Below are positions 1 through 64,000 of a stretch of 64,000 nt of DNA, one piece after another; position 1 is the stretch's first letter; each line of letters starts with the position of its first letter. The DNA lies in the IMG/VR virus record IMGVR_UViG_3300049740_002954, positions 1-64,000 of that record; one strand, given 5' to 3'. Both the position numbers and the translations under genes were made by a program. The stretch is from a virus. The notes beneath the pieces were generated by a model. That model saw only the letters and a program-made list of their open reading frames with translations, had not been told where the DNA came from and made no database searches.

Positions 1-257
1 ATGCAGAGTATAAAGTTGTAGATATTGATATTGGTAACGGCAATCGTAGTGGCACTGCAAAGCATTTAGTATGTTATTGCGAAAAAACCAAGCGAACATT
101 CAATAGCAACATCAAAGGTTCATTTGATTACCTCAAGGAAATCTATGATAATCGCAAAGATTATATTGGTCAATTAGCAACCATCAAATATTTTCAGCTA
201 ACTCCCGATGGTATTCCTCGCTTTCCTTATGCAATCGCATTTCGGAACTATGAGTGA
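1..257 (+). CDS. ATP-dependent DNA ligase, C-terminal OB-fold (5'-truncated by window edge; absent from ORF track)
   Basis: Frame 3 is open from base 3: AEYKVVDIDIGNGNRSG...DYIGQLATIKYFQLTPDGIPRFPYAIAFRNYE*. This ends in ligase motif VI (GIPRFP..R). Confidence 0.85.
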   Translation, partial: AEYKVVDIDIGNGNRSGTAKHLVCYCEKTKRTFNSNIKGSFDYLKEIYDNRKDYIGQLATIKYFQLTPDGIPRFPYAIAFRNYE

Positions 258-465
258 TAAGTATGATCTTATAAATTGGGATACAAAAGAAACGCTACAA
301 ATCAATATAGACTTATCGAAAGATGATGCCTACCATGCTAACCAAAGGTTTCTCATCAATCAAATTCCCCAAAGATATGTAAAGCAACATATCAAAACAT
401 ATAAAAAACATATATCTTACTATAATATAAAACATATACTTGCAAATATACAAAATAATAAATGA
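250..465 (+). CDS. hypothetical protein
   Basis: ATG at 250 overlaps the ligase stop (MSDKYDL...). Confidence 0.6.
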   Translation: MSDKYDLINWDTKETLQINIDLSKDDAYHANQRFLINQIPQRYVKQHIKTYKKHISYYNIKHILANIQNNK

Positions 466-536
466 TATTATGTATGATAAAATGTATTGAATATTAAAAT
501 ATAGTTATTTACAAAGGGAATTGATTAAAATAGGTA

Positions 537-574
537 GTGGTTAGAAGTGGGGCAAAATGGGGCAAAAGGGGAGT
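537..574 (+). promoter_or_regulatory. four 10-bp-phased GTGG/ATGG/AGGG direct repeats (MraZ-box-like)
   Basis: GTGGTtagaaGTGGGgcaaaATGGGgcaaaAGGGG in an otherwise very AT-rich intergenic region. Confidence 0.45.
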
Positions 575-634
575 GCGAGATTTAAATATATAAAAATATT
601 ATTATAATTAAGAAAAGCTAACAAATAAAAAATT

Positions 635-1057
635 ATGCAAATTACAATAGGAGATTATAGAATAAGAAGATATGATAAATTAAATTTATGTGTTGAAATA
701 AGAAAACAAAAACAAAAAGCCAAAAACCCATACGGACGAAATGGAAAAAAAGGTTCAGCGACAATTGAACAAAATAATTTATCAAATAAAGTTGAATATA
801 AGTATCATTTAATTGGATATTATAGTACATTAGATTATTGTTTAAAATATTTGATAGAACATTGCTTGACAAATAATGAAGAAATAAATAGTATAAAAGA
901 AATAAAACAACAAATAAGTGAATTACATGAAAAAATTAGTGAAATTAGTGCAGAGAATGATCGTGCAATCGAACAAAATATTTTATCAAATAAGCTCGAA
1001 GAAGGGCAAGATGGGGGCAGATCAGCAGAAGAGCTTGCAGATCGATACCTCAAATGA
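635..1057 (+). CDS. phage hypothetical protein (weakly DUF5405-like)
   Basis: 140 aa; ITIGDYRI...IGYYSTLDYCLKYL pattern followed by a coiled coil. Confidence 0.6.
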   Translation: MQITIGDYRIRRYDKLNLCVEIRKQKQKAKNPYGRNGKKGSATIEQNNLSNKVEYKYHLIGYYSTLDYCLKYLIEHCLTNNEEINSIKEIKQQISELHEKISEISAENDRAIEQNILSNKLEEGQDGGRSAEELADRYLK

Positions 1058-1076
1058 GCGAAATTCTCACGGATTT

Positions 1077-1128
1077 CCAAAGATTTACAGATAATTATAA
1101 CATAAGTCATTGATTTATAATAATTTAT
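1077..1128 (+). repeat. partial copy (R0) of the IHF-arm element
   Basis: ATAAGTCATTGA-TTT-ATAATAATTTAT preceded by CCAAAGATTTAC; lacks the CCTAGG core. Confidence 0.45.
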
Positions 1129-1147
1129 ATAATATTATAATTTATTC

Positions 1148-1176
1148 TTGACATTTTCATTATACTAATCTAATAT
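1148..1176 (+). promoter_or_regulatory. sigma70-type promoter, probably leaderless
   Basis: TTGACA-17-TAATAT, ATG 7 nt downstream (1184). Confidence 0.7.
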
Positions 1177-1183
1177 TTAATAC

Positions 1184-1369
1184 ATGAATAAGCAAAATAC
1201 AGGCACTCCACATCCGAAAGTTCGTCCACCTCACAAAAAACCAACACTTTCTAACGAAGAAAGACTAACAATGCTAGAACAAATGGTGCAAAATGCACCA
1301 AATGACAAAACAAAACAAACTATTGAACAACAAATAATTGAATTAAAAAATTTATTAAATAATGAATGA
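1184..1369 (+). CDS. hypothetical protein
   Basis: ORF directly after a promoter. Confidence 0.7.
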   Translation: MNKQNTGTPHPKVRPPHKKPTLSNEERLTMLEQMVQNAPNDKTKQTIEQQIIELKNLLNNE

Positions 1370-1568
1370 TGAATTGCAAAATATAAGTAGCCAAATATGT
1401 AATATCTTCGCAAATAAGATACAATCATTGACAGAAAAGCAAGCAGAACATTTAAATCTATCAAATAATAGTATGAATTTTTATATGCAGTTGCACGATT
1501 ACGATAAAGCAGTATGGAACGCAAGAGAAACCCTACGATACCTCAAGGAAATAACAAAAAATGGATGA
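1362..1568 (+). CDS. hypothetical protein
   Basis: Overlapping-start ORF; similar small helical pattern to the next ORF. Confidence 0.65.
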   Translation: MNDELQNISSQICNIFANKIQSLTEKQAEHLNLSNNSMNFYMQLHDYDKAVWNARETLRYLKEITKNG

Positions 1569-1779
1569 CTTTGACCCCCAAGCAATCAAAATGCTAGAGT
1601 TGAGCGAGTTAATTGTAAATAAAATTTCATTAAATATAAGTAATTTTGATACAGATCAAATAAGCAACCTCGAAACAATGCAAGAGAGCTTAGACTTTCA
1701 TCTTGAGCAAGACAATATAGATAATGCAGTCAATGAAGCAGAACACTTAAACAAATATTTAGACGAAATATGCATGTAA
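1561..1779 (+). CDS. hypothetical acidic protein
   Basis: Overlapping-start ORF. Confidence 0.65.
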   Translation: MDDFDPQAIKMLELSELIVNKISLNISNFDTDQISNLETMQESLDFHLEQDNIDNAVNEAEHLNKYLDEICM

Positions 1780-1970
1780 GAAGAGAAATAGATCATATAT
1801 TAGATAATATGCTAGAAATAATTGCAAAAAATAAAACATCAAATAAACAAAATGATGATGACAAGGCAATGATCGAACATCTTGAACAGACCATCAACCT
1901 CAAAACGGACGATGGCAAGCGAGCAAAAGGAATGTGGACTGATTCGCCCGAATTTAATTATACAAAATAA
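1770..1970 (+). CDS. hypothetical protein
   Basis: ORF in an operon-like run; start uncertain. Confidence 0.55.
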   Translation: MHVRREIDHILDNMLEIIAKNKTSNKQNDDDKAMIEHLEQTINLKTDDGKRAKGMWTDSPEFNYTK

Positions 1971-2078
1971 TGAATGAAATAATAATACATTCTATATTAC
2001 AAATGATAGGAGCATTTAGCGTATTATACTTTATACAAAATCAAACATTAAATATAATCGACTTAATTAAACAAAAAT

Positions 2079-2228
2079 ATGAAGCAAATAAATGTAAATA
2101 AATATATGGTTGGGAAAAAGAAGCTCGGTAAAGGTCAGCATGGATCAAAGGGCGGAATGGGTGTTCCAACAGGGGCATTTGGCGGAAAATCCAAGTTCAA
2201 TAAAAAAAGACTTGACAATAAATCTTGA
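2079..2228 (+). CDS. small basic Gly/Lys-rich protein (49 aa, below track cutoff)
   Basis: MKQINVNKYMVGKKKLGKGQHGSKGGMGVPTGAFGGKSKFNKKRLDNKS. Confidence 0.55.
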   Translation: MKQINVNKYMVGKKKLGKGQHGSKGGMGVPTGAFGGKSKFNKKRLDNKS

Positions 2229-2239
2229 TTTGCTATACT
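2212..2239 (+). promoter_or_regulatory. sigma70-type promoter with extended -10, probably leaderless
   Basis: TTGACA-16-TATACT with TG upstream; ATG at 2247. Confidence 0.8.
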
Positions 2240-2246
2240 AGAGGGT

Positions 2247-2486
2247 ATGAACTATTGCGAAACAGAACACGAACAGATTGACTATCAAGCTCAACTCGTT
2301 AAGGAGCGAGATATGAACCCATGCGACATACATTGGGCTAAGTATCTATTACATGATGACGCAAGCCCAAGTGAGTCACCTCTTTATTTTAGAACGCTCA
2401 AGGGAGCATATACATGGGCACAAAACACAAATGATTTCGCACATGGCGAATGGAGTGTTTACGAAGTGGGTGGAAAGGTTTTATAA
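2247..2486 (+). CDS. hypothetical protein
   Basis: ORF directly after a promoter. Confidence 0.75.
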   Translation: MNYCETEHEQIDYQAQLVKERDMNPCDIHWAKYLLHDDASPSESPLYFRTLKGAYTWAQNTNDFAHGEWSVYEVGGKVL

Positions 2487-2493
2487 AAAAGGC

Positions 2494-2521
2494 TTGACAA
2501 ATCTGAATAGTCTGTCATAAT
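2494..2521 (+). promoter_or_regulatory. sigma70-type promoter
   Basis: TTGACA-16-CATAAT with extended -10 TG. Confidence 0.75.
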
Positions 2522-2554
2522 AGAATACATCAACCATTAATTGCTTAAAAAATT

Positions 2555-2731
2555 ATGATTAAAATACAAATTGAAGATTACTACGGAAATGATTTATGTA
2601 GCTTTGTCGCCAATCCTTTTGACGAAGAGAATGTTATTAGTGCATTTGGCAAGTTTGACGGATGCGATATTGCTGATCTTGATGAAGAAGATGGCATGAG
2701 TATTGTCCGTGTTCAACTTAACTATAAATAA
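2555..2731 (+). CDS. small acidic hypothetical protein (58 aa, below track cutoff)
   Basis: MIKIQIEDYYGNDLCSFVANPFDEENV...VQLNYK. Confidence 0.65.
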   Translation: MIKIQIEDYYGNDLCSFVANPFDEENVISAFGKFDGCDIADLDEEDGMSIVRVQLNYK

Positions 2732-2745
2732 AAAAAGATAAAATT

Positions 2746-2970
2746 ATGAGTATTGCAAAAAACGCTAGAGCATCACAAGTTATGAGTGACATTAAGAACG
2801 GCAAACACACTCCTGTCAATAAACAGGGCAAGTTTGCGAATTACGGATCAATCCCCGAAGATAGTATCTATTATTCTACTATTTTGGCACAGAAAGCAGA
2901 CGCTGAACGCTTGGCGAGGATCGAGCGTAGTAAAGCGAGACTTGGTAGAAGATCATTTTTTGCATGGTAA
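2746..2970 (+). CDS. hypothetical protein
   Basis: AAATTATG start context typical of this genome. Confidence 0.7.
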   Translation: MSIAKNARASQVMSDIKNGKHTPVNKQGKFANYGSIPEDSIYYSTILAQKADAERLARIERSKARLGRRSFFAW

Positions 2971-3056
2971 AAGATGCAAATTTTGAGTTTCACATACTTA
3001 ATACAATAAATTATTAAATACAATATCATTTTGCATGATAAAACAAGCTAAACAAT

Positions 3057-3296
3057 ATGATTGAATCACTATCTCCTAATGTGTCAATGTTTGCAACAGA
3101 GCAAGAGCTTCGTAATGAGTTAACCACAAAAGAATATGTTTATGTTAAACTCGCGAAGTTAGACGAATTCGTTCAAGATTTGTATCACTGCACACAATAT
3201 CCAAATAACAAAGTAGTTGATGCAAATAATACAATCAAATACATTAAACAAATACAAGAAGACTTATTAAGAGTAAACCGAAATAATTGCAAATAA
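3057..3296 (+). CDS. hypothetical protein
   Basis: 79-aa ORF on the local coding strand. Confidence 0.6.
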   Translation: MIESLSPNVSMFATEQELRNELTTKEYVYVKLAKLDEFVQDLYHCTQYPNNKVVDANNTIKYIKQIQEDLLRVNRNNCK

Positions 3297-3431
3297 AATA
3301 TGATTGAATCAAAAGACATTGTACTACAAATAAGAAAATTATTAGAAGATAAATTAGACTTAAAAATAAAAGATCATGGCTTATGGAGAATACAATGTTT
3401 AATACATGATGAAATAAAAGAAAAAAAAGAG

Positions 3432-3460
3432 TTGACAAATAATAAAGTATAGAGTATAAT
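3432..3460 (+). promoter_or_regulatory. perfect-consensus sigma70 promoter
   Basis: TTGACA-17-TATAAT preceded by an A-tract (UP-element-like). Confidence 0.9.
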
Positions 3461-3466
3461 AGAAGC

Positions 3467-3796
3467 ATAATAAGTTGAGAAACAAACTCAAATAAATCAA
3501 ATAAATTGATCTTTAACATTTTTTAGAATTTGGAAGTTCTCGACGGAGACTTCCTGTGGGTGACTGAATAAGCTCGTCGTGAGCGAGCTAAGGTACGCGA
3601 TTCTCTGTGGTGGAGTGCTAATGGGCAAATGTCTGAGGCAGGACAATACCAAGTCTAATCGTTGTAGGAAGTAGGTACTCAATGAACTGCTGTTCACGCC
3701 GAAAACTTGAGGGTATACAGGAATCCCTCCCCACTTCAATTTCTTAATCATATCCCTAGCCCACCCAAGTCCTACCCCTTGGGTGGGCTTTTTTAT
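3467..3796 (+). ncRNA. candidate structured ncRNA (~330 nt transcript, structured core 3532-3734) with boxB/boxA-like leader
   Basis: No + strand ORF between the consensus promoter and the terminator; GC-richer than its flanks; at least 7 helices can be drawn; TGATCTTTAACA at 3507-3518. Confidence 0.7.
3758..3796 (+). terminator. intrinsic terminator
   Basis: AGCCCACCCAAG-loop-CTTGGGTGGGCT followed by a T-tract. Confidence 0.85.
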
Positions 3797-3798
3797 GG

Positions 3799-3827
3799 TT
3801 GACAGATCAATCGATATCATTCATACT
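3799..3827 (+). promoter_or_regulatory. sigma70-type promoter, probably leaderless
   Basis: TTGACA-17-CATACT; ATG at 3834. Confidence 0.7.
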
Positions 3828-3833
3828 AGTATC

Positions 3834-4088
3834 ATGAAGACATTAAAAGACATACTTGCTAACTACGGATACATCAACTCAGCTCAACTCGCAGAAATTG
3901 CCGAGCATTTTCCACACATGAAAGTTGTTATTAAATGGGGTGGACTACCTCGCGATCGACTTCCTGCTTTTCAAGCTGTTGAAACGATCGAGCGAGTCGA
4001 ACGAGAAAATTTAGATTATTGCAGAGAAGTATTTCTTTGTGGTCAAGATTGCGACAATCTTCGCACAGCACTTCACATTGCATCCTAA
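3834..4088 (+). CDS. hypothetical protein
   Basis: Start moved to MKTLKDIL after the promoter. Confidence 0.7.
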   Translation: MKTLKDILANYGYINSAQLAEIAEHFPHMKVVIKWGGLPRDRLPAFQAVETIERVERENLDYCREVFLCGQDCDNLRTALHIAS

Positions 4089-4106
4089 CCTCAAACAAAA
4101 AAAGAT

Positions 4107-4682
4107 ATGATTAACCCAGCAGAAGTAACAAATTACAATAGAACACAATACGAATTAGAAGAATTTATTCTATTTTGTATTAATGTTGCAGGAAAGAAAA
4201 GTTCAATCGAAGCACCTAAATTAGAAGTGTTTATAGAGAGAGCAAAAAACATAACAAAAGAAACAACACCATTTAATTGTATAAGAAAATTAATTGAGTT
4301 GGGCCGGCTGCAAGAGATCATGCATTGGGCTAAGCTAAGTCCGTATGCCCAGCGATACAATTCTTATGTTTCTGTAGTTGCAATCAATGACCTCCAGACA
4401 GTTACCCTGAATCGCTTACTGCAGGTTCCTGGCGTAGGTCTCAAAACTGCCAGGTTTTTCTTGTCGCATTCACGAGAAGACTTTGACGAACCAATGCTGG
4501 ACACACATATCTTACGGTTCCTTCGCGATCAAGGATACAAGGACGCACCGAAAAGCACGCCTTCAAATGTAGGTATCTACAACTATTACGCCAATGTATT
4601 CAAGATGTTCGCTCGAACTCTAGGCAAATCAGTCACTGATCTTGATCTTGAAATTTGGAAGAAGTACTCGGGTACTGCATAA
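4107..4682 (+). CDS. HhH-GPD DNA glycosylase/AP lyase (8-oxoguanine glycosylase-like)
   Basis: HhH motif LLQVPGVGLKTARFFL with catalytic Lys; PMLDTHILRFL with catalytic Asp. Confidence 0.8.
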   Translation: MINPAEVTNYNRTQYELEEFILFCINVAGKKSSIEAPKLEVFIERAKNITKETTPFNCIRKLIELGRLQEIMHWAKLSPYAQRYNSYVSVVAINDLQTVTLNRLLQVPGVGLKTARFFLSHSREDFDEPMLDTHILRFLRDQGYKDAPKSTPSNVGIYNYYANVFKMFARTLGKSVTDLDLEIWKKYSGTA

Positions 4683-4690
4683 AAAATTTT

Positions 4691-4768
4691 ATGGAAGTAA
4701 CAACAATAATAATAATCAGTAGTATCGTGGGCATCGTAAGACTAATCAGAGACGCTCGCGACTGGTGA
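4691..4768 (+). CDS. small single-TM peptide (25 aa)
   Basis: MEVTTIIIISSIVGIVRLIRDARDW; paralog at 10577-10663. Confidence 0.65.
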   Translation: MEVTTIIIISSIVGIVRLIRDARDW

Positions 4769-4781
4769 AAATTCCAAACGA

Positions 4782-4855
4782 CAAATAACCAAATAACAAA
4801 TAACATCTATTCAAATAATGAGTTAGCCAAATACAAAATACAAATACCCAAATAA
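4782..4855 (+). repeat. CAAATA tract
   Basis: About 8 CAAATA-like units at irregular spacing. Confidence 0.8.
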
Positions 4856-4905
4856 GGTATAGAAAAATAAAATTTATAAAATTAGAAGAAAAAGTCAATT
4901 ATAAT

Positions 4906-4982
4906 GTAAGTGATTGAATAAGAACGAGTTGTGGCACGCGCCCTGGGTTATTATCATAAGTCGTTATAATTCAAAGAGTTAT
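4906..4982 (+). repeat. 77-bp IHF-arm element R1 (divergent core)
   Basis: GTAAGTGATTGA-3-AGAACGAGTTGT / 23 bp / ATAAGTCGTTAT-3-TCAAAGAGTTAT. Confidence 0.7.
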
Positions 4983-5011
4983 GTGTTATATAAATTTTTT
5001 GAAAAAAAGTG

Positions 5012-5039
5012 TTGACACATGCTAAGAATCTGTCATACT
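5012..5039 (+). promoter_or_regulatory. sigma70-type promoter, probably leaderless
   Basis: AAAAAAAGTG-TTGACA-16-CATACT; ATG at 5046. Confidence 0.8.
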
Positions 5040-5045
5040 ATAGGA

Positions 5046-5444
5046 ATGATTAGGGCAAAGCCGAACGACAAAAAGTATGAGATTAACTTTAATCAGCCTG
5101 TCTACGCTTACAAAAACCTTCATAAAGATTGTTGGAGTATTCGTCAAGATGGATTAGTTAAGGCTCACACAAAAGAACTTTCTATGCACAGTTGCGTATT
5201 CAAGGTGAGCAAGCACGGAAGAGCAAGAGTGCTAAAAGAAAAACGCAAAAATGTTCATGCAGGTATTGAGGGCTACATTGAGCCGTGGTTTATGGGTAAA
5301 TGGATTGATTCGCATCCAACGGCTCGACCTGTCACTTACAATCCATACAAGTATAAGAATTTTGTTGACAAAGACACCGAGCAAATGGTAGACTATGCTA
5401 TTGCCGTAAGATTAGAACCTAAACAAGTATTAGCAGTATTATGA
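5046..5444 (+). CDS. conserved phage hypothetical protein
   Basis: YKNLH..CWSIR...GRARVLKEKRKNVHAG...VTYNPYK motifs recalled from a widespread phage family. Confidence 0.75.
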   Translation: MIRAKPNDKKYEINFNQPVYAYKNLHKDCWSIRQDGLVKAHTKELSMHSCVFKVSKHGRARVLKEKRKNVHAGIEGYIEPWFMGKWIDSHPTARPVTYNPYKYKNFVDKDTEQMVDYAIAVRLEPKQVLAVL

Positions 5445-5674
5445 CACAAGCAAAAATCAGAGAAGACATTCTAAGCATAGTTCGAGGTAATCTTGCATGG
5501 GCGGATCCAATGTCCAAAGTATGCTTAGATCAACACGAATTGCATCCAAAAAAGTTTCCGATTGGCTCAACTTTTCAATCAGCCGAAGAAGTATTAGACG
5601 ACATCATTTGTGACTTGACATCTTTACGAGATGAGATTAGAATAGACTCATCTTTTCAATCAGCTCAACTCTAA
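5441..5674 (+). CDS. hypothetical protein
   Basis: ATGA overlap with the upstream gene. Confidence 0.7.
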   Translation: MTQAKIREDILSIVRGNLAWADPMSKVCLDQHELHPKKFPIGSTFQSAEEVLDDIICDLTSLRDEIRIDSSFQSAQL

Positions 5675-5687
5675 CAAAAGGAAAATT

Positions 5688-6113
5688 ATGGGATTAGATC
5701 AATACGCATACGCACGACCACCACGCAAACGGAATTCAGATGATGATGAAAATTTGTGCGAGTGGAGAAAACACAATCGACTACAAGGATACATGGAAAG
5801 CGTTTGGGAAAGCAAAGGTTGCCCAAACAGAAAAGTTGATGATGATGGAGAGATTATTGAAGACTTTAATTGTGTCGAGCTGCAACTAACAAGTTCAGAC
5901 ATTGATGAACTCGAATACGCAATCGACAATTTTGAATTGCCCGAATCAAATGGATTCTTTTGGGGTTCTGATTCTTACTTTTGGCACGATGAAGATGGAA
6001 AACCTTTTCCTGAAAACGAATACTATTACAAAGAACAAGACTTAAATTTTATTTCGGAAGCAAGAAAAATGTTTGACAAAGGTTATCGCATTTACTATAC
6101 TTGTTGGTATTGA
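5688..6113 (+). CDS. conserved phage protein (MGLD..Y / WRK family)
   Basis: MGLDQYAY...WRKHNRL...FNC...GFFWG...IYYTCWY. Confidence 0.8.
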   Translation: MGLDQYAYARPPRKRNSDDDENLCEWRKHNRLQGYMESVWESKGCPNRKVDDDGEIIEDFNCVELQLTSSDIDELEYAIDNFELPESNGFFWGSDSYFWHDEDGKPFPENEYYYKEQDLNFISEARKMFDKGYRIYYTCWY

Positions 6114-6115
6114 TT

Positions 6116-6316
6116 ATGGAAGAATTGCAAAACACTATTAACGATCTGCAAGCTCGACTAGCAATAGTTGGAGGAGGCAGGATCATCATTACTAGCGACC
6201 ATGTTTCGGTTCGTCTCGGAAAAGAGCATGAATACTTTGAGGTTCAAGAACAAAGTTCTTTTGACTCGCCAACCGAACCCGATGTTGAAATGTTCAAAAC
6301 CATGTATAATTACTAA
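6116..6316 (+). CDS. hypothetical protein
   Basis: ATG 2 nt after the upstream stop. Confidence 0.65.
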   Translation: MEELQNTINDLQARLAIVGGGRIIITSDHVSVRLGKEHEYFEVQEQSSFDSPTEPDVEMFKTMYNY

Positions 6317-6317
6317 A

Positions 6318-6533
6318 ATGGAAAATCAAAGCTACATTGAAGCAGTTTGCGAAGGCAAGCCATTAGAAAAGCCATCATACGATCAAGATTCAGATACTTG
6401 GAGCGTATGGTTTGAGGAGTCGGATACTCCTTATCATCCTTATTTTCACAGGGATTTAATCGAGGTTCAATTTGAATCTCAAACGGAAGCAGAGAGTGCT
6501 TATCACCACTATTCACAATCAAACGAAGGGTAG
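6318..6533 (+). CDS. hypothetical acidic protein
   Basis: Start moved to MENQSYIE, 1 nt after the upstream stop. Confidence 0.65.
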   Translation: MENQSYIEAVCEGKPLEKPSYDQDSDTWSVWFEESDTPYHPYFHRDLIEVQFESQTEAESAYHHYSQSNEG

Positions 6534-6535
6534 TT

Positions 6536-6700
6536 ATGAATAATTCTAAAATAGAAAAATTGCGTCAGCAAGTTCGTGAGATGGGTCACAATCTAGCAAT
6601 CATTGAGAAGCGTGGATTGCGTGGCAAGGATCATGTGGCGAAGAAAATCGCACACAATCTTTTGTTAGATCAGCTTTACGAGTTAGAGAAAAGAGTCTGA
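6536..6700 (+). CDS. small hypothetical protein (54 aa, below track cutoff)
   Basis: MNNSKIEKLRQQVREMGHNLAIIEKRG...ELEKRV. Confidence 0.6.
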   Translation: MNNSKIEKLRQQVREMGHNLAIIEKRGLRGKDHVAKKIAHNLLLDQLYELEKRV

Positions 6701-6725
6701 GTGATGTTATGGGGCTCTTCGGGTC

Positions 6726-6802
6726 GAATCCCGTTGAGCCCCAACGACTTACAAAACAGCCCTAGTCCGTGTGCCGGAACTCATTGATAGATAAGCATTT
6801 AC
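6726..6802 (+). repeat. 77-bp IHF-arm element R2
   Basis: GAATCCCGTTGA-3-CCAACGACTTAC / AAAACAGCCCTAGTCCGTGTGCC / GGAACTCATTGA-3-ATAAGCATTTAC. Confidence 0.8.
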
Positions 6803-6831
6803 AACTATTTTCATTTTATGCAAAAAAAGTG

Positions 6832-6964
6832 TTGACTCACCGGTATTTTCTGTCATACTAGTATTTATCAAGACGATAACCGCAAACAAAAAAAATTAGT
6901 CGAAACAAAAAAAACTTAATTGAAGAAAAAAAAGCTTGACAGATTAGACTAAATTTAGTACAAT
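6832..6964 (+). promoter_or_regulatory. two tandem sigma70-type promoters
   Basis: TTGACT-16-CATACT (6832-6859) and TTGACA-17-TACAAT (6936-6964), each with an upstream A-tract. Confidence 0.75.
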
Positions 6965-7002
6965 TAACTCATCAAAGACAATAACTCACAAAGCTAAAAA
7001 TT

Positions 7003-7755
7003 ATGACAAATAGAATTAACCTCTCAGTATGTGCCACTAAAGAATCTTCTTTCGAAGACATCAAAGGAGTCAAGACTCCCGAAGCTACTGATTCTTGGCA
7101 ACCAATCGGTCACGCTTTCCTTGTTGATCGCGTTCAAAAACAAATGCAAGACAATGGTTGGGAAATCGTTGACACTTACCATTCTCTTCATCGCTTCGGT
7201 CAACGCTACTTCGGACTCTTTCATGTTAAGAATACAGGTCAAGACAATGACGAGCGAGGCACAATCGTTGGACTTCGTAACTCTCACGACAAATGCTTTC
7301 CTGCAGGACTTTGCATGGGCAACGCTCCATTTGTTTGTTCAAACCTTATCTTCACTAATGAGGTTGTGCTTGCTCGCAGACACACAAAGAACATCTTGAA
7401 TGATCTTTCACAAGTAATCGCTCGCACTCTCGGCAAAATGACTGAGACATGGGCAAGTGATGAGCAACGCATTCAAGCATACAAAGAGCATGAACTCGGC
7501 AACGAGCAAGCTCATGATCTTGTAATCCGTGCATACCAAAACGGAGCAATTCCAAAAGCAAAAATTGCTGATGTCGTTGAGCAATGGCATAAACCCGAAC
7601 ATGATGACTTCTCACCTCGTACCATGCACTCATTGTACAATGGTTTCACTCACATTCTCAAAGGTGGAATCACCGCTTTACCAAATCGTTCACTCGCATT
7701 GCATGGTGTTCTTGACTCGGAAGTCGGCTTGACTTCTCAAGTTGCAGTTTCTTAA
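7003..7755 (+). CDS. DUF932-family protein
   Basis: GLRNSHDK...FVCSNL...RRHT, plus a T.HSLYNGFT C-terminal motif. Confidence 0.8.
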   Translation: MTNRINLSVCATKESSFEDIKGVKTPEATDSWQPIGHAFLVDRVQKQMQDNGWEIVDTYHSLHRFGQRYFGLFHVKNTGQDNDERGTIVGLRNSHDKCFPAGLCMGNAPFVCSNLIFTNEVVLARRHTKNILNDLSQVIARTLGKMTETWASDEQRIQAYKEHELGNEQAHDLVIRAYQNGAIPKAKIADVVEQWHKPEHDDFSPRTMHSLYNGFTHILKGGITALPNRSLALHGVLDSEVGLTSQVAVS

Positions 7756-7800
7756 TCATAACTAAACCTAAACCCAAACATTAACAACTATAATACTATT

Positions 7801-8031
7801 ATGAAAACACAGCCAAAACTACAAAATGTCGTTGATTCTCTCAAAGGTCGTTTCACCTCTCTTCTCGTCAAAAAAGGCGAGCAAAGAAAAGTGTTCTCCG
7901 CCAAGATTACAGGAGTGACTTCTCGCCATGTGATGTTCAAGGATACTAACGGAGGCAATCGTCGAGTCAATCGTCGCCATGTCCTTCGAGCCACTTGTGC
8001 TGACAAGACTTTTAAGAGGTCGGTGAGTTAG
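7801..8031 (+). CDS. small basic Sm/SH3-like beta-barrel protein
   Basis: 76 aa, beta-rich and basic. Confidence 0.65.
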   Translation: MKTQPKLQNVVDSLKGRFTSLLVKKGEQRKVFSAKITGVTSRHVMFKDTNGGNRRVNRRHVLRATCADKTFKRSVS

Positions 8032-8054
8032 TGATAAGCTCCAAGCGAGCAACT

Positions 8055-8082
8055 GAGCCCCCCATTTTGGGGGGCTTTTTTT
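8055..8082 (+). terminator. intrinsic terminator
   Basis: AGCCCCCCA-loop-TGGGGGGCT followed by a T-tract. Confidence 0.85.
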
Positions 8083-8140
8083 GTATCTGATAGTCAACGA
8101 GTTATGAAAACTGCCTAGGGGATTTTTATATAAGTCAAGC
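8079..8140 (+). repeat. degenerate IHF-arm element R3
   Basis: TCAACGAGTTAT / GAAAACTGCCTAGGGGATTTTTAT / ATAAGTC. Confidence 0.7.
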
Positions 8141-8173
8141 AAAAACTTTTTTATTTTTTCTGCATTTTAGGGG

Positions 8174-8201
8174 TTGACATACGCATTTATTCTGTCATAA
8201 T
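8174..8201 (+). promoter_or_regulatory. sigma70-type promoter, probably leaderless
   Basis: TTGACA-16-CATAAT; ATG at 8208. Confidence 0.8.
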
Positions 8202-8207
8202 GAAGTC

Positions 8208-8951
8208 ATGATTAAGACAACAATTCTCACTCAAGGAAACGCAAAGATAGTCAAAGGCGAAGAGCTTGGCTATGTGACAAAAGGCATCCACTTCGCTCCT
8301 GCTAGTCTCTCAGGCAATGAAGTTTGCCAATGGCGAAGTAAAGGTTGCACTGCTTCTTGTCTCAATACGGCAGGTCGTGGACGCATGAATTCAATCCAAG
8401 CATCAAGAATAGCAAAGACAAAGTTGTTCTTTGACAAACAATTCGATTTCCTTGCCAAGTTATCGAAAGAAATTTCTTCTTCAATCAAGTCAGCCACAAA
8501 GAAGGAAATGAATTCTGTTTTTCGTCTTAACCTTACGAGCGACATTTCTTGGGAATCAGTTTTCTTCAATGAAAGACAACCAAAAACAATTTTCGACAAG
8601 TTTCCGTCAATTCAATTTTACGATTATACAAAGTCATTCAAAAGAATGTGTGCTTTTCTTGACAAGCCTTTCACTAAAGATGAACAAAAATTTCCATCTA
8701 ATTACCATCTAACTTTCTCTCGTTCAGAAACAAACGATAAGAAATGTGAAATGGTTCTTGCTATGGGTGGCAATGTTGCCGTTGTGTTTCGCAATCAACT
8801 TCCAAAAACTTGGAAAGGTTATGAAGTTGTCAATGGTGATTCAAACGATTTGCGTTTCCTTGACAAACAAGGTGTGGTCGTTGGCTTAATCGAGAAAGGT
8901 ATGGCAAAGAAAGACGAAACAGGATTCGTGCAAGAAGGAATTGACTCTTGA
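8208..8951 (+). CDS. GP88-family protein (radical-SAM-like Cys motif)
   Basis: VCQWRSKGCTASCLNTAGRG, RLNLTSD, QFYDYTK, NYHLTFS, GDSNDLRFLD. Confidence 0.8.
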   Translation: MIKTTILTQGNAKIVKGEELGYVTKGIHFAPASLSGNEVCQWRSKGCTASCLNTAGRGRMNSIQASRIAKTKLFFDKQFDFLAKLSKEISSSIKSATKKEMNSVFRLNLTSDISWESVFFNERQPKTIFDKFPSIQFYDYTKSFKRMCAFLDKPFTKDEQKFPSNYHLTFSRSETNDKKCEMVLAMGGNVAVVFRNQLPKTWKGYEVVNGDSNDLRFLDKQGVVVGLIEKGMAKKDETGFVQEGIDS

Positions 8952-8982
8952 CAAAACAACTCAACTCAACTATTATTGTAAA

Positions 8983-9150
8983 ATGAATGATACTTATTAC
9001 GACTCAGCCGAAGAAATTAAACTTTCACAAAGCGAAGCTTTTAATGTGCTTGCTCAACATGGTTGCCAAGAACTTGATGAATTCTTTCAAGACATGGGTG
9101 ACAAAGAAGAGTATGATGCACAAAAAGTGTTGGAATGGTTAGGTTACTAA
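8983..9150 (+). CDS. small acidic hypothetical protein
   Basis: Follows TTGACA-17-TATTAT (8948-8976); its stop codon lies in the first arm of R4. Confidence 0.7.
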   Translation: MNDTYYDSAEEIKLSQSEAFNVLAQHGCQELDEFFQDMGDKEEYDAQKVLEWLGY

Positions 9151-9222
9151 CTCATTGAATTCCAGGTAGTTACAAAACTGCCTAGGGCCGCTTGCGTAAG
9201 TCGTTGACATAAAACAATTAAC
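9147..9222 (+). repeat. 76-bp IHF-arm element R4
   Basis: CTAACTCATTGA-3-CCAGGTAGTTAC / AAAACTGCCTAGGGCCGCTTGC / GTAAGTCGTTGA-3-AAAACAATTAAC. Confidence 0.85.
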
Positions 9223-9251
9223 AACTATTTTTAATTTTACGAAAAAAAGTG

Positions 9252-9279
9252 TTGACTTTCACTATCAATCTGTCACAAT
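9252..9279 (+). promoter_or_regulatory. sigma70-type promoter, probably leaderless
   Basis: AAAAAAAGTG-TTGACT-16-CACAAT; ATG at 9286. Confidence 0.7.
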
Positions 9280-9285
9280 TAAACT

Positions 9286-9399
9286 ATGATTAAGATTAGA
9301 AAAACCATTCTCTTCACCAAGTCAAGACCACACAAGGTCAAGGCAAAAGTGATTCACCGCAAACTCAAACACAAGGAGAAACTCGCCCATGTATCTTAA
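9286..9399 (+). CDS. 37-aa basic peptide, weakly ArfA-like
   Basis: MIKIRKTILFTKSRPHKVKAKVIHRKLKHKEKLAHVS. Confidence 0.55.
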   Translation: MIKIRKTILFTKSRPHKVKAKVIHRKLKHKEKLAHVS

Positions 9400-9634
9400 T
9401 GACCCAAGCCATCTACAAGTTCAAGACATTAGTTGCTCAACAATCGGCGATCATGTGATGGATTTTATTGATGAACGATTAGTTGAACCATTGATTCTTA
9501 ACAATCTAATGAACGCAGAAGAAGTAGAAGAATTATCTGTTGTTGGTGGAGCGATTAAGATTCTTGCAGAAAAAGCTCAAGCATACGACAATTTGTTTGA
9601 CAAAGACGGACAACTTCCTTATTCTTGTAATTGA
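9389..9634 (+). CDS. hypothetical acidic protein
   Basis: Overlapping ORF in the operon. Confidence 0.7.
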   Translation: MYLNDPSHLQVQDISCSTIGDHVMDFIDERLVEPLILNNLMNAEEVEELSVVGGAIKILAEKAQAYDNLFDKDGQLPYSCN

Positions 9635-9825
9635 TGAAACACTTGTTAACCAAATCAAATGACGGATGCTTTATCATTGTTCACTCAGAAGAGAAGACCG
9701 ACAAAAATGATCTGTTTATCTCTGAAGCGACATTCAAAAAAAACATTGAAACAAAAACATTCGTACAACACAAAAATCTAACTCACAATGAACAACCAAT
9801 CTACATCTACCATGAAGACCTTTGA
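9634..9825 (+). CDS. hypothetical protein
   Basis: TGATG overlap with the upstream gene. Confidence 0.6.
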   Translation: MKHLLTKSNDGCFIIVHSEEKTDKNDLFISEATFKKNIETKTFVQHKNLTHNEQPIYIYHEDL

Positions 9826-10174
9826 TGATTTAAACTTCACGCCTCACGCTCACGCAAAAGACTTGGGCGTCTCAGCCACCTTAACTCTCGACAATGGCTA
9901 TTCATTTAGTGTTGTCGCTAATACTGATGGTGGTGATCTGTTTTACGGCAATCACCCAAACACTTTTGAGGTTGCAATCTTCAATCAGCGAGGCGACTTT
10001 GTTCCACTCTCTGTTTCGGACGATGTGCTTGGTTGGCAAGTTCCACACCAAATCACTTCGCTAATGCATCAATTTGAGCTTGACGGAATCAAGCACGAAA
10101 AATTACTTCACGATCTTCGGAGAGACTTCAACGAAAAAGTAGTAGCAAAACACGCAGAGGAGGCAGAATTATGA
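9812..10174 (+). CDS. conserved phage hypothetical protein
   Basis: MKTFDDLNF...DNGYSFSVV...FEVAIF...DDVLGW. Confidence 0.75.
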   Translation: MKTFDDLNFTPHAHAKDLGVSATLTLDNGYSFSVVANTDGGDLFYGNHPNTFEVAIFNQRGDFVPLSVSDDVLGWQVPHQITSLMHQFELDGIKHEKLLHDLRRDFNEKVVAKHAEEAEL

Positions 10175-10347
10175 ACAGTTATCAAATACTAAAAAACGGT
10201 GAACCAATGGGCATACAAGGAACTTTTGACTACATTGTCAACGCAATACGAAACCTTGAATCGAATCTTGATCGAGCAACTCAACATTCACCTTTTACTA
10301 TTGAGCTAATAAATACTAAAGTTAAAATAACAAATACTCTTGTCTAA
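10171..10347 (+). CDS. small hypothetical protein (58 aa, below track cutoff)
   Basis: ATGA overlap; MNSYQILKNGEPMG... Confidence 0.55.
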   Translation: MNSYQILKNGEPMGIQGTFDYIVNAIRNLESNLDRATQHSPFTIELINTKVKITNTLV

Positions 10348-10394
10348 ATACCAAATACTAAATAATCAAATACAAATACCAAATACACAAATAC
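10310..10394 (+). repeat. (C/T)AAATA(C) tract
   Basis: About 10 AAATA units. Confidence 0.8.
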
Positions 10395-10457
10395 ATCATG
10401 CCATAGCAATGGAATAAGCACAAAAAAAGTAGAATAGTGCAGGAATTATATATTGTT

Positions 10458-10533
10458 GTAAGTATATTATTTTCAACGAGTTACAAAAAAACCTAGGGCC
10501 GGTTTCCTAAGTCGTTGATGTTTAAAAGGTTAG
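10458..10533 (+). repeat. 76-bp IHF-arm element R5, at the strand-switch point
   Basis: GTAAGTATATTA-3-TCAACGAGTTAC / AAAAAAACCTAGGGCCGGTTTC / CTAAGTCGTTGA-3-TTAAAAGGTTAG. Confidence 0.85.
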
Positions 10534-10563
10534 GAGAGAGGGTTGACCTCACAACCCTCTCCC
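10534..10563. terminator. hairpin at the convergence of the two early arms
   Basis: GAGAGGGTTG-ACCTCA-CAACCCTCTC. Confidence 0.55.
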
Positions 10564-10576
10564 CTGTTATTATTGA

Positions 10577-10663
10577 CTAAAACTCTTCTTTTCCTAGTTG
10601 ATCTTGCACCATTCTGATGATTCCCACGATTGAACTAATGATTAGAATTGTTGTAATTTCCAT
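10577..10663 (-). CDS. small single-TM peptide (28 aa)
   Basis: MEITTILIISSIVGIIRMVQDQLGKEEF; has its own promoter TTGACT-17-TATAAT (10700-10672). Confidence 0.7.
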   Translation of the reverse strand: MEITTILIISSIVGIIRMVQDQLGKEEF

Positions 10664-10696
10664 GTGCTTCTATTATAGCAAAGGCGAGCAACCGAG

Positions 10697-10996
10697 TCAA
10701 GCTTTTTCTTCAAAAATCTCACGCATGGACGGACTTATTGCAGTCATATCGTGCAAGTTTTCGTCATTATCGTAATCGTCATCCTCATCGGCTTTATCTT
10801 CGGCAGATGCGAATTCTTGGACTTGATCCTCGACTTCTTGTTTGGTTGCTTGAAGTAAACCATGCTCAACAACCAATTCTTGAGCGAGCTTTTCAGCTTT
10901 CAGATCTTCAATGAAAGAAGCAAGTGCAGGACTTACTTGTGCGTTTGTATTTTCGGCAATTCTGCGAATGTTTTCGAGTCTTTGTGATTCTGTCAT
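10697..10996 (-). CDS. acidic hypothetical protein
   Basis: Start moved to MTESQRL after a TTGCAA..TAATCT promoter. Confidence 0.7.
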   Translation of the reverse strand: MTESQRLENIRRIAENTNAQVSPALASFIEDLKAEKLAQELVVEHGLLQATKQEVEDQVQEFASAEDKADEDDDYDNDENLHDMTAISPSMREIFEEKA

Positions 10997-11007
10997 AAGA
11001 TTATAGA

Positions 11008-11193
11008 TTAGCAAGTTGTTTGTGGTTTTGCAAGCAAAAACTTTTCAAAAGTTTTCTGTCCCTCGCGAGCTTCTTGAATTTCGTCAAGTTGGATTTGAGC
11101 ATTGATTACCATTTGCATGGCTTCAATGTTTCCTTCGTCAGCCACAGGCGTTTGTATTCTGATGATTTCTTTTAGTTCTTGTTCTTTTGTCAT
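11008..11193 (-). CDS. hypothetical protein
   Basis: Own promoter TTGACT..TAGACT. Confidence 0.7.
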   Translation of the reverse strand: MTKEQELKEIIRIQTPVADEGNIEAMQMVINAQIQLDEIQEAREGQKTFEKFLLAKPQTTC

Positions 11194-11233
11194 AATGATT
11201 TGAGTCTAATGATTTGATTGTGAAAGTCAAGCC

Positions 11234-11440
11234 TTATTGCCAAATTGTTTCGACATCGTCATGAATTTGGGAAAAGGTGATGTCTTGCTCTTCGGCAAGT
11301 ATTCTGTCAAGGTACGGAGATCGACCTGTTTTTCTGTCGATGTTCGCAGAACGAACTCGCGGATATTCTTGGGATGGGTTATCCCAAACTTTAACGCTGT
11401 AGTGGGTTGACCACTTTTTAATTCTAATTTTCTTAATCAT
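11234..11440 (-). CDS. hypothetical protein
   Basis: Start moved to MIKKIRIK (ATGATTAAG). Confidence 0.7.
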   Translation of the reverse strand: MIKKIRIKKWSTHYSVKVWDNPSQEYPRVRSANIDRKTGRSPYLDRILAEEQDITFSQIHDDVETIWQ

Positions 11441-11489
11441 ATGTTTTAAACTTAAACTATTTTTAATGCAATTGCAAGCACAAAGTGAT

Positions 11490-11675
11490 TTATTTTTCAC
11501 TTTCTGCAAAAGATTCTTTAATTTGTTTAAGAGTCCATATATGACCCCCCACGTCTTCGTATAGTGGGGAAAACTCGTGATCCTCTAGGATTCGTGGAGA
11601 AAACTCCGCGTCAATGTAGACACGCCCTACAATTCCGAGGACGTCTTCCATGTATTCTATTAATTCAATTTCCAT
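11490..11675 (-). CDS. hypothetical protein
   Basis: ORF on the local coding strand. Confidence 0.65.
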   Translation of the reverse strand: MEIELIEYMEDVLGIVGRVYIDAEFSPRILEDHEFSPLYEDVGGHIWTLKQIKESFAESEK

Positions 11676-11725
11676 ACTTATAACCTAACACGTTTTAAAA
11701 AAAACACAAGAAAAAAGTTTAAAAG

Positions 11726-11734
11726 TTATTCACA
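11726..11734 (+). promoter_or_regulatory. DnaA-box-like 9-mer (also at 12583-12591 and 15856-15864)
   Basis: TTATTCACA fits TTWTNCACA; each lies in the context AAAGTTATTCACAA. Confidence 0.5.
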
Positions 11735-11750
11735 AAATTCAATTTAAAGA

Positions 11751-11767
11751 TTGGCACGAAACTTGTA
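11751..11767 (+). promoter_or_regulatory. sigma54-like -24/-12 site
   Basis: TTGGCACGAAACTTGTA versus consensus YTGGCACG-N4-TTGCW (one mismatch, at the -12 C). Confidence 0.4.
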
Positions 11768-11778
11768 TAAACTTTTCT

Positions 11779-11855
11779 GTAAACGCTTGAAACGCAACGA
11801 CTTCCGGAAAAACCGGAGGGTTGTTGCCCTAACTCGTTGACCATTAGGACTTTAG
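11779..11855 (+). repeat. 77-bp IHF-arm element R6 (divergent core)
   Basis: GTAAACGCTTGA-3-GCAACGACTTCC / GGAAAAACCGGAGGGTTGTTGCC / CTAACTCGTTGA-3-TTAGGACTTTAG. Confidence 0.75.
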
Positions 11856-11893
11856 AAGTCCGTTTGGTCGTGGAAGCCCCAGTCTATGTCGGG

Positions 11894-12040
11894 TTACTCC
11901 TCGAAGTCGAGGAGTGAGACCTTGTCCTGCAGGTCGCCGATTTCGTTGCGAATCGCAACGCGATCAGCAGAAGTGAGAACGGAGTCCGCGAGGACTTCGC
12001 GGAGGAGAGAGATTTTGTTTAGCATTTCTGTTTTAGTCAT
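11894..12040 (-). CDS. small hypothetical protein (48 aa, below track cutoff)
   Basis: MTKTEMLNKISLLREVLADSVLTSADRVAIRNEIGDLQDKVSLLDFEE; own promoter upstream. Confidence 0.7.
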   Translation of the reverse strand: MTKTEMLNKISLLREVLADSVLTSADRVAIRNEIGDLQDKVSLLDFEE

Positions 12041-12093
12041 ATAAGTAATCTAGCAAAGTTTTTCGGAAAAGTCAAGTTTTTTTTAATTTTTTT

Positions 12094-12315
12094 TTATTCG
12101 TCCATAAGCCATTCGTCAAGTGCGTAAGTGTCAAGATCTGGATCTTTGTAGCTCGCTCCGTCCGGAGTTGTGGGTGTGTCCATCTCTTCGAGCTTGTTCG
12201 CAAGATCTTTATAGTTTACAAATCTGCGAGAAAGCTTGTAGAGAGCTTCGTCATTTCCTAGCCAAAGAGCAACATTCCAAGTTGCCCAATTTTTCCAACC
12301 GTTGTAATTTTCCAT
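12094..12315 (-). CDS. conserved phage protein (YNGW..W.TWNVALW family)
   Basis: MENYNGWKNWATWNVALWLGNDE...TPDG. Confidence 0.8.
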   Translation of the reverse strand: MENYNGWKNWATWNVALWLGNDEALYKLSRRFVNYKDLANKLEEMDTPTTPDGASYKDPDLDTYALDEWLMDE

Positions 12316-12346
12316 AATTTGATACTGACAGGTTAAGGGTTAAAGG

Positions 12347-12529
12347 TCAAGCAAAAAAAGGATGAATCTCAATTTGCCAAGGCATAAAGTTGAAGCGATA
12401 CTGAGAACGATACAACCTGCAAGTGATTAACTTGCCAAGGCTATCTTTGCGAGCGAAGCCCACGACTTGAAAGGTTTTACCCTTGTGTGTGCCATATTTG
12501 ACACGAACTACATCATTTAACTTAATCAT
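12347..12529 (-). CDS. small KOW/SH3-like protein
   Basis: MIKLNDVVRVKYGTHKGKTFQVV; start moved after the promoter. Confidence 0.65.
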   Translation of the reverse strand: MIKLNDVVRVKYGTHKGKTFQVVGFARKDSLGKLITCRLYRSQYRFNFMPWQIEIHPFFA

Positions 12530-12613
12530 ATACCTACAAGGTAGCACAGTACGAAGCAAATTGCAAGAAAAAAGCGATAAAGTTATTCACAAAAGTGCAT
12601 TTTATTTTGTGGT

Positions 12614-12689
12614 GCAAGTTGTTGTTTTTCAATGAGTTACGAAAAAGCCTAGGGCCGAAGCCCTAAGTCGTTGATACTTAAGAGCTTAG
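12614..12689 (+). repeat. 76-bp IHF-arm element R7 (core is a minus-strand UUCG terminator)
   Basis: GCAAGTTGTTGT-3-TCAATGAGTTAC / GAAAAAGCCTAGGGCCGAAGCC / CTAAGTCGTTGA-3-TTAAGAGCTTAG. Confidence 0.85.
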
Positions 12690-13301
12690 CTTGTAGCAAA
12701 GTTGAACTTGCCGAGCATTAGATTTGGAGTTTGAGTTATCATTCAAGTAGAATCGTGCAGTCTTTAACTTTTTGTTTTCTTTCTTGACTTTTTCTCTTGT
12801 ACCTTCAAAGCCTTTGATTGGATTTGATTTATCCTTTACAAAAGCTACAATTTTCTCCATATGCTCGAAGTCTGATTCGTGCTTGCAAGGTTCGATTTTT
12901 ATGATTTGCAAGTCGCAGACATTGCAAGGCTCTTGATCGTAAAACGCGACAATCAAAACAAGTCCGTCTTTTATCTTTTGCATTTTCTTCATTGCGTCAC
13001 CCATCAAAAAGACTTTGCGTTTCTTTTCGTAGAATTTGATTTCAATGTCGTGATGGAATTCTTTTGGCAAGTTGCTACGCTTGGCAACAGATTTGGGGAT
13101 GTCGCAAGCGTGTCCGTTTTGGTCGAACAGATTTCCGTTTTCATCTCTAAAATTAAAAAGTCTTGCAACTGCCATTTCTCCTGCCTTGCCGTGCTTCTTG
13201 TTTTGTGAGCCTTGAGCGTGGACAATTCCGTTTCTTATATCACGCAGAGATTGATTAACATATGAGTGGAGATGATTCAATTGATTTTGTGCAAGTTTCA
13301 T
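12678..13301 (-). CDS. putative PD-(D/E)XK restriction-endonuclease-like protein
   Basis: HGKAGEMAV...CDIP...DIEIKF arrangement. Confidence 0.5.
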   Translation of the reverse strand: MKLAQNQLNHLHSYVNQSLRDIRNGIVHAQGSQNKKHGKAGEMAVARLFNFRDENGNLFDQNGHACDIPKSVAKRSNLPKEFHHDIEIKFYEKKRKVFLMGDAMKKMQKIKDGLVLIVAFYDQEPCNVCDLQIIKIEPCKHESDFEHMEKIVAFVKDKSNPIKGFEGTREKVKKENKKLKTARFYLNDNSNSKSNARQVQLCYKLSS

Positions 13302-13378
13302 ATTTTTATATTTTTAGCAATTAAGTTTATAGTATTTACTATATTCTATATTCTGCCCGTGTCAAGCGTGAATGCAAA

Positions 13379-13927
13379 TTATTTTAAAAAATGATTGAAT
13401 GCACTTTCAAGTTTTCCTTTGTTAAGATTTTCTTTTCTGTCGCGAGGTACGAAGTTTGACCAATGATTTCCTCCACCGCTTTGTCTCTCTTTTACATGGT
13501 CGACATTCCAAGCGTTATCAACATTTCTATTTGTCCAATTATCCCATTGCTTGCCGTCTTCGAGCTGCACATCCAAGAATATTCTAAATTGATCGAGCGA
13601 ACAGCCCAAAGCCTCTTTATTTCCTCCGAGCTTGACAACCTTGTCGGAAAAGTTCTTTCTTTCCGCGTGGGTCGTTAACATTTTCACTTTCGGATCGTGT
13701 ACAATTTTATTTCTTATTCTTTTATATTTTTCTTTTATGTTTACAATTTCTTTCTTTTTTACTTCAATCATCTTTTTGAGATTTTCAATTGATTCAAGTT
13801 CTGCTTTGATTTGTAATTGCTCTGAGATTTTAAGCATATCTCCGAGATCGAGATCTGTTCTGTTATGATCCTTTATTTTGTTTCTTCCGTGATGTTTATT
13901 CCAAGCTTCAGATATTTTGACTTTCAT
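13379..13927 (-). CDS. HNH-type endonuclease
   Basis: LGCSLDQF...WDNW...WNVDHV...NHWSNFVP....ENLNKG. Confidence 0.7.
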   Translation of the reverse strand: MKVKISEAWNKHHGRNKIKDHNRTDLDLGDMLKISEQLQIKAELESIENLKKMIEVKKKEIVNIKEKYKRIRNKIVHDPKVKMLTTHAERKNFSDKVVKLGGNKEALGCSLDQFRIFLDVQLEDGKQWDNWTNRNVDNAWNVDHVKERQSGGGNHWSNFVPRDRKENLNKGKLESAFNHFLK

Positions 13928-14000
13928 AATTTTATATTTTTAGCAATTAAGTTTATTCTTCTTTTATATATGTTTTATTTTTGTTTGTCAAACATTATTT

Positions 14001-14081
14001 TCAATCTTCTGATAAAAGATCTGACCACATAACATAAAAGACAAAAGAGAAAGAAGAGATGAGAATTATTTCTAGTATCAT
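14001..14081 (-). CDS. small single-TM peptide (26 aa)
   Basis: MILEIILISSFSFVFYVMWSDLLSED. Confidence 0.45.
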   Translation of the reverse strand: MILEIILISSFSFVFYVMWSDLLSED

Positions 14082-14097
14082 ATTTTTTTGAGTTGAG

Positions 14098-14253
14098 TTA
14101 TTTACTTGATGAGATCGGAGCATGATGCTTGCGACTTAAACGCTTTGCGATTTGCATGGCTTGGGTATGAGTTTTTGCGTTGTCTACAAGTTTGCCATTA
14201 TAGAGAACATTAAACCAACTTTGGAAGTTTGGGTTTCTGAATACATTTATCAT
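14098..14253 (-). CDS. small hypothetical protein (51 aa, below track cutoff)
   Basis: MINVFRNPNFQSWFNVLYNGKLVDNAKTHTQAMQIAKRL... Confidence 0.6.
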   Translation of the reverse strand: MINVFRNPNFQSWFNVLYNGKLVDNAKTHTQAMQIAKRLSRKHHAPISSSK

Positions 14254-14312
14254 TTTAGCAATTTCCTTTTTTAGATGTTATTCGTAAAGATTAAACTAGT
14301 TGAGGCGACCTG

Positions 14313-14537
14313 TCAAGCATTTCTTTCAACTGATTTCCAACCAAAGGCACGAACTTGATCCTCATGCCGAGCTTGTGGAAGCATGGACTTGAGCGTTTCA
14401 ATGCGAGCAAGAATCCACTTGCGAGTGTCGCCTGTGGCAGGTACAAACTTACGCAAGTCGTGATCGTAGTGGTCGCTATTAAGGCGAGCTTCGAGGCGTT
14501 CGATGTCGAATTTAATGTCTTCAGTTTTCGTAATCAT
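14313..14537 (-). CDS. hypothetical protein
   Basis: Own TTGACA promoter; probably leaderless. Confidence 0.75.
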   Translation of the reverse strand: MITKTEDIKFDIERLEARLNSDHYDHDLRKFVPATGDTRKWILARIETLKSMLPQARHEDQVRAFGWKSVERNA

Positions 14538-14600
14538 ATTTACAATCTAGTTTATTTTTCGGCAAATGTCAAACTTTATTTTACTTTTTTTTAAGTTTTT

Positions 14601-14825
14601 TTATCCGTTGTATTTGTAGTTTTTATCTTGCTCAAGAGCCTTTGCCCAAGATGCTGACTCCTCGTCATGTTGAATTGAAACGATCTTTGCATCTTTGCCG
14701 TAGTCGGCAAGTCTTTCGGCTTTGAATGTCTCAATGCATTTTACGCCTGTGGCAGTTGATCGCTCGATCTTGCCGTTGAAAGTGGATTCAATTATTATTT
14801 TCTTGTAGTTATTTGTCTTAATCAT
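14601..14825 (-). CDS. hypothetical protein
   Basis: Own TTGACT promoter; ATGATTAAG start. Confidence 0.75.
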   Translation of the reverse strand: MIKTNNYKKIIIESTFNGKIERSTATGVKCIETFKAERLADYGKDAKIVSIQHDEESASWAKALEQDKNYKYNG

Positions 14826-14895
14826 ATGTACAACATAGCATGGGAAGTGCGAAAAGTCAAGTATTATTTTACTTTTTTTAAAGTTTTTTTATATC

Positions 14896-14971
14896 GTAAG
14901 TCGTTAACACTTAACAAGTTACATAAAAACCTAGGGCCGGAGCCCTAAGTCGTTGACTGTGTGCTACTTAG
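14896..14971 (+). repeat. 76-bp IHF-arm element R8
   Basis: GTAAGTCGTTAA-3-TTAACAAGTTAC / ATAAAAACCTAGGGCCGGAGCC / CTAAGTCGTTGA-3-TGTGCTACTTAG. Confidence 0.85.
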
Positions 14972-15276
14972 AACACAAGAGGATCGGGCAACTTTGTGTT
15001 ACTTGCGAACCAATCGGATGAGTCAATTACTTGACCGTTTAGAATAAGATCGAATTTGACTTGACAAACGCCCGCATTGGCTATGCCGTTCACGCGTTCG
15101 CGTGTGGTCGGTGTGTTCCAACCTGCGAGTGACCAACGCACGAGCCCGTCGGGATCGCGTTTGACAATCGCGTTGCCATGTAGCCAAACGGTCTTGCCGT
15201 CTGTGGAAGTGTTGCCAATTGTCTTGGCTTCACCGCGTTCAAATGCTTGTTTTATTTGTGCTGTTACTTTTCGCAT
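14968..15276 (-). CDS. conserved phage hypothetical protein
   Basis: MRK...WLHGNAI...GWNTPTTRERVN family; its stop lies in the last arm of R8. Confidence 0.8.
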   Translation of the reverse strand: MRKVTAQIKQAFERGEAKTIGNTSTDGKTVWLHGNAIVKRDPDGLVRWSLAGWNTPTTRERVNGIANAGVCQVKFDLILNGQVIDSSDWFASNTKLPDPLVF

Positions 15277-15314
15277 AATTTTATTATTAACTATTAAAGG
15301 TTGAAAGTCAAGTT

Positions 15315-15557
15315 TTATTTTCTGTCTGCAACTTCATTATGCAGAATGTTTTGCCATGCTTTGCGAGCTTGTTGCACAGCGTGCAAGGCGTCCATAATCG
15401 CCATGCCTTCGGTGATGCCAATCTTTGAGGCGTCAGAATTTGATTGCTGAGCCAAAAAGTTTAGGTTGCCTTCTGCTTTAGAGAGTGCGAGTCCAAGATC
15501 AAGCTTGGAGTCTAATTGTTTTCTAACTTGTGCGAGTGTGTTATTGTTGTCTATCAT
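15315..15557 (-). CDS. hypothetical protein
   Basis: Own TTGCAA promoter. Confidence 0.7.
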   Translation of the reverse strand: MIDNNNTLAQVRKQLDSKLDLGLALSKAEGNLNFLAQQSNSDASKIGITEGMAIMDALHAVQQARKAWQNILHNEVADRK

Positions 15558-15610
15558 AGTATTACTTTAAGAAATTTTTTGTGTGATTGCAAGCAAAAAG
15601 TGAATTATTT

Positions 15611-15802
15611 TTAGCTTATCCATTCGACAAGCTCAAACTTCCGAGGCAGTCCAAACTTGGCAAGATCTTTATTTAGATCCTCAATTGTTGCGTGGTGTTC
15701 GCATTTCATCATTACATTTGAGCTGATCAGCTCGCCTGTCTTACGGTCAATTATATTTACTTTGGCAATGAAGCCGTTTACTTTACTATTTGTCTTAATC
15801 AT
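15611..15802 (-). CDS. hypothetical protein
   Basis: Start moved to MIKTNSK after the promoter. Confidence 0.7.
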   Translation of the reverse strand: MIKTNSKVNGFIAKVNIIDRKTGELISSNVMMKCEHHATIEDLNKDLAKFGLPRKFELVEWIS

Positions 15803-16038
15803 ATACCTACAAGGTAACATACAAGCAAGCGAATTGCAAGAAAAAAAACATAAAGTTATTCACAATTAGAGAGCCTAACCCTACCCATTAAATGAATTCA
15901 TTTTTAAAAAGAATAGAGCTATACAGCCGGGGGGTGCCTTTTTTCAATATCAAATCTAGTATAATAAATATTAACATATTCGCGGCATCAAAAAAAATCC
16001 GGACACCATTAAAAAATAGTGTATTTATTTTTAGTAAA

Positions 16039-16767
16039 ATGCCTCGAAGACGCAAAAAACCCGAAATAACGGACGAGCAGGAGATTCAGAAAATAGAAAT
16101 TGACTTGCATAAAACAAACATAAAGCTTAAAAAAATCAGTTTAACTGAAAAACAACTGGACTTATTAAAAATCATCTTTGATAAAGAATCAAAAATAATA
16201 TTTATCAGCGGTCCAGCAGGAACAAGCAAAACATATATAGCAATATATGGTGCATTACAATTATACAATATGAATAATGATCGCGGCATTACATATGTCC
16301 GAACAATTGCAGAAAGTGGAGAGAAGAGCCTGGGAGCCTTGCCTGGAGAGATGGCGGAAAAAATCAATCCATATATGATGCCAATGAATGAAAAACTAGA
16401 TGAATTATTAATTCCTGGCCAAGCAAGTATATTAAAAAATAAAGAAATAGTAAAAGGTATGCCAATTAATTATCTTCGCGGAGCAAGTTGGCTCAATGAA
16501 GTAGTTATCGCGGACGAATCACAAAACTTTACTTTTAAAGAATTAACTACATTAATGACAAGGCTAGGAAAAGGCAGCAAACTTATTATTTGCGGGGATC
16601 CTATGCAGAGCGATATTAATGGCAAAAGTGGTTTCGCGGACATGTATTCATTATTTAACGACGAAGAAAGTGTATCTAGAGGTATTCATTGCTTCCATTT
16701 CGGCGCAGAAGATATAAAACGCAGTGAAATTCTAAAATATATAATTAAAAAACTGCAGAAAAAATGA
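16039..16767 (+). CDS. phoH: PhoH-family ATPase
   Basis: GPAGTSKT Walker A, LGALPG, YLRGAS, IADESQN, TRLG, GDPMQSD; start moved to MPRRRKK. Confidence 0.92.
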   Translation: MPRRRKKPEITDEQEIQKIEIDLHKTNIKLKKISLTEKQLDLLKIIFDKESKIIFISGPAGTSKTYIAIYGALQLYNMNNDRGITYVRTIAESGEKSLGALPGEMAEKINPYMMPMNEKLDELLIPGQASILKNKEIVKGMPINYLRGASWLNEVVIADESQNFTFKELTTLMTRLGKGSKLIICGDPMQSDINGKSGFADMYSLFNDEESVSRGIHCFHFGAEDIKRSEILKYIIKKLQKK

Positions 16768-17078
16768 ACCTCATAATAGATTCTCGTCTAAGCGAACCAC
16801 CTAGCGAGATATCTTGTTTTAGAGATGTTACATTATATGCAAAAACTTATATATTTGAGGATATATTGTTATATTGCCCAGAGGGCACAAGGAAAATGTA
16901 CTGGTCCTGGTTAAAAAACTATGGAGCACACGACTTCATATCAGATCTTATTTTGAATCATGAAATTGAGCATGGCTGCAAAATGGGTATAGGAGACTAC
17001 AATAATATTGTTGTCAAATCAATTAATTGCAATAACTTATATGAAATTATAGAAAGAATTAAATATTTTAAACGCTAG
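16764..17078 (+). CDS. hypothetical protein
   Basis: ATGA overlap with phoH. Confidence 0.7.
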   Translation: MNLIIDSRLSEPPSEISCFRDVTLYAKTYIFEDILLYCPEGTRKMYWSWLKNYGAHDFISDLILNHEIEHGCKMGIGDYNNIVVKSINCNNLYEIIERIKYFKR

Positions 17079-17361
17079 CAGTTTCTTTTTGCTCTTCTGA
17101 AACTTCTGAATTTTGTTGTGCTTGTTGAGCTTCTTGAGCATTAACTATAATTTTCCTAATTTGATCGTCATCCATTTCTTCAACCTTGGTTTTAGCTTGC
17201 TCTAGAGCTTTCTTTTGAACCAATTCAATTACGTTGTTTAGCGGCACTTGCATTAGTGCTTCTCCAAGCGTAGCATTGGAGATGAAATTATTCGCTAGCG
17301 TTACAGATATTTGTTCTCTTTCTTGAGAAAGGTTTTGCGCGTCGTCTTGTGTATTTGCCAT
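17068..17361 (-). CDS. hypothetical protein
   Basis: 97-aa helical ORF. Confidence 0.7.
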   Translation of the reverse strand: MANTQDDAQNLSQEREQISVTLANNFISNATLGEALMQVPLNNVIELVQKKALEQAKTKVEEMDDDQIRKIIVNAQEAQQAQQNSEVSEEQKETASV

Positions 17362-17404
17362 ATTATTAATAATAAGTTAAATTGTTATTTTTTAAATTTT
17401 AATT

Positions 17405-17599
17405 TTAATTTTGTTGATATAGTGGATTTTGATTTGTTGATTGTGTTCTGATATTATACAGATTATGGAATATAACTTGTTGTTGTAATGTGCGGATTTC
17501 CTCGTGTTGATTTTGTATTAATTTATTTTGGTCCCACATAAACCACATCATATAAAATATTAGCAACAAAATACTTATAATACTTAAATGATCATTCAT
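17405..17599 (-). CDS. small membrane protein with coiled coil
   Basis: N-terminal TM segment. Confidence 0.6.
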   Translation of the reverse strand: MNDHLSIISILLLIFYMMWFMWDQNKLIQNQHEEIRTLQQQVIFHNLYNIRTQSTNQNPLYQQN

Positions 17600-17653
17600 T
17601 AATATATAATAGTGTAAAGTAGTTTAGTTTCTAAAAATGTGTATAAAAATTAA

Positions 17654-19210
17654 ATGCATTGGAATAATACAAATATAACTGAGATTGTAACTCCATACGG
17701 AATAGATACTTGGTTAAATGGTACTTATGAGACTGGAGCTTTTTTTAATGTTTCTGCTACTTTAGATGATCCTTTGCAGGGTTATGTTGTTGCGAAAATG
17801 GTCAAAAGCGGTAGTCTAAAATCCGGGGGTCATGGTGAAACACTGACCAGTGCAAAATATCCAGCAAGTGGAGATGAAAGGGCTAGAGCAATTGGTTGGA
17901 AAAATTTATTTCCCAAAAATGGAAAGTTTCTAGGAGCTGAGCAAAACTGTTTCTGGGAAATATTATATATCAAACGACCAGGGCAAAGTGGTCATTTCAA
18001 TGAAAATATTCAATCTTTTACAGAGCCAGGTAAAAGAATATCTGGGTGTGTGTTATGTTTAGTTCCTATTGCATGGGAGAATAGTGATAGTTATACTACA
18101 ACAAATTCAAACTCATGTTTTTTAGGTATGGCTCCTGGAGAAATTATACCTGAATATTATAGATCAAAAGATAATGAAAATTTTTTAGAGATAGAGGTGG
18201 GGGACGTTTTATCCGCGCAAAAGATACATAGACTATCTTGTCCTCGCGGTTGCTTCGGGAGTTTTGAACAATCTTTAGGTACATTGCATTTATGCTTTTA
18301 CGGAAAAGATTCAAGTGTTCCAGAACAAGTATTATCTGATGATTTGGATTTTGATGGAATAAAAATAACAGATCTTCCGGAGATAGACAGCATCAATGAC
18401 AATCATAAATTTTTAGTACATTATACTAACAGCAATTCTTTAATTCCTGAAAGCATAAATCATATATTTTCACCAAATCTAAAAACAGTATTTTTCAACA
18501 AATCTATAAAAATTACTTCACCACCTTACAGTTTATCAAAAGTATCAGGTTCTTTTCTAGGCGTGAATTGGTACTGGATTTGGAATTCGCGGTCCAATGA
18601 GTGGATTAGAATAAATGGAAGCGTTAATAGTTTAGAGTGGTTTTATATTGACACAATTGAACAAAAAATAAATAAATCTATCAGTGGAGTTGATGATTCA
18701 AAAATACAAGGTTACATAATTTCTGTAAAAACAAGACTGCTTGATAATACTTATCAAATAGATTCAAAAGGTAATCCAATTGATGTTATCGATACAAACA
18801 AAAAAATTAGTAAGTCTCATAGTTACAATGCTTCAGAGGCTATATCTGCATTTATAATTCACGATAATAAGTCTAGCGAGACCCGGCGGGATGGTTATGA
18901 CTGGTACGATCTTCAAGGCTCTGACTCTAGAATGTATGACGAAAATATACCTTTTACGAAAAAAATATGTTTCGCTAAATTTGGAAAAAATACGACCCCC
19001 GTAACTTTTCGCGATAGGGTTTTAAATAAAAATAATGTTAACAAAGAGGGGGATATGGATTTTACCTGCGGTTCGGAGCAATTTATGTTGGGTTCCGCAG
19101 GAGACACAACCACAACATTAGCTATAGCTTTCACGCGAGATTACAGTGTGCCAGCTAAAAGAAGATTTATATTAGATATTTGTTGTGATGGATATATAAT
19201 TGAAAAATAA
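17654..19210 (+). CDS. hypothetical protein, possibly virion-associated (tail/fibre)
   Basis: 518 aa, beta-rich; preceded by the GTGTA motif; IKITDLPEI segment resembles fibre joints. Confidence 0.6.
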   Translation: MHWNNTNITEIVTPYGIDTWLNGTYETGAFFNVSATLDDPLQGYVVAKMVKSGSLKSGGHGETLTSAKYPASGDERARAIGWKNLFPKNGKFLGAEQNCFWEILYIKRPGQSGHFNENIQSFTEPGKRISGCVLCLVPIAWENSDSYTTTNSNSCFLGMAPGEIIPEYYRSKDNENFLEIEVGDVLSAQKIHRLSCPRGCFGSFEQSLGTLHLCFYGKDSSVPEQVLSDDLDFDGIKITDLPEIDSINDNHKFLVHYTNSNSLIPESINHIFSPNLKTVFFNKSIKITSPPYSLSKVSGSFLGVNWYWIWNSRSNEWIRINGSVNSLEWFYIDTIEQKINKSISGVDDSKIQGYIISVKTRLLDNTYQIDSKGNPIDVIDTNKKISKSHSYNASEAISAFIIHDNKSSETRRDGYDWYDLQGSDSRMYDENIPFTKKICFAKFGKNTTPVTFRDRVLNKNNVNKEGDMDFTCGSEQFMLGSAGDTTTTLAIAFTRDYSVPAKRRFILDICCDGYIIEK

Positions 19211-19791
19211 TGAGTGCAAGAAATAAAAATTTAAAAGACGTACAAGTGGTTACTGCAGACATGCTTAATTTTGAAACAGATTATGTTTTGTGCTTCAATG
19301 AAGAGACTGGCCAACAAAATAAAATTTCTTTGAGTAATTTAACGCAGCAAATGAATTCTAGTTTTGTAGTTTTCCCCCAGCAATCTAAGTTAGCAGAACA
19401 AGCTTTCGGGTCCTCTAATCATTCATACCCTATTACTATTGATTTAAGTAGTTCGCGGTTAGATTCTAGTATTAGCAGCGTAAAAAATATATCTTCTGCA
19501 AATCTTCATTTCATCTTTTTCGCGGAGACCCAGGATGCTAAAAATATATATTTTAATTTTTCATATTATACAAATTCCAGCAGAAATGATAATTACAGAA
19601 CAGTTGTTAACATGATTCAAACAACAAGAAATTATAAGACAGTTAATGGGGATCCAATATTTATTCGAGAGGGTAGAGAATTTAACATTCCTGTTGTTAA
19701 TAATAAAATTTATTTGAGTTGCAGCAGTAATGTTGTTGGAGCCAAGGTTGAAATTGGCATGAATTGTTTATTTACAGGATTTACTGATTAA
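19210..19791 (+). CDS. hypothetical protein, possibly virion-associated
   Basis: Operonic; N-terminal KNLKDV...NKISLSNL fibre-like segment. Confidence 0.55.
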   Translation: MSARNKNLKDVQVVTADMLNFETDYVLCFNEETGQQNKISLSNLTQQMNSSFVVFPQQSKLAEQAFGSSNHSYPITIDLSSSRLDSSISSVKNISSANLHFIFFAETQDAKNIYFNFSYYTNSSRNDNYRTVVNMIQTTRNYKTVNGDPIFIREGREFNIPVVNNKIYLSCSSNVVGAKVEIGMNCLFTGFTD

Positions 19792-19793
19792 TT

Positions 19794-20501
19794 ATGAGTG
19801 AGAAGATAAAATTAACTGACATTTCAGATCAAACCTCAAAATATCGAGGTAAATTACAGTCTTTGAGAGATAAGAATCCAAATGACACGAAAAGTTTGAT
19901 AGTTGAGTCTGAGCAGTATGGAACATGCTTGGTATCTGAAGATAATTTTAGGCAGTTCTTTGGGGGAAATTCGACAAACTTTCATATACAATATCCTATG
20001 TATTCAAAGGGTGCACGAGAAGTCTCTGAAGGCATTATCCTGAGTCAAGAACAAACAATCAAAGATATTAAATTTAATTCAAACGAATTTAAAAGATTTA
20101 CGGATCTAAAAAAATTCTTAAAAGAAAAATCAACCAGCGCTGTAAACTCTCTATCTACCTTCAGAGAGCATAGAATTGACTTGACTTCTTACGGCGCAAC
20201 CAATTTCACTAAAGCAGGAGTTTTTAATTTCACAGCTGGATACAAACAAGCATACACTGCAGACTTGAAGCTTACTGCTCCCGAACAATCTCCCAAAAAT
20301 TTAACCAATATGGAGCTATATTTTGATGTAAGGTGGTATGAGAACGGAGAAGAAAGAAATAATCAATACATTTATAGTGGAAGCCAAAGATTTCATAGCT
20401 GGGAAAATGGTAGATTCACGCTACCAATAAGCGACCGAGCGTTAAGAATATCTCTCGCTTCTAGATTGGGTGTTACAATTCGGCTCGAAGGCTTTTATTG
20501 A
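19794..20501 (+). CDS. hypothetical protein, possibly virion-associated
   Basis: Operonic; KIKLTDI N-terminus and beta-rich C-terminus. Confidence 0.55.
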   Translation: MSEKIKLTDISDQTSKYRGKLQSLRDKNPNDTKSLIVESEQYGTCLVSEDNFRQFFGGNSTNFHIQYPMYSKGAREVSEGIILSQEQTIKDIKFNSNEFKRFTDLKKFLKEKSTSAVNSLSTFREHRIDLTSYGATNFTKAGVFNFTAGYKQAYTADLKLTAPEQSPKNLTNMELYFDVRWYENGEERNNQYIYSGSQRFHSWENGRFTLPISDRALRISLASRLGVTIRLEGFY

Positions 20502-20688
20502 TTTTAGAAGTTTTAATTCTTTCAATTTCTTCAGGTAAGATTTCAATAATTTTATCTACATCATCTTCCAACATAAGTTCTGCTGGCGTTGAACCGTCAA
20601 GTCTTTCGTTTTCAGTTTTTAACCATTTAGTTGATTGATATGAATTTAAATTTTTGCTAAGTATTTCTAAGATTGATTTCTGGGACAT
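20473..20688 (-). CDS. stand-alone Xre/MbcA/ParS-type antitoxin C-terminal domain (DUF2384-like)
   Basis: KWLKTENERLDGSTPAELM...I..L matches the WL..PN..L.G.TP.EL pattern. Confidence 0.65.
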   Translation of the reverse strand: MSQKSILEILSKNLNSYQSTKWLKTENERLDGSTPAELMLEDDVDKIIEILPEEIERIKTSKINKSLRAEL

Positions 20689-20742
20689 ATAAATATTATA
20701 TGTGGTTAAATGGTTTTTTATAGATTTTGTGTATAATATATT

Positions 20743-21177
20743 ATGGGACCGGTATTGAATACAATTATTGGAGCAGGAATAAAACTTGTCTGCAACTTAA
20801 TTAACGCTTGGCTAGAACAAAAAAGACAAGATCAACTTGCCCTTGCTGCAAGAGACGAAAAAATGCTCGAAGCTTTAATCAAAAGCCAAGAAAAGAATGC
20901 GAGTGACGACTTTGTAAAAGTTACTCGCAGAATCTTATTTATGTCTATTACTTTTACTATGTGCTTTTTAATGATATACTACGCATTTAATCCTCACATA
21001 GAATATAATATAATTGTGCCAAAGGGAGATCACGCAAAATGGGGATTTTTTGGATGGATATTTGGAGGAAAAGACTGGGATATGGTAAAAATGACAGGGG
21101 GGCTTATGCTTGCCTCTTTTATGGATCTTTGTTTCATGGTAATAGGTTTTTATGCAATCCCCAGTAAGAGAAGATGA
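20743..21177 (+). CDS. putative holin-like membrane protein
   Basis: N-terminal amphipathic helix, two TMs, basic C-terminus. Confidence 0.5.
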   Translation: MGPVLNTIIGAGIKLVCNLINAWLEQKRQDQLALAARDEKMLEALIKSQEKNASDDFVKVTRRILFMSITFTMCFLMIYYAFNPHIEYNIIVPKGDHAKWGFFGWIFGGKDWDMVKMTGGLMLASFMDLCFMVIGFYAIPSKRR

Positions 21178-21395
21178 TTAAATTATTACTTATATTAGCG
21201 CTTTTATTATCTTCTTGTTCTACAAAATTAATTCGTACAAATCAACAAATTGAGGCAAAAAATTTAAAACCTCAAAATCCAGTTCCAGAAGACATTGTAT
21301 TGGGTGTATATAATTATACAGATCCAGCAATATATTGCGGTTCGATTATATTGTTTATTTTTGTATTATGTTATTTGATTAAAAAAAGATTATGA
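21174..21395 (+). CDS. lipoprotein with C-terminal TM (u-spanin-like topology)
   Basis: Lipobox LSSC plus a C-terminal hydrophobic helix. Confidence 0.5.
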   Translation: MIKLLLILALLLSSCSTKLIRTNQQIEAKNLKPQNPVPEDIVLGVYNYTDPAIYCGSIILFIFVLCYLIKKRL

Positions 21396-21982
21396 ATTTA
21401 AGTTTAGAAATAGTTGGAGTAATAAGCGGCGTAGTTTCTGCGTTAACTGCATTATTTAGTATGTGGATAAAGGTAAAGATTGATGAACGAAAAAGTAAAA
21501 GATTGATTTATGAACCCAGCCTGCATCAAAACGTGCTAACTGCCCTAGATTTCATAAAAGAAAAAACTGGAGCAGATAGAACATATATAATGGAGTTTCA
21601 CAACGGAGAGCATTATTTTTCAGGAAAAAGTCAGCAAAAAATTAGCTGCACATATGAATCTGTAAATGAAGGTATAAGTTCAGAGGCAAACTCTTTACAA
21701 AATATTAGGATATCTAATTACCATTCTTTAATTTCAAAAATATCAAAAGGCGAAACATTTGAATTTCAAGATATATCTTTAATGAGGGATAGCATTTGCT
21801 TTAAACAGACGCTAGAAGCGAAGGGAGTTAAGAGTATATTTGCCCGACCTATTTCGACTTTAAACGGCAGAATCATCGGTATGCTTTTATTAGAATTTGT
21901 CAAAGAAGAGAGGAAGTGGGGGCAATCTTCAGAAAACTTTATTAGAAAACAAGCAAAAATATTAAGTGGCTATTTGATATAA
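21392..21982 (+). CDS. N-terminal TM plus GAF-domain protein
   Basis: GADRTYIMEFHNG...GVKSIFARPI...GRIIGMLLL GAF signature. Confidence 0.7.
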   Translation: MNLSLEIVGVISGVVSALTALFSMWIKVKIDERKSKRLIYEPSLHQNVLTALDFIKEKTGADRTYIMEFHNGEHYFSGKSQQKISCTYESVNEGISSEANSLQNIRISNYHSLISKISKGETFEFQDISLMRDSICFKQTLEAKGVKSIFARPISTLNGRIIGMLLLEFVKEERKWGQSSENFIRKQAKILSGYLI

Positions 21983-22006
21983 TTTTTTTTTATATTATAA
22001 TAAGTC

Positions 22007-22333
22007 ATGGCATTTACCTACTGTCCGCACTGCGGTTTTAAAAACTTATACTCTATCCATCAGCCAAAATTTTGTGGTAGCTGTGGAGAGTCGATTGGCT
22101 CAAAAACTAATAAAACGTTAAACAAAAGATTTGCATTGTCAAGCCAAAAATCTAAAGCGAAAAACATAAGCATCGATGATCCAGATGGATCAGATGTTTA
22201 TGAGGTTCCGAATATATCAAAATTATCTTATTCTATTACTCACGACTCCAACAAGATGGACTTAAAAGACTTGATTCCGTTAGAAGAATTGGATGAATAT
22301 GATCAAAAAGAGTTAAATCAACAAGAAAAATAA
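22007..22333 (+). CDS. zinc-ribbon protein
   Basis: CPHCG...FCGSCG. Confidence 0.75.
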   Translation: MAFTYCPHCGFKNLYSIHQPKFCGSCGESIGSKTNKTLNKRFALSSQKSKAKNISIDDPDGSDVYEVPNISKLSYSITHDSNKMDLKDLIPLEELDEYDQKELNQQEK

Positions 22334-22334
22334 A

Positions 22335-23072
22335 GTGCCAGAAGAAGAGGGAAAGCAATTTTCATATTCAGACAAAGCTAAAGACATTGACGAGGAAATT
22401 GGGAAGCGGAGGAACAAATGGTTTCTTGATTCTCTTGCTTGGTTTAGCTTTGACGATGTCGAACAAATCATTAGGGCTCATATATTTAAAAAGTGGCATC
22501 AATGGGATCAAAGGAGACCTTTAAAGCCTTGGATTAATAAGATTATTACAAATCAAATGAAAAATATTTTGCGAAACAATTATAGCAATTTTGTGAGACC
22601 ATGCTTGAATTGCCCATTTAATCAGTCGGGACCGTCTCAAGACGGGCATTCTCTTTGCGGCTTTACTAAAACTGGATTACAAGATTCATCTTGCCCGCTG
22701 TACGCAAAGTGGGAAAAAACAAAGAAGTCTGCCTATCAAATTAAAATGCCTGTAGCTCTTGAGAATCACTCTCATGAAGTTTTCTGTATGCAAGATAAAT
22801 TCCTTGATATAGATCTTGCTCGAGACAAAATAAATAAAATGATGGAGAAAGAGTTGTCTAAGAAACAATTTATGGTATATGATTTATTATTTATTCAGCA
22901 TAAAGATGAAGAGTATGTCGCTAAACAAATGGGATATAAAACATCTGAGCAGGGACGAAAAGCTGGATACAAACAGATAAAAAACCTAAAAAAAATCTTT
23001 AAGCAAAAAGCTCAAGAAATCATACAGAAAGAAGATATTCTTCCTGAAAATTCACCTATAAAATGGACCTAA
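22335..23072 (+). CDS. phage sigma70-family factor with Cys-rich insertion
   Basis: Region-2-like DDVEQ...WDQRRPLKPWINKIITNQMKNILR; region-4-like LSKKQFMVY...EEYVAKQMGY. Confidence 0.7.
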   Translation: MPEEEGKQFSYSDKAKDIDEEIGKRRNKWFLDSLAWFSFDDVEQIIRAHIFKKWHQWDQRRPLKPWINKIITNQMKNILRNNYSNFVRPCLNCPFNQSGPSQDGHSLCGFTKTGLQDSSCPLYAKWEKTKKSAYQIKMPVALENHSHEVFCMQDKFLDIDLARDKINKMMEKELSKKQFMVYDLLFIQHKDEEYVAKQMGYKTSEQGRKAGYKQIKNLKKIFKQKAQEIIQKEDILPENSPIKWT

Positions 23073-24115
23073 ATCAAGAGCAAAAAGATATAATCTTAGA
23101 AAACTGTAAAAAAACAACAGACCTTTCTGAGTTAACTAGAATGGCGTTTCCTGATTGCGAAAAAATTGATGGAAGAAGCAAGCAGGGAAGAGCGGTTAGA
23201 GAATTCTTATCTACCAACCAAATACAATATGAGACAAGACACCTTGACCCTAAAGAAAGTATCATTTTATCCCAAGAGCAAAAAGAGTTTATAAATAATT
23301 CTATCGACCAAGGTATGGACTGTTTGCAAATTGCTTCAGTATTATTTCCTTCTGTAAGAGTAACTAAAAATTCTCAAGAATATACATGTGTTTATAATTA
23401 TGTCGAAAAAAGTGAAAACTTATCTCCCCCCATATCAGAGGATAGTGTTAATAAAAAATATTCTACCCCCAAAGCGGCTAGCAAAATTATAAAAAAAATA
23501 AACGACTCTTGCCAAAAAGACATAGAGGAATCTAAACTTAATGTTTCTGAGAGAAAAAGTATTGAATCTCTTGGAGCTTTTTTGGCCTCACCAAGATTTA
23601 TTCAAGTAATAAACACCTACGACAGTTCAGAGGATAGGGAGTTATTTGAAGCAGAATTTATTAGAGCCACTTGGGATAAGCCAGATCTAACTAGCGATGA
23701 AATAAATCTATATATCAATGTGTGCATGGACTATATTCATCTAAAAAATATACAGAATGCAATCAATAAACTTAATAGAATGTTTGATGAAGCAGAAGAT
23801 CAACAGGATTTGACTGTAAGATTAGCGGAGCTCTTAAAAACAAAAAGCGAAGAATACAATCAGTGCGAAAAAAGAATGGAATCTCTGATCCAAAAACTTC
23901 AGGGGGACCGATCAAAAAGAATTTCTAATCACCAAAGGCAAAATGCAAACATCCTGGCTCTTGTTCAGTTATTTCAAGAGGAAGAAGAAAGAAAAGTCAT
24001 GGTAAAAATTGCTCAACTGCAAAAACAGGCCGCCAAAAAAGAAGCTGACAATATAGAATCTATGCCAGATTGGAAGGCTAGGGTATTAGGTGTGTCAAAA
24101 GAAGATGTTCTATAA
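23063..24115 (+). CDS. conserved hypothetical protein (HTH repeats plus coiled coil; possible TerS or packaging partner)
   Basis: 350 aa, upstream of TerL. Confidence 0.55.
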   Translation: MDLNQEQKDIILENCKKTTDLSELTRMAFPDCEKIDGRSKQGRAVREFLSTNQIQYETRHLDPKESIILSQEQKEFINNSIDQGMDCLQIASVLFPSVRVTKNSQEYTCVYNYVEKSENLSPPISEDSVNKKYSTPKAASKIIKKINDSCQKDIEESKLNVSERKSIESLGAFLASPRFIQVINTYDSSEDRELFEAEFIRATWDKPDLTSDEINLYINVCMDYIHLKNIQNAINKLNRMFDEAEDQQDLTVRLAELLKTKSEEYNQCEKRMESLIQKLQGDRSKRISNHQRQNANILALVQLFQEEEERKVMVKIAQLQKQAAKKEADNIESMPDWKARVLGVSKEDVL

Positions 24116-24467
24116 TTATAAAATTAAAAAAATTGAAAGAGTTATAGATGGCGACACTTTTGACGCATTTATTGACTTAGGCTTTAACACCTTGGTTAAA
24201 AAAAGAATAAGAATTTATGGAATTAATTGTCCCGAATGCAGAACTAGAAACAAAAAAGAAAAAGAGAAGGGGTTGCTCGCCAAAAAATTCTTACAGCAAA
24301 TTTTTGAAAGTTTTGAAAATTCTATATCTATTAATTCAAAGGGTATAGGAAAGTATGGTAGAGTATTAGCTGAAGTTAAAATAGATCAAATCAGAGAGGA
24401 AAAAGATGTTGCTGAATTTATGATAAGCAATGGTCATGCCAAAGAATATTATGGAGGAAAAAAATGA
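24105..24467 (+). CDS. thermonuclease (SNase-like)
   Basis: RVIDGDT, RIRIYGINCPE, GKYGRVLA. Confidence 0.9.
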   Translation: MFYNYKIKKIERVIDGDTFDAFIDLGFNTLVKKRIRIYGINCPECRTRNKKEKEKGLLAKKFLQQIFESFENSISINSKGIGKYGRVLAEVKIDQIREEKDVAEFMISNGHAKEYYGGKK

Positions 24468-25381
24468 ATACCTGCCAAGAATGCTCCAAAGAGTTTTCGT
24501 CGGAAAGAGCTTTGCATGCCCACATAAAAGTTCACGGATTAACCTTGGCAGAATATTATACAAGGCATTTTCCAAGATTTAGCTTGTATACTGGAGAGCC
24601 TCTTGCGTTTAAAAATAAATCAGATTATTTTAGTAAAGATTTTGCTAATTATAACGAATTTAAATCTTGGATAGAAAGAGAAAGTGATTCTATTGTTAAG
24701 CCTTATATATTGCAAATGCTAAAAAAAAGAATAGAGTTGAAAGAATTAAATTTTGCACCCCCTCATGTAGAGTTAATAATTCAAGAAATGGCTACAGCTG
24801 AAATGTATAAGAAATATTTTGGTTCGTATAGTAACGCTTGTAGCGAAATAGAGTGCGAACCGATGTTCCCTAACGCTCTACCTCCTGAGTGGCATGATTT
24901 AGACGCGCAAGATATTGAAATTTTTGTAGATACTAGAGAGCAACAGCCGCTAGAGTTTAAAAATTCTTCCAATTTAAAACTAGAATTTGGAGACTATGCT
25001 GTCGGCGGCGAACACTACGACTATACTTTTGTAGATAGAAAGGGAGAACAAGACTTTAAATCTACATTGAGTAAAAATAATCTCGAAAGATTCAGAGAGG
25101 AACTTAAGAAGACTAAAGAATTTGATAGTTATATGTTTGTAGTTACAGAAAGCAACTTAGATACTATATATAAAAATAATAAATGGTCAAAACATAGATC
25201 TAATTTAAAATACATATATCACAATATGAGAGTTTTAAATCATGAATTCGCTGGGCATTGTCAATTTATTTTTTCAGGGAGCAGAGAAAAGAGTCAGGAG
25301 ATAATCCCGAAAATCTTGATGATGGGAAAAAAAATATGGAAGACAGACCTTCAATATTATATTGACAAAAATTTAATATAA
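24464..25381 (+). CDS. C2H2 zinc finger fused to ERCC4/XPF nuclease
   Basis: CQECSKEFSSERALHAHIKVH; IFVDTREQQP, GDY, VDRK. Confidence 0.8.
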   Translation: MNTCQECSKEFSSERALHAHIKVHGLTLAEYYTRHFPRFSLYTGEPLAFKNKSDYFSKDFANYNEFKSWIERESDSIVKPYILQMLKKRIELKELNFAPPHVELIIQEMATAEMYKKYFGSYSNACSEIECEPMFPNALPPEWHDLDAQDIEIFVDTREQQPLEFKNSSNLKLEFGDYAVGGEHYDYTFVDRKGEQDFKSTLSKNNLERFREELKKTKEFDSYMFVVTESNLDTIYKNNKWSKHRSNLKYIYHNMRVLNHEFAGHCQFIFSGSREKSQEIIPKILMMGKKIWKTDLQYYIDKNLI

Positions 25382-27252
25382 TGACTTGGGAAACAGGAAA
25401 TCAATTATCAAGAAAAGAAGAGGCGGACTTAAATGAGCAAATTCTTTCTATGGAGGGATTTATAGAAGAACGCGAAGCAAAGGTTCTTTTGTATAAATTT
25501 TTGAGAGAAAATATTACTTTTACTGCCGATTTGATTAGCGGTGTTAAGCTTTTTCCTTTTCAACACATGGCGATTAAAGCAATGTTTAGTACGGATTACT
25601 TTATGGGAGTTTGGAGTCGGGGAATGAGTAAGTCATTTACCACCGCAATATATGCATATCTAGATGCTATACTTAATCAAGGCGTAGAAATTGGTATACT
25701 CTCCAAGTCTTTTCGACAAGCAAAAATGATATTTAAAAAAATAGAGGATATTGCGTCTAAGCCTGGAGCCCATTTTTTATCTCAATGCATTACTCATAAA
25801 TCTAAAAGCAATGATGAATGGCTGCTCGAAATAGGTAGTAGTAGAATTAGAGCTTTACCTTTAGGCGATGGAGAAAAACTGCGCGGTTTTCGATTTCATA
25901 GAATTATTATTGACGAGTTTGCTTTGATGCCCGAAAGAATTTATAACGAGGTTATTATACCCTTCTTGAGTGTTGTAGAAAACCCCACTCAACGAGAAGA
26001 GCTTTACAATCTTGAAACAGAGATTATAAAAAAAGGAGAGATGAAAGAGGACGAGCGACATATTTGGCCAAACAATAAACTAATTGCCTTATCTTCTGCA
26101 AGTTATAAGTTTGAATATATGTATAAAGCCTATGAGCAGTTTGAGGAATTAATTAATATCGGTAGTAATAAGCAGTCAGATGCGCATAGAACTATTATGC
26201 AATTCAGTTACGATTGCGCACCCAAACAGCTTTACGATCAAAACTTGATTAACCAAGCAAAATCTACAATGAGCCAAAGTCAGTTTGATCGAGAGTTTGG
26301 ATCTATATTTACAGATGATAGTAGTGGATATTTTAAGACATCTAAAATGGCAGCCTGCACTCTAAAAGATGGAGAGGCCCCAAATATAGAAGTGTGTGGA
26401 GAGGTTGGCGCTAAGTATATCTTAGCTTTTGACCCGAGTTGGGCAGAAAGTGAAAGTAGCGATGACTTTGCTATGATGGTATTGAAATTGGATGACGAAA
26501 AAAAGATAGGAACGGTTGTTCATAGCTATGCTCTATCTGGAGCTAATTTAAAACAACATATATTTTATTTTTATTATTTATTAACTCATTTTAATATTGT
26601 TTCTATTGTTGGCGATTATAATGGGGGAGTGCAATTTATTAATGCATGTAATGAAAGTAGTTTATTTAAAAAGAAAAAAATTAATATTGGATGTTTAAAT
26701 ACTAATTTTGATGATTTAGAACATTATCAAGATAAGCTAAAAGAAGGAAAAAAAGAATATAATTTAGAAACTAGAAATATTTGCTATTTAAGAAAGCCTA
26801 CTAGCCAATGGATTCGACTCGCAAACGAATTATTGCAAGCAAATTTTGATCACAAAAGAATTCATTTCGCATCAAGAGCTATTAATGATGCATATAACGA
26901 ACAAAGGAATAAAAAAATTCCAATACAAGATCTGCAATTTTTAAGAACATCTCAAAGTTTAGATAAGCAAACTAATGCTGCAAAAATGATTGATTTTGTG
27001 GAGCATCAATTTGACATGATAAACTTAATTAAATCACAATGCGCGCTTATTCAAATAACAACTTCATCTGGAGGCACTCAAACTTTCGACTTGCCTTCAA
27101 ACCTTAGAAGACAGACTGGGCCAGAAAAGGCTAGGAAAGACTCTTATTCTGCGCTTGTCTTAGGAAATTGGATGGTGAAATTATATTACGATATGACAAA
27201 TACTAAAATCGAAAAAGTTAATTATACTTTTACTCCCATGTTTATAAAGTAA
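25381..27252 (+). CDS. terL: terminase large subunit
   Basis: LFPFQ, SRGMSKS Walker A, LRGFRFHRIIIDE Walker B, nuclease domain ILAFDPS...SDDFA...KDSYSA. Confidence 0.92.
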   Translation: MTWETGNQLSRKEEADLNEQILSMEGFIEEREAKVLLYKFLRENITFTADLISGVKLFPFQHMAIKAMFSTDYFMGVWSRGMSKSFTTAIYAYLDAILNQGVEIGILSKSFRQAKMIFKKIEDIASKPGAHFLSQCITHKSKSNDEWLLEIGSSRIRALPLGDGEKLRGFRFHRIIIDEFALMPERIYNEVIIPFLSVVENPTQREELYNLETEIIKKGEMKEDERHIWPNNKLIALSSASYKFEYMYKAYEQFEELINIGSNKQSDAHRTIMQFSYDCAPKQLYDQNLINQAKSTMSQSQFDREFGSIFTDDSSGYFKTSKMAACTLKDGEAPNIEVCGEVGAKYILAFDPSWAESESSDDFAMMVLKLDDEKKIGTVVHSYALSGANLKQHIFYFYYLLTHFNIVSIVGDYNGGVQFINACNESSLFKKKKINIGCLNTNFDDLEHYQDKLKEGKKEYNLETRNICYLRKPTSQWIRLANELLQANFDHKRIHFASRAINDAYNEQRNKKIPIQDLQFLRTSQSLDKQTNAAKMIDFVEHQFDMINLIKSQCALIQITTSSGGTQTFDLPSNLRRQTGPEKARKDSYSALVLGNWMVKLYYDMTNTKIEKVNYTFTPMFIK

Positions 27253-27267
27253 GTGTATTTCACATAA

Positions 27268-28866
27268 ATGGATCAAGAATTTAAATATACCACCACTTTT
27301 GAGAATACAGTTTTTGCTTCGAGCGATATAGAAAACTCTAATATAAGCAAAGCCTCTCTTGAAGCTTTAAAGCCATTAATCCCTAAAGATATTAATCTTG
27401 ATAAAAATATTGATATTATTGGTGTTGCTTTTAATGCTGCAGTTGTTAATAAATTTAATAAAAATGGAGATGGCATAGATAGCGAAGCTGCAGTAGCTGT
27501 AAAAGATTATTTCGTTCACAAGCCAACAAATATAGAGCATGACAGGGAAAAGATTGTTGGGCATATTGTTTCTGCGGGGTTTTCAAAATATGGTGGAGAT
27601 TCTGAGCTAATGAATGAAGAATCTGCTTTAATAGAAGATGGGGCTTATAATATAGCATTGGCTGCAGTTGTCTATCGAACAGCTAGCAAGGAATTTGCTG
27701 ATTTAGTTCTAAACTCTACAGATCCAGAGAGCGACTTTTTTCAAACCGTTTCAGCAAGCTGGGAAGTAGGTTTTAATGATTATGTAATTTCTGTAGGTGG
27801 GGATGATTTAAATGATTGCACGATAATATCAAACCAAGAAGAAATTAAAGCTTACTCGCCTTACCTTAAAGCTTTGGGTGGAAAGGGCTACTTAAGCGAT
27901 GGAAGAAAAGTTAATAGATTAATAGTTGGGGATATATACCCACTTGGCATTGGTTTTACTTCAAACCCTGCGGCAGATGTAAAAGGATTGGTGGCAGAAG
28001 ATAATAAACCACAAGAAAAACAAACCTCTAGGAATCAACCAATTAGCCAATTAATCACAAAAACTGAAAAAACTTCCCATTCCAATAAACAAAATGTAAT
28101 AAACAAAGAACTTAATAATATTATTATGGACAAAGATACAATCATAAATGAATTCCGAGCAGCTTTAGATGAAAAGCTTGGCAAGCAAGATTTCTCTGAG
28201 GAAAGTGTCGCAAGCATTTCTAAAGTGTTTATCGAAGCTATCCGAGAGAAAGGCGAACAGTATGTCGCCGATCTTGAAAAAGCTAAAGCTGAAAAAGAAG
28301 AAGCTGTTCAGGCTCAAAGCTCTCTTCAAGAAAAAGTGACTCAAGTAGAAAGTGAACTTGAAGTAGCCCAACAAAAGCTTAGCGCTTTAGAAGAAGAAAA
28401 TGCTGCTAGAGACGCACAAATCAGATTTAATAATCGCATGGATGTTATTAATGACGCATACGAACTTGATGAAGAAGACTCTAAAATCGTAGCGACTGAA
28501 TTAAATGATCTTGACGAAAGCGATGAAAGTTTCGCAGAGTTTCAAGAAAAACTATCAAAAATTTGGAAGCATAAAAACAAAGAGTTTATCGCTACAGAGC
28601 AAAAAGCTTTCGAAGATAGAGTGTCTCAAGAAGTAGAAAAGAGGATTTCTGAAACCTCGTCCGCTTCAACAGAAGAAGTTTCAGACCAAGCGTCTGAAGA
28701 AGCGTCAGAAGAAACAACTGAAGAATCAGAAGTTGAGGAAGTTCTCGACTCTCTTGAAGTTGAAGACGCTGCAATCGTAAACAATAATGAAAGTTCGTCT
28801 GATGGTGAGTCGCTTCGCGACCGCTTCGCAAAAACTTTTAAAGAATCAGTTAAAATTTCATACTAA
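27268..28866 (+). CDS. prohead protease fused to an acidic coiled-coil scaffold
   Basis: NKNGD, NIEHD..KIVGH, SASWEV, NPAAD; long acidic coiled coil; lies between TerL and the capsid genes. Confidence 0.75.
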   Translation: MDQEFKYTTTFENTVFASSDIENSNISKASLEALKPLIPKDINLDKNIDIIGVAFNAAVVNKFNKNGDGIDSEAAVAVKDYFVHKPTNIEHDREKIVGHIVSAGFSKYGGDSELMNEESALIEDGAYNIALAAVVYRTASKEFADLVLNSTDPESDFFQTVSASWEVGFNDYVISVGGDDLNDCTIISNQEEIKAYSPYLKALGGKGYLSDGRKVNRLIVGDIYPLGIGFTSNPAADVKGLVAEDNKPQEKQTSRNQPISQLITKTEKTSHSNKQNVINKELNNIIMDKDTIINEFRAALDEKLGKQDFSEESVASISKVFIEAIREKGEQYVADLEKAKAEKEEAVQAQSSLQEKVTQVESELEVAQQKLSALEEENAARDAQIRFNNRMDVINDAYELDEEDSKIVATELNDLDESDESFAEFQEKLSKIWKHKNKEFIATEQKAFEDRVSQEVEKRISETSSASTEEVSDQASEEASEETTEESEVEEVLDSLEVEDAAIVNNNESSSDGESLRDRFAKTFKESVKISY

Positions 28867-28878
28867 ATATATAAAATT

Positions 28879-29499
28879 ATGGCAAAAAGAATACTACCAT
28901 ACCGAGACTACAGTGAACACGACGTCGTAAACTTGTTCGCACTTGAAGTTGGAAGCGCAGACTCTCTCTATGATTGGGTCGAAGCTAGCAGCGGAAAGTG
29001 GGACGCAGGAGTTGTTGTTTCTGTAAGCGCGGGAGCTCTACCTGGTGAGGTTTCCGAATTGCGTGCATCAACACCAGATAATCTTCGTGATTATCTTGGC
29101 GCTAGCTTTGATGGCGTGCATATTGGATTCAATGGATACCCCGCTAACGGTATGACCGTTGCTCCTGCTTCTGCTGGCAGTCGAGGCCTTGGAATCACAC
29201 TTCGTGAAACCTTGGCTTTTGATGAGAATGGAGAAAAACTTCTCTATTATAAACAAAAACTAGATGAAGCGCAAGCGGTTCTTCCTGGTCAAACAGTTCC
29301 TGTATTGACTCGCGGATTAGTTCTTCTTGGCGCTGGAGCTATTGACGGTTCTGTTTCAGTAGGTGACGATTTAGAAGTCGCTGCTGGAGGAAAACTTGCA
29401 TCTCAAACCTCTGGGGCTACAGTTGGTTCTGTAGTCGCTATCGGAGAAGAAAGCGATGACTCCTCTGCAAAGAAATATCTCTGCAAAGTTAGCTTCTAA
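28879..29499 (+). CDS. putative head decoration / capsid cement protein
   Basis: Immediately upstream of MCP; VPVLTRG...VGDDL....GKL pattern. Confidence 0.65.
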   Translation: MAKRILPYRDYSEHDVVNLFALEVGSADSLYDWVEASSGKWDAGVVVSVSAGALPGEVSELRASTPDNLRDYLGASFDGVHIGFNGYPANGMTVAPASAGSRGLGITLRETLAFDENGEKLLYYKQKLDEAQAVLPGQTVPVLTRGLVLLGAGAIDGSVSVGDDLEVAAGGKLASQTSGATVGSVVAIGEESDDSSAKKYLCKVSF

Positions 29500-29517
29500 G
29501 AAAGGAATTAAAGAATA

Positions 29518-30645
29518 ATGAAAATTACTTTAGAAAGAACACCCGAGCAAGCCGAGCTTATTAAAGCTATGGCTTCTAAAAATCGTGATGTCGCTTATGA
29601 AGCTCAAACTGCATTAGCCGAATTTATTGGCCCAGTTTTGGCAGAAGTTGTTAATACAGCTCCTACTGTAAGCAATATGTTTTCAAGTCTTCAATTTAAT
29701 AGCGATGAAAGTCCAAGCATTCCTTTGGATCTTTATCACGATATTACTGACGAAGATTACATTCAAGTTTGGAGTCAATCAGTTCCTGGCGGACTTCCTA
29801 CAAATCAAGTCGCCCCTTCACAAAGCGAGCTTAAGTTCACAACTTATACTCTTGACAGTGCATTGAGCTTCGATAAGCGTTACGCTTCTCGCTCAAGACT
29901 TGACGTTGTTAGTAAAACATTCACGCGTATGGCACAAGAAATTCTTCTTAAGCAAGAAAAAACTTCTGCCAGCATGATTATGACTGCATTAGCCAAAGCA
30001 AGCTCAAACGGAGAACAGCATGTTATTCGTTCGGCTCAAAAAGGAGGCTTTTTGCTCTCAGATCTTAATAAATTATTTACTAAGGCCAAAAGAATTAATA
30101 CTTCTTGGACAGGTGGAACTCCTGCTGATCGCCGCGGACGCGGTATCACAGATCTTCTTGTTTCCCCTGAAATCGTAGAAGAAATTCGTGGATTAGCTTA
30201 TAATCCAATTAATACCAAAGGTGATAATACAGATATTCCTGGAACCGATAGTATGCGCGATGCAGTATTTAGCAGCGCTGGAATTCCAGAATTTTATGGC
30301 GTATCCATTCAAGAATATAATGAAATGGGTAATGGTCAAAAATGGAATACTATATTTGACACAGCTGCAGGTACAACAACCTATGACGACAATTATGCTG
30401 CTACTGGTGGAGGAGACCGTGCATTTGACGGTTCCGCTGGAAAAGAGCAAATTCTTGTAGGTGTTGATTTAAGTCGTGAATCTATGATTCGTGCAGTAGC
30501 TACAGACTCAGAATCCGGAGACGAATTCTCTCTAGTAGCCGACGATCAATTCGTAACACGCCAATCTAAAGTTGGTTATTACGGTTCTCTTGAGGAGGGT
30601 CGTATGATCATCGACGATCGTGTTTTACTTGGTCTTATCGTTTAA
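29518..30645 (+). CDS. major capsid protein (HK97-type)
   Basis: 375 aa, ends the head operon, followed by a terminator; DLLVSPE...GIPEFYGVSI. Confidence 0.8.
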   Translation: MKITLERTPEQAELIKAMASKNRDVAYEAQTALAEFIGPVLAEVVNTAPTVSNMFSSLQFNSDESPSIPLDLYHDITDEDYIQVWSQSVPGGLPTNQVAPSQSELKFTTYTLDSALSFDKRYASRSRLDVVSKTFTRMAQEILLKQEKTSASMIMTALAKASSNGEQHVIRSAQKGGFLLSDLNKLFTKAKRINTSWTGGTPADRRGRGITDLLVSPEIVEEIRGLAYNPINTKGDNTDIPGTDSMRDAVFSSAGIPEFYGVSIQEYNEMGNGQKWNTIFDTAAGTTTYDDNYAATGGGDRAFDGSAGKEQILVGVDLSRESMIRAVATDSESGDEFSLVADDQFVTRQSKVGYYGSLEEGRMIIDDRVLLGLIV

Positions 30646-30670
30646 TTTTACAATAAAATTAACGTTTTAT

Positions 30671-30707
30671 AAAAGTCCACCCTGGGTAACTAGGGTGGAT
30701 TTTTTAT
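30671..30707 (+). terminator. intrinsic terminator
   Basis: GTCCACCCTGG-loop-CTAGGGTGGAT followed by a T-tract. Confidence 0.85.
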
Positions 30708-30766
30708 TTTAATTATTTATAATAATATTATTAATTATGTGTATAACTACATTAAAGATATAAATT

Positions 30767-31174
30767 ATGGCAAGAAAAAAAACAAAAAATAATCAAACGA
30801 GCTCAAGCTCATTTAATAAGGTTAAGTTAGAAGATTTAGAACAAACCAATGGCAAGAGTTATGAAGATCAAGTCGCTCAAGCTCGAGAGTTAGAGGAAGT
30901 GCTTGGTATCCCTAAAATTAATCCTTTTAAAACAAATGATAAAAGAGTTTTTCAGGAAATGCTTCAAGACATGAATTTAACTGACCTTCAGACATTCGCG
31001 GTAAAAGTTGGCGTTTTTCCTTCTGGAAATAAAACCGTTCTTAGGAATAAAATTAAAAAGGCTTTTGATTCCAGTTTATACGGAAAAGGGAGTGTTCAGG
31101 TTATGGGAGAACCTCTTAAGCTGGATCCAAATAACCCTAAACATAAAGAGGTTCTTGATTATCTAGGAGGATAA
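30767..31174 (+). CDS. hypothetical protein
   Basis: Follows MCP; GTGTA motif upstream. Confidence 0.75.
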   Translation: MARKKTKNNQTSSSSFNKVKLEDLEQTNGKSYEDQVAQARELEEVLGIPKINPFKTNDKRVFQEMLQDMNLTDLQTFAVKVGVFPSGNKTVLRNKIKKAFDSSLYGKGSVQVMGEPLKLDPNNPKHKEVLDYLGG

Positions 31175-31175
31175 T

Positions 31176-31694
31176 GTGTCTGATATTTACCCAAATTCCT
31201 CTATAGGAAAACTAGCTCTAGAAATTTATGATCACGAGCTTGGTTTTGAGGCTACAGGACAAGCTAAAGTTAATGAAATTAATATAATATCAGGCTGGCT
31301 AGAGGGACATTTGGGAGAACTAAACAATTTAATATATACTCACTTTAGCGGATCAAGCCCTGAGAGCTTCAATCTTGAAGAGCAGGCAATACTCAAGGAA
31401 ATGTATATCTGTGAATATAATAGAAAATCCAACAGAAGGGTTTTAAGAGGTATAGATGGCTCTAGTGGAGAGTCAGATTTTCAGGTAATTAGAGAGGGTG
31501 ATTCGATGATTCAGAAGTCAAATAAAAACATTACTGCAAAAATATATCATGATGCATATCTACAATCTCATAAGCGAGTTCAAGATATGGTCTCATCTTA
31601 TAATTACTATGGAGCTAAACCTACACAAATAAACTCTGACCAAGTTGCTTTCACTGGAGACAGTTCAAATATAAGCAATTACTACTATAGATAA
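31176..31694 (+). CDS. putative head-completion/adaptor protein
   Basis: Position and size; helical with a central beta hairpin (VIREGDSMIQ). Confidence 0.45.
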   Translation: MSDIYPNSSIGKLALEIYDHELGFEATGQAKVNEINIISGWLEGHLGELNNLIYTHFSGSSPESFNLEEQAILKEMYICEYNRKSNRRVLRGIDGSSGESDFQVIREGDSMIQKSNKNITAKIYHDAYLQSHKRVQDMVSSYNYYGAKPTQINSDQVAFTGDSSNISNYYYR

Positions 31695-31695
31695 T

Positions 31696-32202
31696 ATGAA
31701 AGAAAAATCTCAATCAAATTCACAAGACTTAAACAAAATATGTAAATCTGAACTTTTTCATATATGGAAAAAAGCCAGACTGCTCTACGATTCCGTTAGC
31801 GAAGATACTAAAATGGAAGATTGGGTAAGGAAAAATATTACTAAGGCCTATGATTTAATAGATCAATCCTTAAGATATTCTGAGTATGAAAAAATATTTC
31901 CGAAACAAGACGAACAGAACTCTGAAGAAGAAACAAATAATTTTTTATCTAACGAAGATAAAAGATACCCCACTCCAGTCTCTGCAGAAACTGGAGACCA
32001 ATTTATTACTAGGTGCATTTTGGATGCAAATATGAAAAAAAGATATCCTGTTCAGGGAGATAGGTTTTCTGCATGCATGTCAATTTATCACGAAAACAAT
32101 CAAGGAGAGAAGCCTCATGGTAATCCAGGTGAAAAATTTAAAGATCCAATGCTAAAGCAAGAGGATGAGCTTGATAACCCTATTAAACCTTTACTTCCGT
32201 AA
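31696..32202 (+). CDS. hypothetical protein
   Basis: MEDWVRKNITKA and ETGDQFITRC...YP...R...C short phage modules. Confidence 0.7.
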   Translation: MKEKSQSNSQDLNKICKSELFHIWKKARLLYDSVSEDTKMEDWVRKNITKAYDLIDQSLRYSEYEKIFPKQDEQNSEEETNNFLSNEDKRYPTPVSAETGDQFITRCILDANMKKRYPVQGDRFSACMSIYHENNQGEKPHGNPGEKFKDPMLKQEDELDNPIKPLLP

Positions 32203-34657
32203 TATCGTATTTAAGGGCGTCTCTAGATACTTTAAATTTAATTAGGCTTCCAGCTATTATTGATTCGTCTAAAATCAGACTAGATAAAACATTTTCTATG
32301 TTTTTCTGAATAATTCTTTTAATTGGTCTTGCCCCCATCTTTTCTTTAATCGCGAGAGAAGCGATATACTTGTATACGCTAGGAGTATATTCCATCTCTA
32401 TGTTTTTGATTGAGAGCTTTTCTGCAACCATATTTAATTCTAATTTAGCAATTTTTTCTATAGAAGATTGTTCAAATTCTTCAAAAACTATAATTTCAGT
32501 CAATCTATTTAGAAACTCTGGCTTAAAAAATGTTTTTAGTTCTGACTTTAATTTATCTTTATCAAGACCTGAAGTCTTAGCATTATCTTGAAATCCAATA
32601 AATGGTTTTGCTGCTTTTTCTGAGCCTATATTGCCAGTAAGAATAATCACTGTATTATTGAAATAAATTTTTCTTCCAGTATTGTCTGACACAAAGCCTT
32701 CTTCTAAAATTTGAAGTAGCACATTAATTACATCTGGATGAGCTTTTTCAACTTCATCAAAAAGAACTACGCTATAAGGATTTTTTCTGACTTTTTCAGT
32801 CAATTCTCCACCCTCTTCATAGCCTACATATCCAGGCGATGCACCAATAAGCCTAGAGGCGGATATTTTTTCTGAAAATTCGCTCATATCTAATTGTATT
32901 AAAGCGTTTTTACTTCCATATATAAATTCTGCGATACATTTTGCCGTATAGGTTTTTCCTAGTCCCGAAGCCCCAACCATTAAAAAACTACCAACAGGCT
33001 TTGAAGAATCTTCTAGGCCAGAGCGAGATCTGAGTATGCATTCTGAAATTTCAGAAATTGCTTGATCTTGCCCAATTATTTTTTTGTTAAGGTTTTTAAA
33101 TAAATTTACTAATTTTTTACTGTCTCCTTTTGAAATTTCTTTTACGGGCACTCCTGTTCTAGAAGACACAACTTCATATATATCTTTAGTGCGTACTTTA
33201 ATTTTATTTTTTATCGCTTTCGCGGCCCACTTCGAAATAATTCTGTCATACTTTTCAAGCAAATCCATTTGCTCTTCTGCAACCTGAAGTTTAGAGGCGC
33301 CAATAGCTTTTAGGTTTTGCTCTTTTTCTGCAAGCTTTTCTAGCTTTTCTTCAATTTCTATTGCAGATTGAGGTCTTTTAATATTTTTAATTTTTACCTT
33401 AGAGCCTGTTTGATCTAAAATATCAATTGCTTTATCTGGAAAATGTTTATCTCTGATATATTTCTCTGACAGATCTACTATTAGTCTCAAAACGCTGTCC
33501 CCGTAGTATATCGAGTGAAAATTTTCATATTTTTCTTTTACTCCTTTTAGAATTTGAAAGGTTTCTTCTTTTGAAGGTTCTTTAATTTTTATTGCTTGAA
33601 ACCTTCTGTCCATCGCGCCGTCTTTTAATATAGATTTTTTATACTCTACTTCTGTAGTAGCCCCAATGCATTTTATTTCTCCTCTAGCTAAAGCGGGCTT
33701 AAGGAGGTTTGCTGCATCCATGCTTCCTTCGGCACTACCAGCACCCATAAGAGTATGGATTTCATCTATAAAAAGAATAATGTCAGGGTTTTTTTTGATT
33801 TCGTCTATAATTGACTTTAATCTTTCTTCAAACTGCCCACGATATTTAGTTCCAGCAATGAGTAAACCAAGATCAAGGGAGTATACGATTTTATTCAGTA
33901 AGAAATCAGGGCATGCTCCTGTTACAATTTTGTTAGCCAAGCCTTCTACCACAGCAGTTTTTCCAACTCCAGGGTTGCCGAGAAGCATTGGATTGCTTTT
34001 AGTTCTTCTGCAAAGAATTTCACAAGCTTGATCTATTTCATGTTCTTTACCTATAATTTTATCAATTTTTTTGTTGATTGCCAGTACGTTCAAATTTGTT
34101 GCATATTTATCCAAAGTTGAAGATTTGCTAGCGGTTTCTTTTTTGACTTGCTCAGATTTGGCCTTAATAGCTTCATCTTTGCTTGGTATAGTTTTTGATA
34201 AATGCAGATATTCTCTGACTTCAGTTATAATATCCTCTTCTTGAATACCTATTTTTCTGAAAAAAGATGGCACATCAGACTCTTCATACTTCATTAAGGA
34301 TAGTAATATATGTTCAACGCCAATATACTCATGACCTAATTTTTCGCTAATTGAGCATGCAACTTTAAGCACTAAAGTAAAGTGTTCATCATAATCTGGT
34401 AGAGAATATTCAATAAAGAAGTCTTCTTCGCTTTGATCTAAAACCAAGGACTCTTCAACAAATTCTTTCAAGTAAGATTGCTCCACTCCTAGCAAAAATA
34501 ATATTTCAGTTAGTATGCCTGCATTTAAATTCAACATTCCGTAAAATAGGTGATTTAGACTAACCTTCGGGCTTTTGAATTTTATTGCGACTTTTTTTGC
34601 TTCGTTAATAGCTTGTTGAGCTCTCGGCGTAAAATTAGGTTTTGGGGTCATCTTCAT
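32183..34657 (-). CDS. clpC: ClpA/ClpC-family AAA+ chaperone
   Basis: Clp N-repeats, GNPGVGKT, AGTKYRGQFEER, LFIDEIH, second NBD GASGLGKT, PGYVGYEEGG; start may be 34651. Confidence 0.9.
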   Translation of the reverse strand: MKMTPKPNFTPRAQQAINEAKKVAIKFKSPKVSLNHLFYGMLNLNAGILTEILFLLGVEQSYLKEFVEESLVLDQSEEDFFIEYSLPDYDEHFTLVLKVACSISEKLGHEYIGVEHILLSLMKYEESDVPSFFRKIGIQEEDIITEVREYLHLSKTIPSKDEAIKAKSEQVKKETASKSSTLDKYATNLNVLAINKKIDKIIGKEHEIDQACEILCRRTKSNPMLLGNPGVGKTAVVEGLANKIVTGACPDFLLNKIVYSLDLGLLIAGTKYRGQFEERLKSIIDEIKKNPDIILFIDEIHTLMGAGSAEGSMDAANLLKPALARGEIKCIGATTEVEYKKSILKDGAMDRRFQAIKIKEPSKEETFQILKGVKEKYENFHSIYYGDSVLRLIVDLSEKYIRDKHFPDKAIDILDQTGSKVKIKNIKRPQSAIEIEEKLEKLAEKEQNLKAIGASKLQVAEEQMDLLEKYDRIISKWAAKAIKNKIKVRTKDIYEVVSSRTGVPVKEISKGDSKKLVNLFKNLNKKIIGQDQAISEISECILRSRSGLEDSSKPVGSFLMVGASGLGKTYTAKCIAEFIYGSKNALIQLDMSEFSEKISASRLIGASPGYVGYEEGGELTEKVRKNPYSVVLFDEVEKAHPDVINVLLQILEEGFVSDNTGRKIYFNNTVIILTGNIGSEKAAKPFIGFQDNAKTSGLDKDKLKSELKTFFKPEFLNRLTEIIVFEEFEQSSIEKIAKLELNMVAEKLSIKNIEMEYTPSVYKYIASLAIKEKMGARPIKRIIQKNIENVLSSLILDESIIAGSLIKFKVSRDALKYDITEVKV

Positions 34658-34673
34658 TATAATACACTCTAAA

Positions 34674-37232
34674 TTATTTAACTTCAGACATTTTCATGTA
34701 TATCTTTTCGTCCATTATATTGATTGAGTCGAGAAAAACTATATCTTCGGCTTTTCTGCCATATGCAACAATTATATTTTTTTTGCACGGTGTTTTATGC
34801 TTCGATTCAAAATATCTATCGTAAAAATTGCCTCTACGAGAGTTCAATAACATTGCGTCATATCTTCCATGTTCATCAGAGATAGATAGCTTCATGTATT
34901 TATTTCCATTGCGAGAAGTTCTTTTTATGCAGTCGTCCACGACCCCAATAAATTTACCTTTTTCATCTGCATCCATAATAGATAGATCTCTAGAATCTTT
35001 TAATGCTTGATATGAGTCTATGAAGCAGGCTTTAAGGGAAGAGCTATGGCTGTATCCAAGGAGTTCTGTTTCGAAATACCAGTTTGCAAAATTTTGATAT
35101 TGTTTGTTTTTATCATAAATTTCTTTGTAGATATCATACTTTTTCTTAAAGGTTTTGAATCTAGACTCTTTCATTAAAGGTTTGCCATCATCACCCACCA
35201 AGTCTCCTTTTTTCGCATCAGCAATACAATTTAATAACTTATATTCATATTTTTCACCTAAAAGTATAAAATTTCTTTTTTCTCTATCGGTAAGGAGATT
35301 GAAAGCTTGAGCTTCTAAAACCATTAGTGATCTATTTGAGCCTTTACTCTCCAATGCTCCCGCTTGAATCAAAGCGCTCAAAACACCAATATTAAGTCCA
35401 GCTTGCTTTGCTGCGAGGAAAATATCGTACTTTGTTGGAGTTTCGCTTGAACGAAAATCTCTTAAAGACTGTAGAGACTTTTCACTAACACCTTTAATGC
35501 TGTTTAGGCCGAATCTGATGTTTTTTCCTTCGATAGAAAAATCCATACCTGATTTAGCTAAATCAGGAGAAAGAAGCTTTATTCCAAAATTAGATAATTC
35601 CTTGCACACTTTTGAAATTTCTTCTTGAGGAGACGGTTCGTACTTAGTCATTTTTAATAGCGACATAAAAAACTGCTGTGGGTAATTAAATTTTAAATAA
35701 GCTGTCCAGGCGGATAATGTTGCATATGCAAGAGAGTGAGATTTATTAAAAGAATAATTTGCGCTATCCTCCGCAACGCTCCATAAAATATGTGATATTT
35801 CTCTTGGTAAATTGTTTTGTTCAACTTTATCTTCGATTTTCTTTTTCCAGGCTGGCATTTGATCTACTTTTTTCTTTCCAACTATTCTCCTGAGCTGTTC
35901 CGCTTCATCGAGAGTAAAGCCGACTTTAACTGCCATTTGCATCAATTGCTCTTGGTAAAGAGGAATTCCTCCTGTATAATCCAATACATCACTAAAAAAT
36001 TCATGGATAACTTGCGCCTCTTCTGTTTCTGAGTAGGTTGCATAATTATCTAAAAACTCTAACGCACCTGGTCTTCCGATAGCTACCACTGCGCTCAGTT
36101 GCTCTAGGTCTTTTGGCTTGATTTTTTTGCAAACTCTATAGTTTGTATCTGATTCAAGCTGAAAAAGTCCATGGGGAGTTTTTAAAGATTGAAGTGGCTT
36201 GTATATATCTAGGTCGTTCAAATCTACAGATGAAATGTCTACGTCAATGCTATTGCAAACATCATAAATGACGCTCAAAGTTCTAAGTCCTAAAATATCA
36301 AACTTAACCATAAGTTCTGCAACCCAATTCATATCGTAACCTGTAACTAAAGCTCCATCATTAGACTTTTGAATGGGACAGATATCTTTAATTTTCTGAG
36401 AAGAAATAGCAATTCCACTAGGGTGAACGCCCGTGTTTTTGTTTAAGCCTTCTAATTTTAAGGCCACTTCAAAAACTTCAGGATTATTTGCTGTCCAGTC
36501 AGCGAATTTTTCACTTTCTTTTATGGCTGAAGAGATTGGCATAACTACTCCAAATTTCTTTGGAATTGTGTCGCTAACTTCGTTTACTTCTTGCTCGGAA
36601 AATTCACCTACAATCTTACCGCATTCTTTAATGCAAAGTTTACCGCTTAAAGTATTGAGGGTCAGAATTTTAGCTGTTCTAGATGGATGTTTTTTTTCGA
36701 TATATTCAATGACTTCAACTCTTCTTTCATACGCTATATCATTATCTACATCCGCTAAAAGACTCCCATCTAGATAAGTCGTGCCATTTTTTTCTATTTT
36801 CCTAGCTCTGCTTTTAGAGACAAAGCGCTCAAAAAATAAACTATATTTTACGGGATCTACATTTGTAACTCCGATAAGATATAAGACTAAAGATCCTGCA
36901 GCAGATCCTCTACCTGGGCCCGTTGGAATGTCATTTTCATGGCAATAGTTTAATATATCCCAATTAAGTAATATGTAATCTATAAACCCTAATTCGTCTA
37001 AGATTTTTAATTCTGATTTTGCTCGATCAAAATATTCCTTTTTGTTTTCAAATTTATCTATTCCTCTGTCATAGACTCCTTTGTGGCATAATTTACGAAG
37101 AAAATCAAAATTAGATATATCTTCTGACGCTTCAAGTATTTCATAGTATTTTTTTTCGATTTTAATTTCTGGCAGCTTCACCCCTGGAGGCGCACAGTCT
37201 TCATAGTTTGTAAATTGTTCTGTAAAATTCAT
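34674..37232 (-). CDS. dnaE: DNA polymerase III alpha, catalytic part lacking the PHP domain
   Basis: GPGRGSAAGSLV, LFFERF, DVDND, KFDILGL, YSFNKSH, C-terminal OB fold. Confidence 0.92.
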   Translation of the reverse strand: MNFTEQFTNYEDCAPPGVKLPEIKIEKKYYEILEASEDISNFDFLRKLCHKGVYDRGIDKFENKKEYFDRAKSELKILDELGFIDYILLNWDILNYCHENDIPTGPGRGSAAGSLVLYLIGVTNVDPVKYSLFFERFVSKSRARKIEKNGTTYLDGSLLADVDNDIAYERRVEVIEYIEKKHPSRTAKILTLNTLSGKLCIKECGKIVGEFSEQEVNEVSDTIPKKFGVVMPISSAIKESEKFADWTANNPEVFEVALKLEGLNKNTGVHPSGIAISSQKIKDICPIQKSNDGALVTGYDMNWVAELMVKFDILGLRTLSVIYDVCNSIDVDISSVDLNDLDIYKPLQSLKTPHGLFQLESDTNYRVCKKIKPKDLEQLSAVVAIGRPGALEFLDNYATYSETEEAQVIHEFFSDVLDYTGGIPLYQEQLMQMAVKVGFTLDEAEQLRRIVGKKKVDQMPAWKKKIEDKVEQNNLPREISHILWSVAEDSANYSFNKSHSLAYATLSAWTAYLKFNYPQQFFMSLLKMTKYEPSPQEEISKVCKELSNFGIKLLSPDLAKSGMDFSIEGKNIRFGLNSIKGVSEKSLQSLRDFRSSETPTKYDIFLAAKQAGLNIGVLSALIQAGALESKGSNRSLMVLEAQAFNLLTDREKRNFILLGEKYEYKLLNCIADAKKGDLVGDDGKPLMKESRFKTFKKKYDIYKEIYDKNKQYQNFANWYFETELLGYSHSSSLKACFIDSYQALKDSRDLSIMDADEKGKFIGVVDDCIKRTSRNGNKYMKLSISDEHGRYDAMLLNSRRGNFYDRYFESKHKTPCKKNIIVAYGRKAEDIVFLDSINIMDEKIYMKMSEVK

Positions 37233-37876
37233 TATACTTCTATTTCCCATATCATTTTTTTAAATACTTCGTAGTTAACTCTAATGTCATATAAAGCATC
37301 ATGCAATTTTTTCTCGTCAAAGTCAACATCAAAATCTTTACAGCATTGCTTTAAATTGCAGCTTAAGCCCCTCTCGATCAAATGGTTAAGTCGATATTGC
37401 CATGCTAAGAAATTATCATCTTTATCTAACTTAATTCTCTTTTTAAGCGCTTTTGCTAAACAAAGAGTATCCACAAGGTTTTTTGTATAACTAAAATCAG
37501 ATTTTGCATTTGAATCTATAAGTTTTCGATGTAGGTTATGCATATAAACATCAAAGCCAAGTAAGTTATGCCCAACCTTAAGGTAAGAGTCGTCATAAAG
37601 GTATTTCTCGAAGTGCTCTAGCGCAGCTTTGGGGCAAGAAGCTTTTTTCTTATATTTTGCTTCGGTAAACCCAGTAATCTTTGCTGCGTCAGGAGATACA
37701 TTTAGTTCGTCCCATTTTAACCAATAATCTTTTTGTTCAATAATTTCATTATTTTCTATAACAAGAAATGCTAACTGCCATGGTTTATTATTTGATACAA
37801 GATTTAAATTACATGTTTCATAATCAAACAGTAAATACTTTTTATTTTTTTGAAATCTAAGTAGTGATTCTTTCAT
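37232..37876 (-). CDS. DEDDh 3'-5' exonuclease (Pol III epsilon-like)
   Basis: FDYET, GHNLLGFD, DTL, HDALYD. Confidence 0.88.
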   Translation of the reverse strand: MKESLLRFQKNKKYLLFDYETCNLNLVSNNKPWQLAFLVIENNEIIEQKDYWLKWDELNVSPDAAKITGFTEAKYKKKASCPKAALEHFEKYLYDDSYLKVGHNLLGFDVYMHNLHRKLIDSNAKSDFSYTKNLVDTLCLAKALKKRIKLDKDDNFLAWQYRLNHLIERGLSCNLKQCCKDFDVDFDEKKLHDALYDIRVNYEVFKKMIWEIEV

Positions 37877-38379
37877 TTTAAGTCTTTTCTTTTGTTATTG
37901 CCATAGTTTATAAACAACTCCTTACCTTTTTTAATAGATTGATTGGTAGTATATTTAAAAACGAAATCATTGTAATCCAATTCGAAGTCCACATTGGCTT
38001 CGTTCGAATGGTTGTAGATCATACCATAACCCAAAACCACTGCGACTGAAAAAATACTCTCGAGATCTGAATAACCCAAGTCTTTTATTTCTTCTTCAAG
38101 ATCCTTTCTAAGATCTTCGTCGGGAATCATTGATTTCAATATAATTTGAAAATTAAGTCTTTCGTTTTCTTGGGGAGTAAGTTTTTCATTGTAAAACATA
38201 GAAAATACGTATCTGCCAAGCTCTTTGTCTTGAAGTCTTTTTGTTTTACCAGATATGATAAAGTGAGCCTCTTCAATCAATTCACCTTTCTTTAAGTCTT
38301 GCGACGCAAAAACTCCTCGGCCTCTTATTTTTGATTTTCCAATTTCTATTTTTGTTAAAGGTATTAAATCGTATTTCAT
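37873..38379 (-). CDS. SET-domain protein-lysine methyltransferase
   Basis: GRGVFA...KGELI, YNHSNEAN, IKKGKELFINYG. Confidence 0.88.
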   Translation of the reverse strand: MKYDLIPLTKIEIGKSKIRGRGVFASQDLKKGELIEEAHFIISGKTKRLQDKELGRYVFSMFYNEKLTPQENERLNFQIILKSMIPDEDLRKDLEEEIKDLGYSDLESIFSVAVVLGYGMIYNHSNEANVDFELDYNDFVFKYTTNQSIKKGKELFINYGNNKRKDLK

Positions 38380-39134
38380 TGTTGTTCTTTCCAGCTCTCG
38401 AAGCAAAATTCATTACTACCGAAATGATCTAGGTTTGGTTTTGATAGGGTTTTGTTTCCAAATGTTCTACCTGTTATACATTTGTATGTTTGTAGCGCCT
38501 TTACATCTTTTTTGTTTTTATAATATATACTCTTTGTTTTTTCTGTTTTTAATTTATTCAAACCAGCATATTGTTCAACTTTTTTAGAGACAAAGTCATC
38601 GAATGGCAAAGAATTATCTTCTATAAATAAAGTTGGCTTACAAAAGTCTAAGTCTGGAGTACAGTTTGAGAATTTAATTAAATTATTAAATATAAAAGAA
38701 TCATAAAATGGTATAGCCATACATAAATCTTTATTCTTCCAATATTTTTTTAATGTTTTTTTATCTACGCAATTAAAGTTCTTCGTGAAAGCATCGCTAT
38801 ATATGTTGTTTAGCAGCTTGCATCCGTTAGAATTTTTTACAAAGATAATAATCTTGTGAGAAGATTGCTGCTTTTCTTCTTTTGGGTTTATGGATGCATC
38901 TTCTTTCATATTGATTCTGAGGCCGAAAATTAATTGTATGCCAAGCGCATCCGCCTGCTTTTTTGCTTGAAGAAAACCTGAAAGAGAGTCTTCCACAAGA
39001 ATAACTTTTTTTAGATTATTTTCTGATGCAATTGCAAAAACGCTGTCTGATTTGCCTTCTTTGTGTGTAATTGGATCATCAAGCGTTAATATGCTTTTGC
39101 CTATAGAAAAGTGGCTTTTAAATAAAGGTAACAT
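38376..39134 (-). CDS. stand-alone PHP domain of Pol III alpha
   Basis: KSHFSIGKS, LIFGLRI, IIFVKNSNGCKLL resemble the DnaE N-terminus. Confidence 0.75.
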   Translation of the reverse strand: MLPLFKSHFSIGKSILTLDDPITHKEGKSDSVFAIASENNLKKVILVEDSLSGFLQAKKQADALGIQLIFGLRINMKEDASINPKEEKQQSSHKIIIFVKNSNGCKLLNNIYSDAFTKNFNCVDKKTLKKYWKNKDLCMAIPFYDSFIFNNLIKFSNCTPDLDFCKPTLFIEDNSLPFDDFVSKKVEQYAGLNKLKTEKTKSIYYKNKKDVKALQTYKCITGRTFGNKTLSKPNLDHFGSNEFCFESWKEQQ

Positions 39135-39140
39135 GCCTCT

Positions 39141-39232
39141 ATTCTATAACAAAAAAAGTTAAATGTCAAGGTCTAAAAAGTTATTAACACACGGTATTTC
39201 ACATTGACATCTACAGCTAAAAATGTTAATAT
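39141..39232. promoter_or_regulatory. divergent sigma70-type promoters (PHP/dnaE operon and nrdA)
   Basis: Minus strand TTGACA-17-TAGAAT; plus strand TTGACA-17-TAATAT (39204-39232). Confidence 0.7.
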
Positions 39233-39244
39233 TTTAAACATCAT

Positions 39245-41662
39245 ATGGATATAAAAGTAAAAAAACGAAACGGACGACTTCAAAAGTTTATAGTAGAAAA
39301 AATTAATGCAAATGTAGAGCGCGCATGTGAGGATGTATCAGATGTGTCAGTCAGCGAGATTGTATTAGACGCGCAGTTGCAATTATACGATAAAATTACC
39401 ACAAAAGAAATTGACACAGCTTTAATATTGAGCGCTAGAGAGAAAATAGAAAAGGAGCCCAATTACAGTTACGCAGCCGCGAGGTTATTGTTGAATACGG
39501 TATATAAGGAAGTCTTTAAAGAGGGGGTCGACTCTGACATTTTCCGACTGCAATATAGGAAAAGTTTCGTTCAGGGTATAAAAAAGTTAGTTAAAAGCGA
39601 AAAACTTAATAGCAGAATGCTTGAGTATGATTTAAGTAAATTGTCAGAAGCCATTAGAATCCGAAGAGATCTTTCTTTTAAATACTTAGGGATACAAATT
39701 CTTGCTGATAGATATTTCATTAGGGAAGAAGGGAAAATAATGGAGGCCCCTCAGTCTTTTTGGATGAGGGTGGCTATGGGCTTAGCTCTCAACGAAGAGA
39801 ATAAAGAAGAGTGGGCCATTAAATATTATGACATGTTTAGCCAGTTTCTTTATACCTCTTCAACTCCCACATTATTTAACAGTGGCAGTGTGAGATCTCA
39901 GTTAAGCTCTTGCTATTTAAATACCTTTGATGATAGTATTGATGGAATTTTTGACGGAGCTTGGCAAGAAGCTCGAAAAAGCAAATATGCAGGCGGCCTT
40001 GGTTTAGATGTAACTCCTTTTAGGTCAACTGGTTCGCATATAAAAGGTACAAATGGAGTATCTAGCGGCTTGGTTCCTTGGCTTAAAATATACAATGATC
40101 TTTTAGTTGCTGTAAATCAAGGAGGAAAACGCCCGGGTGCTGGATGCGCTTATTTGGAACCTTGGCATTTAGACTTTGAAGATTTCTTGAACCTAAGAAG
40201 AAATACTGGAGATGATAGATTAAGATGCCATGATATGAATACTGCCTCTTGGCTACCTGATGAATTTATGCGCAGGGTTCAAAATGAAGATGTTTGGTAC
40301 TTTTTTGATCCAAAAGAGTCTGGGCTGCATAATTTGTTTGGGGCGGAGTTTGACAAAAAATATAATGAGCTTTGCGACAAAGCTGAAGAGGGTTTAGTAA
40401 AAAATTATAGAATAACCACAGCAAAAAACCTTTGGAAAAAAATGCTCAAGGTATTATTTGAAACTTCTCATCCATGGAACACTTTCAAAGATCCATGTAA
40501 TATTAGATATACGAATCAACACGAGGGCGTGGTTCATAGTAGTAATTTATGCACAGAGATAACCCTTCATACAAAGTCTTCTACGTACAAAAAGGGCGAA
40601 AAGACAAGTATTGGAGAAACAGCTGTTTGTAATCTTGGCTCAGTAAATTTACTAAATCATTTAAATGATGATAATACTCTAGATTATGATAAATTAAAAA
40701 ATACAATACATACTGCTATTAGAGCTTTAGATAGTGTTGTAGATCTTAACTTTTATCCAACTAAAGAAGCAGAGAATAGCAATTTAAAACATCGCCCTAT
40801 TGGTTTGGGTATGATGGCATTACATGATATTTGTCACAGAATGAATATTAATATTGATAGCGATGAAGCTGTACAATTTAATGATAAATTGTTTGAGTTT
40901 TATTCGTATCACGCTATTTATGCAAGCTCTTTATTGGCCAAAGAAAAGGGTCGATATGAAACTTTCGAGGGTTCATTGTGGAGTCAAGACAAGCTCCCAA
41001 TTGATTCCTATGCAGACCTAATGAAATACAAGGGCAATCAGTTTAAGGCTAAGACTACTCTTGATTGGGGTGTCGTTAGAGAAAGTATCTCACAAAATGG
41101 TATGCGCAATAGTAATGTTATGGCTATTGCTCCCACAGCTACTATTGGTTATATCAACGGCGTAGAGCAAAGTATAGAGCCCAATTTTTCTGTATTATTT
41201 GTATACGAAAATAAGAGCGGTAATTTCTTTATTACTAATCAACATTTTATTAATGACATGAAGTCTGCCGGACTGTGGAATGGTGAGGTGGCTAAACTTA
41301 TAAAAAGTGTTGATGGAGACCTTTCATTATTAAATGGCGATATTCCATCTGAATTAAAAGAAAAATATAAAACGGCTTTTGATCGTGATATGTTTAAATT
41401 AATCGAATGCAATGCAGTTCGTCAGAAATGGATTGATCAAGCGGTGAGTTTTAATCTATATAATAAATCTACTTCATTGAAGTATTTAAATGATGTTTAT
41501 ATGTCTTGTTGGGAGGCAGGTTTAAAAACCACATATTATCTCCGCAATAGAGCGGCCTCCAAGGTAGAGAAGTCTCACGCAGAAGAAACTAAAAAAGAAG
41601 AGCCTTCTGCTTGTAGTATTGAAGCTATGAAAAATGGAGGTGCTTGTGAGAGTTGTCAATGA
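39245..41662 (+). CDS. nrdA: class I ribonucleotide reductase alpha subunit with ATP cone
   Basis: VKKRNG ATP cone, TPTLFN, QLSSCY, SSNLCTEI, APTATI, KTTYYLR, C-terminal CESCQ. Confidence 0.95.
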   Translation: MDIKVKKRNGRLQKFIVEKINANVERACEDVSDVSVSEIVLDAQLQLYDKITTKEIDTALILSAREKIEKEPNYSYAAARLLLNTVYKEVFKEGVDSDIFRLQYRKSFVQGIKKLVKSEKLNSRMLEYDLSKLSEAIRIRRDLSFKYLGIQILADRYFIREEGKIMEAPQSFWMRVAMGLALNEENKEEWAIKYYDMFSQFLYTSSTPTLFNSGSVRSQLSSCYLNTFDDSIDGIFDGAWQEARKSKYAGGLGLDVTPFRSTGSHIKGTNGVSSGLVPWLKIYNDLLVAVNQGGKRPGAGCAYLEPWHLDFEDFLNLRRNTGDDRLRCHDMNTASWLPDEFMRRVQNEDVWYFFDPKESGLHNLFGAEFDKKYNELCDKAEEGLVKNYRITTAKNLWKKMLKVLFETSHPWNTFKDPCNIRYTNQHEGVVHSSNLCTEITLHTKSSTYKKGEKTSIGETAVCNLGSVNLLNHLNDDNTLDYDKLKNTIHTAIRALDSVVDLNFYPTKEAENSNLKHRPIGLGMMALHDICHRMNINIDSDEAVQFNDKLFEFYSYHAIYASSLLAKEKGRYETFEGSLWSQDKLPIDSYADLMKYKGNQFKAKTTLDWGVVRESISQNGMRNSNVMAIAPTATIGYINGVEQSIEPNFSVLFVYENKSGNFFITNQHFINDMKSAGLWNGEVAKLIKSVDGDLSLLNGDIPSELKEKYKTAFDRDMFKLIECNAVRQKWIDQAVSFNLYNKSTSLKYLNDVYMSCWEAGLKTTYYLRNRAASKVEKSHAEETKKEEPSACSIEAMKNGGACESCQ

Positions 41663-41931
41663 CGAATCGACATAAACATCTTAAGGCTTTTAAAGAAGCG
41701 ATACTTAGATCTAAAATAATAAAAAAAGATCTTTTGAGAATAAATAATAAAATAGGAAATTTAAATTACGCAAAACATAGGAATTGCGCGGAGTCAGCCT
41801 ACGTATCAACTCTTGAAGAAATTATTAATCAAGGAAAAAAATATTTAAGTTTAAACCCCGAGTCTGACGAATCAATTAGAGTCGCTATAGATATCGATAA
41901 ATACTATACAGAGCTAACAAACATGCGATAA
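41659..41931 (+). CDS. hypothetical protein
   Basis: ATGA overlap with nrdA. Confidence 0.55.
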
Positions 41932-41948
41932 TTAGTGTATATTATTGC

Positions 41949-43223
41949 ATGAATGATAAAGATTATGTTCTTCCAGACATCGAAGTTGAAAAAGTATATT
42001 CTGCGTTTGGCGAGATAGAAGGTTGGGGCCCAAAGCAATTAAATTTATCTAAAATTTGGGAAAAATACACAGGAAATGGAATTACTATTGGGGTAATTGA
42101 TACAGGGTTGCCTGTGCATAGAGATATTAACGATAACGCTTTGCCTGGAGAAAGTTTTGTTGATGGGGAAGAAATAGAAGATCTTCACGGGCATCAAACT
42201 CACTGCGTAGGGATTATATCTGCAAAAGATAATGATGAGGGTATGATTGGTGTCGCTCCAAAAGCAAAATGTTTATGCATAAAAGGGCTAAGCAATTCGG
42301 GCAGAGGTAGTTCTGCTGGAATCGCAAAAGCGCTTGAATATTGTTTAGATAAAAATGTTGACTTGGTTAGCATGTCTCTAGGTAGTCCTTTTCCATCTAC
42401 TCAAACACATGAAGTTATTAAAAAATTATATGCAAAAAATATTCCTGTAATTTGTGCCGCAGGAAACTCTGGTAACGCAGGGGTAAATTATCCGGCCGCC
42501 TTCAAAGAATGTATAGCTGTGGCAGCGTACGATCAATTTCAAAACATTGCTTATTTTTCTTCAAAAGGTGGAGAGGTTGATGTAGCTGCCCCTGGGGTAA
42601 AAGTATATAGCACGTATTTAAATAACGCATATGCTTCAATGAATGGAACTTCTATGGCCTGCCCTTTCGTTGCTGGTGTCGTAGCGCTTTTAATTTCTAA
42701 ACTCAGAGCAGAAGGAAAAGATTATACTGTTGAGTCGATTAGAAAAATATTAATTGAAACTGCAGACGACAAGGGGGAAGAAGGGAAAGATAATTCTTGG
42801 GGTTATGGAATAATTGATCCCGATTCAATTTTACTTAACACTCCAGATTTAAAGCCAGAACCTGAGCCAGAGCCAGAACCTGAGCCAGAACCTGAGCCAG
42901 AACCTGAGCCAGAACCTGAGCCTGAGCCAGAACCTGAGCCTGAACCTGAGCCAGAACCTGAGCCAGAACCTGAGCCAGAACCTGAGCCAGAACCTGAGCC
43001 AGAACCTGAGCCAGAGCCTGAGCCAGAGCCTGAGCCAGAACCTGAGCCAGAGCCTGAGCCTGGACCTAAGCCCAAAAAAAATAAAAAAATTATTATACCG
43101 ATTATAATTGGTATATCTTTAGCTATTATAGCTGGAGTTATATTCCTAAATGATAATGAAGAGGTTCCCGAAATAGATTGGGATCAAAAATTTCTTGACG
43201 AAAAAAATAGTAATCTAAATTAA
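41949..43223 (+). CDS. S8 subtilisin-like protease with (Pro-Glu)34 stalk and C-terminal TM anchor
   Basis: [26 protein letters not shown]. Confidence 0.92.
42855..43058 (+). repeat. coding tandem repeat CCAGAACCTGAG (34 Pro-Glu dipeptides)
   Basis: 204 nt of 6/12-bp units. Confidence 0.95.
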
Positions 43224-43260
43224 AATTGACATCGTTGTATTAATTTGGTATTATTATTAG

Positions 43261-44274
43261 ATGGAAACTAAAACAGGAGAACTATTAACAGAAAATATTG
43301 CTGGAGTAAATAGAATTTTACCTCACAAGCATAAATATGCGTGGGATTTATTTCTTAAAAGCTGCGCGAATAACTGGATGCCTACTGAAATCAGTATGCA
43401 AAATGATATTAAACAGTGGAAAAACAATGAAATCACAGAAGATGAAAAACTACTCGTTAAACGCTGCCTTGGATTTTTTGCAGGATCTGAGTCTTTGGTT
43501 GGCAACAACCTTCTTCTTTCGGCTTTTAGATTTATTACTGATGCTGAGTGTCGTCAGTACATACTTCGTCAAGCTTTTGAAGAAAGTCTTCACAATCTCA
43601 CGGTAGTATATGTCTGCGATAGCCTCGATCTTAATATAGAAGAGGTTTTTGCTGCATATGAAACAATTCCAAGTATTAAGGCTAAAGATGATTTTTTAAT
43701 GGAAATTACAAATGATATCAGTAGACAAGATTTCAATCCTCATACGACCGAGGGAAAGCAAGAAATTTTAAGAAACTTTTTAACTTATTGGATTGTATGC
43801 GAAGGCACTTTTTTCTTTAGTGGATTCGCAATGCTGTTAGCGTTAGGAAGACAAAATAAATTACAAGGAATTTCTGATCAAATTAAGTATACCTTGAGAG
43901 ATGAAAGCTCTCATATTGCTTTTGGAACTTACTTAATTAATACTTTAATAGATCAAAACCCAGAAATTTGGACCGAAGAAATTCAAAACGAATTTGTAGA
44001 GCATATGAAAAAAGCCGTTGAGTTAGAAATTGCTTATGCTCATGACGTACTTCCAACAGGAATTCTTGGTCTAAATGCAGATATGTTTGTTGATTATATG
44101 TATTATATTGGAAATCGAAGATTAGAAGCTATAGGTTTAAAATATCGTTTTCCAAGTGATAAAAACCCTTTTCCTTGGCTAAGTGAGGTTGTGGATGTTC
44201 AAGCTATGGGCAATTTCTTTGAACGTAGAGTTAGAGAGTATCAACAAAGCGGCGCTTTAGAAGACGATTTTTAA
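43261..44274 (+). CDS. nrdB: ribonucleotide reductase beta subunit with class Ic (R2c) signature
   Basis: GFFAGSESLVGNN, EESLHNLTV, EGTFFFSGF, RDESSH, NFFERRVREY. Confidence 0.93.
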   Translation: METKTGELLTENIAGVNRILPHKHKYAWDLFLKSCANNWMPTEISMQNDIKQWKNNEITEDEKLLVKRCLGFFAGSESLVGNNLLLSAFRFITDAECRQYILRQAFEESLHNLTVVYVCDSLDLNIEEVFAAYETIPSIKAKDDFLMEITNDISRQDFNPHTTEGKQEILRNFLTYWIVCEGTFFFSGFAMLLALGRQNKLQGISDQIKYTLRDESSHIAFGTYLINTLIDQNPEIWTEEIQNEFVEHMKKAVELEIAYAHDVLPTGILGLNADMFVDYMYYIGNRRLEAIGLKYRFPSDKNPFPWLSEVVDVQAMGNFFERRVREYQQSGALEDDF

Positions 44275-44296
44275 TTTACAAAACTCCAAAAGAAAC

Positions 44297-44328
44297 CAAA
44301 AAAAAGCCCCCAAATGGGGGCTTTTTTT
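44297..44328. terminator. bidirectional intrinsic terminator
   Basis: A-tract-GCCCCC-AAAT-GGGGGC-T-tract between convergent genes. Confidence 0.88.
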
Positions 44329-45610
44329 ATCCTAGAATATCTAGTAGAGGATCGCCTTTATGGGCGATTGTGAATGGTCTTCCCGAAGGAGAGTATTGAT
44401 AATCATTTAAAGGTAATCCTAAAGTATGTGCAATTGTTGCATTTAAATCCTCTGGCTTGATTGGTTTGCCTTCTACTGGCGACCTTCCTGTTTTATCGGT
44501 TTCTCCATAAGTTATTCCTCCTTTAACTCCTCCTCCAGCAAGAAAAGCTGTAAAGCAATAGGGCCAATGGTCTCTTCCATCTCTACCATTAATGTTTGGA
44601 GTCCTTCCAAATTCAGAGGTTAAAACGACTAAAGTTTCTGAGAGAAGACCTCTTCTGCTTAAATCAAAAAGTAATCCACTTAAGGCTTGGTCTATATCTG
44701 CACAGTTTGCTGCAACTCTTTCAAAGTTGTTGTCATGAGTGTCCCAACCCCCTCTAGTAACCTCAACATACCTAACGCCATTTTCAACCAGTCTCCTGGC
44801 CAATAAGCAACCTTTTCCAAAATTAGTTTGTCCATAAAGATTGCTAGTGGATTCTGACTCCTTGGTAATATCAAATGCATTGAGATCATTGCTGTTCATG
44901 AGCTTAATTGCGTCTTTATATAAATCCGTATAAGCTCTTACTTGTTTTTGCGGAAAATCGGTGGCAAAATTTTGATTTAATTCTTCCGCAATAGATATTC
45001 TGCTTTGGAAATGCTCGTGGTCTAAATACGATGCCATTTTGCTGTTTGCCAGTCCCGCGTTAGGATTATTAATTGGTAAAGCTCCATATTTAGATTCAAG
45101 AAATCCTGCTCCACCTCCACCTCCACCAATTTTAATATTAGTTGGTATAGTTCTATTGATTGGGCCCGCAAGCTTTGAGACCCAACTGCCAAATGTTGGA
45201 TGCACAATGGTACCTCTTTTAAGGTAGCTTGTATGCATAAGATAGCTTGCTTGTTCGTGCGCTCCTTGGCTAGTATTCATGGTTTTAATGATTGCTCCAT
45301 GATGCATAAGTTGCGCAGTTTTCGGAAGGTTTTCTGACAAGATCACTCCGTCAGCACTAGTTGGGATAGATTTTGTTGGGCCTTGAATGTCTGGCGCATC
45401 AGGCTTTGGTCCAAAAGTATCAAGGTGAGACATGGCTCCTGCCATATTCAGATATATAACGTGTCTAGCTGTTGGTATGCGAGACGCAGTCTCAAACGCG
45501 CTAACGCTGTTATGTATATACGCTCCGGCCATCGGCATTAAGCCGACCCCAAAGCACGCTTTTGCGGCATGCGCAATAAATTCCCTTCTTCCTAATTCGT
45601 CTATTTTCAT
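44327..45610 (-). CDS. DUF1501-domain protein with Tat signal
   Basis: GRREFI Tat motif; MAGAMSHLDTF.PKP, CLLARRLVE.GVRYVEV, GWDTH, SEFGRTP, GRDHW. Confidence 0.92.
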   Translation of the reverse strand: MKIDELGRREFIAHAAKACFGVGLMPMAGAYIHNSVSAFETASRIPTARHVIYLNMAGAMSHLDTFGPKPDAPDIQGPTKSIPTSADGVILSENLPKTAQLMHHGAIIKTMNTSQGAHEQASYLMHTSYLKRGTIVHPTFGSWVSKLAGPINRTIPTNIKIGGGGGGAGFLESKYGALPINNPNAGLANSKMASYLDHEHFQSRISIAEELNQNFATDFPQKQVRAYTDLYKDAIKLMNSNDLNAFDITKESESTSNLYGQTNFGKGCLLARRLVENGVRYVEVTRGGWDTHDNNFERVAANCADIDQALSGLLFDLSRRGLLSETLVVLTSEFGRTPNINGRDGRDHWPYCFTAFLAGGGVKGGITYGETDKTGRSPVEGKPIKPEDLNATIAHTLGLPLNDYQYSPSGRPFTIAHKGDPLLDILG

Positions 45611-45631
45611 AATTTTATTTGGTTTTAGTTT

Positions 45632-47902
45632 TTATTTTATAAATATAAATTCGTGAGTATTTATTAAAGTCCAGATTATTTCTTTATATACCTCTTTTTT
45701 ATCTTTTAATGACGATTTAAATAATGATATTTCTTTTGCGGATGGATTTCTATTTAGTATACATTTAAATCCAACTTTAATTTTGTCGTCCAAAGATTGT
45801 TGAGATTCTATAGCTTTTATAACTTCAAAGTTTTTATTTCTTAATAATCTTGTTTCTACAAAGCCGTTGAGTAAATTAAGTACCTGTGTTGCAGACGCGC
45901 TTTTGTTTGAATTTTCGATCTGCTCCCTGTCTGAACCACCAAACTCACGAATAAGGTGTCCTACGGGCGCAGGAGAGGGTAATTCAGAAGCTCTTACAGA
46001 ATTCCGGTCTTTTACAAAGTTTTGCTTATAGTCATCTTTCTTTGCTTGTTGTTGAGATTTGAATTTATCAACACAAGATTCGCAGCAAAACGCAACTGTC
46101 TCTCCGTTTTCATTTAGAGCTAGCAGAGTTGGATCAACAGCTCTTCCAGGTTTGATTGGACAATCTATGTTAATTGGATCTGTAAATTTTGGCTTATTTG
46201 CGATTTTTGGCCTTTCTGTTTTATTGATTTTGGCCATAAGATCTTGAAATAATTCTTCGCCAGTCATTGCTGAGAAGTTTTGAAAGTCTTCATAGCCTTT
46301 TGTGTTTTGCTGAAGTTTTCTAGAATCTATATCGTTAAATGTTAAATTTACCAACGAATCCCAAACTTGTTCGCCGCTCATTCTTTCAAGCATTGGTCCT
46401 TGATAAAAATATGGAATAGCATTATGAGATTGTTTTTCAGTATTTGGACCTGCAACAATCCACTTTACATCTACAGGCATAGACTGATCTTTATTGTCTC
46501 TTGGGATAACATCTCTTATTACAGATTCACGCTGAAAAGTTTTTGTATTATATAACACTCTTAAGAATTCTTTTAGGTCATAATCTAAGGCTACCATAAC
46601 TTTTTCTAAATGCAACTGAAGTTTTGGGTCTGTAGCCAATGTATCGTCAAACATATTATCGATTGGCTCAATTAGAGCTAATCCAAAAGCTTCCTTCCAT
46701 AACCTATTTACAACAACAGCTGTAAATCTAGGATTGGAATCTGTTGCGAGCCAATTTGCATATATTTCCCTCGAGCCAGCTTGAGGAGCTTTTGTCTTAA
46801 TATCAATTTCTTTTCCAAAAATTGTTTTTCCAGATAATGTTTCGCTTGGCTTTGCGTTGTCGTATTGATAGTCATTTGGTAAATTAATTTTTCCTGAACC
46901 CAGACTATCTAAGCCTGTTTGAAGAATGTCTTGAATGTTCCTAGATTCATTTCTTAGTTGTCTAGATTTTTGCGCCTCACCTGATTGCTCGAGTTTTCTT
47001 TGTTCTGTGTTGACCAATCTGTTAAACTGACCTAAATTATCAACACCTCTTCTTCTTAAATTTGTTGAGCCGCTTGTAAATGCGGCCATTTCATAAAATT
47101 GTTTTTGTGTCCAGCGATCAAATGGATGATCGTGGCACTGGGCGCATTCAAGACTGGTTCCAAGAAAAATGCGAACTGTATTAGCCATATTGTCTAAGGG
47201 CATGTTTACATCTCGCGCAAAATAACTAACTCCTTCATTACCCCTTTCCCATAAAGCTCCAGATGAAGAAAGCATTTCTCTTACCCAAACATCATATGGT
47301 CTATTGTTTGATATAAATTCTTTTACATAATTTTTATATGGTATACCTGATACTCTATTATTTAATCTATCTTTTATTCTTAATATATCAGCCCAAAAGT
47401 TAAACCAATGACTTGCATACCCTTCGCTACCTAATAGTTGATCTATTAATTTTGATCTTTTGTTTTTGTCTTTACTATTTAAAAAGGTGTCTACTTCCGT
47501 TAATGACGGAGTTCTTCCGATAACCTTTAAATAAGATCTGCGTAAAAAAGTAGAATCATCAACTTCTTTATTTGGTCTAAGATTATATGATCTTAATTTT
47601 GTTTCAATTAAACTGTCAATATATCTTGCGTGCGTATTTAGATCATTATCTGATAGCGGTTTTTTCAATTTAGGTAAAGCTTCATGGCTAGGCGGAAAAT
47701 TGTTTTTGATATAAGCTTGATTATCTTCTGTCAAGGAATCTATTGCTATTCTGAATAATTGCAAGTCACTTGCTCTTTTTATTAATGCGTGAGTGGCATT
47801 CGCTTCAAGAATATCTCCTTTTAAGTCTTTTCCGTTATTGAAATATAACGTATCTCCAAAACAATAAAAAGATGAGATTAATAATAAAAGTAGTTTTTTC
47901 AT
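45632..47902 (-). CDS. DUF1549/DUF1553 (PSCyt2/PSD1) secreted protein with CxxCH and a YHS-like insert
   Basis: Signal peptide; DDSTFLRR..L...GR.P, LECAQCHDHPFDRWTQKQFY, NPRF....VNRLW, LKEFLR. Confidence 0.92.
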   Translation of the reverse strand: MKKLLLLLISSFYCFGDTLYFNNGKDLKGDILEANATHALIKRASDLQLFRIAIDSLTEDNQAYIKNNFPPSHEALPKLKKPLSDNDLNTHARYIDSLIETKLRSYNLRPNKEVDDSTFLRRSYLKVIGRTPSLTEVDTFLNSKDKNKRSKLIDQLLGSEGYASHWFNFWADILRIKDRLNNRVSGIPYKNYVKEFISNNRPYDVWVREMLSSSGALWERGNEGVSYFARDVNMPLDNMANTVRIFLGTSLECAQCHDHPFDRWTQKQFYEMAAFTSGSTNLRRRGVDNLGQFNRLVNTEQRKLEQSGEAQKSRQLRNESRNIQDILQTGLDSLGSGKINLPNDYQYDNAKPSETLSGKTIFGKEIDIKTKAPQAGSREIYANWLATDSNPRFTAVVVNRLWKEAFGLALIEPIDNMFDDTLATDPKLQLHLEKVMVALDYDLKEFLRVLYNTKTFQRESVIRDVIPRDNKDQSMPVDVKWIVAGPNTEKQSHNAIPYFYQGPMLERMSGEQVWDSLVNLTFNDIDSRKLQQNTKGYEDFQNFSAMTGEELFQDLMAKINKTERPKIANKPKFTDPINIDCPIKPGRAVDPTLLALNENGETVAFCCESCVDKFKSQQQAKKDDYKQNFVKDRNSVRASELPSPAPVGHLIREFGGSDREQIENSNKSASATQVLNLLNGFVETRLLRNKNFEVIKAIESQQSLDDKIKVGFKCILNRNPSAKEISLFKSSLKDKKEVYKEIIWTLINTHEFIFIK

Positions 47903-47957
47903 ATCATATTATTACACTATTTTGATTGCTTGTCAAGAAATTTTCATATTAATTAAG

Positions 47958-47985
47958 TAAAAAAGCCACCCATTTCTGGGTGGCT
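47958..47985 (-). terminator. intrinsic terminator
   Basis: AGCCACCCA-loop-TGGGTGGCT with a T-tract on the minus strand. Confidence 0.8.
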
Positions 47986-48016
47986 GCATGAACATTAATT
48001 AGATAATTAAAGTCTG

Positions 48017-48247
48017 TTAGTCCTTTTGCTTAAAAAGGGCAACGATAAGAAGTAATGTGATTACTCCTGCGAGCGAAGCTCCGTCTCCAACGAAACCTGT
48101 GACTACCTCTTGAAGGTTGCCAATGACGTTAATAGGTGCTCCTTCGCCAAACACAACTTGTGCGACGACGAGCAATCCGATAATAGAAAGCAGAACACTT
48201 GTAACTCCTCCTGCGTAACTTTTGATTGTATCTATTGTATTTTTCAT
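48017..48247 (-). CDS. small two-TM membrane protein
   Basis: Two hydrophobic helices; VIGNL...G..G..LAG. Confidence 0.75.
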   Translation of the reverse strand: MKNTIDTIKSYAGGVTSVLLSIIGLLVVAQVVFGEGAPINVIGNLQEVVTGFVGDGASLAGVITLLLIVALFKQKD

Positions 48248-48254
48248 AGTAAAA

Positions 48255-48902
48255 TTAGAAAGAGAATGTTAGTCCAGCAGAAATAACATCTGCACTATCA
48301 ATAGAATCAGAGTCTACTCTATCGTAAGAGAGGTTTCCCGATACAGTTTCGGATAATGATTTTGATAGTTCTACCCCAATTCTGTGGTAGTCATTATCTT
48401 CAACGCCATATCTATCTGCATTTCCAAGGGCGCCAGAAAGCTCAAGATTAGCAAAAGAAAGATCAAAACTATGTGAAACTCCTAGTTCTAATACATAATT
48501 ATCTTCACTAGTATCTCTTTGCACTAGAAAAGATGGATTTAAAATAGAATTAAGACTTAATTCTAAAACCGCATCAAGCTGACTTGCTCCACTGACGATT
48601 TCTTCATGCTCAAGGCCTACGTAGGCATTGAGTAGATCTCCAAGACTGCTTGACACTCCTCCGGAAAAAGTATAAATACTTTGCCCATCAGACAATTCAT
48701 CTACAGCAGAAGCAGAGCCTTCAACGGAAAGCGCTCCTACATCTTGACTATAAGACACAGAAGCTGAGAGATGTTCGTCTGCTAGAATAGATCCTTTCGA
48801 GAAAGAATCTGTTCCATATCCTAGGGATACGGATCCAGCATGAACCGCGTTAATAAGTAGTGCTGCTGCAATAGCAGTAACTGTTAGTATTTTAGTTTTC
48901 AT
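48255..48902 (-). CDS. outer-membrane beta-barrel / porin-like protein
   Basis: Signal peptide (VHA), alternating amphipathic strands, terminal GLTFSF. Confidence 0.75.
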   Translation of the reverse strand: MKTKILTVTAIAAALLINAVHAGSVSLGYGTDSFSKGSILADEHLSASVSYSQDVGALSVEGSASAVDELSDGQSIYTFSGGVSSSLGDLLNAYVGLEHEEIVSGASQLDAVLELSLNSILNPSFLVQRDTSEDNYVLELGVSHSFDLSFANLELSGALGNADRYGVEDNDYHRIGVELSKSLSETVSGNLSYDRVDSDSIDSADVISAGLTFSF

Positions 48903-48941
48903 AATTAAAACGATTAATGATAACACATAAATCCATTAATG

Positions 48942-49367
48942 TCAAGTAATTTTTATTCTTGTCGAATTTTTATTCTTTTTTCTTGGTATTGTTATACTAA
49001 GGATTCCATTATCTGAATTGGCAGATATATTTTTTGCATCTAAATCATCGCTCAATTTAAAGGTATTTTTGAATCCATCTAAAAATATCTGTTGCTGAAT
49101 ATATTCTCCTTCGACAGAATCTTCTTTGGGGGCGTCGTAGCTAACAGATAATTGATTGTTTTTATAATTAATATTAATTTCTTCTTTCGGTACTCCTGGT
49201 ACTTGAAGTTGAATAAGTATTTCGTTTTCTTTAGATAGAATGTTTGATTGCACTGGATATTCATTTAATGAATGCGAGTACAATAGATCATCTAGTAAGG
49301 AATCTATTTTGAATGAGGCATAAGGGTTTTTATTGTTTGTTTTTGTGTTTTTAAAAAAATAAGACAT
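48942..49367 (-). CDS. small heat-shock protein (Hsp20)
   Basis: VPGVPKEEI...FKNTFKL...ISA..DNGILSITIP. Confidence 0.9.
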   Translation of the reverse strand: MSYFFKNTKTNNKNPYASFKIDSLLDDLLYSHSLNEYPVQSNILSKENEILIQLQVPGVPKEEININYKNNQLSVSYDAPKEDSVEGEYIQQQIFLDGFKNTFKLSDDLDAKNISANSDNGILSITIPRKKNKNSTRIKIT

Positions 49368-49406
49368 AATTATAATTGTTAAGGGTTAATTTTGTATTGT
49401 ACTGTA

Positions 49407-49424
49407 TTGCATCTGTCATGCCAA
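49407..49424 (-). promoter_or_regulatory. sigma54-like promoter of hsp20
   Basis: TTGGCATGACAGATGCAA has GG(-24) and GC(-12) at canonical spacing, 40 nt upstream of the ATG. Confidence 0.55.
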
Positions 49425-49988
49425 TTATTTTTTAAATAAAAATGGACGCCACTCATCCCTCTCTCTTTGAAAGGGGTGGAAGAAAGGATAAGGGTTTGAG
49501 GGCTTTAGTTCTTCACCTTTATAGTTTTTATAAGGATATATTGTTGACTTTTTAGAATTGCAAGGCTGGCATGTAAGAGTGACATTATGACTCTCTTTTG
49601 TCCCACCTTTGCTTTTTGGGTATATATGTTCGATTGTCATTTGTTTAATATCGTACTTTTCTCCACATATTTGACATCGTTTGTTATATCTTTTGTATAG
49701 ATATCTTAAATTTGGTTTATCTGAAGTCTGATAAACCCATTTTGCAGAAGTTAATAAAATTGTGGGGACAGGATAAATTTGATTAGAAGAAGTCATAAAT
49801 GGTTGATTTTCATAATAGGTTGCTCTTTGAGGGTTGATCCATTCTTCCCACGTTAAAGGTTCTCCAGAAAAAGATAAAGCTTTAACAGACATAACTTTTG
49901 AATTTTTTGATCCACAGGAAATTAATTTCCTAACTCCTTCTCTAGCACTAGTAATATTAACTGGAGTCCAAAAATGAGATAATATCAA
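49425..49988 (-). CDS. HNH endonuclease (McrA-like)
   Basis: RCQICG...TIEHIYPKSKGG....NVTLTCQPCNSKK; frame stays open to about 50042. Confidence 0.88.
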   Translation of the reverse strand: MILSHFWTPVNITSAREGVRKLISCGSKNSKVMSVKALSFSGEPLTWEEWINPQRATYYENQPFMTSSNQIYPVPTILLTSAKWVYQTSDKPNLRYLYKRYNKRCQICGEKYDIKQMTIEHIYPKSKGGTKESHNVTLTCQPCNSKKSTIYPYKNYKGEELKPSNPYPFFHPFQRERDEWRPFLFKK

Positions 49989-50037
49989 GACAAGTCTGTC
50001 TTTAGCGCTACAGAGGAATGGATTTTCATTACTAATT

Positions 50038-50274
50038 TTAACCTAAACTAATTTTTAAAAACCCATTTTCGTCATGCCATAAAACTCCAGAAACTGCAGG
50101 GTCTTGTTGTGGTAAATCTAAAAATTGTATCTGTGCGCTTCCACTAAGTCCGGGGTAAGCGCATAAAGCTTGTCCGCTATTAATATACATTTCACCCTCT
50201 TTTGAAGAAAGAGTTACTGGGTTTTCTTGGTCTGAAATAAGTTTTACTTTTGGTATATGAACTATATTGTTCAT
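50038..50274 (-). CDS. hypothetical protein (fibre-like C-terminal motif)
   Basis: LPQQDPAVSGVLW.DENGFLKISLG. Confidence 0.65.
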   Translation of the reverse strand: MNNIVHIPKVKLISDQENPVTLSSKEGEMYINSGQALCAYPGLSGSAQIQFLDLPQQDPAVSGVLWHDENGFLKISLG

Positions 50275-51425
50275 TTTTCATGAGTATAGCCCATTTTTTT
50301 CATCTTGAGATGCTCTTCAAAAGTATTCGCTTTGTAACCTTTTCCTGTTTTTGGATCATACATCATGTGGGGTTTGAAGTTTTTCTTATCATCTTCTTCT
50401 GCAGACTTCGCTTTTTCCCAAGCTTTTTTTTGAGGGCGATCTTTATCTCCAGGTTTCGCAGGTTTATAGTTTTTACCCATGCGTTTTTTCTTTTTTCGAA
50501 TATTTTCCCAAAGGCCGGCTTCTGTTTCGTCTTCTGAGTTTGCGTTTTTTTCACCTTCATCTTCTTCTCCTTTGGTCATTTTGGTGACGCTTTTTTTACT
50601 CCACATTTTACAGCTCCAATAGCGAGCTTTTGTTTTGGGCCCTGGGTTTGCGCAATTATGACGAGCTCTAAAATTTTTGCGACGACTTGGATCATCGCGC
50701 TTAATTTCCATATTTGGGTCCCCAAAATTAACTTTGACAACATTCCCCTTTTCATTTTTAACATAAACAGAAAACTTTTTAGGTCCACCTGGCGTCCGAA
50801 ATGGCTTGTTTAACTTTTTACCTTTATTTGCTTCAGCTGCCCAGCTTTCTTCATCGATATATTCTTCAAAGCCAAGCTCATCTACATCAATAAATATAGT
50901 ACTCCACATTTCTTCCGTAAAATCTGGATCTTCTTGAAGTTGGTGGTTGTGTATATCCAGTTTCGCTTGAATTAAATCTTCTTCTGAAAAGAAATTTTCT
51001 TCTCTTACCCCATCATCAATGAGTACATTTGCAGAGGCTTTAGCGATATCTTGATCAGCTTTTCTGTAGGAATCTTTAACTTTTCCGCCTCTAACCATTT
51101 TTAAGAAAGTGTTAACTCTTGCCATTGCCCATTGCCCCCTACTTTTACCAGGTCTATGACTTGATGAAAAAGCTCCCGCTCCTCTCCTATATACTTTTTT
51201 AAGCTGGGATAATGTTACTTTTTTCTTGCTTTTTAAATTGTGCTCTTTAACTTTAGACTTTAAAGATTCTAAAACTTTATCGGAAAATGTTATTTTTCCT
51301 CCATCTTCTCCTGCACTACCTGGCTTGTTTTTGCTCGAGCCCTTGCGTTTTTCTGATTTTTTTGCGGGGGTTTGCGCTGAACTTTTTGGTCCCGGACGTT
51401 TAGCTGATTTAGATTCGTTTTCCAT
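50271..51425 (-). CDS. basic mosaic protein (DUF5824-like and DUF6321-like modules), possibly virion internal
   Basis: KVYRRGAGAFSSSHRPG..QWAMARVN; KVNFGDPNM...RRKNFRARHNC...ARYWSC. Confidence 0.7.
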   Translation of the reverse strand: MENESKSAKRPGPKSSAQTPAKKSEKRKGSSKNKPGSAGEDGGKITFSDKVLESLKSKVKEHNLKSKKKVTLSQLKKVYRRGAGAFSSSHRPGKSRGQWAMARVNTFLKMVRGGKVKDSYRKADQDIAKASANVLIDDGVREENFFSEEDLIQAKLDIHNHQLQEDPDFTEEMWSTIFIDVDELGFEEYIDEESWAAEANKGKKLNKPFRTPGGPKKFSVYVKNEKGNVVKVNFGDPNMEIKRDDPSRRKNFRARHNCANPGPKTKARYWSCKMWSKKSVTKMTKGEEDEGEKNANSEDETEAGLWENIRKKKKRMGKNYKPAKPGDKDRPQKKAWEKAKSAEEDDKKNFKPHMMYDPKTGKGYKANTFEEHLKMKKMGYTHEK

Positions 51426-51427
51426 AA

Positions 51428-52465
51428 TTATTTGTTACACAATAAATTGTAATCATGTTCATACATTTTTTGTATTAATTTGTTAAATTTTGTTTTTCTT
51501 TTCCACCCTAATTCGTTTTCAGCTAAACTTGGATCTCCGCATAATTCGTGAACTTCTGCTGGGCGATAGAATTTTGGGTTAACTTGGAATAGTATTTCTT
51601 TATTATCTGTGAAATATTTTTCTTCTTCATTTTTTCCTGATTTAAAGTATTTAATCCCCGCGCAACTTAGAGCGCCTTCCAAAAATTCTCTTACAGTGTG
51701 CATTTTGCCGCTTCCAAGAACATAATTTTTTGGATAATCTTGATTAAGCATTAACCAAACTCCCTCCATAAAATCTTCTGCGTCACTCCAGTCCCTCTTT
51801 GCTTCGATATTTCCCAGCGAGAGAGGTGTGATTTTATGATTACTTTCTATTTGAGTTTTTATCTTTGCTATCGCGTGCGTTATTTTTCTGGTAACAAAAT
51901 CTAGTCCCCTCCTTGTTCCCTCGTGATTAAACAGCCAACCTTGTATGGCGTATAAGCCATAAGATTCTCTATAAACTCTTACAATATGCCTTGCGGCGCA
52001 TTTTGCTGCGCCATAAGGAGATTGTGGTAATAAAGGGTGGGTTTCATTTTGAGGAGAAAAAACTACATCACCAAACTCTTCACTGCTACCGGCATTATAA
52101 AATCTACAGTGGGGAGAAAATCTTCTAATTGATTCTAATATATGTAGCACTGCGCTAGAGTCTGTTTCCCATGTTTGTATAGGGTAATTCCAGCTGCCTG
52201 CGACAAAAGATTGTGCGGCGAAGTTTATAAAAAAATCTGGTTGTAAATTAATGGTTATATCACGAATACTATGAGCGTCATTTAGATCCATGTCTATTAA
52301 TTCAAATCTAGGTTCATCTTCTAGATGTAAAATATTTTCATGGTTTTTTACGCTTAATCTTCTCGCTGTGCCGTATATTTTATAATTCGTGTTTTGCAGG
52401 AGGTAGTCCACCATATGACTTCCATCTTGCCCAGTTACTCCTGTAACTATAACTTTTTTTGTCAT
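51428..52465 (-). CDS. gmd: GDP-mannose 4,6-dehydratase
   Basis: TGVTGQDGS, AAQSFV, SPYGAAK, FNHE, FVTRKIT, RDW, FYRPAEV. Confidence 0.95.
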   Translation of the reverse strand: MTKKVIVTGVTGQDGSHMVDYLLQNTNYKIYGTARRLSVKNHENILHLEDEPRFELIDMDLNDAHSIRDITINLQPDFFINFAAQSFVAGSWNYPIQTWETDSSAVLHILESIRRFSPHCRFYNAGSSEEFGDVVFSPQNETHPLLPQSPYGAAKCAARHIVRVYRESYGLYAIQGWLFNHEGTRRGLDFVTRKITHAIAKIKTQIESNHKITPLSLGNIEAKRDWSDAEDFMEGVWLMLNQDYPKNYVLGSGKMHTVREFLEGALSCAGIKYFKSGKNEEEKYFTDNKEILFQVNPKFYRPAEVHELCGDPSLAENELGWKRKTKFNKLIQKMYEHDYNLLCNK

Positions 52466-52466
52466 T

Positions 52467-53180
52467 TTAAAATTTAAAGCCTACATTTATTTTTTCTTCT
52501 ATTGCATCTTCTACAGAAAGCTTTCCAAAGCTATCTTCATCATGCTCATTGTTTGGTTTGCAGATTTGATTCTCGTGCCTTCTATATGAAAATAATGGTT
52601 CATTGATGATTTTAAATTTATAACCGCTTGTGATGGCCTGCTTCCAAAGAAGCAAATCTTCTTCGGGTATATCATTTATCCCGTACCTATTGAAAGGGTT
52701 TTGCCAAAAATTTTTACTATAAGCGACTCCTGGGTGGCCGATTACATTATGGTCGATCATTAAATTTCCAAAAATACTTCCATAGCCAGACATGTTTCTA
52801 TACGCCGTAATTTCGCTTTCTTCGTTTACCTCAAAAAAATCTGAAGATACAATGTCGTAACCTTTTTTTAGTACTTTTAATTGCTCTTGCACTCTGGATC
52901 TTTCATAAAAATCATCAATATTTGTATTGAATACGTAATCACAGCCATCTTCAAAAGCTTGGTCTATAATAAAATTCATGGCTTCTGCATGATTTTTTAG
53001 TTTTTTATTAAAAAACGTCGATCCTTCCACAAACTTATGAGAGTCTGATCCGTAATTGATTTCGTAAAAATTTAATTCATTGTAGGTTTGATGCTTTATT
53101 GAGTTTACGCATTGGTCGATCCATTTCCTGCTACATATTTTTGTTGCGTTTTTGTGAAAAAATACTACTCCTATTTTCAT
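52467..53180 (-). CDS. GT2-like glycosyltransferase
   Basis: NIDD, HPGV, EDLLLW, YRRHENQ. Confidence 0.75.
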   Translation of the reverse strand: MKIGVVFFHKNATKICSRKWIDQCVNSIKHQTYNELNFYEINYGSDSHKFVEGSTFFNKKLKNHAEAMNFIIDQAFEDGCDYVFNTNIDDFYERSRVQEQLKVLKKGYDIVSSDFFEVNEESEITAYRNMSGYGSIFGNLMIDHNVIGHPGVAYSKNFWQNPFNRYGINDIPEEDLLLWKQAITSGYKFKIINEPLFSYRRHENQICKPNNEHDEDSFGKLSVEDAIEEKINVGFKF

Positions 53181-53950
53181 TATATTTGTTTCCATTGTTT
53201 AAGTTTTATGTCAGAGTCATTTGTTTGGTCTCCGAACCATTTTTTTGGGCACACTACTTTTTTATTTTTGTTTTGATTTAGCCATGCGCCCCACCAGCTA
53301 AAGCTACTATTTGCTATGATATTATCCTCGCACAGACTCATGTATTTGAGATCTTGTATGTTTGTGTTATTTTCCATAAATATAGATTTTTTAAAATGTA
53401 AATTTTGCTTGCACCAGTTTATGTCGTCTGAGAATATAAATATATTACCTTTGGGCTGAATTATATCAAGTGCTTTATTATAGTAATCAATCGATTGAAC
53501 TGGGTGAACATGTTGAGCTTTTAAATAGTCGTCGCGACGAACATGAATTGAGCAAGAGTTTTTAAAATCAAAATTTTTTGTTTCGGGCCAAAAAAATGAA
53601 TTTATTATTTCGTTTTTTGAATCAGAAAAATATTTTTCGCTTTGCCAGTATCCGTCAAGGATATAGTTTTCTTGCGGGTTGAGCTTTAATTTTTTAAATT
53701 TAAAATCATCAATTATTGTGTGAAAATTTTGTGAGCCTAGGCTTTTAATTAATTTATTATCTGCAACTTTTGCTTTTGTGGATAAAATGTCATTTAATAG
53801 GTAATGCCTTTGTGTGGTTTTGATATAATTAAAGTTTTGATCAAAAAAAGACAGATCAAAAAAGACTTCGTGTTGCTTAGATAGATTTTTACCACAAGCC
53901 CACTGAAAGAGTTGATTGCATAGACCTCCTTGTATTTTAAGTAAAATCAT
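53180..53950 (-). CDS. GT11 alpha-1,2-fucosyltransferase
   Basis: GGLCNQLFQ, GYWQSEKYF, SIHVRRDDY, ANSSFSWWGAWL. Confidence 0.92.
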   Translation of the reverse strand: MILLKIQGGLCNQLFQWACGKNLSKQHEVFFDLSFFDQNFNYIKTTQRHYLLNDILSTKAKVADNKLIKSLGSQNFHTIIDDFKFKKLKLNPQENYILDGYWQSEKYFSDSKNEIINSFFWPETKNFDFKNSCSIHVRRDDYLKAQHVHPVQSIDYYNKALDIIQPKGNIFIFSDDINWCKQNLHFKKSIFMENNTNIQDLKYMSLCEDNIIANSSFSWWGAWLNQNKNKKVVCPKKWFGDQTNDSDIKLKQWKQI

Positions 53951-54560
53951 TTATTTTTCTGTAATTAAAAATTTTAAAATCTTTACTGTAAATTTCATTT
54001 ATTATATCTATAGATTTGGGGCTGAGTGCGTGCGTTTTTTTTGGAGAATTCATTTGATGGGGTAGTTCTTGGGTGATTCCATATTTGATTTGGAATTTTT
54101 TAAAATCTTCATGCAACTTTTCGAATCTAATTATCATATATTCCGGTTCATAATAAAGGTGTTGTGGGGAAAGATGGCAGCCATCAAGTATAGGTTCGCA
54201 CTCAAAAAACTTCGGCAGCTTAGAAACAAAGTCTTCGAATGATTCAATGCGAGGTCGATAGGTGCCGCAAGCATTAAAAAAATGCTTTATTTTTCCGCAG
54301 GAAGTTCCGAAATTATATACAGAAATTAATCTATCATAAGGGTTTCTAATAAACGACACTTTTTCGTAGCTTTCAAAGTTAGGTATGTTTTCCCTCATGA
54401 ATTTTACAGTTGCGTGTTGAGCCCATATTCTATCTTTGCGACCAAAGAAAAAATGCGGGTTAAATGCATGAGAAGAGGTATCATAAAACAGTGATTCTAC
54501 TGATGTTCCGGCGGTTTTCCCTGGATGAAGTAAGATTATTTTTTTATCCTTAATTATCAT
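53937..54560 (-). CDS. sulfotransferase family 2 protein
   Basis: HPGKTAGTSV, FIRNPYDRLIS, IRFEKL, YSKDF..FNY. Confidence 0.88.
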   Translation of the reverse strand: MIIKDKKIILLHPGKTAGTSVESLFYDTSSHAFNPHFFFGRKDRIWAQHATVKFMRENIPNFESYEKVSFIRNPYDRLISVYNFGTSCGKIKHFFNACGTYRPRIESFEDFVSKLPKFFECEPILDGCHLSPQHLYYEPEYMIIRFEKLHEDFKKFQIKYGITQELPHQMNSPKKTHALSPKSIDIINEIYSKDFKIFNYRKINDFT

Positions 54561-54566
54561 CTGAGG

Positions 54567-55091
54567 TTAAATTTCATAAGCCACCAAAATATCATTAGGA
54601 GCATGCCCATCTTCATAAGTGAGTTCATATTGAGCGTTTATTTCGTAAAGCTTCTTAAAAATATCATCTTTAAAGAATCCATGTTTTTCGTTAGGCTTTT
54701 CCCAGCATCTCATGTCATCTATAATAATGGTGTGATTTTTTATTTGATGGTTTTTTATTACATCTAGTTCTTGTATTAAAGGCGCCCAAAAATCCCCTAT
54801 ACCTGTATCTCCACAGGAATAATGTCCATCTAGCCAGAAAGTAGATTTGCAATTTATAGATTTTAATATATCAGGCAAAACTTTATAGGAATCTCCGAAT
54901 ATTACTTCTACATTTTTATGATTTTGAAATCTTTGACAGCATAAAGAATAATATTTCGGGGATATCTCTATGGATATTATTTTGCTAAATCCATATTCAA
55001 GCGCTGCAAAAATTCCATCTCCGGTATAAGACCCCGTCTCAATAAATACTTCATTTACGTGGTTTTTAAAAACGTTTCTTTTGTCCTTCAT
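54567..55091 (-). CDS. class I SAM-dependent methyltransferase-like protein
   Basis: FIETGSYTGDG, SIEI, GDS, FWLDGH, IIIDD. Confidence 0.75.
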   Translation of the reverse strand: MKDKRNVFKNHVNEVFIETGSYTGDGIFAALEYGFSKIISIEISPKYYSLCCQRFQNHKNVEVIFGDSYKVLPDILKSINCKSTFWLDGHYSCGDTGIGDFWAPLIQELDVIKNHQIKNHTIIIDDMRCWEKPNEKHGFFKDDIFKKLYEINAQYELTYEDGHAPNDILVAYEI

Positions 55092-55096
55092 AATTT

Positions 55097-55789
55097 TTAT
55101 TTTCTTATTTCATTATGATCTTTGTCCAAGGCTAAAAGCCTGGGGGTAAAAGGGGGTTTTAAGCTTTCTCCATAACAATAACCTGGATCTAATATTCTTG
55201 TTGGAGGATTATCAATAAAATATCTATTCATGTGGGATTCGTCGTGCCAAACAGCTATTATATTTTTATTTATGTCTTTATTAATGTTGTTTGATAGGGT
55301 TTCTGACATTTTGATGTACTCTGTAGATTTTCCGCCATTAAACCCTCCTGCAAAATACTGCATATCCTCAAACTCAAAAACGCATGCTAATGAATTTGGG
55401 TCGGTCTCTGGCGTGCCTCGAGTTCCGCAATATCCTGGGTGCTGAGTTGCAACTCTATCGCTTAATATTTCGGGCCCAACAATATCACAAAATTTCATAT
55501 CTGCATCGCAGTAAAACAAATAATCATAGTTTAATAACTTTTCTTTTTTTGATTGAAAAATTTGATACCTGCCTAGCGTCATCCATGGCCAAGGTTTATG
55601 ATTGACCCTAATAATATTGATTTTTCGATCGGACTTGAGCGTTAGGTCATGATGATCTGTGAATAGAATATATTCTACATTAAATTTTGTGAGAAAAAAT
55701 TTATCTGCGCTTTCTATTAGTTGAGTTGCAAAGTCAATATATTTATTTGTTGCAATAATTAGAAGAGCTATTGATTTACTAGCATCCAT
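55097..55789 (-). CDS. GT6 glycosyltransferase (ABO-like)
   Basis: IATNKY, LFTD, PWPWMTL.RY, DAD, YFAGGFNGG, AVWHDESHMNRY. Confidence 0.92.
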   Translation of the reverse strand: MDASKSIALLIIATNKYIDFATQLIESADKFFLTKFNVEYILFTDHHDLTLKSDRKINIIRVNHKPWPWMTLGRYQIFQSKKEKLLNYDYLFYCDADMKFCDIVGPEILSDRVATQHPGYCGTRGTPETDPNSLACVFEFEDMQYFAGGFNGGKSTEYIKMSETLSNNINKDINKNIIAVWHDESHMNRYFIDNPPTRILDPGYCYGESLKPPFTPRLLALDKDHNEIRK

Positions 55790-56429
55790 ATTTAACCATT
55801 CTTCCTTCTATATCACTGTAATCTTCGGCTTGGATTCCGCATCTTTTAAGTAAATACCATTTATTTTGCAGCGTCTGAAACCGCTTCCAGGTTTGATCAA
55901 TTGCGTAATCCAAGGGGTCGCCTCCTAATTGAAGTTTATTAATAGAGTTTTGTATGTGAGGTTGAATCGTATCGCAAAAATCAATTTTAATTAAGTAAGC
56001 AGAGGTTGTTTGCACTTTGTTAGAAAAAAGAATTATTTCCGAGTCGTCTAAAGGTTTAGCTTTTACAACATCACCGACCGAATCGTTGTAGGAGAGTTGG
56101 CATATATTAAAATCTGAAAAATGAGCATAAAGATATTCCAGTCTTTTGTAGAAACTAGATGAAGATATAATCGGTATAAAATCATCTTCCATAATTAAAA
56201 CTGTTGAATATTTTTTTAATTTACAAATTCTATAGATGTCTAAGTGAGATTGAGCGCAACCAATAGCTCTTAAGCCTGCGCTATCAAAATCAGAGGTATC
56301 TACGGCGTTAAATCTCGTAACCATAGATCGTTCAATGTTTAGAAAAGGTATAACATTTTCGATAAAATGTCTATTCCTGTCTTTTCTCTTTTCTAAATTA
56401 ATATAAAAGCAATGATCGAAATATTTCAT
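55779..56429 (-). CDS. GT25 glycosyltransferase
   Basis: YINLEKRKDR, RFNAVD, GCAQSH, LIMEDD, QTTSAYLI, YSDIE. Confidence 0.88.
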   Translation of the reverse strand: MKYFDHCFYINLEKRKDRNRHFIENVIPFLNIERSMVTRFNAVDTSDFDSAGLRAIGCAQSHLDIYRICKLKKYSTVLIMEDDFIPIISSSSFYKRLEYLYAHFSDFNICQLSYNDSVGDVVKAKPLDDSEIILFSNKVQTTSAYLIKIDFCDTIQPHIQNSINKLQLGGDPLDYAIDQTWKRFQTLQNKWYLLKRCGIQAEDYSDIEGRMVKYGC

Positions 56430-57079
56430 ATTAAAGCACTAGCTACCGCCATATCTTCGCATCCTCCCATAAGGTTTTTAAAATCCAGAAAAAGATTTTT
56501 TTGCTTTAAGATTTTATCAATTGACTTTTTTCCAAGACAATAACATCCTCCCGCCCAGTAATTCATTGGCCATTTGTTGGCGCCGAGCTTAGATAACAAG
56601 CTCTCTGGCATTACCGAAAGTTTTTTGCTATTAGCCCAGCTTTTAAATTGTTTGACAGTATTTCCCATAATTGGAGTTAGTCCATTGTATTCTCCTATAA
56701 CTCCAGTATTATAATATTTATGTATAAAGTATTCAAAAGAAAAAAGATGGCTGGTTTTATTGTGTCTATTTTCGATAATGTTAGAGTCAATTTTTAAAAG
56801 ATAATCAAAATCAAAAAGCTCCCTGCAGGCTTCAAGCATTTTGTAAGTTTTCATGCATAAGTTATTATAAGATTCTTGCGTATTTAGTTTTAGGCAATTA
56901 CCTTGTAATATGTATTTTTTATTTATTAACGGGTCTGCAAATATATTTAATATTCTATTATTAGAATTGATTGAAACATCTTTATACCAGTTTGTGTCTT
57001 TTAATTTATTTAATGAATCAATATCTTTTTCGCAGGTATATATGCAAATTAATATTTTATTTGTGGATAAAGTAGACAT
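56426..57079 (-). CDS. GT31/galactosyltransferase-like protein
   Basis: ESYNNLCMKT, DYLLKID, GGCYCL, EDMAV. Confidence 0.7.
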   Translation of the reverse strand: MSTLSTNKILICIYTCEKDIDSLNKLKDTNWYKDVSINSNNRILNIFADPLINKKYILQGNCLKLNTQESYNNLCMKTYKMLEACRELFDFDYLLKIDSNIIENRHNKTSHLFSFEYFIHKYYNTGVIGEYNGLTPIMGNTVKQFKSWANSKKLSVMPESLLSKLGANKWPMNYWAGGCYCLGKKSIDKILKQKNLFLDFKNLMGGCEDMAVASALI

Positions 57080-57836
57080 CTTTTCTGTCGTTTTGATATT
57101 TTTTAAATTCGCTGCATACCGGTTCTCCAATAATAAAATTATAATCCCTTAACAAATATCGAAATGCATATTGTCCGCAAAACATGTCTGCAGTATCAAA
57201 CTCTGGGCTACCTATACTTTTTCTGAAAGAATTATATATTTCTAGGAAATTTAAAACTTTATTGCGTTTACCCCCAACAACCCCCATGTTTATGAGATCT
57301 AGATTATTTTGATTCAGCAAGAACCAAACTTTATCATTTAGTTCGAAGTGATTATGAAAAGACATATATGGGAAGTCGCATAACTTAATAGAATCTTTGC
57401 ATAGGAAAAGATCTATATCTTTATAGTCTTCAATTAATTTTGAGGGGTTTTGTACAACTTTTACGTCTGAGCAATCTGTTAGAAATACATTTTCGTATGA
57501 AGTGTTATTTTCAAGATATTCTTCATAGCACATCCATCGGTAGTCTAAGTTTGACCAATTGGATCGCTTTACTTTTACAAAATTAATTTGATCAGTAGAA
57601 TATTCATTTATAAAATCTTTAGATAGCTGATCGTAAAAGATTACCCCTTTGCTACTCGACCTTAAAATTGAATGGTACCATGTTTTTATATAATCAAAAC
57701 TATTTTGATCAACAAAGCCGTTTTCGTTCCTCCCAATAACATGTAAGTCCTGTTCGGAGTTTGGGTGCTTTTTGGAGCTAAAGTAAGATGTTAATACTAG
57801 TGTTTCCACAATAACATTTCTGCCATTTTCTCGCAC
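57057..57836 (-). CDS. putative glycosyltransferase (GT-A-like)
   Basis: YRW..Y..YL, VFLTDCSDV, INMGVVGG; start may be the GTG at 57809. Confidence 0.6.
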   Translation of the reverse strand: MRENGRNVIVETLVLTSYFSSKKHPNSEQDLHVIGRNENGFVDQNSFDYIKTWYHSILRSSSKGVIFYDQLSKDFINEYSTDQINFVKVKRSNWSNLDYRWMCYEEYLENNTSYENVFLTDCSDVKVVQNPSKLIEDYKDIDLFLCKDSIKLCDFPYMSFHNHFELNDKVWFLLNQNNLDLINMGVVGGKRNKVLNFLEIYNSFRKSIGSPEFDTADMFCGQYAFRYLLRDYNFIIGEPVCSEFKKYQNDRKDVYFIHK

Positions 57837-58189
57837 ATTGGTAGGGGCAAGCAGTTTTTTTCAATTTTAAAATACCCCCACTCAGTATGCTCAAAAGCAT
57901 CTTTCGCCTCTGGTTCTGGAAAGAGCAAGTCTTGCATATCTATTTTAAAGGCGTAAAAATTAGAACTTTGATTAATCGAAAATTCACCAAGAAAATCAAG
58001 AGGTTGACTTAATGCTAGATTTGTCTCTTCATAAACCTCTCTGATCGCTGCTTTCTCAGCCGATTCTCCCCTCTCTATAATTCCGCAAGGAATACTCCAA
58101 AAGCCTTGAAAAGTTTCAAGTTTATAAGATCTTTTTCCCAGTAAACCCATGTTTCCAAACTTAATTAAAACTCCAGCAGCATGCTTCAT
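57797..58189 (-). CDS. NUDIX hydrolase
   Basis: GIIERGESAEKAAIREVYEETNL Nudix box. Confidence 0.9.
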   Translation of the reverse strand: MKHAAGVLIKFGNMGLLGKRSYKLETFQGFWSIPCGIIERGESAEKAAIREVYEETNLALSQPLDFLGEFSINQSSNFYAFKIDMQDLLFPEPEAKDAFEHTEWGYFKIEKNCLPLPMCEKMAEMLLWKH

Positions 58190-58190
58190 G

Positions 58191-59267
58191 TTAATTTAAA
58201 AAATCATCAATTTTTTCGCGAGTATTCCAGTGTGGGCAGCCTTCATAGTCTAACTTAATTATCTCATCACCTTCTTCAGGTTCAAGTTCGTGTTTGCAGT
58301 CAATAAAAGCGGTTTTTTTAATATTTCCTTCTGAATCTTTTAATGCGTAATACTCCATAGGTTTTCTATATGGACAAATAAATGCTTTAATGGGTTGGCC
58401 ATTTTTATCTAAAACGGGTTGACCTTTTGAAACCTTGTACCCATCTTTTCCGCAAGCAAGAGGCCCTCCAAAGGTTCCGTCTTTGGGGAAATCTTGTTTT
58501 GCTGCAAAATTACTTTTAGCCGAATTTTCATCAAAATTATCTAAATAATTTTGAAACTGCGTTAATTGGTACTCAAAACCCTCCAACTCTTCGGGTGTAA
58601 TTTTATCCATTCGCAAATAGCCTTTTCCGTAGTTGCCCAGTAAATCTTTATCTAAATCAAATCTTAGAAACAAAAATTCACTCTGCGGGCTAGTTTCAGG
58701 CATCAAGTGTTTAACTGCTAATGAGTATATTAAATTTTGCAAATTATCGGTTATTTCTTTTCCCTTAAAAACAGATTTACTACTTTTGAAATCTCTAATA
58801 ATTACAGAGTTATCCTTGTATACAAAAAGTTTATCTATGTATCCTCTGATTGCATACCTTATGCCTTGTTCTTTTTTTTCTATTTCTAAATCAAAAAATT
58901 GCTCTGATTCTGACTTGATTGGTTTTTCTTCGCTATCACCAAAAAAATCGCACCTCAGTCCGTTTACGATCATCTCGTCAATCAACTCAAGGTTTTCGGA
59001 ATCATTAACCGAAAGCTCTTCAGCTTCTTTTTTGACTTGAGCTGAAACAATTTCTGTATTCCATATTGTCCCCTCCTTGATTATTTTATTAAACTCTCTT
59101 TTATGCTTTGTTCCTAGTAATTCAAATACATTGTGACAAATAGTTCCTCTGCTTGAGCCGTCGTTTCCTGAATCGGGCAGTTTTAGTTTGTAGTTGCACC
59201 AATATGTCCAGCTGCAAGTTTGCGCAGTTTTTATTCTGCTTGCAGACAACTTTGTCATTTCATTCAT
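58191..59267 (-). CDS. PD-(D/E)XK RecB/Cas4-like exonuclease
   Basis: LSASRIKT..C, GTICH..FE, GYIDKL, IRDFKS, Q..IY. Confidence 0.85.
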   Translation of the reverse strand: MNEMTKLSASRIKTAQTCSWTYWCNYKLKLPDSGNDGSSRGTICHNVFELLGTKHKREFNKIIKEGTIWNTEIVSAQVKKEAEELSVNDSENLELIDEMIVNGLRCDFFGDSEEKPIKSESEQFFDLEIEKKEQGIRYAIRGYIDKLFVYKDNSVIIRDFKSSKSVFKGKEITDNLQNLIYSLAVKHLMPETSPQSEFLFLRFDLDKDLLGNYGKGYLRMDKITPEELEGFEYQLTQFQNYLDNFDENSAKSNFAAKQDFPKDGTFGGPLACGKDGYKVSKGQPVLDKNGQPIKAFICPYRKPMEYYALKDSEGNIKKTAFIDCKHELEPEEGDEIIKLDYEGCPHWNTREKIDDFLN

Positions 59268-60300
59268 TGGTTATAAGTTTTCTATTTTTTAATAAATTTT
59301 TGGGCAACGATTTATGTATCTGATTTATTTTTTCTAATATAAAAGTTCTTTGCTTTTGTTTGTTGGTAGATGATAATTTATTCTGCCATGTTTTAAAGTC
59401 TTCCGCGGACATTTCTCCGAAATCTTTTTTTATTGGCAGGCATATAGAAATTTGATCTGGACTATAAAAATTTAGTAATTTTAAATAATTTTTGATGCTT
59501 GCATTGAGGCCTCTGTTTTCGGGAGAATTTAAATCATTATTTAACGAAAGCACTATCTCGTCAACGTTTAGCGAAAGTGGCAAGCAGACAAGCTTAGAAG
59601 ATATATCTAAACCAAAAGTAACTAAAACGTTATTGAATCCATTTTGGTTTAAGTTGAGCATATCTCCTATACTCTCTACAAAAATGATTGTTTTTGTTTC
59701 CGCTATAGATTTAAAAACTTCTTGGTTTGAATAAAGAGGGTAAACCCAGTCTTTTTTTCTTCCTATATGTTTCCACTTTGGGCGCCCGCCTATGCTGGTC
59801 ATATCTCTGCCTGAAAAACCATGGATTTGTTTGTGTTCGTTGTGAATAGGGAAAACGAATCTTTTATTTAATTTACCTGCAGTTGCGAAACCTCCTTTTA
59901 GTGAAACTAAAATTTCTTTAGAGATACCTTTGTCAGTGTAAAATTTGTAGTGGGGTAAAAGTTTTGATAGATCTTCTTCTTTATATATTTCTTCCATTTC
60001 TATTTTCTCCTGATTGTACGATTGTCTTACATAGCAGTCTCCAGTATGCTCTTCAGATATATAACCTTTTAAGATTTTTGGGTCATTGGTTCCTAATGTA
60101 ATTTCTATTAATCTTTTAAATGGGGAAAATTTATTATTCTCAACATGATCTTTCCAGACGCCTGAATCTTTATAGATTTGAATTGCTGTTCTATTGTCCC
60201 CATTTCTAAAAATAGCATTAGTCTGCCAATAAGATCCTCTATCGGATAGTTTATAACCTAGACTAATTAATGATTCTTTGATTTTTTCTTGTGAGATCAT
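59260..60300 (-). CDS. DnaG-like primase (TOPRIM)
   Basis: RFVFPI....GFSGR...PKW, FVESIGD, LNND, KDFGEM; downstream of the helicase. Confidence 0.82.
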   Translation of the reverse strand: MISQEKIKESLISLGYKLSDRGSYWQTNAIFRNGDNRTAIQIYKDSGVWKDHVENNKFSPFKRLIEITLGTNDPKILKGYISEEHTGDCYVRQSYNQEKIEMEEIYKEEDLSKLLPHYKFYTDKGISKEILVSLKGGFATAGKLNKRFVFPIHNEHKQIHGFSGRDMTSIGGRPKWKHIGRKKDWVYPLYSNQEVFKSIAETKTIIFVESIGDMLNLNQNGFNNVLVTFGLDISSKLVCLPLSLNVDEIVLSLNNDLNSPENRGLNASIKNYLKLLNFYSPDQISICLPIKKDFGEMSAEDFKTWQNKLSSTNKQKQRTFILEKINQIHKSLPKNLLKNRKLITNE

Positions 60301-61811
60301 ATATTTGGAACTTCATCTAAAAAACTTTCTACAGCTTCAACTCCCTCAGAGTCAATATGATCTACTAGATCTTGCAGGTCACCTCTTTCTTCTAGGCTGA
60401 AATTTTCCATATGAAGATTGATATAGTTTTTTCTTTTTGATCCATCTGGCATTTCAACTGGCTGCAATGCCCTGTGAACGTCTTTACCTAGCCATCTATA
60501 TTTTAGGCATATAAGTTTGTGGGTTCCAAAACCCTCTGGTTCAGACTGTATTTCGTCCATTGTTTTTTGCCGCAAAAGAAATAAGTGCGAGCAGAATTGG
60601 GTGATTTGGTCTGACAGAGACACAATACTCTCATCATCTACTATGTTTTCTGAGTTCCTGTTATTTGTAATTCCTAAACGATTACTTTGAACACTTGTGA
60701 GCATAGCAACACATGGATTATCGTTGAAGCATAGTTCTTTTTGAATAAGCTGTTTGAATTTATCAACCATTCTACCCACCGTTTCCCAGCTACTTGCTCC
60801 ATTCTGTCTTTCGTATGTAGTTTTTATATAATCAAAACTAAAGATCATCTTATTTCCTCGTCCAATTTCTGAGAAATAAAACCTTCGAATTATATTTAAC
60901 ATGCTATCAATACTATGGCCTGCAACATTGTAATAGTAGAATTTTAAATTTTTAATTTTGTTCCAGGTTGACCTTACGCTTTGAACAACTTCTTCTCCTG
61001 CCTGACGCCATCTCCCTGTCTCTAGGAGGTGCATTGGGACTCTTGATATGGCCGAGCATTGTCTGATTATTAATTCTTCTTTGCTCATCTCTCCATTATC
61101 AAAATGAAGGACAGGAACGTTATCGTTTTGACTTGAGACTTTAGTGCAAAAATCCATACAAAATTGTGTTTTCCCAACTCCAGCTCTGGCAACAACTACT
61201 GTAATGTTTCCAGGTCTTAATAGTGACCCATAAAGCTCGTTAACTCTTTGATGTGGGCCCATGAGACCAAATTCATCTATAGGGTTATTCCCTCTTTCTT
61301 CTATAAAGTCTTCCATTTCTTCAAATAGATTTTTCGGCATATCTGACCCAATCTCATATAAGTTAATTTTTGAGTTATGAATTTTATCCGCTTCAGAAAC
61401 TATGTTGTCGAAAGAAGCGCTTGATGGCATGCTTTTCATAGTTTTCGCAACCTCTAACGAGCTATTGTGAATCTCTCTTCTTACTGTTAGTTTTTTAAGT
61501 TCTTTTGCAGATTTTATAACTCCGTCTTGAGATATCTGTCTTAGTGATAAAGCCTTAATATAATCAGATATATTTATATTATCTTCAAACGATATGTTTA
61601 ATGATTTTACTTCTTGAGCCAATAACACTTCATCAAGCGACTCTTTTTTCTCTAAAGACTGGCGTAGTACGCAAAAAATTGTTTTATTTACGCTAGAGTT
61701 TTCACTAAAAAAATCATCTTCATTAATAAAAGATGCGATTAACGGATAAGCGTCTGGATGCTTAATTAAGCCTGCTAGCAGGTGCTGTTCTATTTCGTAT
61801 GAGAATACCAT
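60297..61811 (-). CDS. dnaB: DnaB-like replicative helicase
   Basis: EQHLLAGL N-domain, ARAGVGKT, EMSKEEL, FDYIK, QSNR. Confidence 0.9.
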   Translation of the reverse strand: MVFSYEIEQHLLAGLIKHPDAYPLIASFINEDDFFSENSSVNKTIFCVLRQSLEKKESLDEVLLAQEVKSLNISFEDNINISDYIKALSLRQISQDGVIKSAKELKKLTVRREIHNSSLEVAKTMKSMPSSASFDNIVSEADKIHNSKINLYEIGSDMPKNLFEEMEDFIEERGNNPIDEFGLMGPHQRVNELYGSLLRPGNITVVVARAGVGKTQFCMDFCTKVSSQNDNVPVLHFDNGEMSKEELIIRQCSAISRVPMHLLETGRWRQAGEEVVQSVRSTWNKIKNLKFYYYNVAGHSIDSMLNIIRRFYFSEIGRGNKMIFSFDYIKTTYERQNGASSWETVGRMVDKFKQLIQKELCFNDNPCVAMLTSVQSNRLGITNNRNSENIVDDESIVSLSDQITQFCSHLFLLRQKTMDEIQSEPEGFGTHKLICLKYRWLGKDVHRALQPVEMPDGSKRKNYINLHMENFSLEERGDLQDLVDHIDSEGVEAVESFLDEVPNI

Positions 61812-61842
61812 AGCAACATGGTATCAAAAAAGCCTGTTTATG

Positions 61843-62118
61843 TCAAGAAGTTTCTTCGTCTCCAGGATCTTTTGGGAAATTTAATTCTATTTCTTGTGCA
61901 GAAAGTTGTTCAATGTATTGCTGCATCGCCTGCCTTAAGCCAAGCTCTACAATAGATGATCCTGTTTTTGTTATTATCGAAGGAGTGCCTTGTTGGTTTA
62001 CGTAGGCTAATATAAAACCGCTATCTCCTCCGTTAGATCCGGAGAATTCAAATAATTGAGATAATATACTTTGCGGTATTTCGAATTCACTTAGATTATC
62101 GGGATCAATATTACTCAT
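61843..62118 (-). CDS. hypothetical protein
   Basis: 91 aa; GTGTA motif upstream. Confidence 0.7.
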   Translation of the reverse strand: MSNIDPDNLSEFEIPQSILSQLFEFSGSNGGDSGFILAYVNQQGTPSIITKTGSSIVELGLRQAMQQYIEQLSAQEIELNFPKDPGDEETS

Positions 62119-62137
62119 ATAATATTATTTACACTAA

Positions 62138-62548
62138 TTATAGCGTAACTCCAAAATTTTTAAATAGTTTTTCTTCTAAAATATCACCGTCATATATTTC
62201 TACTAACTCAATATCATTCAATTCGCAAAATTTTAATTTATCGTTATCTCTCTTTAATTGATTAATGTAATTGATTTTATTTTTGCCGTGAAAAAAAGGT
62301 ACATATTTTGTGTGCTGTTTGCCTTGAACTTCTACCGCTATTTTTTTATTTGCGTTATAAAAATCTAAAGAAAGCTTGGTTCCTGCAACCGGAAACTCTT
62401 CAAACACTATATGGTTTTGCCAGTATCTTTTTAAGAATTGTTTTGCTTCAAATTGAATTTTACTTCTGCTTGGTGCGTCCCAATCTATTAAATAATTTTT
62501 AGCTTTTTTTACTGTTCTTTTTGCTCCGAATAAAGTTTTAAATCGCAT
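62138..62548 (-). CDS. Vsr/DUF559-like endonuclease
   Basis: LDFY....IAVEVQGKQH...RDNDK..FC. Confidence 0.8.
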   Translation of the reverse strand: MRFKTLFGAKRTVKKAKNYLIDWDAPSRSKIQFEAKQFLKRYWQNHIVFEEFPVAGTKLSLDFYNANKKIAVEVQGKQHTKYVPFFHGKNKINYINQLKRDNDKLKFCELNDIELVEIYDGDILEEKLFKNFGVTL

Positions 62549-63644
62549 TAGTTAAATCTTTAAAATCTTTATACAAGAAAGAGCTAACATCTTCATTTTC
62601 TTCAAGAAAATCTATTAATCTTTGTTCTCCTTGGAATTTATCATTTATAGTAAATTTTTTATCTGAGAGCTCTTGAATTAAAGATTCTGAAATTGAAATC
62701 CATGCACCTTTTTTTTCAATAAGCTTAAAAAGATATAACATGTCTAAAATTTCTCTGGCTCTCCATACAGACTTGCCATCTTTTTGTCCATATTTAATTG
62801 GATACCTAACAGAAGACCCTGTTTTTTCATTTACGCTTTTTCTGAATTTTATTTTACAATAATGACCTATCGGTTCACCTTTGTCTTCTAGCTTTGAGGC
62901 GGTGGGGTTCTTAAATATTAAATCTGCATTATATCTTTCTTCGAATTCAAGAATAAAATTGGCGTAGTGTTTTATTGCGTTTCCGCCTGCCTGCTTAACT
63001 TTTGGGCCTCCTCTTGAGGCATATGGATTTGTGGCAACCTCTACTCTGACCTGGCTCGTTAGGATCATGGTGTGACCCATTTTTGTAATTGGAAGCACCA
63101 TTTTTTTTAAAAATACTGATGTAATTAAGGCTCCACCTGCAACTTGCTCTGATTCTGCGAAAGGTTTGTCTATATCGTTAACTCTGCATAAAGCATCAAC
63201 GCTATCAATAATAAACATGTATTTTCTTTTGTCTTCGTTGTTAAAAACTAATTCTCTTATTAATTCAAAAACTTTTTCAAAAACATTGCAATCGAATACA
63301 AAAAACTTATCGGAGCTTGTATCTATCCCCGATCTTTCAACCATTTCTGCACTAAACCTACCTTCGCTTTTTATATAAATCACCATGCCATCTTTAGAAA
63401 ACATGTCTTGGAAGTTCTTTGCAAAAGCCATAGCGCAACTAGTTTTTCCTCCTTCGTTAATTCCTGTAAATCTATGAGCGCCGCTTGGGAGGCCTCCGCC
63501 TAGCGCTATATCTAAGTTTAGGCTCCCGCTTGGAATTTTATAATCTTCTGCATTATAGAAATTGTAATGGTACTTTTGATTATCTTTGTCTGATAAAAAT
63601 TTAGCTATTTGTTCGGTTGTGTTTATTTCTTTTGTTTTACTCAT
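62538..63644 (-). CDS. recA: RecA/UvsX-like recombinase
   Basis: SGSLNLDIALGGGLP, GINEGGKT, IIDSVDAL, SQVR, GGNAIKHYA. Confidence 0.9.
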   Translation of the reverse strand: MSKTKEINTTEQIAKFLSDKDNQKYHYNFYNAEDYKIPSGSLNLDIALGGGLPSGAHRFTGINEGGKTSCAMAFAKNFQDMFSKDGMVIYIKSEGRFSAEMVERSGIDTSSDKFFVFDCNVFEKVFELIRELVFNNEDKRKYMFIIDSVDALCRVNDIDKPFAESEQVAGGALITSVFLKKMVLPITKMGHTMILTSQVRVEVATNPYASRGGPKVKQAGGNAIKHYANFILEFEERYNADLIFKNPTASKLEDKGEPIGHYCKIKFRKSVNEKTGSSVRYPIKYGQKDGKSVWRAREILDMLYLFKLIEKKGAWISISESLIQELSDKKFTINDKFQGEQRLIDFLEENEDVSSFLYKDFKDLTNAI

Positions 63645-63984
63645 CTAAGAATTGTCTTAATGTTTTGTTTGTTTTATTTATCACAAAATCTTCTCCTGTC
63701 TTATTTGACAGTATGATATCTTTTTTTTGAGGAATTTTATAGTTAAACTCTTTATATTTTTTTCTAAGCTTTTTGAGTCCCTTTTCTGTTTTATAAAACA
63801 GAAGCGAATTAACTTTATGAAGCCTAACCTTTTGCCAGAAAGTCATGTTGGGAAACTTATCAAGAAGATAATTTAATATTTTCATTTCTCTGGACCAAAA
63901 AGACCTGAGATTTTTATCTTTCTTGTCTAGATTTGGGTCTGCGACCAGTTTCTTTATAAAAGTTCTTTTGTTTATTTTCTGCAC
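63637..63984 (-). CDS. hypothetical basic protein
   Basis: ORF overlapping the recA start. Confidence 0.65.
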   Translation of the reverse strand: MQKINKRTFIKKLVADPNLDKKDKNLRSFWSREMKILNYLLDKFPNMTFWQKVRLHKVNSLLFYKTEKGLKKLRKKYKEFNYKIPQKKDIILSNKTGEDFVINKTNKTLRQFLDE

Positions 63985-64000
63985 AAAAGACAGTATATAT

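Follow-up and report, generated by a model that had tools for sequence, protein, structure and literature searches.

A manA-family RNA of marine phages is probably a gene of its own, with a conserved promoter, an rRNA-like leader, and a terminator

We analysed a stretch of viral DNA of 64,000 nucleotides (the window) and found that it carries an RNA of the manA family, which is probably a free-standing early gene with a product of ≈330 nt extending from ≈3467 to ≈3794. Between 3425 and 3836, the parts of the unit follow one another in the order promoter, hairpin, the word TGATCTTTAACA, a GC-richer stretch free of open reading frames (ORFs), terminator, second promoter-like site, and ATG (Table 1). 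A preliminary description of this DNA had proposed a structured noncoding RNA flanked by a promoter and a terminator of its own, and this proposal is borne out by the preservation of the unit in related phages. The leader of hairpin and boxA-like word, which the same description had likened to that of an rRNA operon, is also kept across these phages. Since 2010, manA has been listed as a probable riboswitch and has had no function assigned to it; in this clade it appears as a gene in its own right. For the layout with promoter, rRNA-like leader, and terminator, no description was found in the literature searched.

Table 1 Features of the manA unit and its surroundings, in window coordinates
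Feature	Position	Strand	Basis or remark
Sigma-70-type promoter TTGACA-17-TATAAT	3432..3460	+	12/12 match; TTGAC invariant in 24/24 aligned relatives
Leader hairpin TTGAG-7-CTCAA, 5 bp, 7-nt loop	3475..3491	+	position of boxB in rRNA leaders
boxA-like word TGATCTTTAACA	3507..3518	+	core TCTTT invariant in 24/24 aligned relatives
manA RNA, Rfam RF01745	3532..3739	+	87.6 bits, gathering score 55.2, E 5e-21, model 1-192 of 192
5′ hairpin of manA	3532-3554	+	Rfam model
manA closing helix	3556-3560 with 3730-3734	+	Rfam model
GUGA-loop hairpin of manA	3571-3589	+	Rfam model
Three-hairpin domain of manA	3597-3662	+	Rfam model
Complementary loops, helices 5/7: 3608-3611 (UGGU) with 3648-3651 (ACCA)	3606..3652	+	covariation
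manA hairpin	3683-3696	+	Rfam model
Complementary loops, helices 8/9: 3686-3689 with 3718-3721	3686..3721	+	covariation
manA hairpin	3709-3729	+	Rfam model
Intrinsic terminator, 12-bp stem, 8-nt loop, T run	3758..3796	+	-21.7 kcal/mol
Second promoter-like site TTGACA-17-CATACT	3799..3827	+	6 nt before next ATG
84-aa gene, no Pfam family; synteny anchor, outside the RNA	3834..4088	+	31 IMG/VR relatives, 60-87% identity

The DNA is of marine origin, with at least 77% of the sampled words found in 14 DNA runs from 13 studies (seawater and marine metagenome). Genes in the window encode a large terminase, a Clp-type ATPase, a large DNA polymerase, a ribonucleotide reductase, and a DnaB-like helicase. 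A blastn search with 3300–4100 against 50,697 deposited phage records gave no matches, and scanning the 64-kb window for tRNA and tmRNA genes found none. A scan of genome contigs yielded two loci, L155 and L156. The first, from a Ruminococcaceae assembly of gut origin, lacks a manA match and was rejected as due to chance; the second is a 210-kb contig that carries the same module and is binned in a Cellvibrionales metagenome-assembled genome. This is a weak hint at a Cellvibrionales host for the clade, and the binning of this one contig could by itself explain it.

The GC-richer, ORF-free stretch of about 200 nt that had been claimed is readily seen: GC content is 0.445–0.465 over 3501–3800 compared with 0.22–0.23 over 3201–3500, and the plus strand has no ORF of at least 40 aa between 3452 and 3783. 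On the minus strand, an open frame of 107 aa does exist (3497–3820), and its conservation as a protein had been named in the preliminary description as an observation that would speak against an RNA. The frame is not kept. Among 24 relatives, the maximum length of an open antisense frame lies anywhere between 55 and 117 aa, no Pfam family matches the frame, and the substitutions are compensatory in helices, so the chance that the stretch encodes an antisense protein is negligible. Pfam searches with this frame and with the neighbouring ORFs returned only a sub-threshold Ogg-HhH match, for a 191-aa protein.

Scanning the whole window against Rfam identified manA as the sole match. Membership was judged by the curated Rfam gathering score of 55.2 bits over the full model, which the match exceeds, and manA also scores above the cutoff in all 20 relatives scanned (61–93 bits). 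The RNA is almost certainly a member of this family. The preliminary description had not recognised the RNA and had named an Rfam match as the outcome that would take away the novelty but not the RNA; the manA match is significant and full-length, and the novelty of the RNA as a class falls away. What the window holds is a catalogued family copy with an unusual gene layout, not a new kind of RNA. A permissive scan of 3380–3860 (E values up to 1) returned manA together with seven sub-threshold matches of 12–21 bits against cutoffs of 40–59. These seven were dismissed as chance; five of them end at the terminator, within 3794–3797. The source virus record is 81 kb long, and one copy of manA was found in the whole of it.

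The manA motif goes back to Weinberg et al. (2010), who reported it from marine metagenomes and T4-like cyanophages, in potential 5′ UTRs, and rated it a probable riboswitch (PMC2864571); its Rfam type is Cis-reg. The window RNA has the same conserved blocks, helices, and loop complementarities as the manA motif known from T4-like cyanophages. Within the clade of the window, helix 3 is capped by a GNRA tetraloop, GUGA (GUAA in L140), and the outer part of helix 8 misfits the Rfam model, with marked mismatches. Unlike most manA RNAs, the core in the window is preceded by a conserved 65-nt leader containing the hairpin and the boxA-like word. Unlike many of them, this clade always has a terminator, whose sequences are unrelated, and a next gene with a promoter of its own.

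To count covariation, the Rfam structure was mapped to the window and scored on a MAFFT alignment that is not structure-fitted. This alignment comprises 24 distinct sequences from the 35 loci of the clade; it leaves out L126 and L133, in which the upstream sequence is absent or unmatched, and the duplicates or near-duplicates L129, L130, L138, L139, L144, L146, L148, L149, and L153. The outer part of helix 8 could not be positioned on the clade sequences and was excluded from the count. Across the alignment, the Rfam fold pairs in 93.2% of cells, compared with a mean of 85.6% in shuffles and at most 48.7% in slid controls. Changes on both sides are present in 23 of 62 pairs, such that the search for covariation in viral homologs, which had been suggested as a check on the RNA, does find compensatory changes. 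None of 500 shuffles reached the observed values on four of five measures, and 359 of 500 did so on the remaining one, further pair types. The minimum free energy of −62 kcal/mol (z = −0.67) is matched by 44 of 200 shuffles that fold equally well. Folding stability by itself is thus no better than chance. The evidence for structure is the covariance model and the covariation.

Eight helices had been drawn in the preliminary description, of which six are supported by both the Rfam model and covariation: the GGAAG..CTTCC hairpin, GTGGG/CCCAC, the GTGA-loop hairpin, TGCT/GGCA, TGAAC/GTTCA, and GAGGG/CCCTC. The other two, GAGTGCT/GGTACTC and TGTC/GACA, did not hold up, with 55.7% of cells pairing, no double changes, and values not above shuffles.

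At the start of the unit lies the perfect promoter that had been reported. The TTGACA-17-TATAAT arrangement occurs once in the 64 kb of the window, where 0.06 occurrences would be expected, and at least one copy arises in 5 of 100 shuffles. From the promoter spacing only, transcription would be expected to begin near 3467. The hairpin that had been claimed downstream is likewise present, and all of its cells (100%) pair in the 24 distinct relatives; four pairs are invariant, and one changes from G-C to A-U in two sequences, the sole compensatory pair of this hairpin.

The strong terminator that had been described closes the unit with a stem of 12 bp (3758–3789), eight of them G-C, followed by five T, and qualifies as an intrinsic terminator. 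All 23 distinct relatives with enough flanking sequence have a terminator as well, consisting of a hairpin of −13 to −25 kcal/mol and a T run. The terminator sequences are unrelated between lineages, and the spacer that separates them from the core is 17–36 nt (97 nt in L134). Beyond the terminator, the TTGAC of the second promoter-like site is invariant in all 24 aligned relatives, and its TTGACA begins 35 nt 5′ of the ATG in most of them. Related phage contigs in IMG/VR carry the manA module 5′ of the 84-aa gene; the contigs with relatives of this gene reach 214 kb, and the leader word located three further loci. In the window, manA is set apart from the next gene by a terminator and a separate promoter, which places it outside the 5′ UTR of that gene, and the same is true of the relatives (23/23).

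We looked for terminator/anti-terminator pairing in the clade by comparing the complementarity of each terminator arm with its own manA core and with swapped cores, and found none. The 5′ arm scores 5.26 with its own core and 5.36 with swapped cores, and the 3′ arm 5.09 and 5.04. Because the arms fit their own core no better than swapped ones, there is no sign of an expression platform. We favour a free-standing RNA gene because the terminator drifts while the core is fixed, because no anti-terminator is found, and because the next gene is served by a promoter of its own. That promoter, rRNA-like leader, and terminator all persist although the terminator drifts in sequence speaks for a free RNA product.

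Four RNA-library runs were compared with 3000–5000, all of them as assembled contigs, which carry no information on ends or levels and might derive from DNA; the abundance supposed in the preliminary description would be conjecture. In the metatranscriptome X20, the single contig on this region covers 3582–3738, inside the core. A contig of the oligo-dT library X15 (3706–3967) spans the terminator and the second promoter, and one of X16 covers 3799–4516. As only contigs were compared, the uncovered parts (3410–3705 in X15, before 3799 in X16, and after 3445 in X17) were not interpreted. Together, these contigs are a weak hint that the unit is transcribed, and the X15 contig across the terminator reflects either read-through or DNA.

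To see how manA is placed in other phages, we collected 136 copies of the manA pattern among the matches listed, of which 125 are distinct. Seven copies without flanks were set aside, and L002, L091, and L120, which show at most 54% of the conserved columns, were dropped as chance matches. The comparison draws on 92 other distinct flanked copies among the matches listed, a sample that is rich in close relatives and is not a census. In this set of listed matches, a promoter-like site ends within 12 nt of the core in 87 of 92 copies. An ORF follows within 60 nt without a terminator in 40 of the 92 listed copies, and the downstream ORFs checked in such copies include those for a ssDNA-binding protein, a transaldolase, Hsp20, and a 2OG oxygenase. 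A terminator-like hairpin follows the core in 30 of the 92, a tRNA gene lies no more than 20 nt downstream in 7, and 15 fit none of the ORF, terminator, and tRNA layouts, all again among the matches listed. In L049 and L067, manA is located between tRNA genes. A place beside tRNA genes is unsuited to a 5′-UTR switch; the ORF-proximal copies fit the 5′-UTR view, whereas the tRNA- and terminator-flanked copies do not.

These layouts bear on the possibility that the RNA is a cis-acting riboswitch, in which the ligand-bound core would decide between a stop at 3794 and read-through into the 84-aa gene. Such a role would suit the Cis-reg type given to the family by Rfam and its 2010 rating as a probable riboswitch (PMC2864571), the copies directly before ORFs (40/92) or with a terminator-like hairpin (30/92) among the matches listed, and the X15 contig that bridges the terminator. 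In this clade we consider it unlikely, since the terminator stands 17–36 nt past the core and differs in sequence from lineage to lineage while the core is constant, the comparison of own with swapped cores gives no anti-terminator, and the next gene has a promoter just 6 nt from its ATG. On a read-through transcript, this ATG would be internal and would apparently have no Shine-Dalgarno sequence. In addition, no manA ligand was found in the literature searched, and a preprint describes RNA-only assemblies instead (10.64898/2026.07.01.735769).

A different cis-acting role would have the RNA help early transcription pass a terminator. The put RNA of phage HK022 is a processive anti-terminator of this kind, acting in cis on its polymerase. 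The promoter-like site within 12 nt of the core in 87 of the 92 other copies among the matches listed would agree with such a function, as would the terminator that often comes next (30/92 of the same listed copies and 23/23 in the clade) and the RNA-library contig that crosses the terminator. We nevertheless regard it as highly improbable: the RNA has no sequence or fold likeness to put and no significant Rfam match besides manA, the copies in tRNA arrays and those directly before ORFs need no such role, and a separate promoter follows the terminator.

Turning to the leader of the free-standing gene, the boxA-like word is present where the preliminary description had placed it. As a single near-match to the E. 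coli boxA word, TGATCTTTAACA is not significant; the window has two one-mismatch matches to the E. coli word against 0.91 expected, and two or more occur in 21 of 100 shuffles. The evidence for the word is its conservation across relatives. Within it, GATCTTTAACA (3508–3518) agrees at 10 of 11 positions with GYTCTTTAANA, the gamma-proteobacterial boxA consensus (PMC5725501), a single near-match being at chance level. The mismatch falls on position 2, where the word has A and the consensus Y; A is also found there in most relatives, and the words of L131, L152, and L156 match the consensus at all 11 positions.

Of 35 related loci, 32 have the promoter followed by the boxA-like word, in a single instance each and solely at the manA unit. 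In these 32, the word lies 41–59 nt 3′ of the −10 box, and it was found behind a promoter nowhere else in the loci (0 cases). The three loci without the combination are L126, in which no leader was found, L133, in which the upstream sequence is cut off, and L151, which has a variant word. The word stays with the promoter despite inserts of ≈60–180 nt before manA in L068, L131, L132, L136, L145, L151, and L152; the inserts between leader and manA in some relatives match no Rfam family at gathering score. That the word keeps to the promoter, and not to manA, across these inserts suits a signal that is read early in transcription.

As in the rRNA-operon leader, with its boxB hairpin and boxA, a hairpin and then a boxA-like word lie close behind a strong promoter. 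Other boxA sites bound by NusB/NusE include that of the suhB 5′ UTR (PMC5725501). The likeness to the rRNA leader extends to what follows, which in both cases is an untranslated structured RNA. In contrast to the rRNA leader, the one described here is phage-borne, is followed by a 0.2-kb RNA instead of rRNA, and mostly has A at position 2. A literature search that combined manA RNA with boxA found no paper.

On the strength of its sequence conservation, the leader is a putative site for the use of host Nus factors, a reading that we put forward tentatively. Titration of these factors, the other role offered in the preliminary description, would be pure speculation. It is also quite possible, at a little under an even chance, that the RNA gene is correctly drawn and the leader is something other than a Nus site, with the hairpin acting as a 5′ stabiliser and the U-rich word as a site for processing or for another protein of host or phage. 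That explanation accords with the chance-level status of the single 11/12 match to the E. coli word, with the departure from GYTCTTTAANA at position 2 in most relatives (only L131, L152, and L156 being perfect), and with the A/U-richness that the leader shares with its surroundings. It accounts less well for the invariance of TCTTT and for the position of the word, which remains 41–59 nt past the −10 box even where 60–180 nt are inserted. The order of the parts also speaks against it: boxB precedes boxA in rRNA leaders, and hairpin precedes boxA-like word here.

For the free-standing gene, we propose that host sigma-70 RNA polymerase would initiate near 3467 at the consensus promoter and make a 65-nt leader that carries the hairpin and the boxA-like word. 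The leader is conserved; its function may be to load NusB/NusE as in rRNA leaders, which would let transcription escape Rho and the long-range closing helix fold. The manA core of ≈208 nt, with the fold given by the covariance model and covariation, would be transcribed next, and the polymerase would stop near 3794 at the intrinsic terminator, which is conserved functionally although its sequence is not. The resulting transcript would be a discrete RNA and no 5′ UTR of the following gene.

Within the core, the loops of helices 5 and 7 are complementary and pair in 79.8% of cells of the MAFFT alignment; a U-A pair is replaced by C-G in L128 and L141, and the changes in L123, L143, and L150 are uncompensated. 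For the loops of helices 8 and 9, the share of pairing cells is 95.8% compared with 79.1% in shuffles, none of 500 shuffles reaching the observed value, and four of four pairs show changes on both sides, for example ACUG/CAGU versus ACUAAA/UUUAGU. In the window itself, three of the four positions pair (CUG with CAG), the match being just 3–4 bp. Family-wide, the complementarity of the helix 8/9 loops is 4.13 for a copy's own loops and 3.80 for swapped ones, a value reached in 0 of 2000 shuffles.

Cryo-EM of manA RNAs in vitro has revealed RNA-only decamers and, in one case, a 60-mer icosahedral cage (10.64898/2026.07.01.735769). These assemblies are built from pentamers joined by the kissing loops L5-L7′ and L8-L9′, and another variant uses L3-L8′ and a GNRA-receptor contact (10.64898/2026.07.01.735769). 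The covarying pairs described here, between the fifth and seventh and between the eighth and ninth helix, carry the same labels as these kissing loops, a correspondence that we infer from the 5′-to-3′ order of the helices. The RNAs in that preprint are other family members, studied in vitro (10.64898/2026.07.01.735769). A free RNA product, as proposed for this clade, fits the finding of manA cages in vitro (10.64898/2026.07.01.735769).

Covariation gives no means of telling intramolecular from intermolecular pairing. Because the loops are complementary and covary and because manA assembles in vitro, we infer that the free RNA may associate with itself; that manA self-assembles in cells is conceivable but doubtful. 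A more elaborate and improbable extension would be that the rRNA-style unit, its transcript protected from Rho and helped to fold by Nus factors, gives rise early to an RNA-only manA particle, in which pentamer-based shells joined by the helix 5/7 and helix 8/9 loops hold or sequester something in the infected cell. If this were true, manA in this clade of large marine phages would be a particle subunit and no gene switch, and the extra RNA modules between leader and manA would decorate or load the particle. For experiments, the clade offers a natural transcription unit, a defined product of ≈330 nt, and covarying loop pairs.

GOLLD, ROOL, and OLE, large ornate RNAs of bacteria and phages that are the subject of a separate preprint (10.1101/2024.12.08.627333), are likewise stand-alone structured RNAs, often phage-borne and of unknown function, and are reported to associate with themselves into RNA-only multimers in vitro. 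Unlike these RNAs, manA is much shorter; it has no likeness to them in sequence or model and differs from them in its interfaces.

Several relatives carry inserts of ~60-180 nt between the leader, with its boxA-like word (a putative Nus site), and the core of the manA RNA (Rfam RF01745) (Table), and some of these inserts are common to otherwise different lineages (L136, L132, and L145). None of the inserts matched an Rfam family at the gathering score; they look like additional RNA modules that occupy one slot of the manA transcription unit. L134 and L132, and no other relatives, have in common an extra segment of ~75-100 nt that separates the terminator from the manA core.

Elsewhere, in phages outside this clade, a tRNA gene begins 3-17 nt after manA (L049/L067, L007, L022, L033, L052, L087, and L093). 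The identical sequences L049 and L067 place manA, without a promoter of its own, between tRNA-Gly and tRNA-Pro/Asn genes, and in this arrangement manA would be released through tRNA processing, like a stable RNA.

The whole module is also present on a GTDB contig of 210,818 bases (JAYQMT010000004.1; L156) binned in a Cellvibrionales MAG. Its boxA-like word matches perfectly the gamma-proteobacterial consensus GYTCTTTAANA (PMC5725501), and no clear TTGACA promoter was found upstream of the module. This contig is probably a phage genome of the same clade sitting in a bin, and its binning gives a weak hint of Cellvibrionales as host.

Several early genes in the window have TTGACA promoters directly before their start codons, a spacing from which leaderless mRNAs would be expected for the genes listed in the Table. 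Counting against a leaderless mRNA at 3834, a contig from the RNA-library run X16 starts already at 3799, although as an assembled contig it cannot show transcript starts and may derive from DNA.

Inserts in the manA unit of relatives and start-codon promoters in the window
Feature	Locus	Position	Description
Insert	L068	1700-1775	between boxA-like word and manA
Inserts	L131, L132, L136, L145, L151, L152	columns 115-260 of A1 (MAFFT alignment of 24 distinct clade members)	between boxA-like word and manA
Promoter + start codon	window	1148-1186	TTGACA promoter; ATG 1184, 6-7 nt past -10 box
Promoter + start codon	window	2212-2249	TTGACA promoter; ATG 2247, 6-7 nt past -10 box
Promoter + start codon	window	3799-3836	TTGACA promoter; ATG 3834, 6-7 nt past -10 box
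Promoter + start codon	window	8174-8210	TTGACA promoter; ATG 8208, 6-7 nt past -10 box

The 191-aa protein encoded at 4107-4682 displays a weak, sub-threshold likeness to a helix-hairpin-helix glycosylase family, PF22175 (Ogg-HhH), scoring 17.9 bits against a cut-off of 27 (E 0.0023).

Follow-up and report, generated by a model that had tools for sequence, protein, structure and literature searches.

The window analysed here, 64,000 nucleotides of viral DNA (positions 1 to 64,000 of IMG/VR record IMGVR_UViG_3300049740_002954), carries a dispersed intergenic repeat among its early genes, accompanied by sigma-70-like promoters and hairpin terminators; a UvsX-like gene lies near the far end of the window (Table 1). 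A profile search of the whole 81,074-bp record recovered eight copies of this element at E <= 1.9e-9, spanning positions 4906-14972 at a spacing of 835-2282 bp. The profile was built from these eight copies and is circular for its own members; the copies of relatives, which were absent from its training and so are independent of this circularity, score at E values of 1e-16 to 1e-12. No ninth copy was found in the 81,074-bp record, the next best match having E = 1.

The observation made in the initial annotation was partly confirmed. The eight copies are real, the array is limited to one region of the record, and the copy at 8079 is indeed degenerate, lacking its second palindrome. The additional partial copy proposed at 1077-1128 consists of one arm only and is not significant (E = 1.8). 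With up to one mismatch allowed, the core CCTAGGGCCG occurs four times in place of the 0.49 expected, each time within a copy (9147, 10458, 12614 and 14896), and the arm 11-mer occurs ten times, always between 1103 and 14946. ARAGORN detected no tRNA and the sole Rfam match was manA RNA, so the unit of 76-77 nt does not correspond to any known RNA.

Table 1. Positions of the repeat copies and associated features in the window
Feature	Position	Strand	Remarks
R1	4906..4982		Degenerate; family profile 28.4 (+) vs 29.3 (-) bits, orientation indeterminable
R2	6726..6802	+	45.9 vs 36.9 bits; GC-rich, tRNA-T-arm-like stem in place of left arm
R3	8079..8155		Truncated; 26.3 vs 24.5 bits
R4	9147..9223	+	Arm 1 holds stop codon of upstream gene 8941..9150
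R5	10458..10534	+	Where + and - gene blocks converge; core terminator-like on - strand, 10513-10490
R6	11779..11856	+	Variant core
R7	12614..12690	+	Arm 4 holds stop codon of - strand gene 12678..13301; core terminator-like on - strand, 12667-12648
R8	14896..14972	+	Arm 4 holds stop codon of - strand gene 14968..15276; core terminator-like on - strand, 14951-14928
Claimed partial copy	1077..1128		Single arm-like 11-mer, one mismatch to arm; not a family member
Sigma-70-like promoter	5012..5041	+	30 bp past R1; repeated promoter families D2/D3
Sigma-70-like promoter	6832..6859	+	30 bp past R2; repeated promoter sequence
Sigma-70-like promoter	8174..8201	+	19 bp past R3; repeated promoter sequence
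Sigma-70-like promoter	9252..9279	+	29 bp past R4
Sigma-70-like promoter, leftward	14832..14860	-	36 bp past R8; repeat family D4
Intrinsic terminator, poly-C/poly-G	8055..8077	+	Separate; just upstream of R3
Hairpin terminator	10536..10561	+	Directly after R5, at the convergence point
35-bp direct repeat, left copy	13296..13330		Leader and start codon; family D9, 97% identity
35-bp direct repeat, right copy	13922..13956		Family D9
UvsX-like gene	62538..63644		General recombination candidate

Distribution of the array and its host phages

The element is conserved across a clade of phages and restricted to an early array. Of the 79 sources searched, 38 contain it (196 copies), as arrays of 7-9 copies that lie upstream of phoH. 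Two relatives, of 125.7 kb (93% complete) and 140 kb, have every strong copy within one stretch of about 10.5 kb, and none was found outside the array in the 93%-complete genome. One relative shares all eight positions with the window, at 72-88% identity.

The host phage is uncultured and not T4-like, and belongs to a clade of large marine phages. Megablast of positions 4000-16000 gave no match to cultured phages, the phage terminase is at most 28% identical to that of any cultured phage, and the polymerase is DnaE-like. Part of the stretch is present in 20 of the 24 sequencing runs listed, all of them stored as contigs, and the 17 runs with the largest share of it (at least 0.36) are seawater or marine metagenomes. 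About 9 of the 42 early ORFs reach a Pfam E-value of 1e-5 or lower.

Element architecture and the junctions with neighbouring genes

The element had been described as a fixed four-armed structure of two palindromes. This holds as a description, but the family alignment shows a single quasi-palindrome of about 90 bp centred on CCTAGG, in which arm 1 stands opposite arm 4 and arm 2 opposite arm 3, rather than two independent hairpins. A model of two local hairpins was rejected, its covariation falling below that of shuffles. Each palindrome can also be read as two 10-bp arms flanking a 7-bp centre, and columns 30 and 65, in the inner arms, hold the same base (GG in 81 and CC in 34 of 144 copies), a conserved mismatch.

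RNAalifold returned no consensus structure for the 144 copies. Paired cells amount to 73.4%, as against 73.3% in column shuffles, and 27% of cells are unpaired; pairing does not rise above that of the shuffles, which argues that the arms are maintained by sequence. In the alignment, the arms are conserved in sequence, without compensatory change. Such conservation is not accounted for by a pure stem-loop role and could point to a binding factor; the arm sequence might be kept by a binding protein or by gene conversion among the copies.

All copies had been said to keep the same orientation. Within the window this claim is weak, as the family profile cannot orient the copies at 4906 or 8079, and across the element family it does not hold: in the relatives, copies between + strand genes were called '+' 18 times and '-' 25 times, and those between - strand genes 47 times and 3 times, respectively.

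The copies are sited with respect to gene ends and promoters. That each copy marks the end of one gene block and the start of a new promoter was borne out for those at 4906, 6726, 8079, 9147 and 14896, where a -35 hexamer follows 19-36 bp past the element; R5 marks the convergence point instead, and a repeated promoter-like sequence (family D7) comes after the copy at 12614. Every one of the family's 43 copies between + strand genes has a rightward sigma-70-like -35 hexamer 17-39 bp past arm 4, as opposed to none of 30 at convergent junctions. A recognisable leftward promoter lies inside 70 bp of only 22 of the 50 copies between - strand genes. Where a - strand gene lies upstream of a copy, its stop codon falls at -12 to +18 nt of arm 4 in 36 of 73 cases. 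Stem-loop, A/T-rich stretch and sigma-70-like promoter thus follow one another in the order of transcription, which is the layout of the PeSL motifs discussed below.

Three of the eight copies in the window (R5, R7 and R8) have terminator-like cores, identified by an independent scan as GC-rich hairpins with T-runs on the - strand, matching the local direction of transcription. Across the family, a strict hairpin-plus-T-run test was passed by 23 of 131 copies and failed by the other 108, with 21 leftward and 2 rightward calls, so termination cannot be taken as a general property of the element.

Alternatively, the whole quasi-palindrome might be transcribed, giving an RNA hairpin of about 35-40 bp that is cut by RNase III or shields the upstream 3' end. 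Intergenic processing sites for RNase III are known in the early mRNA of T7 and offer a parallel for such a transcribed hairpin. Single-copy folds of many relatives form a single long hairpin with energies of -25 to -42 kcal/mol, long-range covariation is slightly above that of shuffles (0.169 versus 0.158, a value reached by 3 of 500 shuffles), and G-T pairs in the family alignment exceed A-C pairs by 369 to 236. Against this stand the unpaired cells and the lack of an RNAalifold consensus noted above; moreover, a terminator core would leave only half of the element transcribed, and the G-T excess, if any, belongs to the + strand, the antisense strand wherever a copy lies among - strand genes. 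We consider an RNA role of this kind improbable.

Cassettes, breakpoints and candidate binding proteins

The initial annotation had proposed that the elements partition the early genes into exchangeable cassettes, an interpretation that is partly supported. At least one gain or loss of a cassette involved the element: a 274-bp unit, comprising a small gene and its own promoter, is present in three relatives and absent from five, both breakpoints lie within arms, and its loss leaves a fused '1.5' element with one hybrid palindrome. Among 17 relatives, homology breakpoints are enriched within elements and close to them: 12.9% fall inside elements, compared with 7.6% at random, the baseline being random placement rather than other intergenic DNA. 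A plain GC hairpin can also stand in for the element: two relatives carry, at the R4 position, a poly-G/poly-C hairpin module between an identical stop codon and promoter, and the promoter at 9252..9279 is conserved in relatives bearing another hairpin there. In relatives that lack the element, the corresponding region holds repeated modules that combine a poly-G/poly-C hairpin with a promoter.

Most of the shuffling, on the other hand, involves single genes within inter-element segments and occurs at repeated promoter or leader sequences, which also flank the other indels; 58% of the homology breakpoints in the 17 relatives are more than 100 bp away from every element. To the right of the convergence point, gene order varies among the 17 loci. 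The 35-bp repeat pair of family D9 brackets a gene at 13379..13927 that is absent from three relatives.

Joints seen in the contigs of four sequencing runs were not used as evidence. One from 13302 to 13936, in the contigs of a single run, repeats the repeat-bracketed gene loss; another, which 'goes back 857' in two runs, has the layout of one relative (G001); and a third, from 15919 to 11845, comes from a single contig at depth 4.

The cassettes had been tentatively attributed to an integron-like system, taken here as site-specific, in which the palindrome would be the simple site of a dedicated recombinase that moves gene cassettes. The array shares with integrons two pairs of inverted short arms, as in attC, a series of small genes of unknown function, and the single hybrid site left after one cassette was lost, and both the 10-7-10 reading of the palindrome and the mismatch between the inner arms would suit such a site. 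However, arm-to-arm gain or loss was seen as a single event at one position, element positions are stable among relatives, and the units, which occur on both strands and each have a promoter to themselves, are not promoterless cassettes of one orientation served by a common promoter. attC sites are variable in sequence and conserved in structure, whereas here it is the arm sequence that is conserved. No recombinase had been visible in the window, and our extended search of the window's full record and the 140 kb and 125.7 kb relatives (the latter 93% complete) likewise detected no tyrosine or serine recombinase domain (Phage_integrase PF00589 and Resolvase PF00239, each in none of the three records, with control genomes positive). 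Together these observations make an integron-like system very unlikely.

A fit of the arm's reverse complement to the IHF consensus WATCAANNNNTTR had also been reported, with exact matches in two copies. An exact match is present in one of the eight copies (R7, 12664-12676); the second, at 1103-1115, lies in the sequence that proved not to be a copy. The consensus has 16 matches in the window against 10.3 +/- 3.1 expected. These counts, and a search of the phage records that gave no HU/IHF gene, speak against the IHF idea.

The arms may instead be double-stranded DNA operators, four alternating 12-mers whose bound protein would switch the early promoters or form a roadblock to the polymerase. 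Such a role would fit the conservation of arm sequence without compensatory change, the constant spacing to the -35 hexamer and the limitation of the array to the early region, as well as the lineage-specific arm variants, which change together within one genome (L048; L083-L086). We nevertheless regard operators as rather unlikely. No DNA-binding Pfam domain was detected in any of the 42 early ORFs, the phage records gave no HU/IHF gene, and a plain GC hairpin can replace the element with the promoter unchanged, so that binding would be dispensable at the R4 site. The only early protein that tracks the element, encoded at 9389..9634, is present in 15 of 15 loci with the element and 2 of 9 without it; it was rejected as the trans-factor in this presence/absence search, being acidic and fast-evolving, with diverged homologues in element-less loci.

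The palindrome, in the form TAAGTCGTTG-N3-6-CAACGASTTA, occurs at 76 loci in very diverse bacterial genomes and metagenome-assembled genomes. Of 60 loci scanned, 11 have it 3-15 nt past the 3' end of a tRNA or tmRNA, and at a 12th locus the tRNA is 75 nt away; its surroundings are mixed, with an integrase, methylases, an IS transposase and the spacer between parA and parB among them. Within a sample of one phylum, it was found in 5 of 401 genomes, compared with 1 of 401 for the reversed control, so it is not a phylum-wide regulon motif and the idea of a host operator was rejected. Many of the bacterial matches may be chance hairpins.

REP/BIME elements of bacteria consist of palindromic units that stand between genes as inverted pairs and contain a central motif; they occur downstream of genes and are linked to the protection of mRNA 3' ends, and in some forms to IHF binding. 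The phage element resembles them in its paired inverted palindromes, central motif and position downstream of genes, but its array is confined to 10 kb and, unlike the IHF-binding forms, the IHF consensus fits one copy in eight.

It is also conceivable, if quite improbable, that the four 12-mer arms are the sites of a dedicated protein of a novel family, which would either cut and rejoin the palindromes or pair them, making the early region a true phage-borne cassette array. The mobile unit would then be one hybrid palindrome with its own promoter, and the system would be an analogue of the integron that is recombinase-independent or uses a new recombinase. Its footprint would be the palindromes that occur sporadically beside tRNA genes and mobile-element genes of distant bacteria.

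Comparison with PeSL motifs

Our preferred reading, held with modest rather than firm confidence, is that the array represents PeSL-like composite terminator/promoter junctions between early transcription units. Counting against it are the low share of copies that pass the strict terminator test, the missing RNAalifold consensus, the conservation of the arms by sequence and their conserved mismatch, the limited share of copies between - strand genes with a recognisable promoter, and the many breakpoints far from any element. PeSLs are the promoter-early stem-loop motifs of T4-like phages, composite intergenic repeats of about 100 bp in which a stem-loop is followed by an A/T-rich stretch and a sigma-70-like early promoter; the two reports describe demonstrated terminator activity and mini-circles, and propose the phage's own general recombination as the motor of shuffling (Arbiol et al. 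2010, PMC2839356; Comeau et al. 2014, PMC4122927). A limited literature search for similar phage intergenic repeats returned no related report besides PeSL.

The two systems have in common the composite repeat itself, of similar length, its location in a gene-variable region packed with small genes of unknown function, and its bracketing of indels between close relatives, for which general recombination is proposed. They differ in that the phage described here is not T4-like, and in the stem-loop of the junction, which is much more elaborate and sequence-conserved: the simple poly-G/poly-C hairpin described for PeSL is here a quasi-palindrome with four sequence-conserved 12-mers and a CCTAGG core. 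Sister lineages of this phage do carry the poly-G/poly-C form.

In this reading, the element would supply the stem-loop part of the junction: along transcription, a gene end would be followed by the quasi-palindromic hairpin, then an A/T-rich stretch, and then a sigma-70-like promoter with the next gene. The hairpin would terminate or attenuate upstream transcription, or cap the upstream mRNA, so that each unit would be insulated from the next. Because about 90 bp of similar sequence recurs every 1-2 kb, the copies could also serve as crossover points for the general recombination machinery of the phage, for which the UvsX-like gene is a candidate. Crossovers at copies and at repeated promoters would yield the shuffling in the right half of the array.

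That an unrelated clade of large marine phages has the same junction layout suggests a general means by which lytic phages organize and exchange their early 'accessory' genes. The four-armed and poly-G/poly-C forms, which swap between identical flanks, represent a natural experiment on what such a junction requires.

Copies and anatomy of the element

A profile built from the eight copies of the four-armed element named in the initial annotation (R1 to R8) recovered 8/8 of them at E <= 1.9e-9 and nothing further better than E = 1 in the whole record; the partial copy also claimed, upstream of R1, reached a profile E of 1.8 and is not upheld. A repeat finder picked up an 88-nt repeat family of four copies, the core decamer occurs 4 times (0.49 expected), and the arm 11-mer, with <=1 mismatch, occurs 10 times in the 81-kb record, all between 1103 and 14946. 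The second palindrome is absent from R3, and the degenerate copies are R1 and R2. Neither a tRNA (ARAGORN) nor an RNA family (Rfam) was called at the elements.

Two peculiarities of the neighbouring sequence were also seen. The left part of R2 is swapped for a GC-rich stem enclosing a tRNA-T-arm-like hairpin (GGGTCGAATCCC), followed by an acceptor-like strand; ARAGORN called no tRNA at this stem, and in the relative L043 a T-arm-like sequence lies within an additional, promoter-bounded insert that follows the R4-equivalent position. Short repeats of AAATAC type (families D8, D15 and D17) stand in runs directly before R1 and R5, and also ahead of the R5-equivalent element in relatives.

In an alignment of 144 distinct copies, the element is a single CCTAGG-centred quasi-palindrome of ~90 bp, which sets arm 1 opposite arm 4, arm 2 opposite arm 3 and an A-run opposite a T-run. 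Distant lineages retain the outer arms, with both inner arms altered together and a GC-rich core. No consensus structure was predicted for the alignment by RNAalifold. Drawn as one long hairpin, 73.4% of cells are paired versus 73.3% in column shuffles, with a covariation score of 0.169 versus 0.158 (attained by 3/500 shuffles); drawn as two local hairpins, 73.7% are paired versus 74.5%, and 499/500 shuffles reach the observed covariation score. The arms are therefore conserved at the sequence level, and the scant covariation points to a global dyad instead of the two hairpins originally proposed. In 115/144 copies, columns 30 and 65 hold an identical base, a conserved mismatch.

Features of the window
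Feature	Position	Strand	Remark
Elements R1 to R8 (starts)	4906, 6726, 8079, 9147, 10458, 11779, 12614, 14896		+ and - gene blocks converge at R5
Claimed partial copy	1077-1128
manA RNA	3532-3739	+	Rfam RF01745, 87.6 bits
AAATAC-type runs	4770-4854, 10311-10394
R2 left part, T-arm-like stem	6706-6743
First gene after the R4 promoter	9389-9634	+	81 aa
D7 repeats	12515-12592, 15788-15865		78 nt
Gene flanked by leader repeat	13379..13927
Gene flanked by promoter repeat	14601..14825
PhoH gene	15892..16767
Split DnaE-like polymerase	34674-39134	-	ORFs 38376..39134 and 34674..37250

Promoters, terminator-like cores and orientation

R1, R2, R3, R4 and R8 of the window are each followed, 19-36 bp further along the direction of transcription, by a sigma-70-like -35 hexamer, and the sigma-70-like promoters beyond the elements are themselves repeats. 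Family-wide, such a promoter is found 17-39 bp past arm 4 in 43/43 copies between + genes, in 22/50 between - genes and in 0/30 at convergent junctions. In 36/73 cases the upstream - strand gene has its stop codon within -12 to +18 nt of arm 4. A second class of repeat (D7, two copies at 85% identity) bears an upstream hexamer of TTGCAA type, and is possibly another promoter class for some leftward genes.

The asymmetric part of the element is its core. Read as its reverse complement, the core of R5, R7 and R8 gives a GC hairpin with a T-run directly behind it, and a scan tool scored all three copies as terminator-like on the - strand, along which the local genes are transcribed. A strict terminator pattern was passed by 23/131 family copies, 21 leftward and 2 rightward. 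The uniform orientation initially reported holds clearly ('+') for R5-R8 and moderately for R2 and R4; R1 and R3 cannot be oriented. It does not extend across 17 loci of the family, where 47/50 copies between - strand genes are '+', and those between + strand genes divide into 18 '+' and 25 '-'.

The phage, its relatives and the palindrome in bacteria

The 81,074-bp record, of which the window is the first 64 kb, is estimated to be 60% complete and has a G+C content of 34.7%. It encodes PhoH, a large terminase, a Lon-like protease, ribonucleotide reductase, a DnaB-like helicase, a primase, a UvsX-like recombinase and a DnaE-like polymerase. The polymerase seems split, with one polymerase family matched in two ORFs separated by an exonuclease-subunit-like ORF and another ORF. 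A manA RNA lies within the early region. The terminase shares no more than 28% identity with the terminases of cultured phages, a megablast search of cultured phages with the flagged region as query gave no match, and the public runs holding the window's sequence are mostly seawater or marine metagenomes.

The exact core-plus-arm pattern was found in three other viral contigs (4, 8 and 2 copies), one of which, 72-88% identical to the window, has all eight copies at orthologous positions. With PhoH as anchor we gathered 78 loci, and the family profile identified 196 non-overlapping copies in 38/79 sources, all within 10 kb upstream of phoH, a full array being 7-9 copies. In two longer relatives, one of 125.7 kb (93% complete) and one of 140 kb, a single ~10.5-kb stretch holds all nine strong copies, the remaining profile matches all having E >= 0.059.

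The 25-bp palindrome alone occurs at 76 loci in very diverse bacterial genomes, and in 11/60 scanned loci it lies just beyond a tRNA or tmRNA, 3-15 nt from the 3' end. It is rare within one sampled phylum, being found in 5/401 genomes versus 1/401 for a reversed control, and its occurrence is sporadic, in genomes and MAGs (L118-L193) of Verrucomicrobiota, Planctomycetota, Lentisphaerota, Gemmatimonadota, Fibrobacter, Treponema and others. Its contexts are mixed, including one next to an integrase and seven in one chromosome adjoining an IS transposase, and these loci pinpoint neither host nor binding factor. Full four-arm elements with GC-rich cores also occur on short contigs of MAGs assigned to various bacteria (L122, L140, L129, L144 and L128); these contigs are probably phage DNA that was binned there and belongs to the same wider family.

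Gene shuffling and the likeness to PeSLs

The initial annotation had suggested an integron-like cassette system or an architecture bent by IHF. Gene-family strings from 17 loci were syntenic in the left half; the right half held the same small genes in differing combinations and positions, often with several genes per inter-element segment. Across 768 distinct homology breakpoints, 12.9% fell inside elements versus 7.6 +/- 0.9% at random, and 42% lay <=100 bp from an element versus 25%, the random null being drawn regardless of intergenic position. One clear case of gain or loss was identified, in which element-gene-element at three loci corresponds to a fused '1.5' element at five; the two forms differ by 274 bp, made up of a 62-codon acidic ORF and its promoter, with both ends of this segment inside the arm motif. 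Compared with close relatives, one gene of the window is flanked on both sides by a 35-bp repeat of leader and start codon and another by a promoter repeat, and in one relative 739 extra bp are inserted at the promoter after R4. In two relatives the R4 position is occupied, in place of the element, by a poly-G/poly-C hairpin module flanked by the same stop codon and promoter, and three element-less relatives carry repeated poly-G/poly-C hairpin-plus-promoter modules.

Searches of the full record and the two long relatives for Phage_integrase, Resolvase and HU/IHF domains found none (control genomes were positive). The IHF consensus attributed to the arms is matched exactly in one element only, and 0/42 early ORFs have a DNA-binding domain. 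A single early protein tracks the presence of the element: the acidic product of the gene that comes first behind the R4 promoter. It has 41-45% identity among relatives whose neighbouring genes share 62-86%, and is therefore fast-evolving, and it has weak homologues in element-less loci.

The promoter-early stem-loops (PeSLs) of T4-like phages are described as conserved intergenic motifs of ~100 bp that combine a stem-loop, in many cases poly-G/poly-C, with an A/T-rich stretch and an early promoter of sigma-70-like type; they are located in hyperplastic regions, function as terminators, and provide crossover points at which small genes are gained, lost or replaced (PMC2839356, PMC4122927). 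The present element and its promoter share the PeSL layout, and the poly-G/poly-C form is present in sister lineages. Three features set the element apart: a host phage with no relation to T4, a stem-loop in the shape of a four-arm quasi-palindrome, and a conserved arm sequence. Because of this shared layout, the sister forms and these three differences, we file the element with its promoter as a variant of the PeSL kind and a putative terminator.
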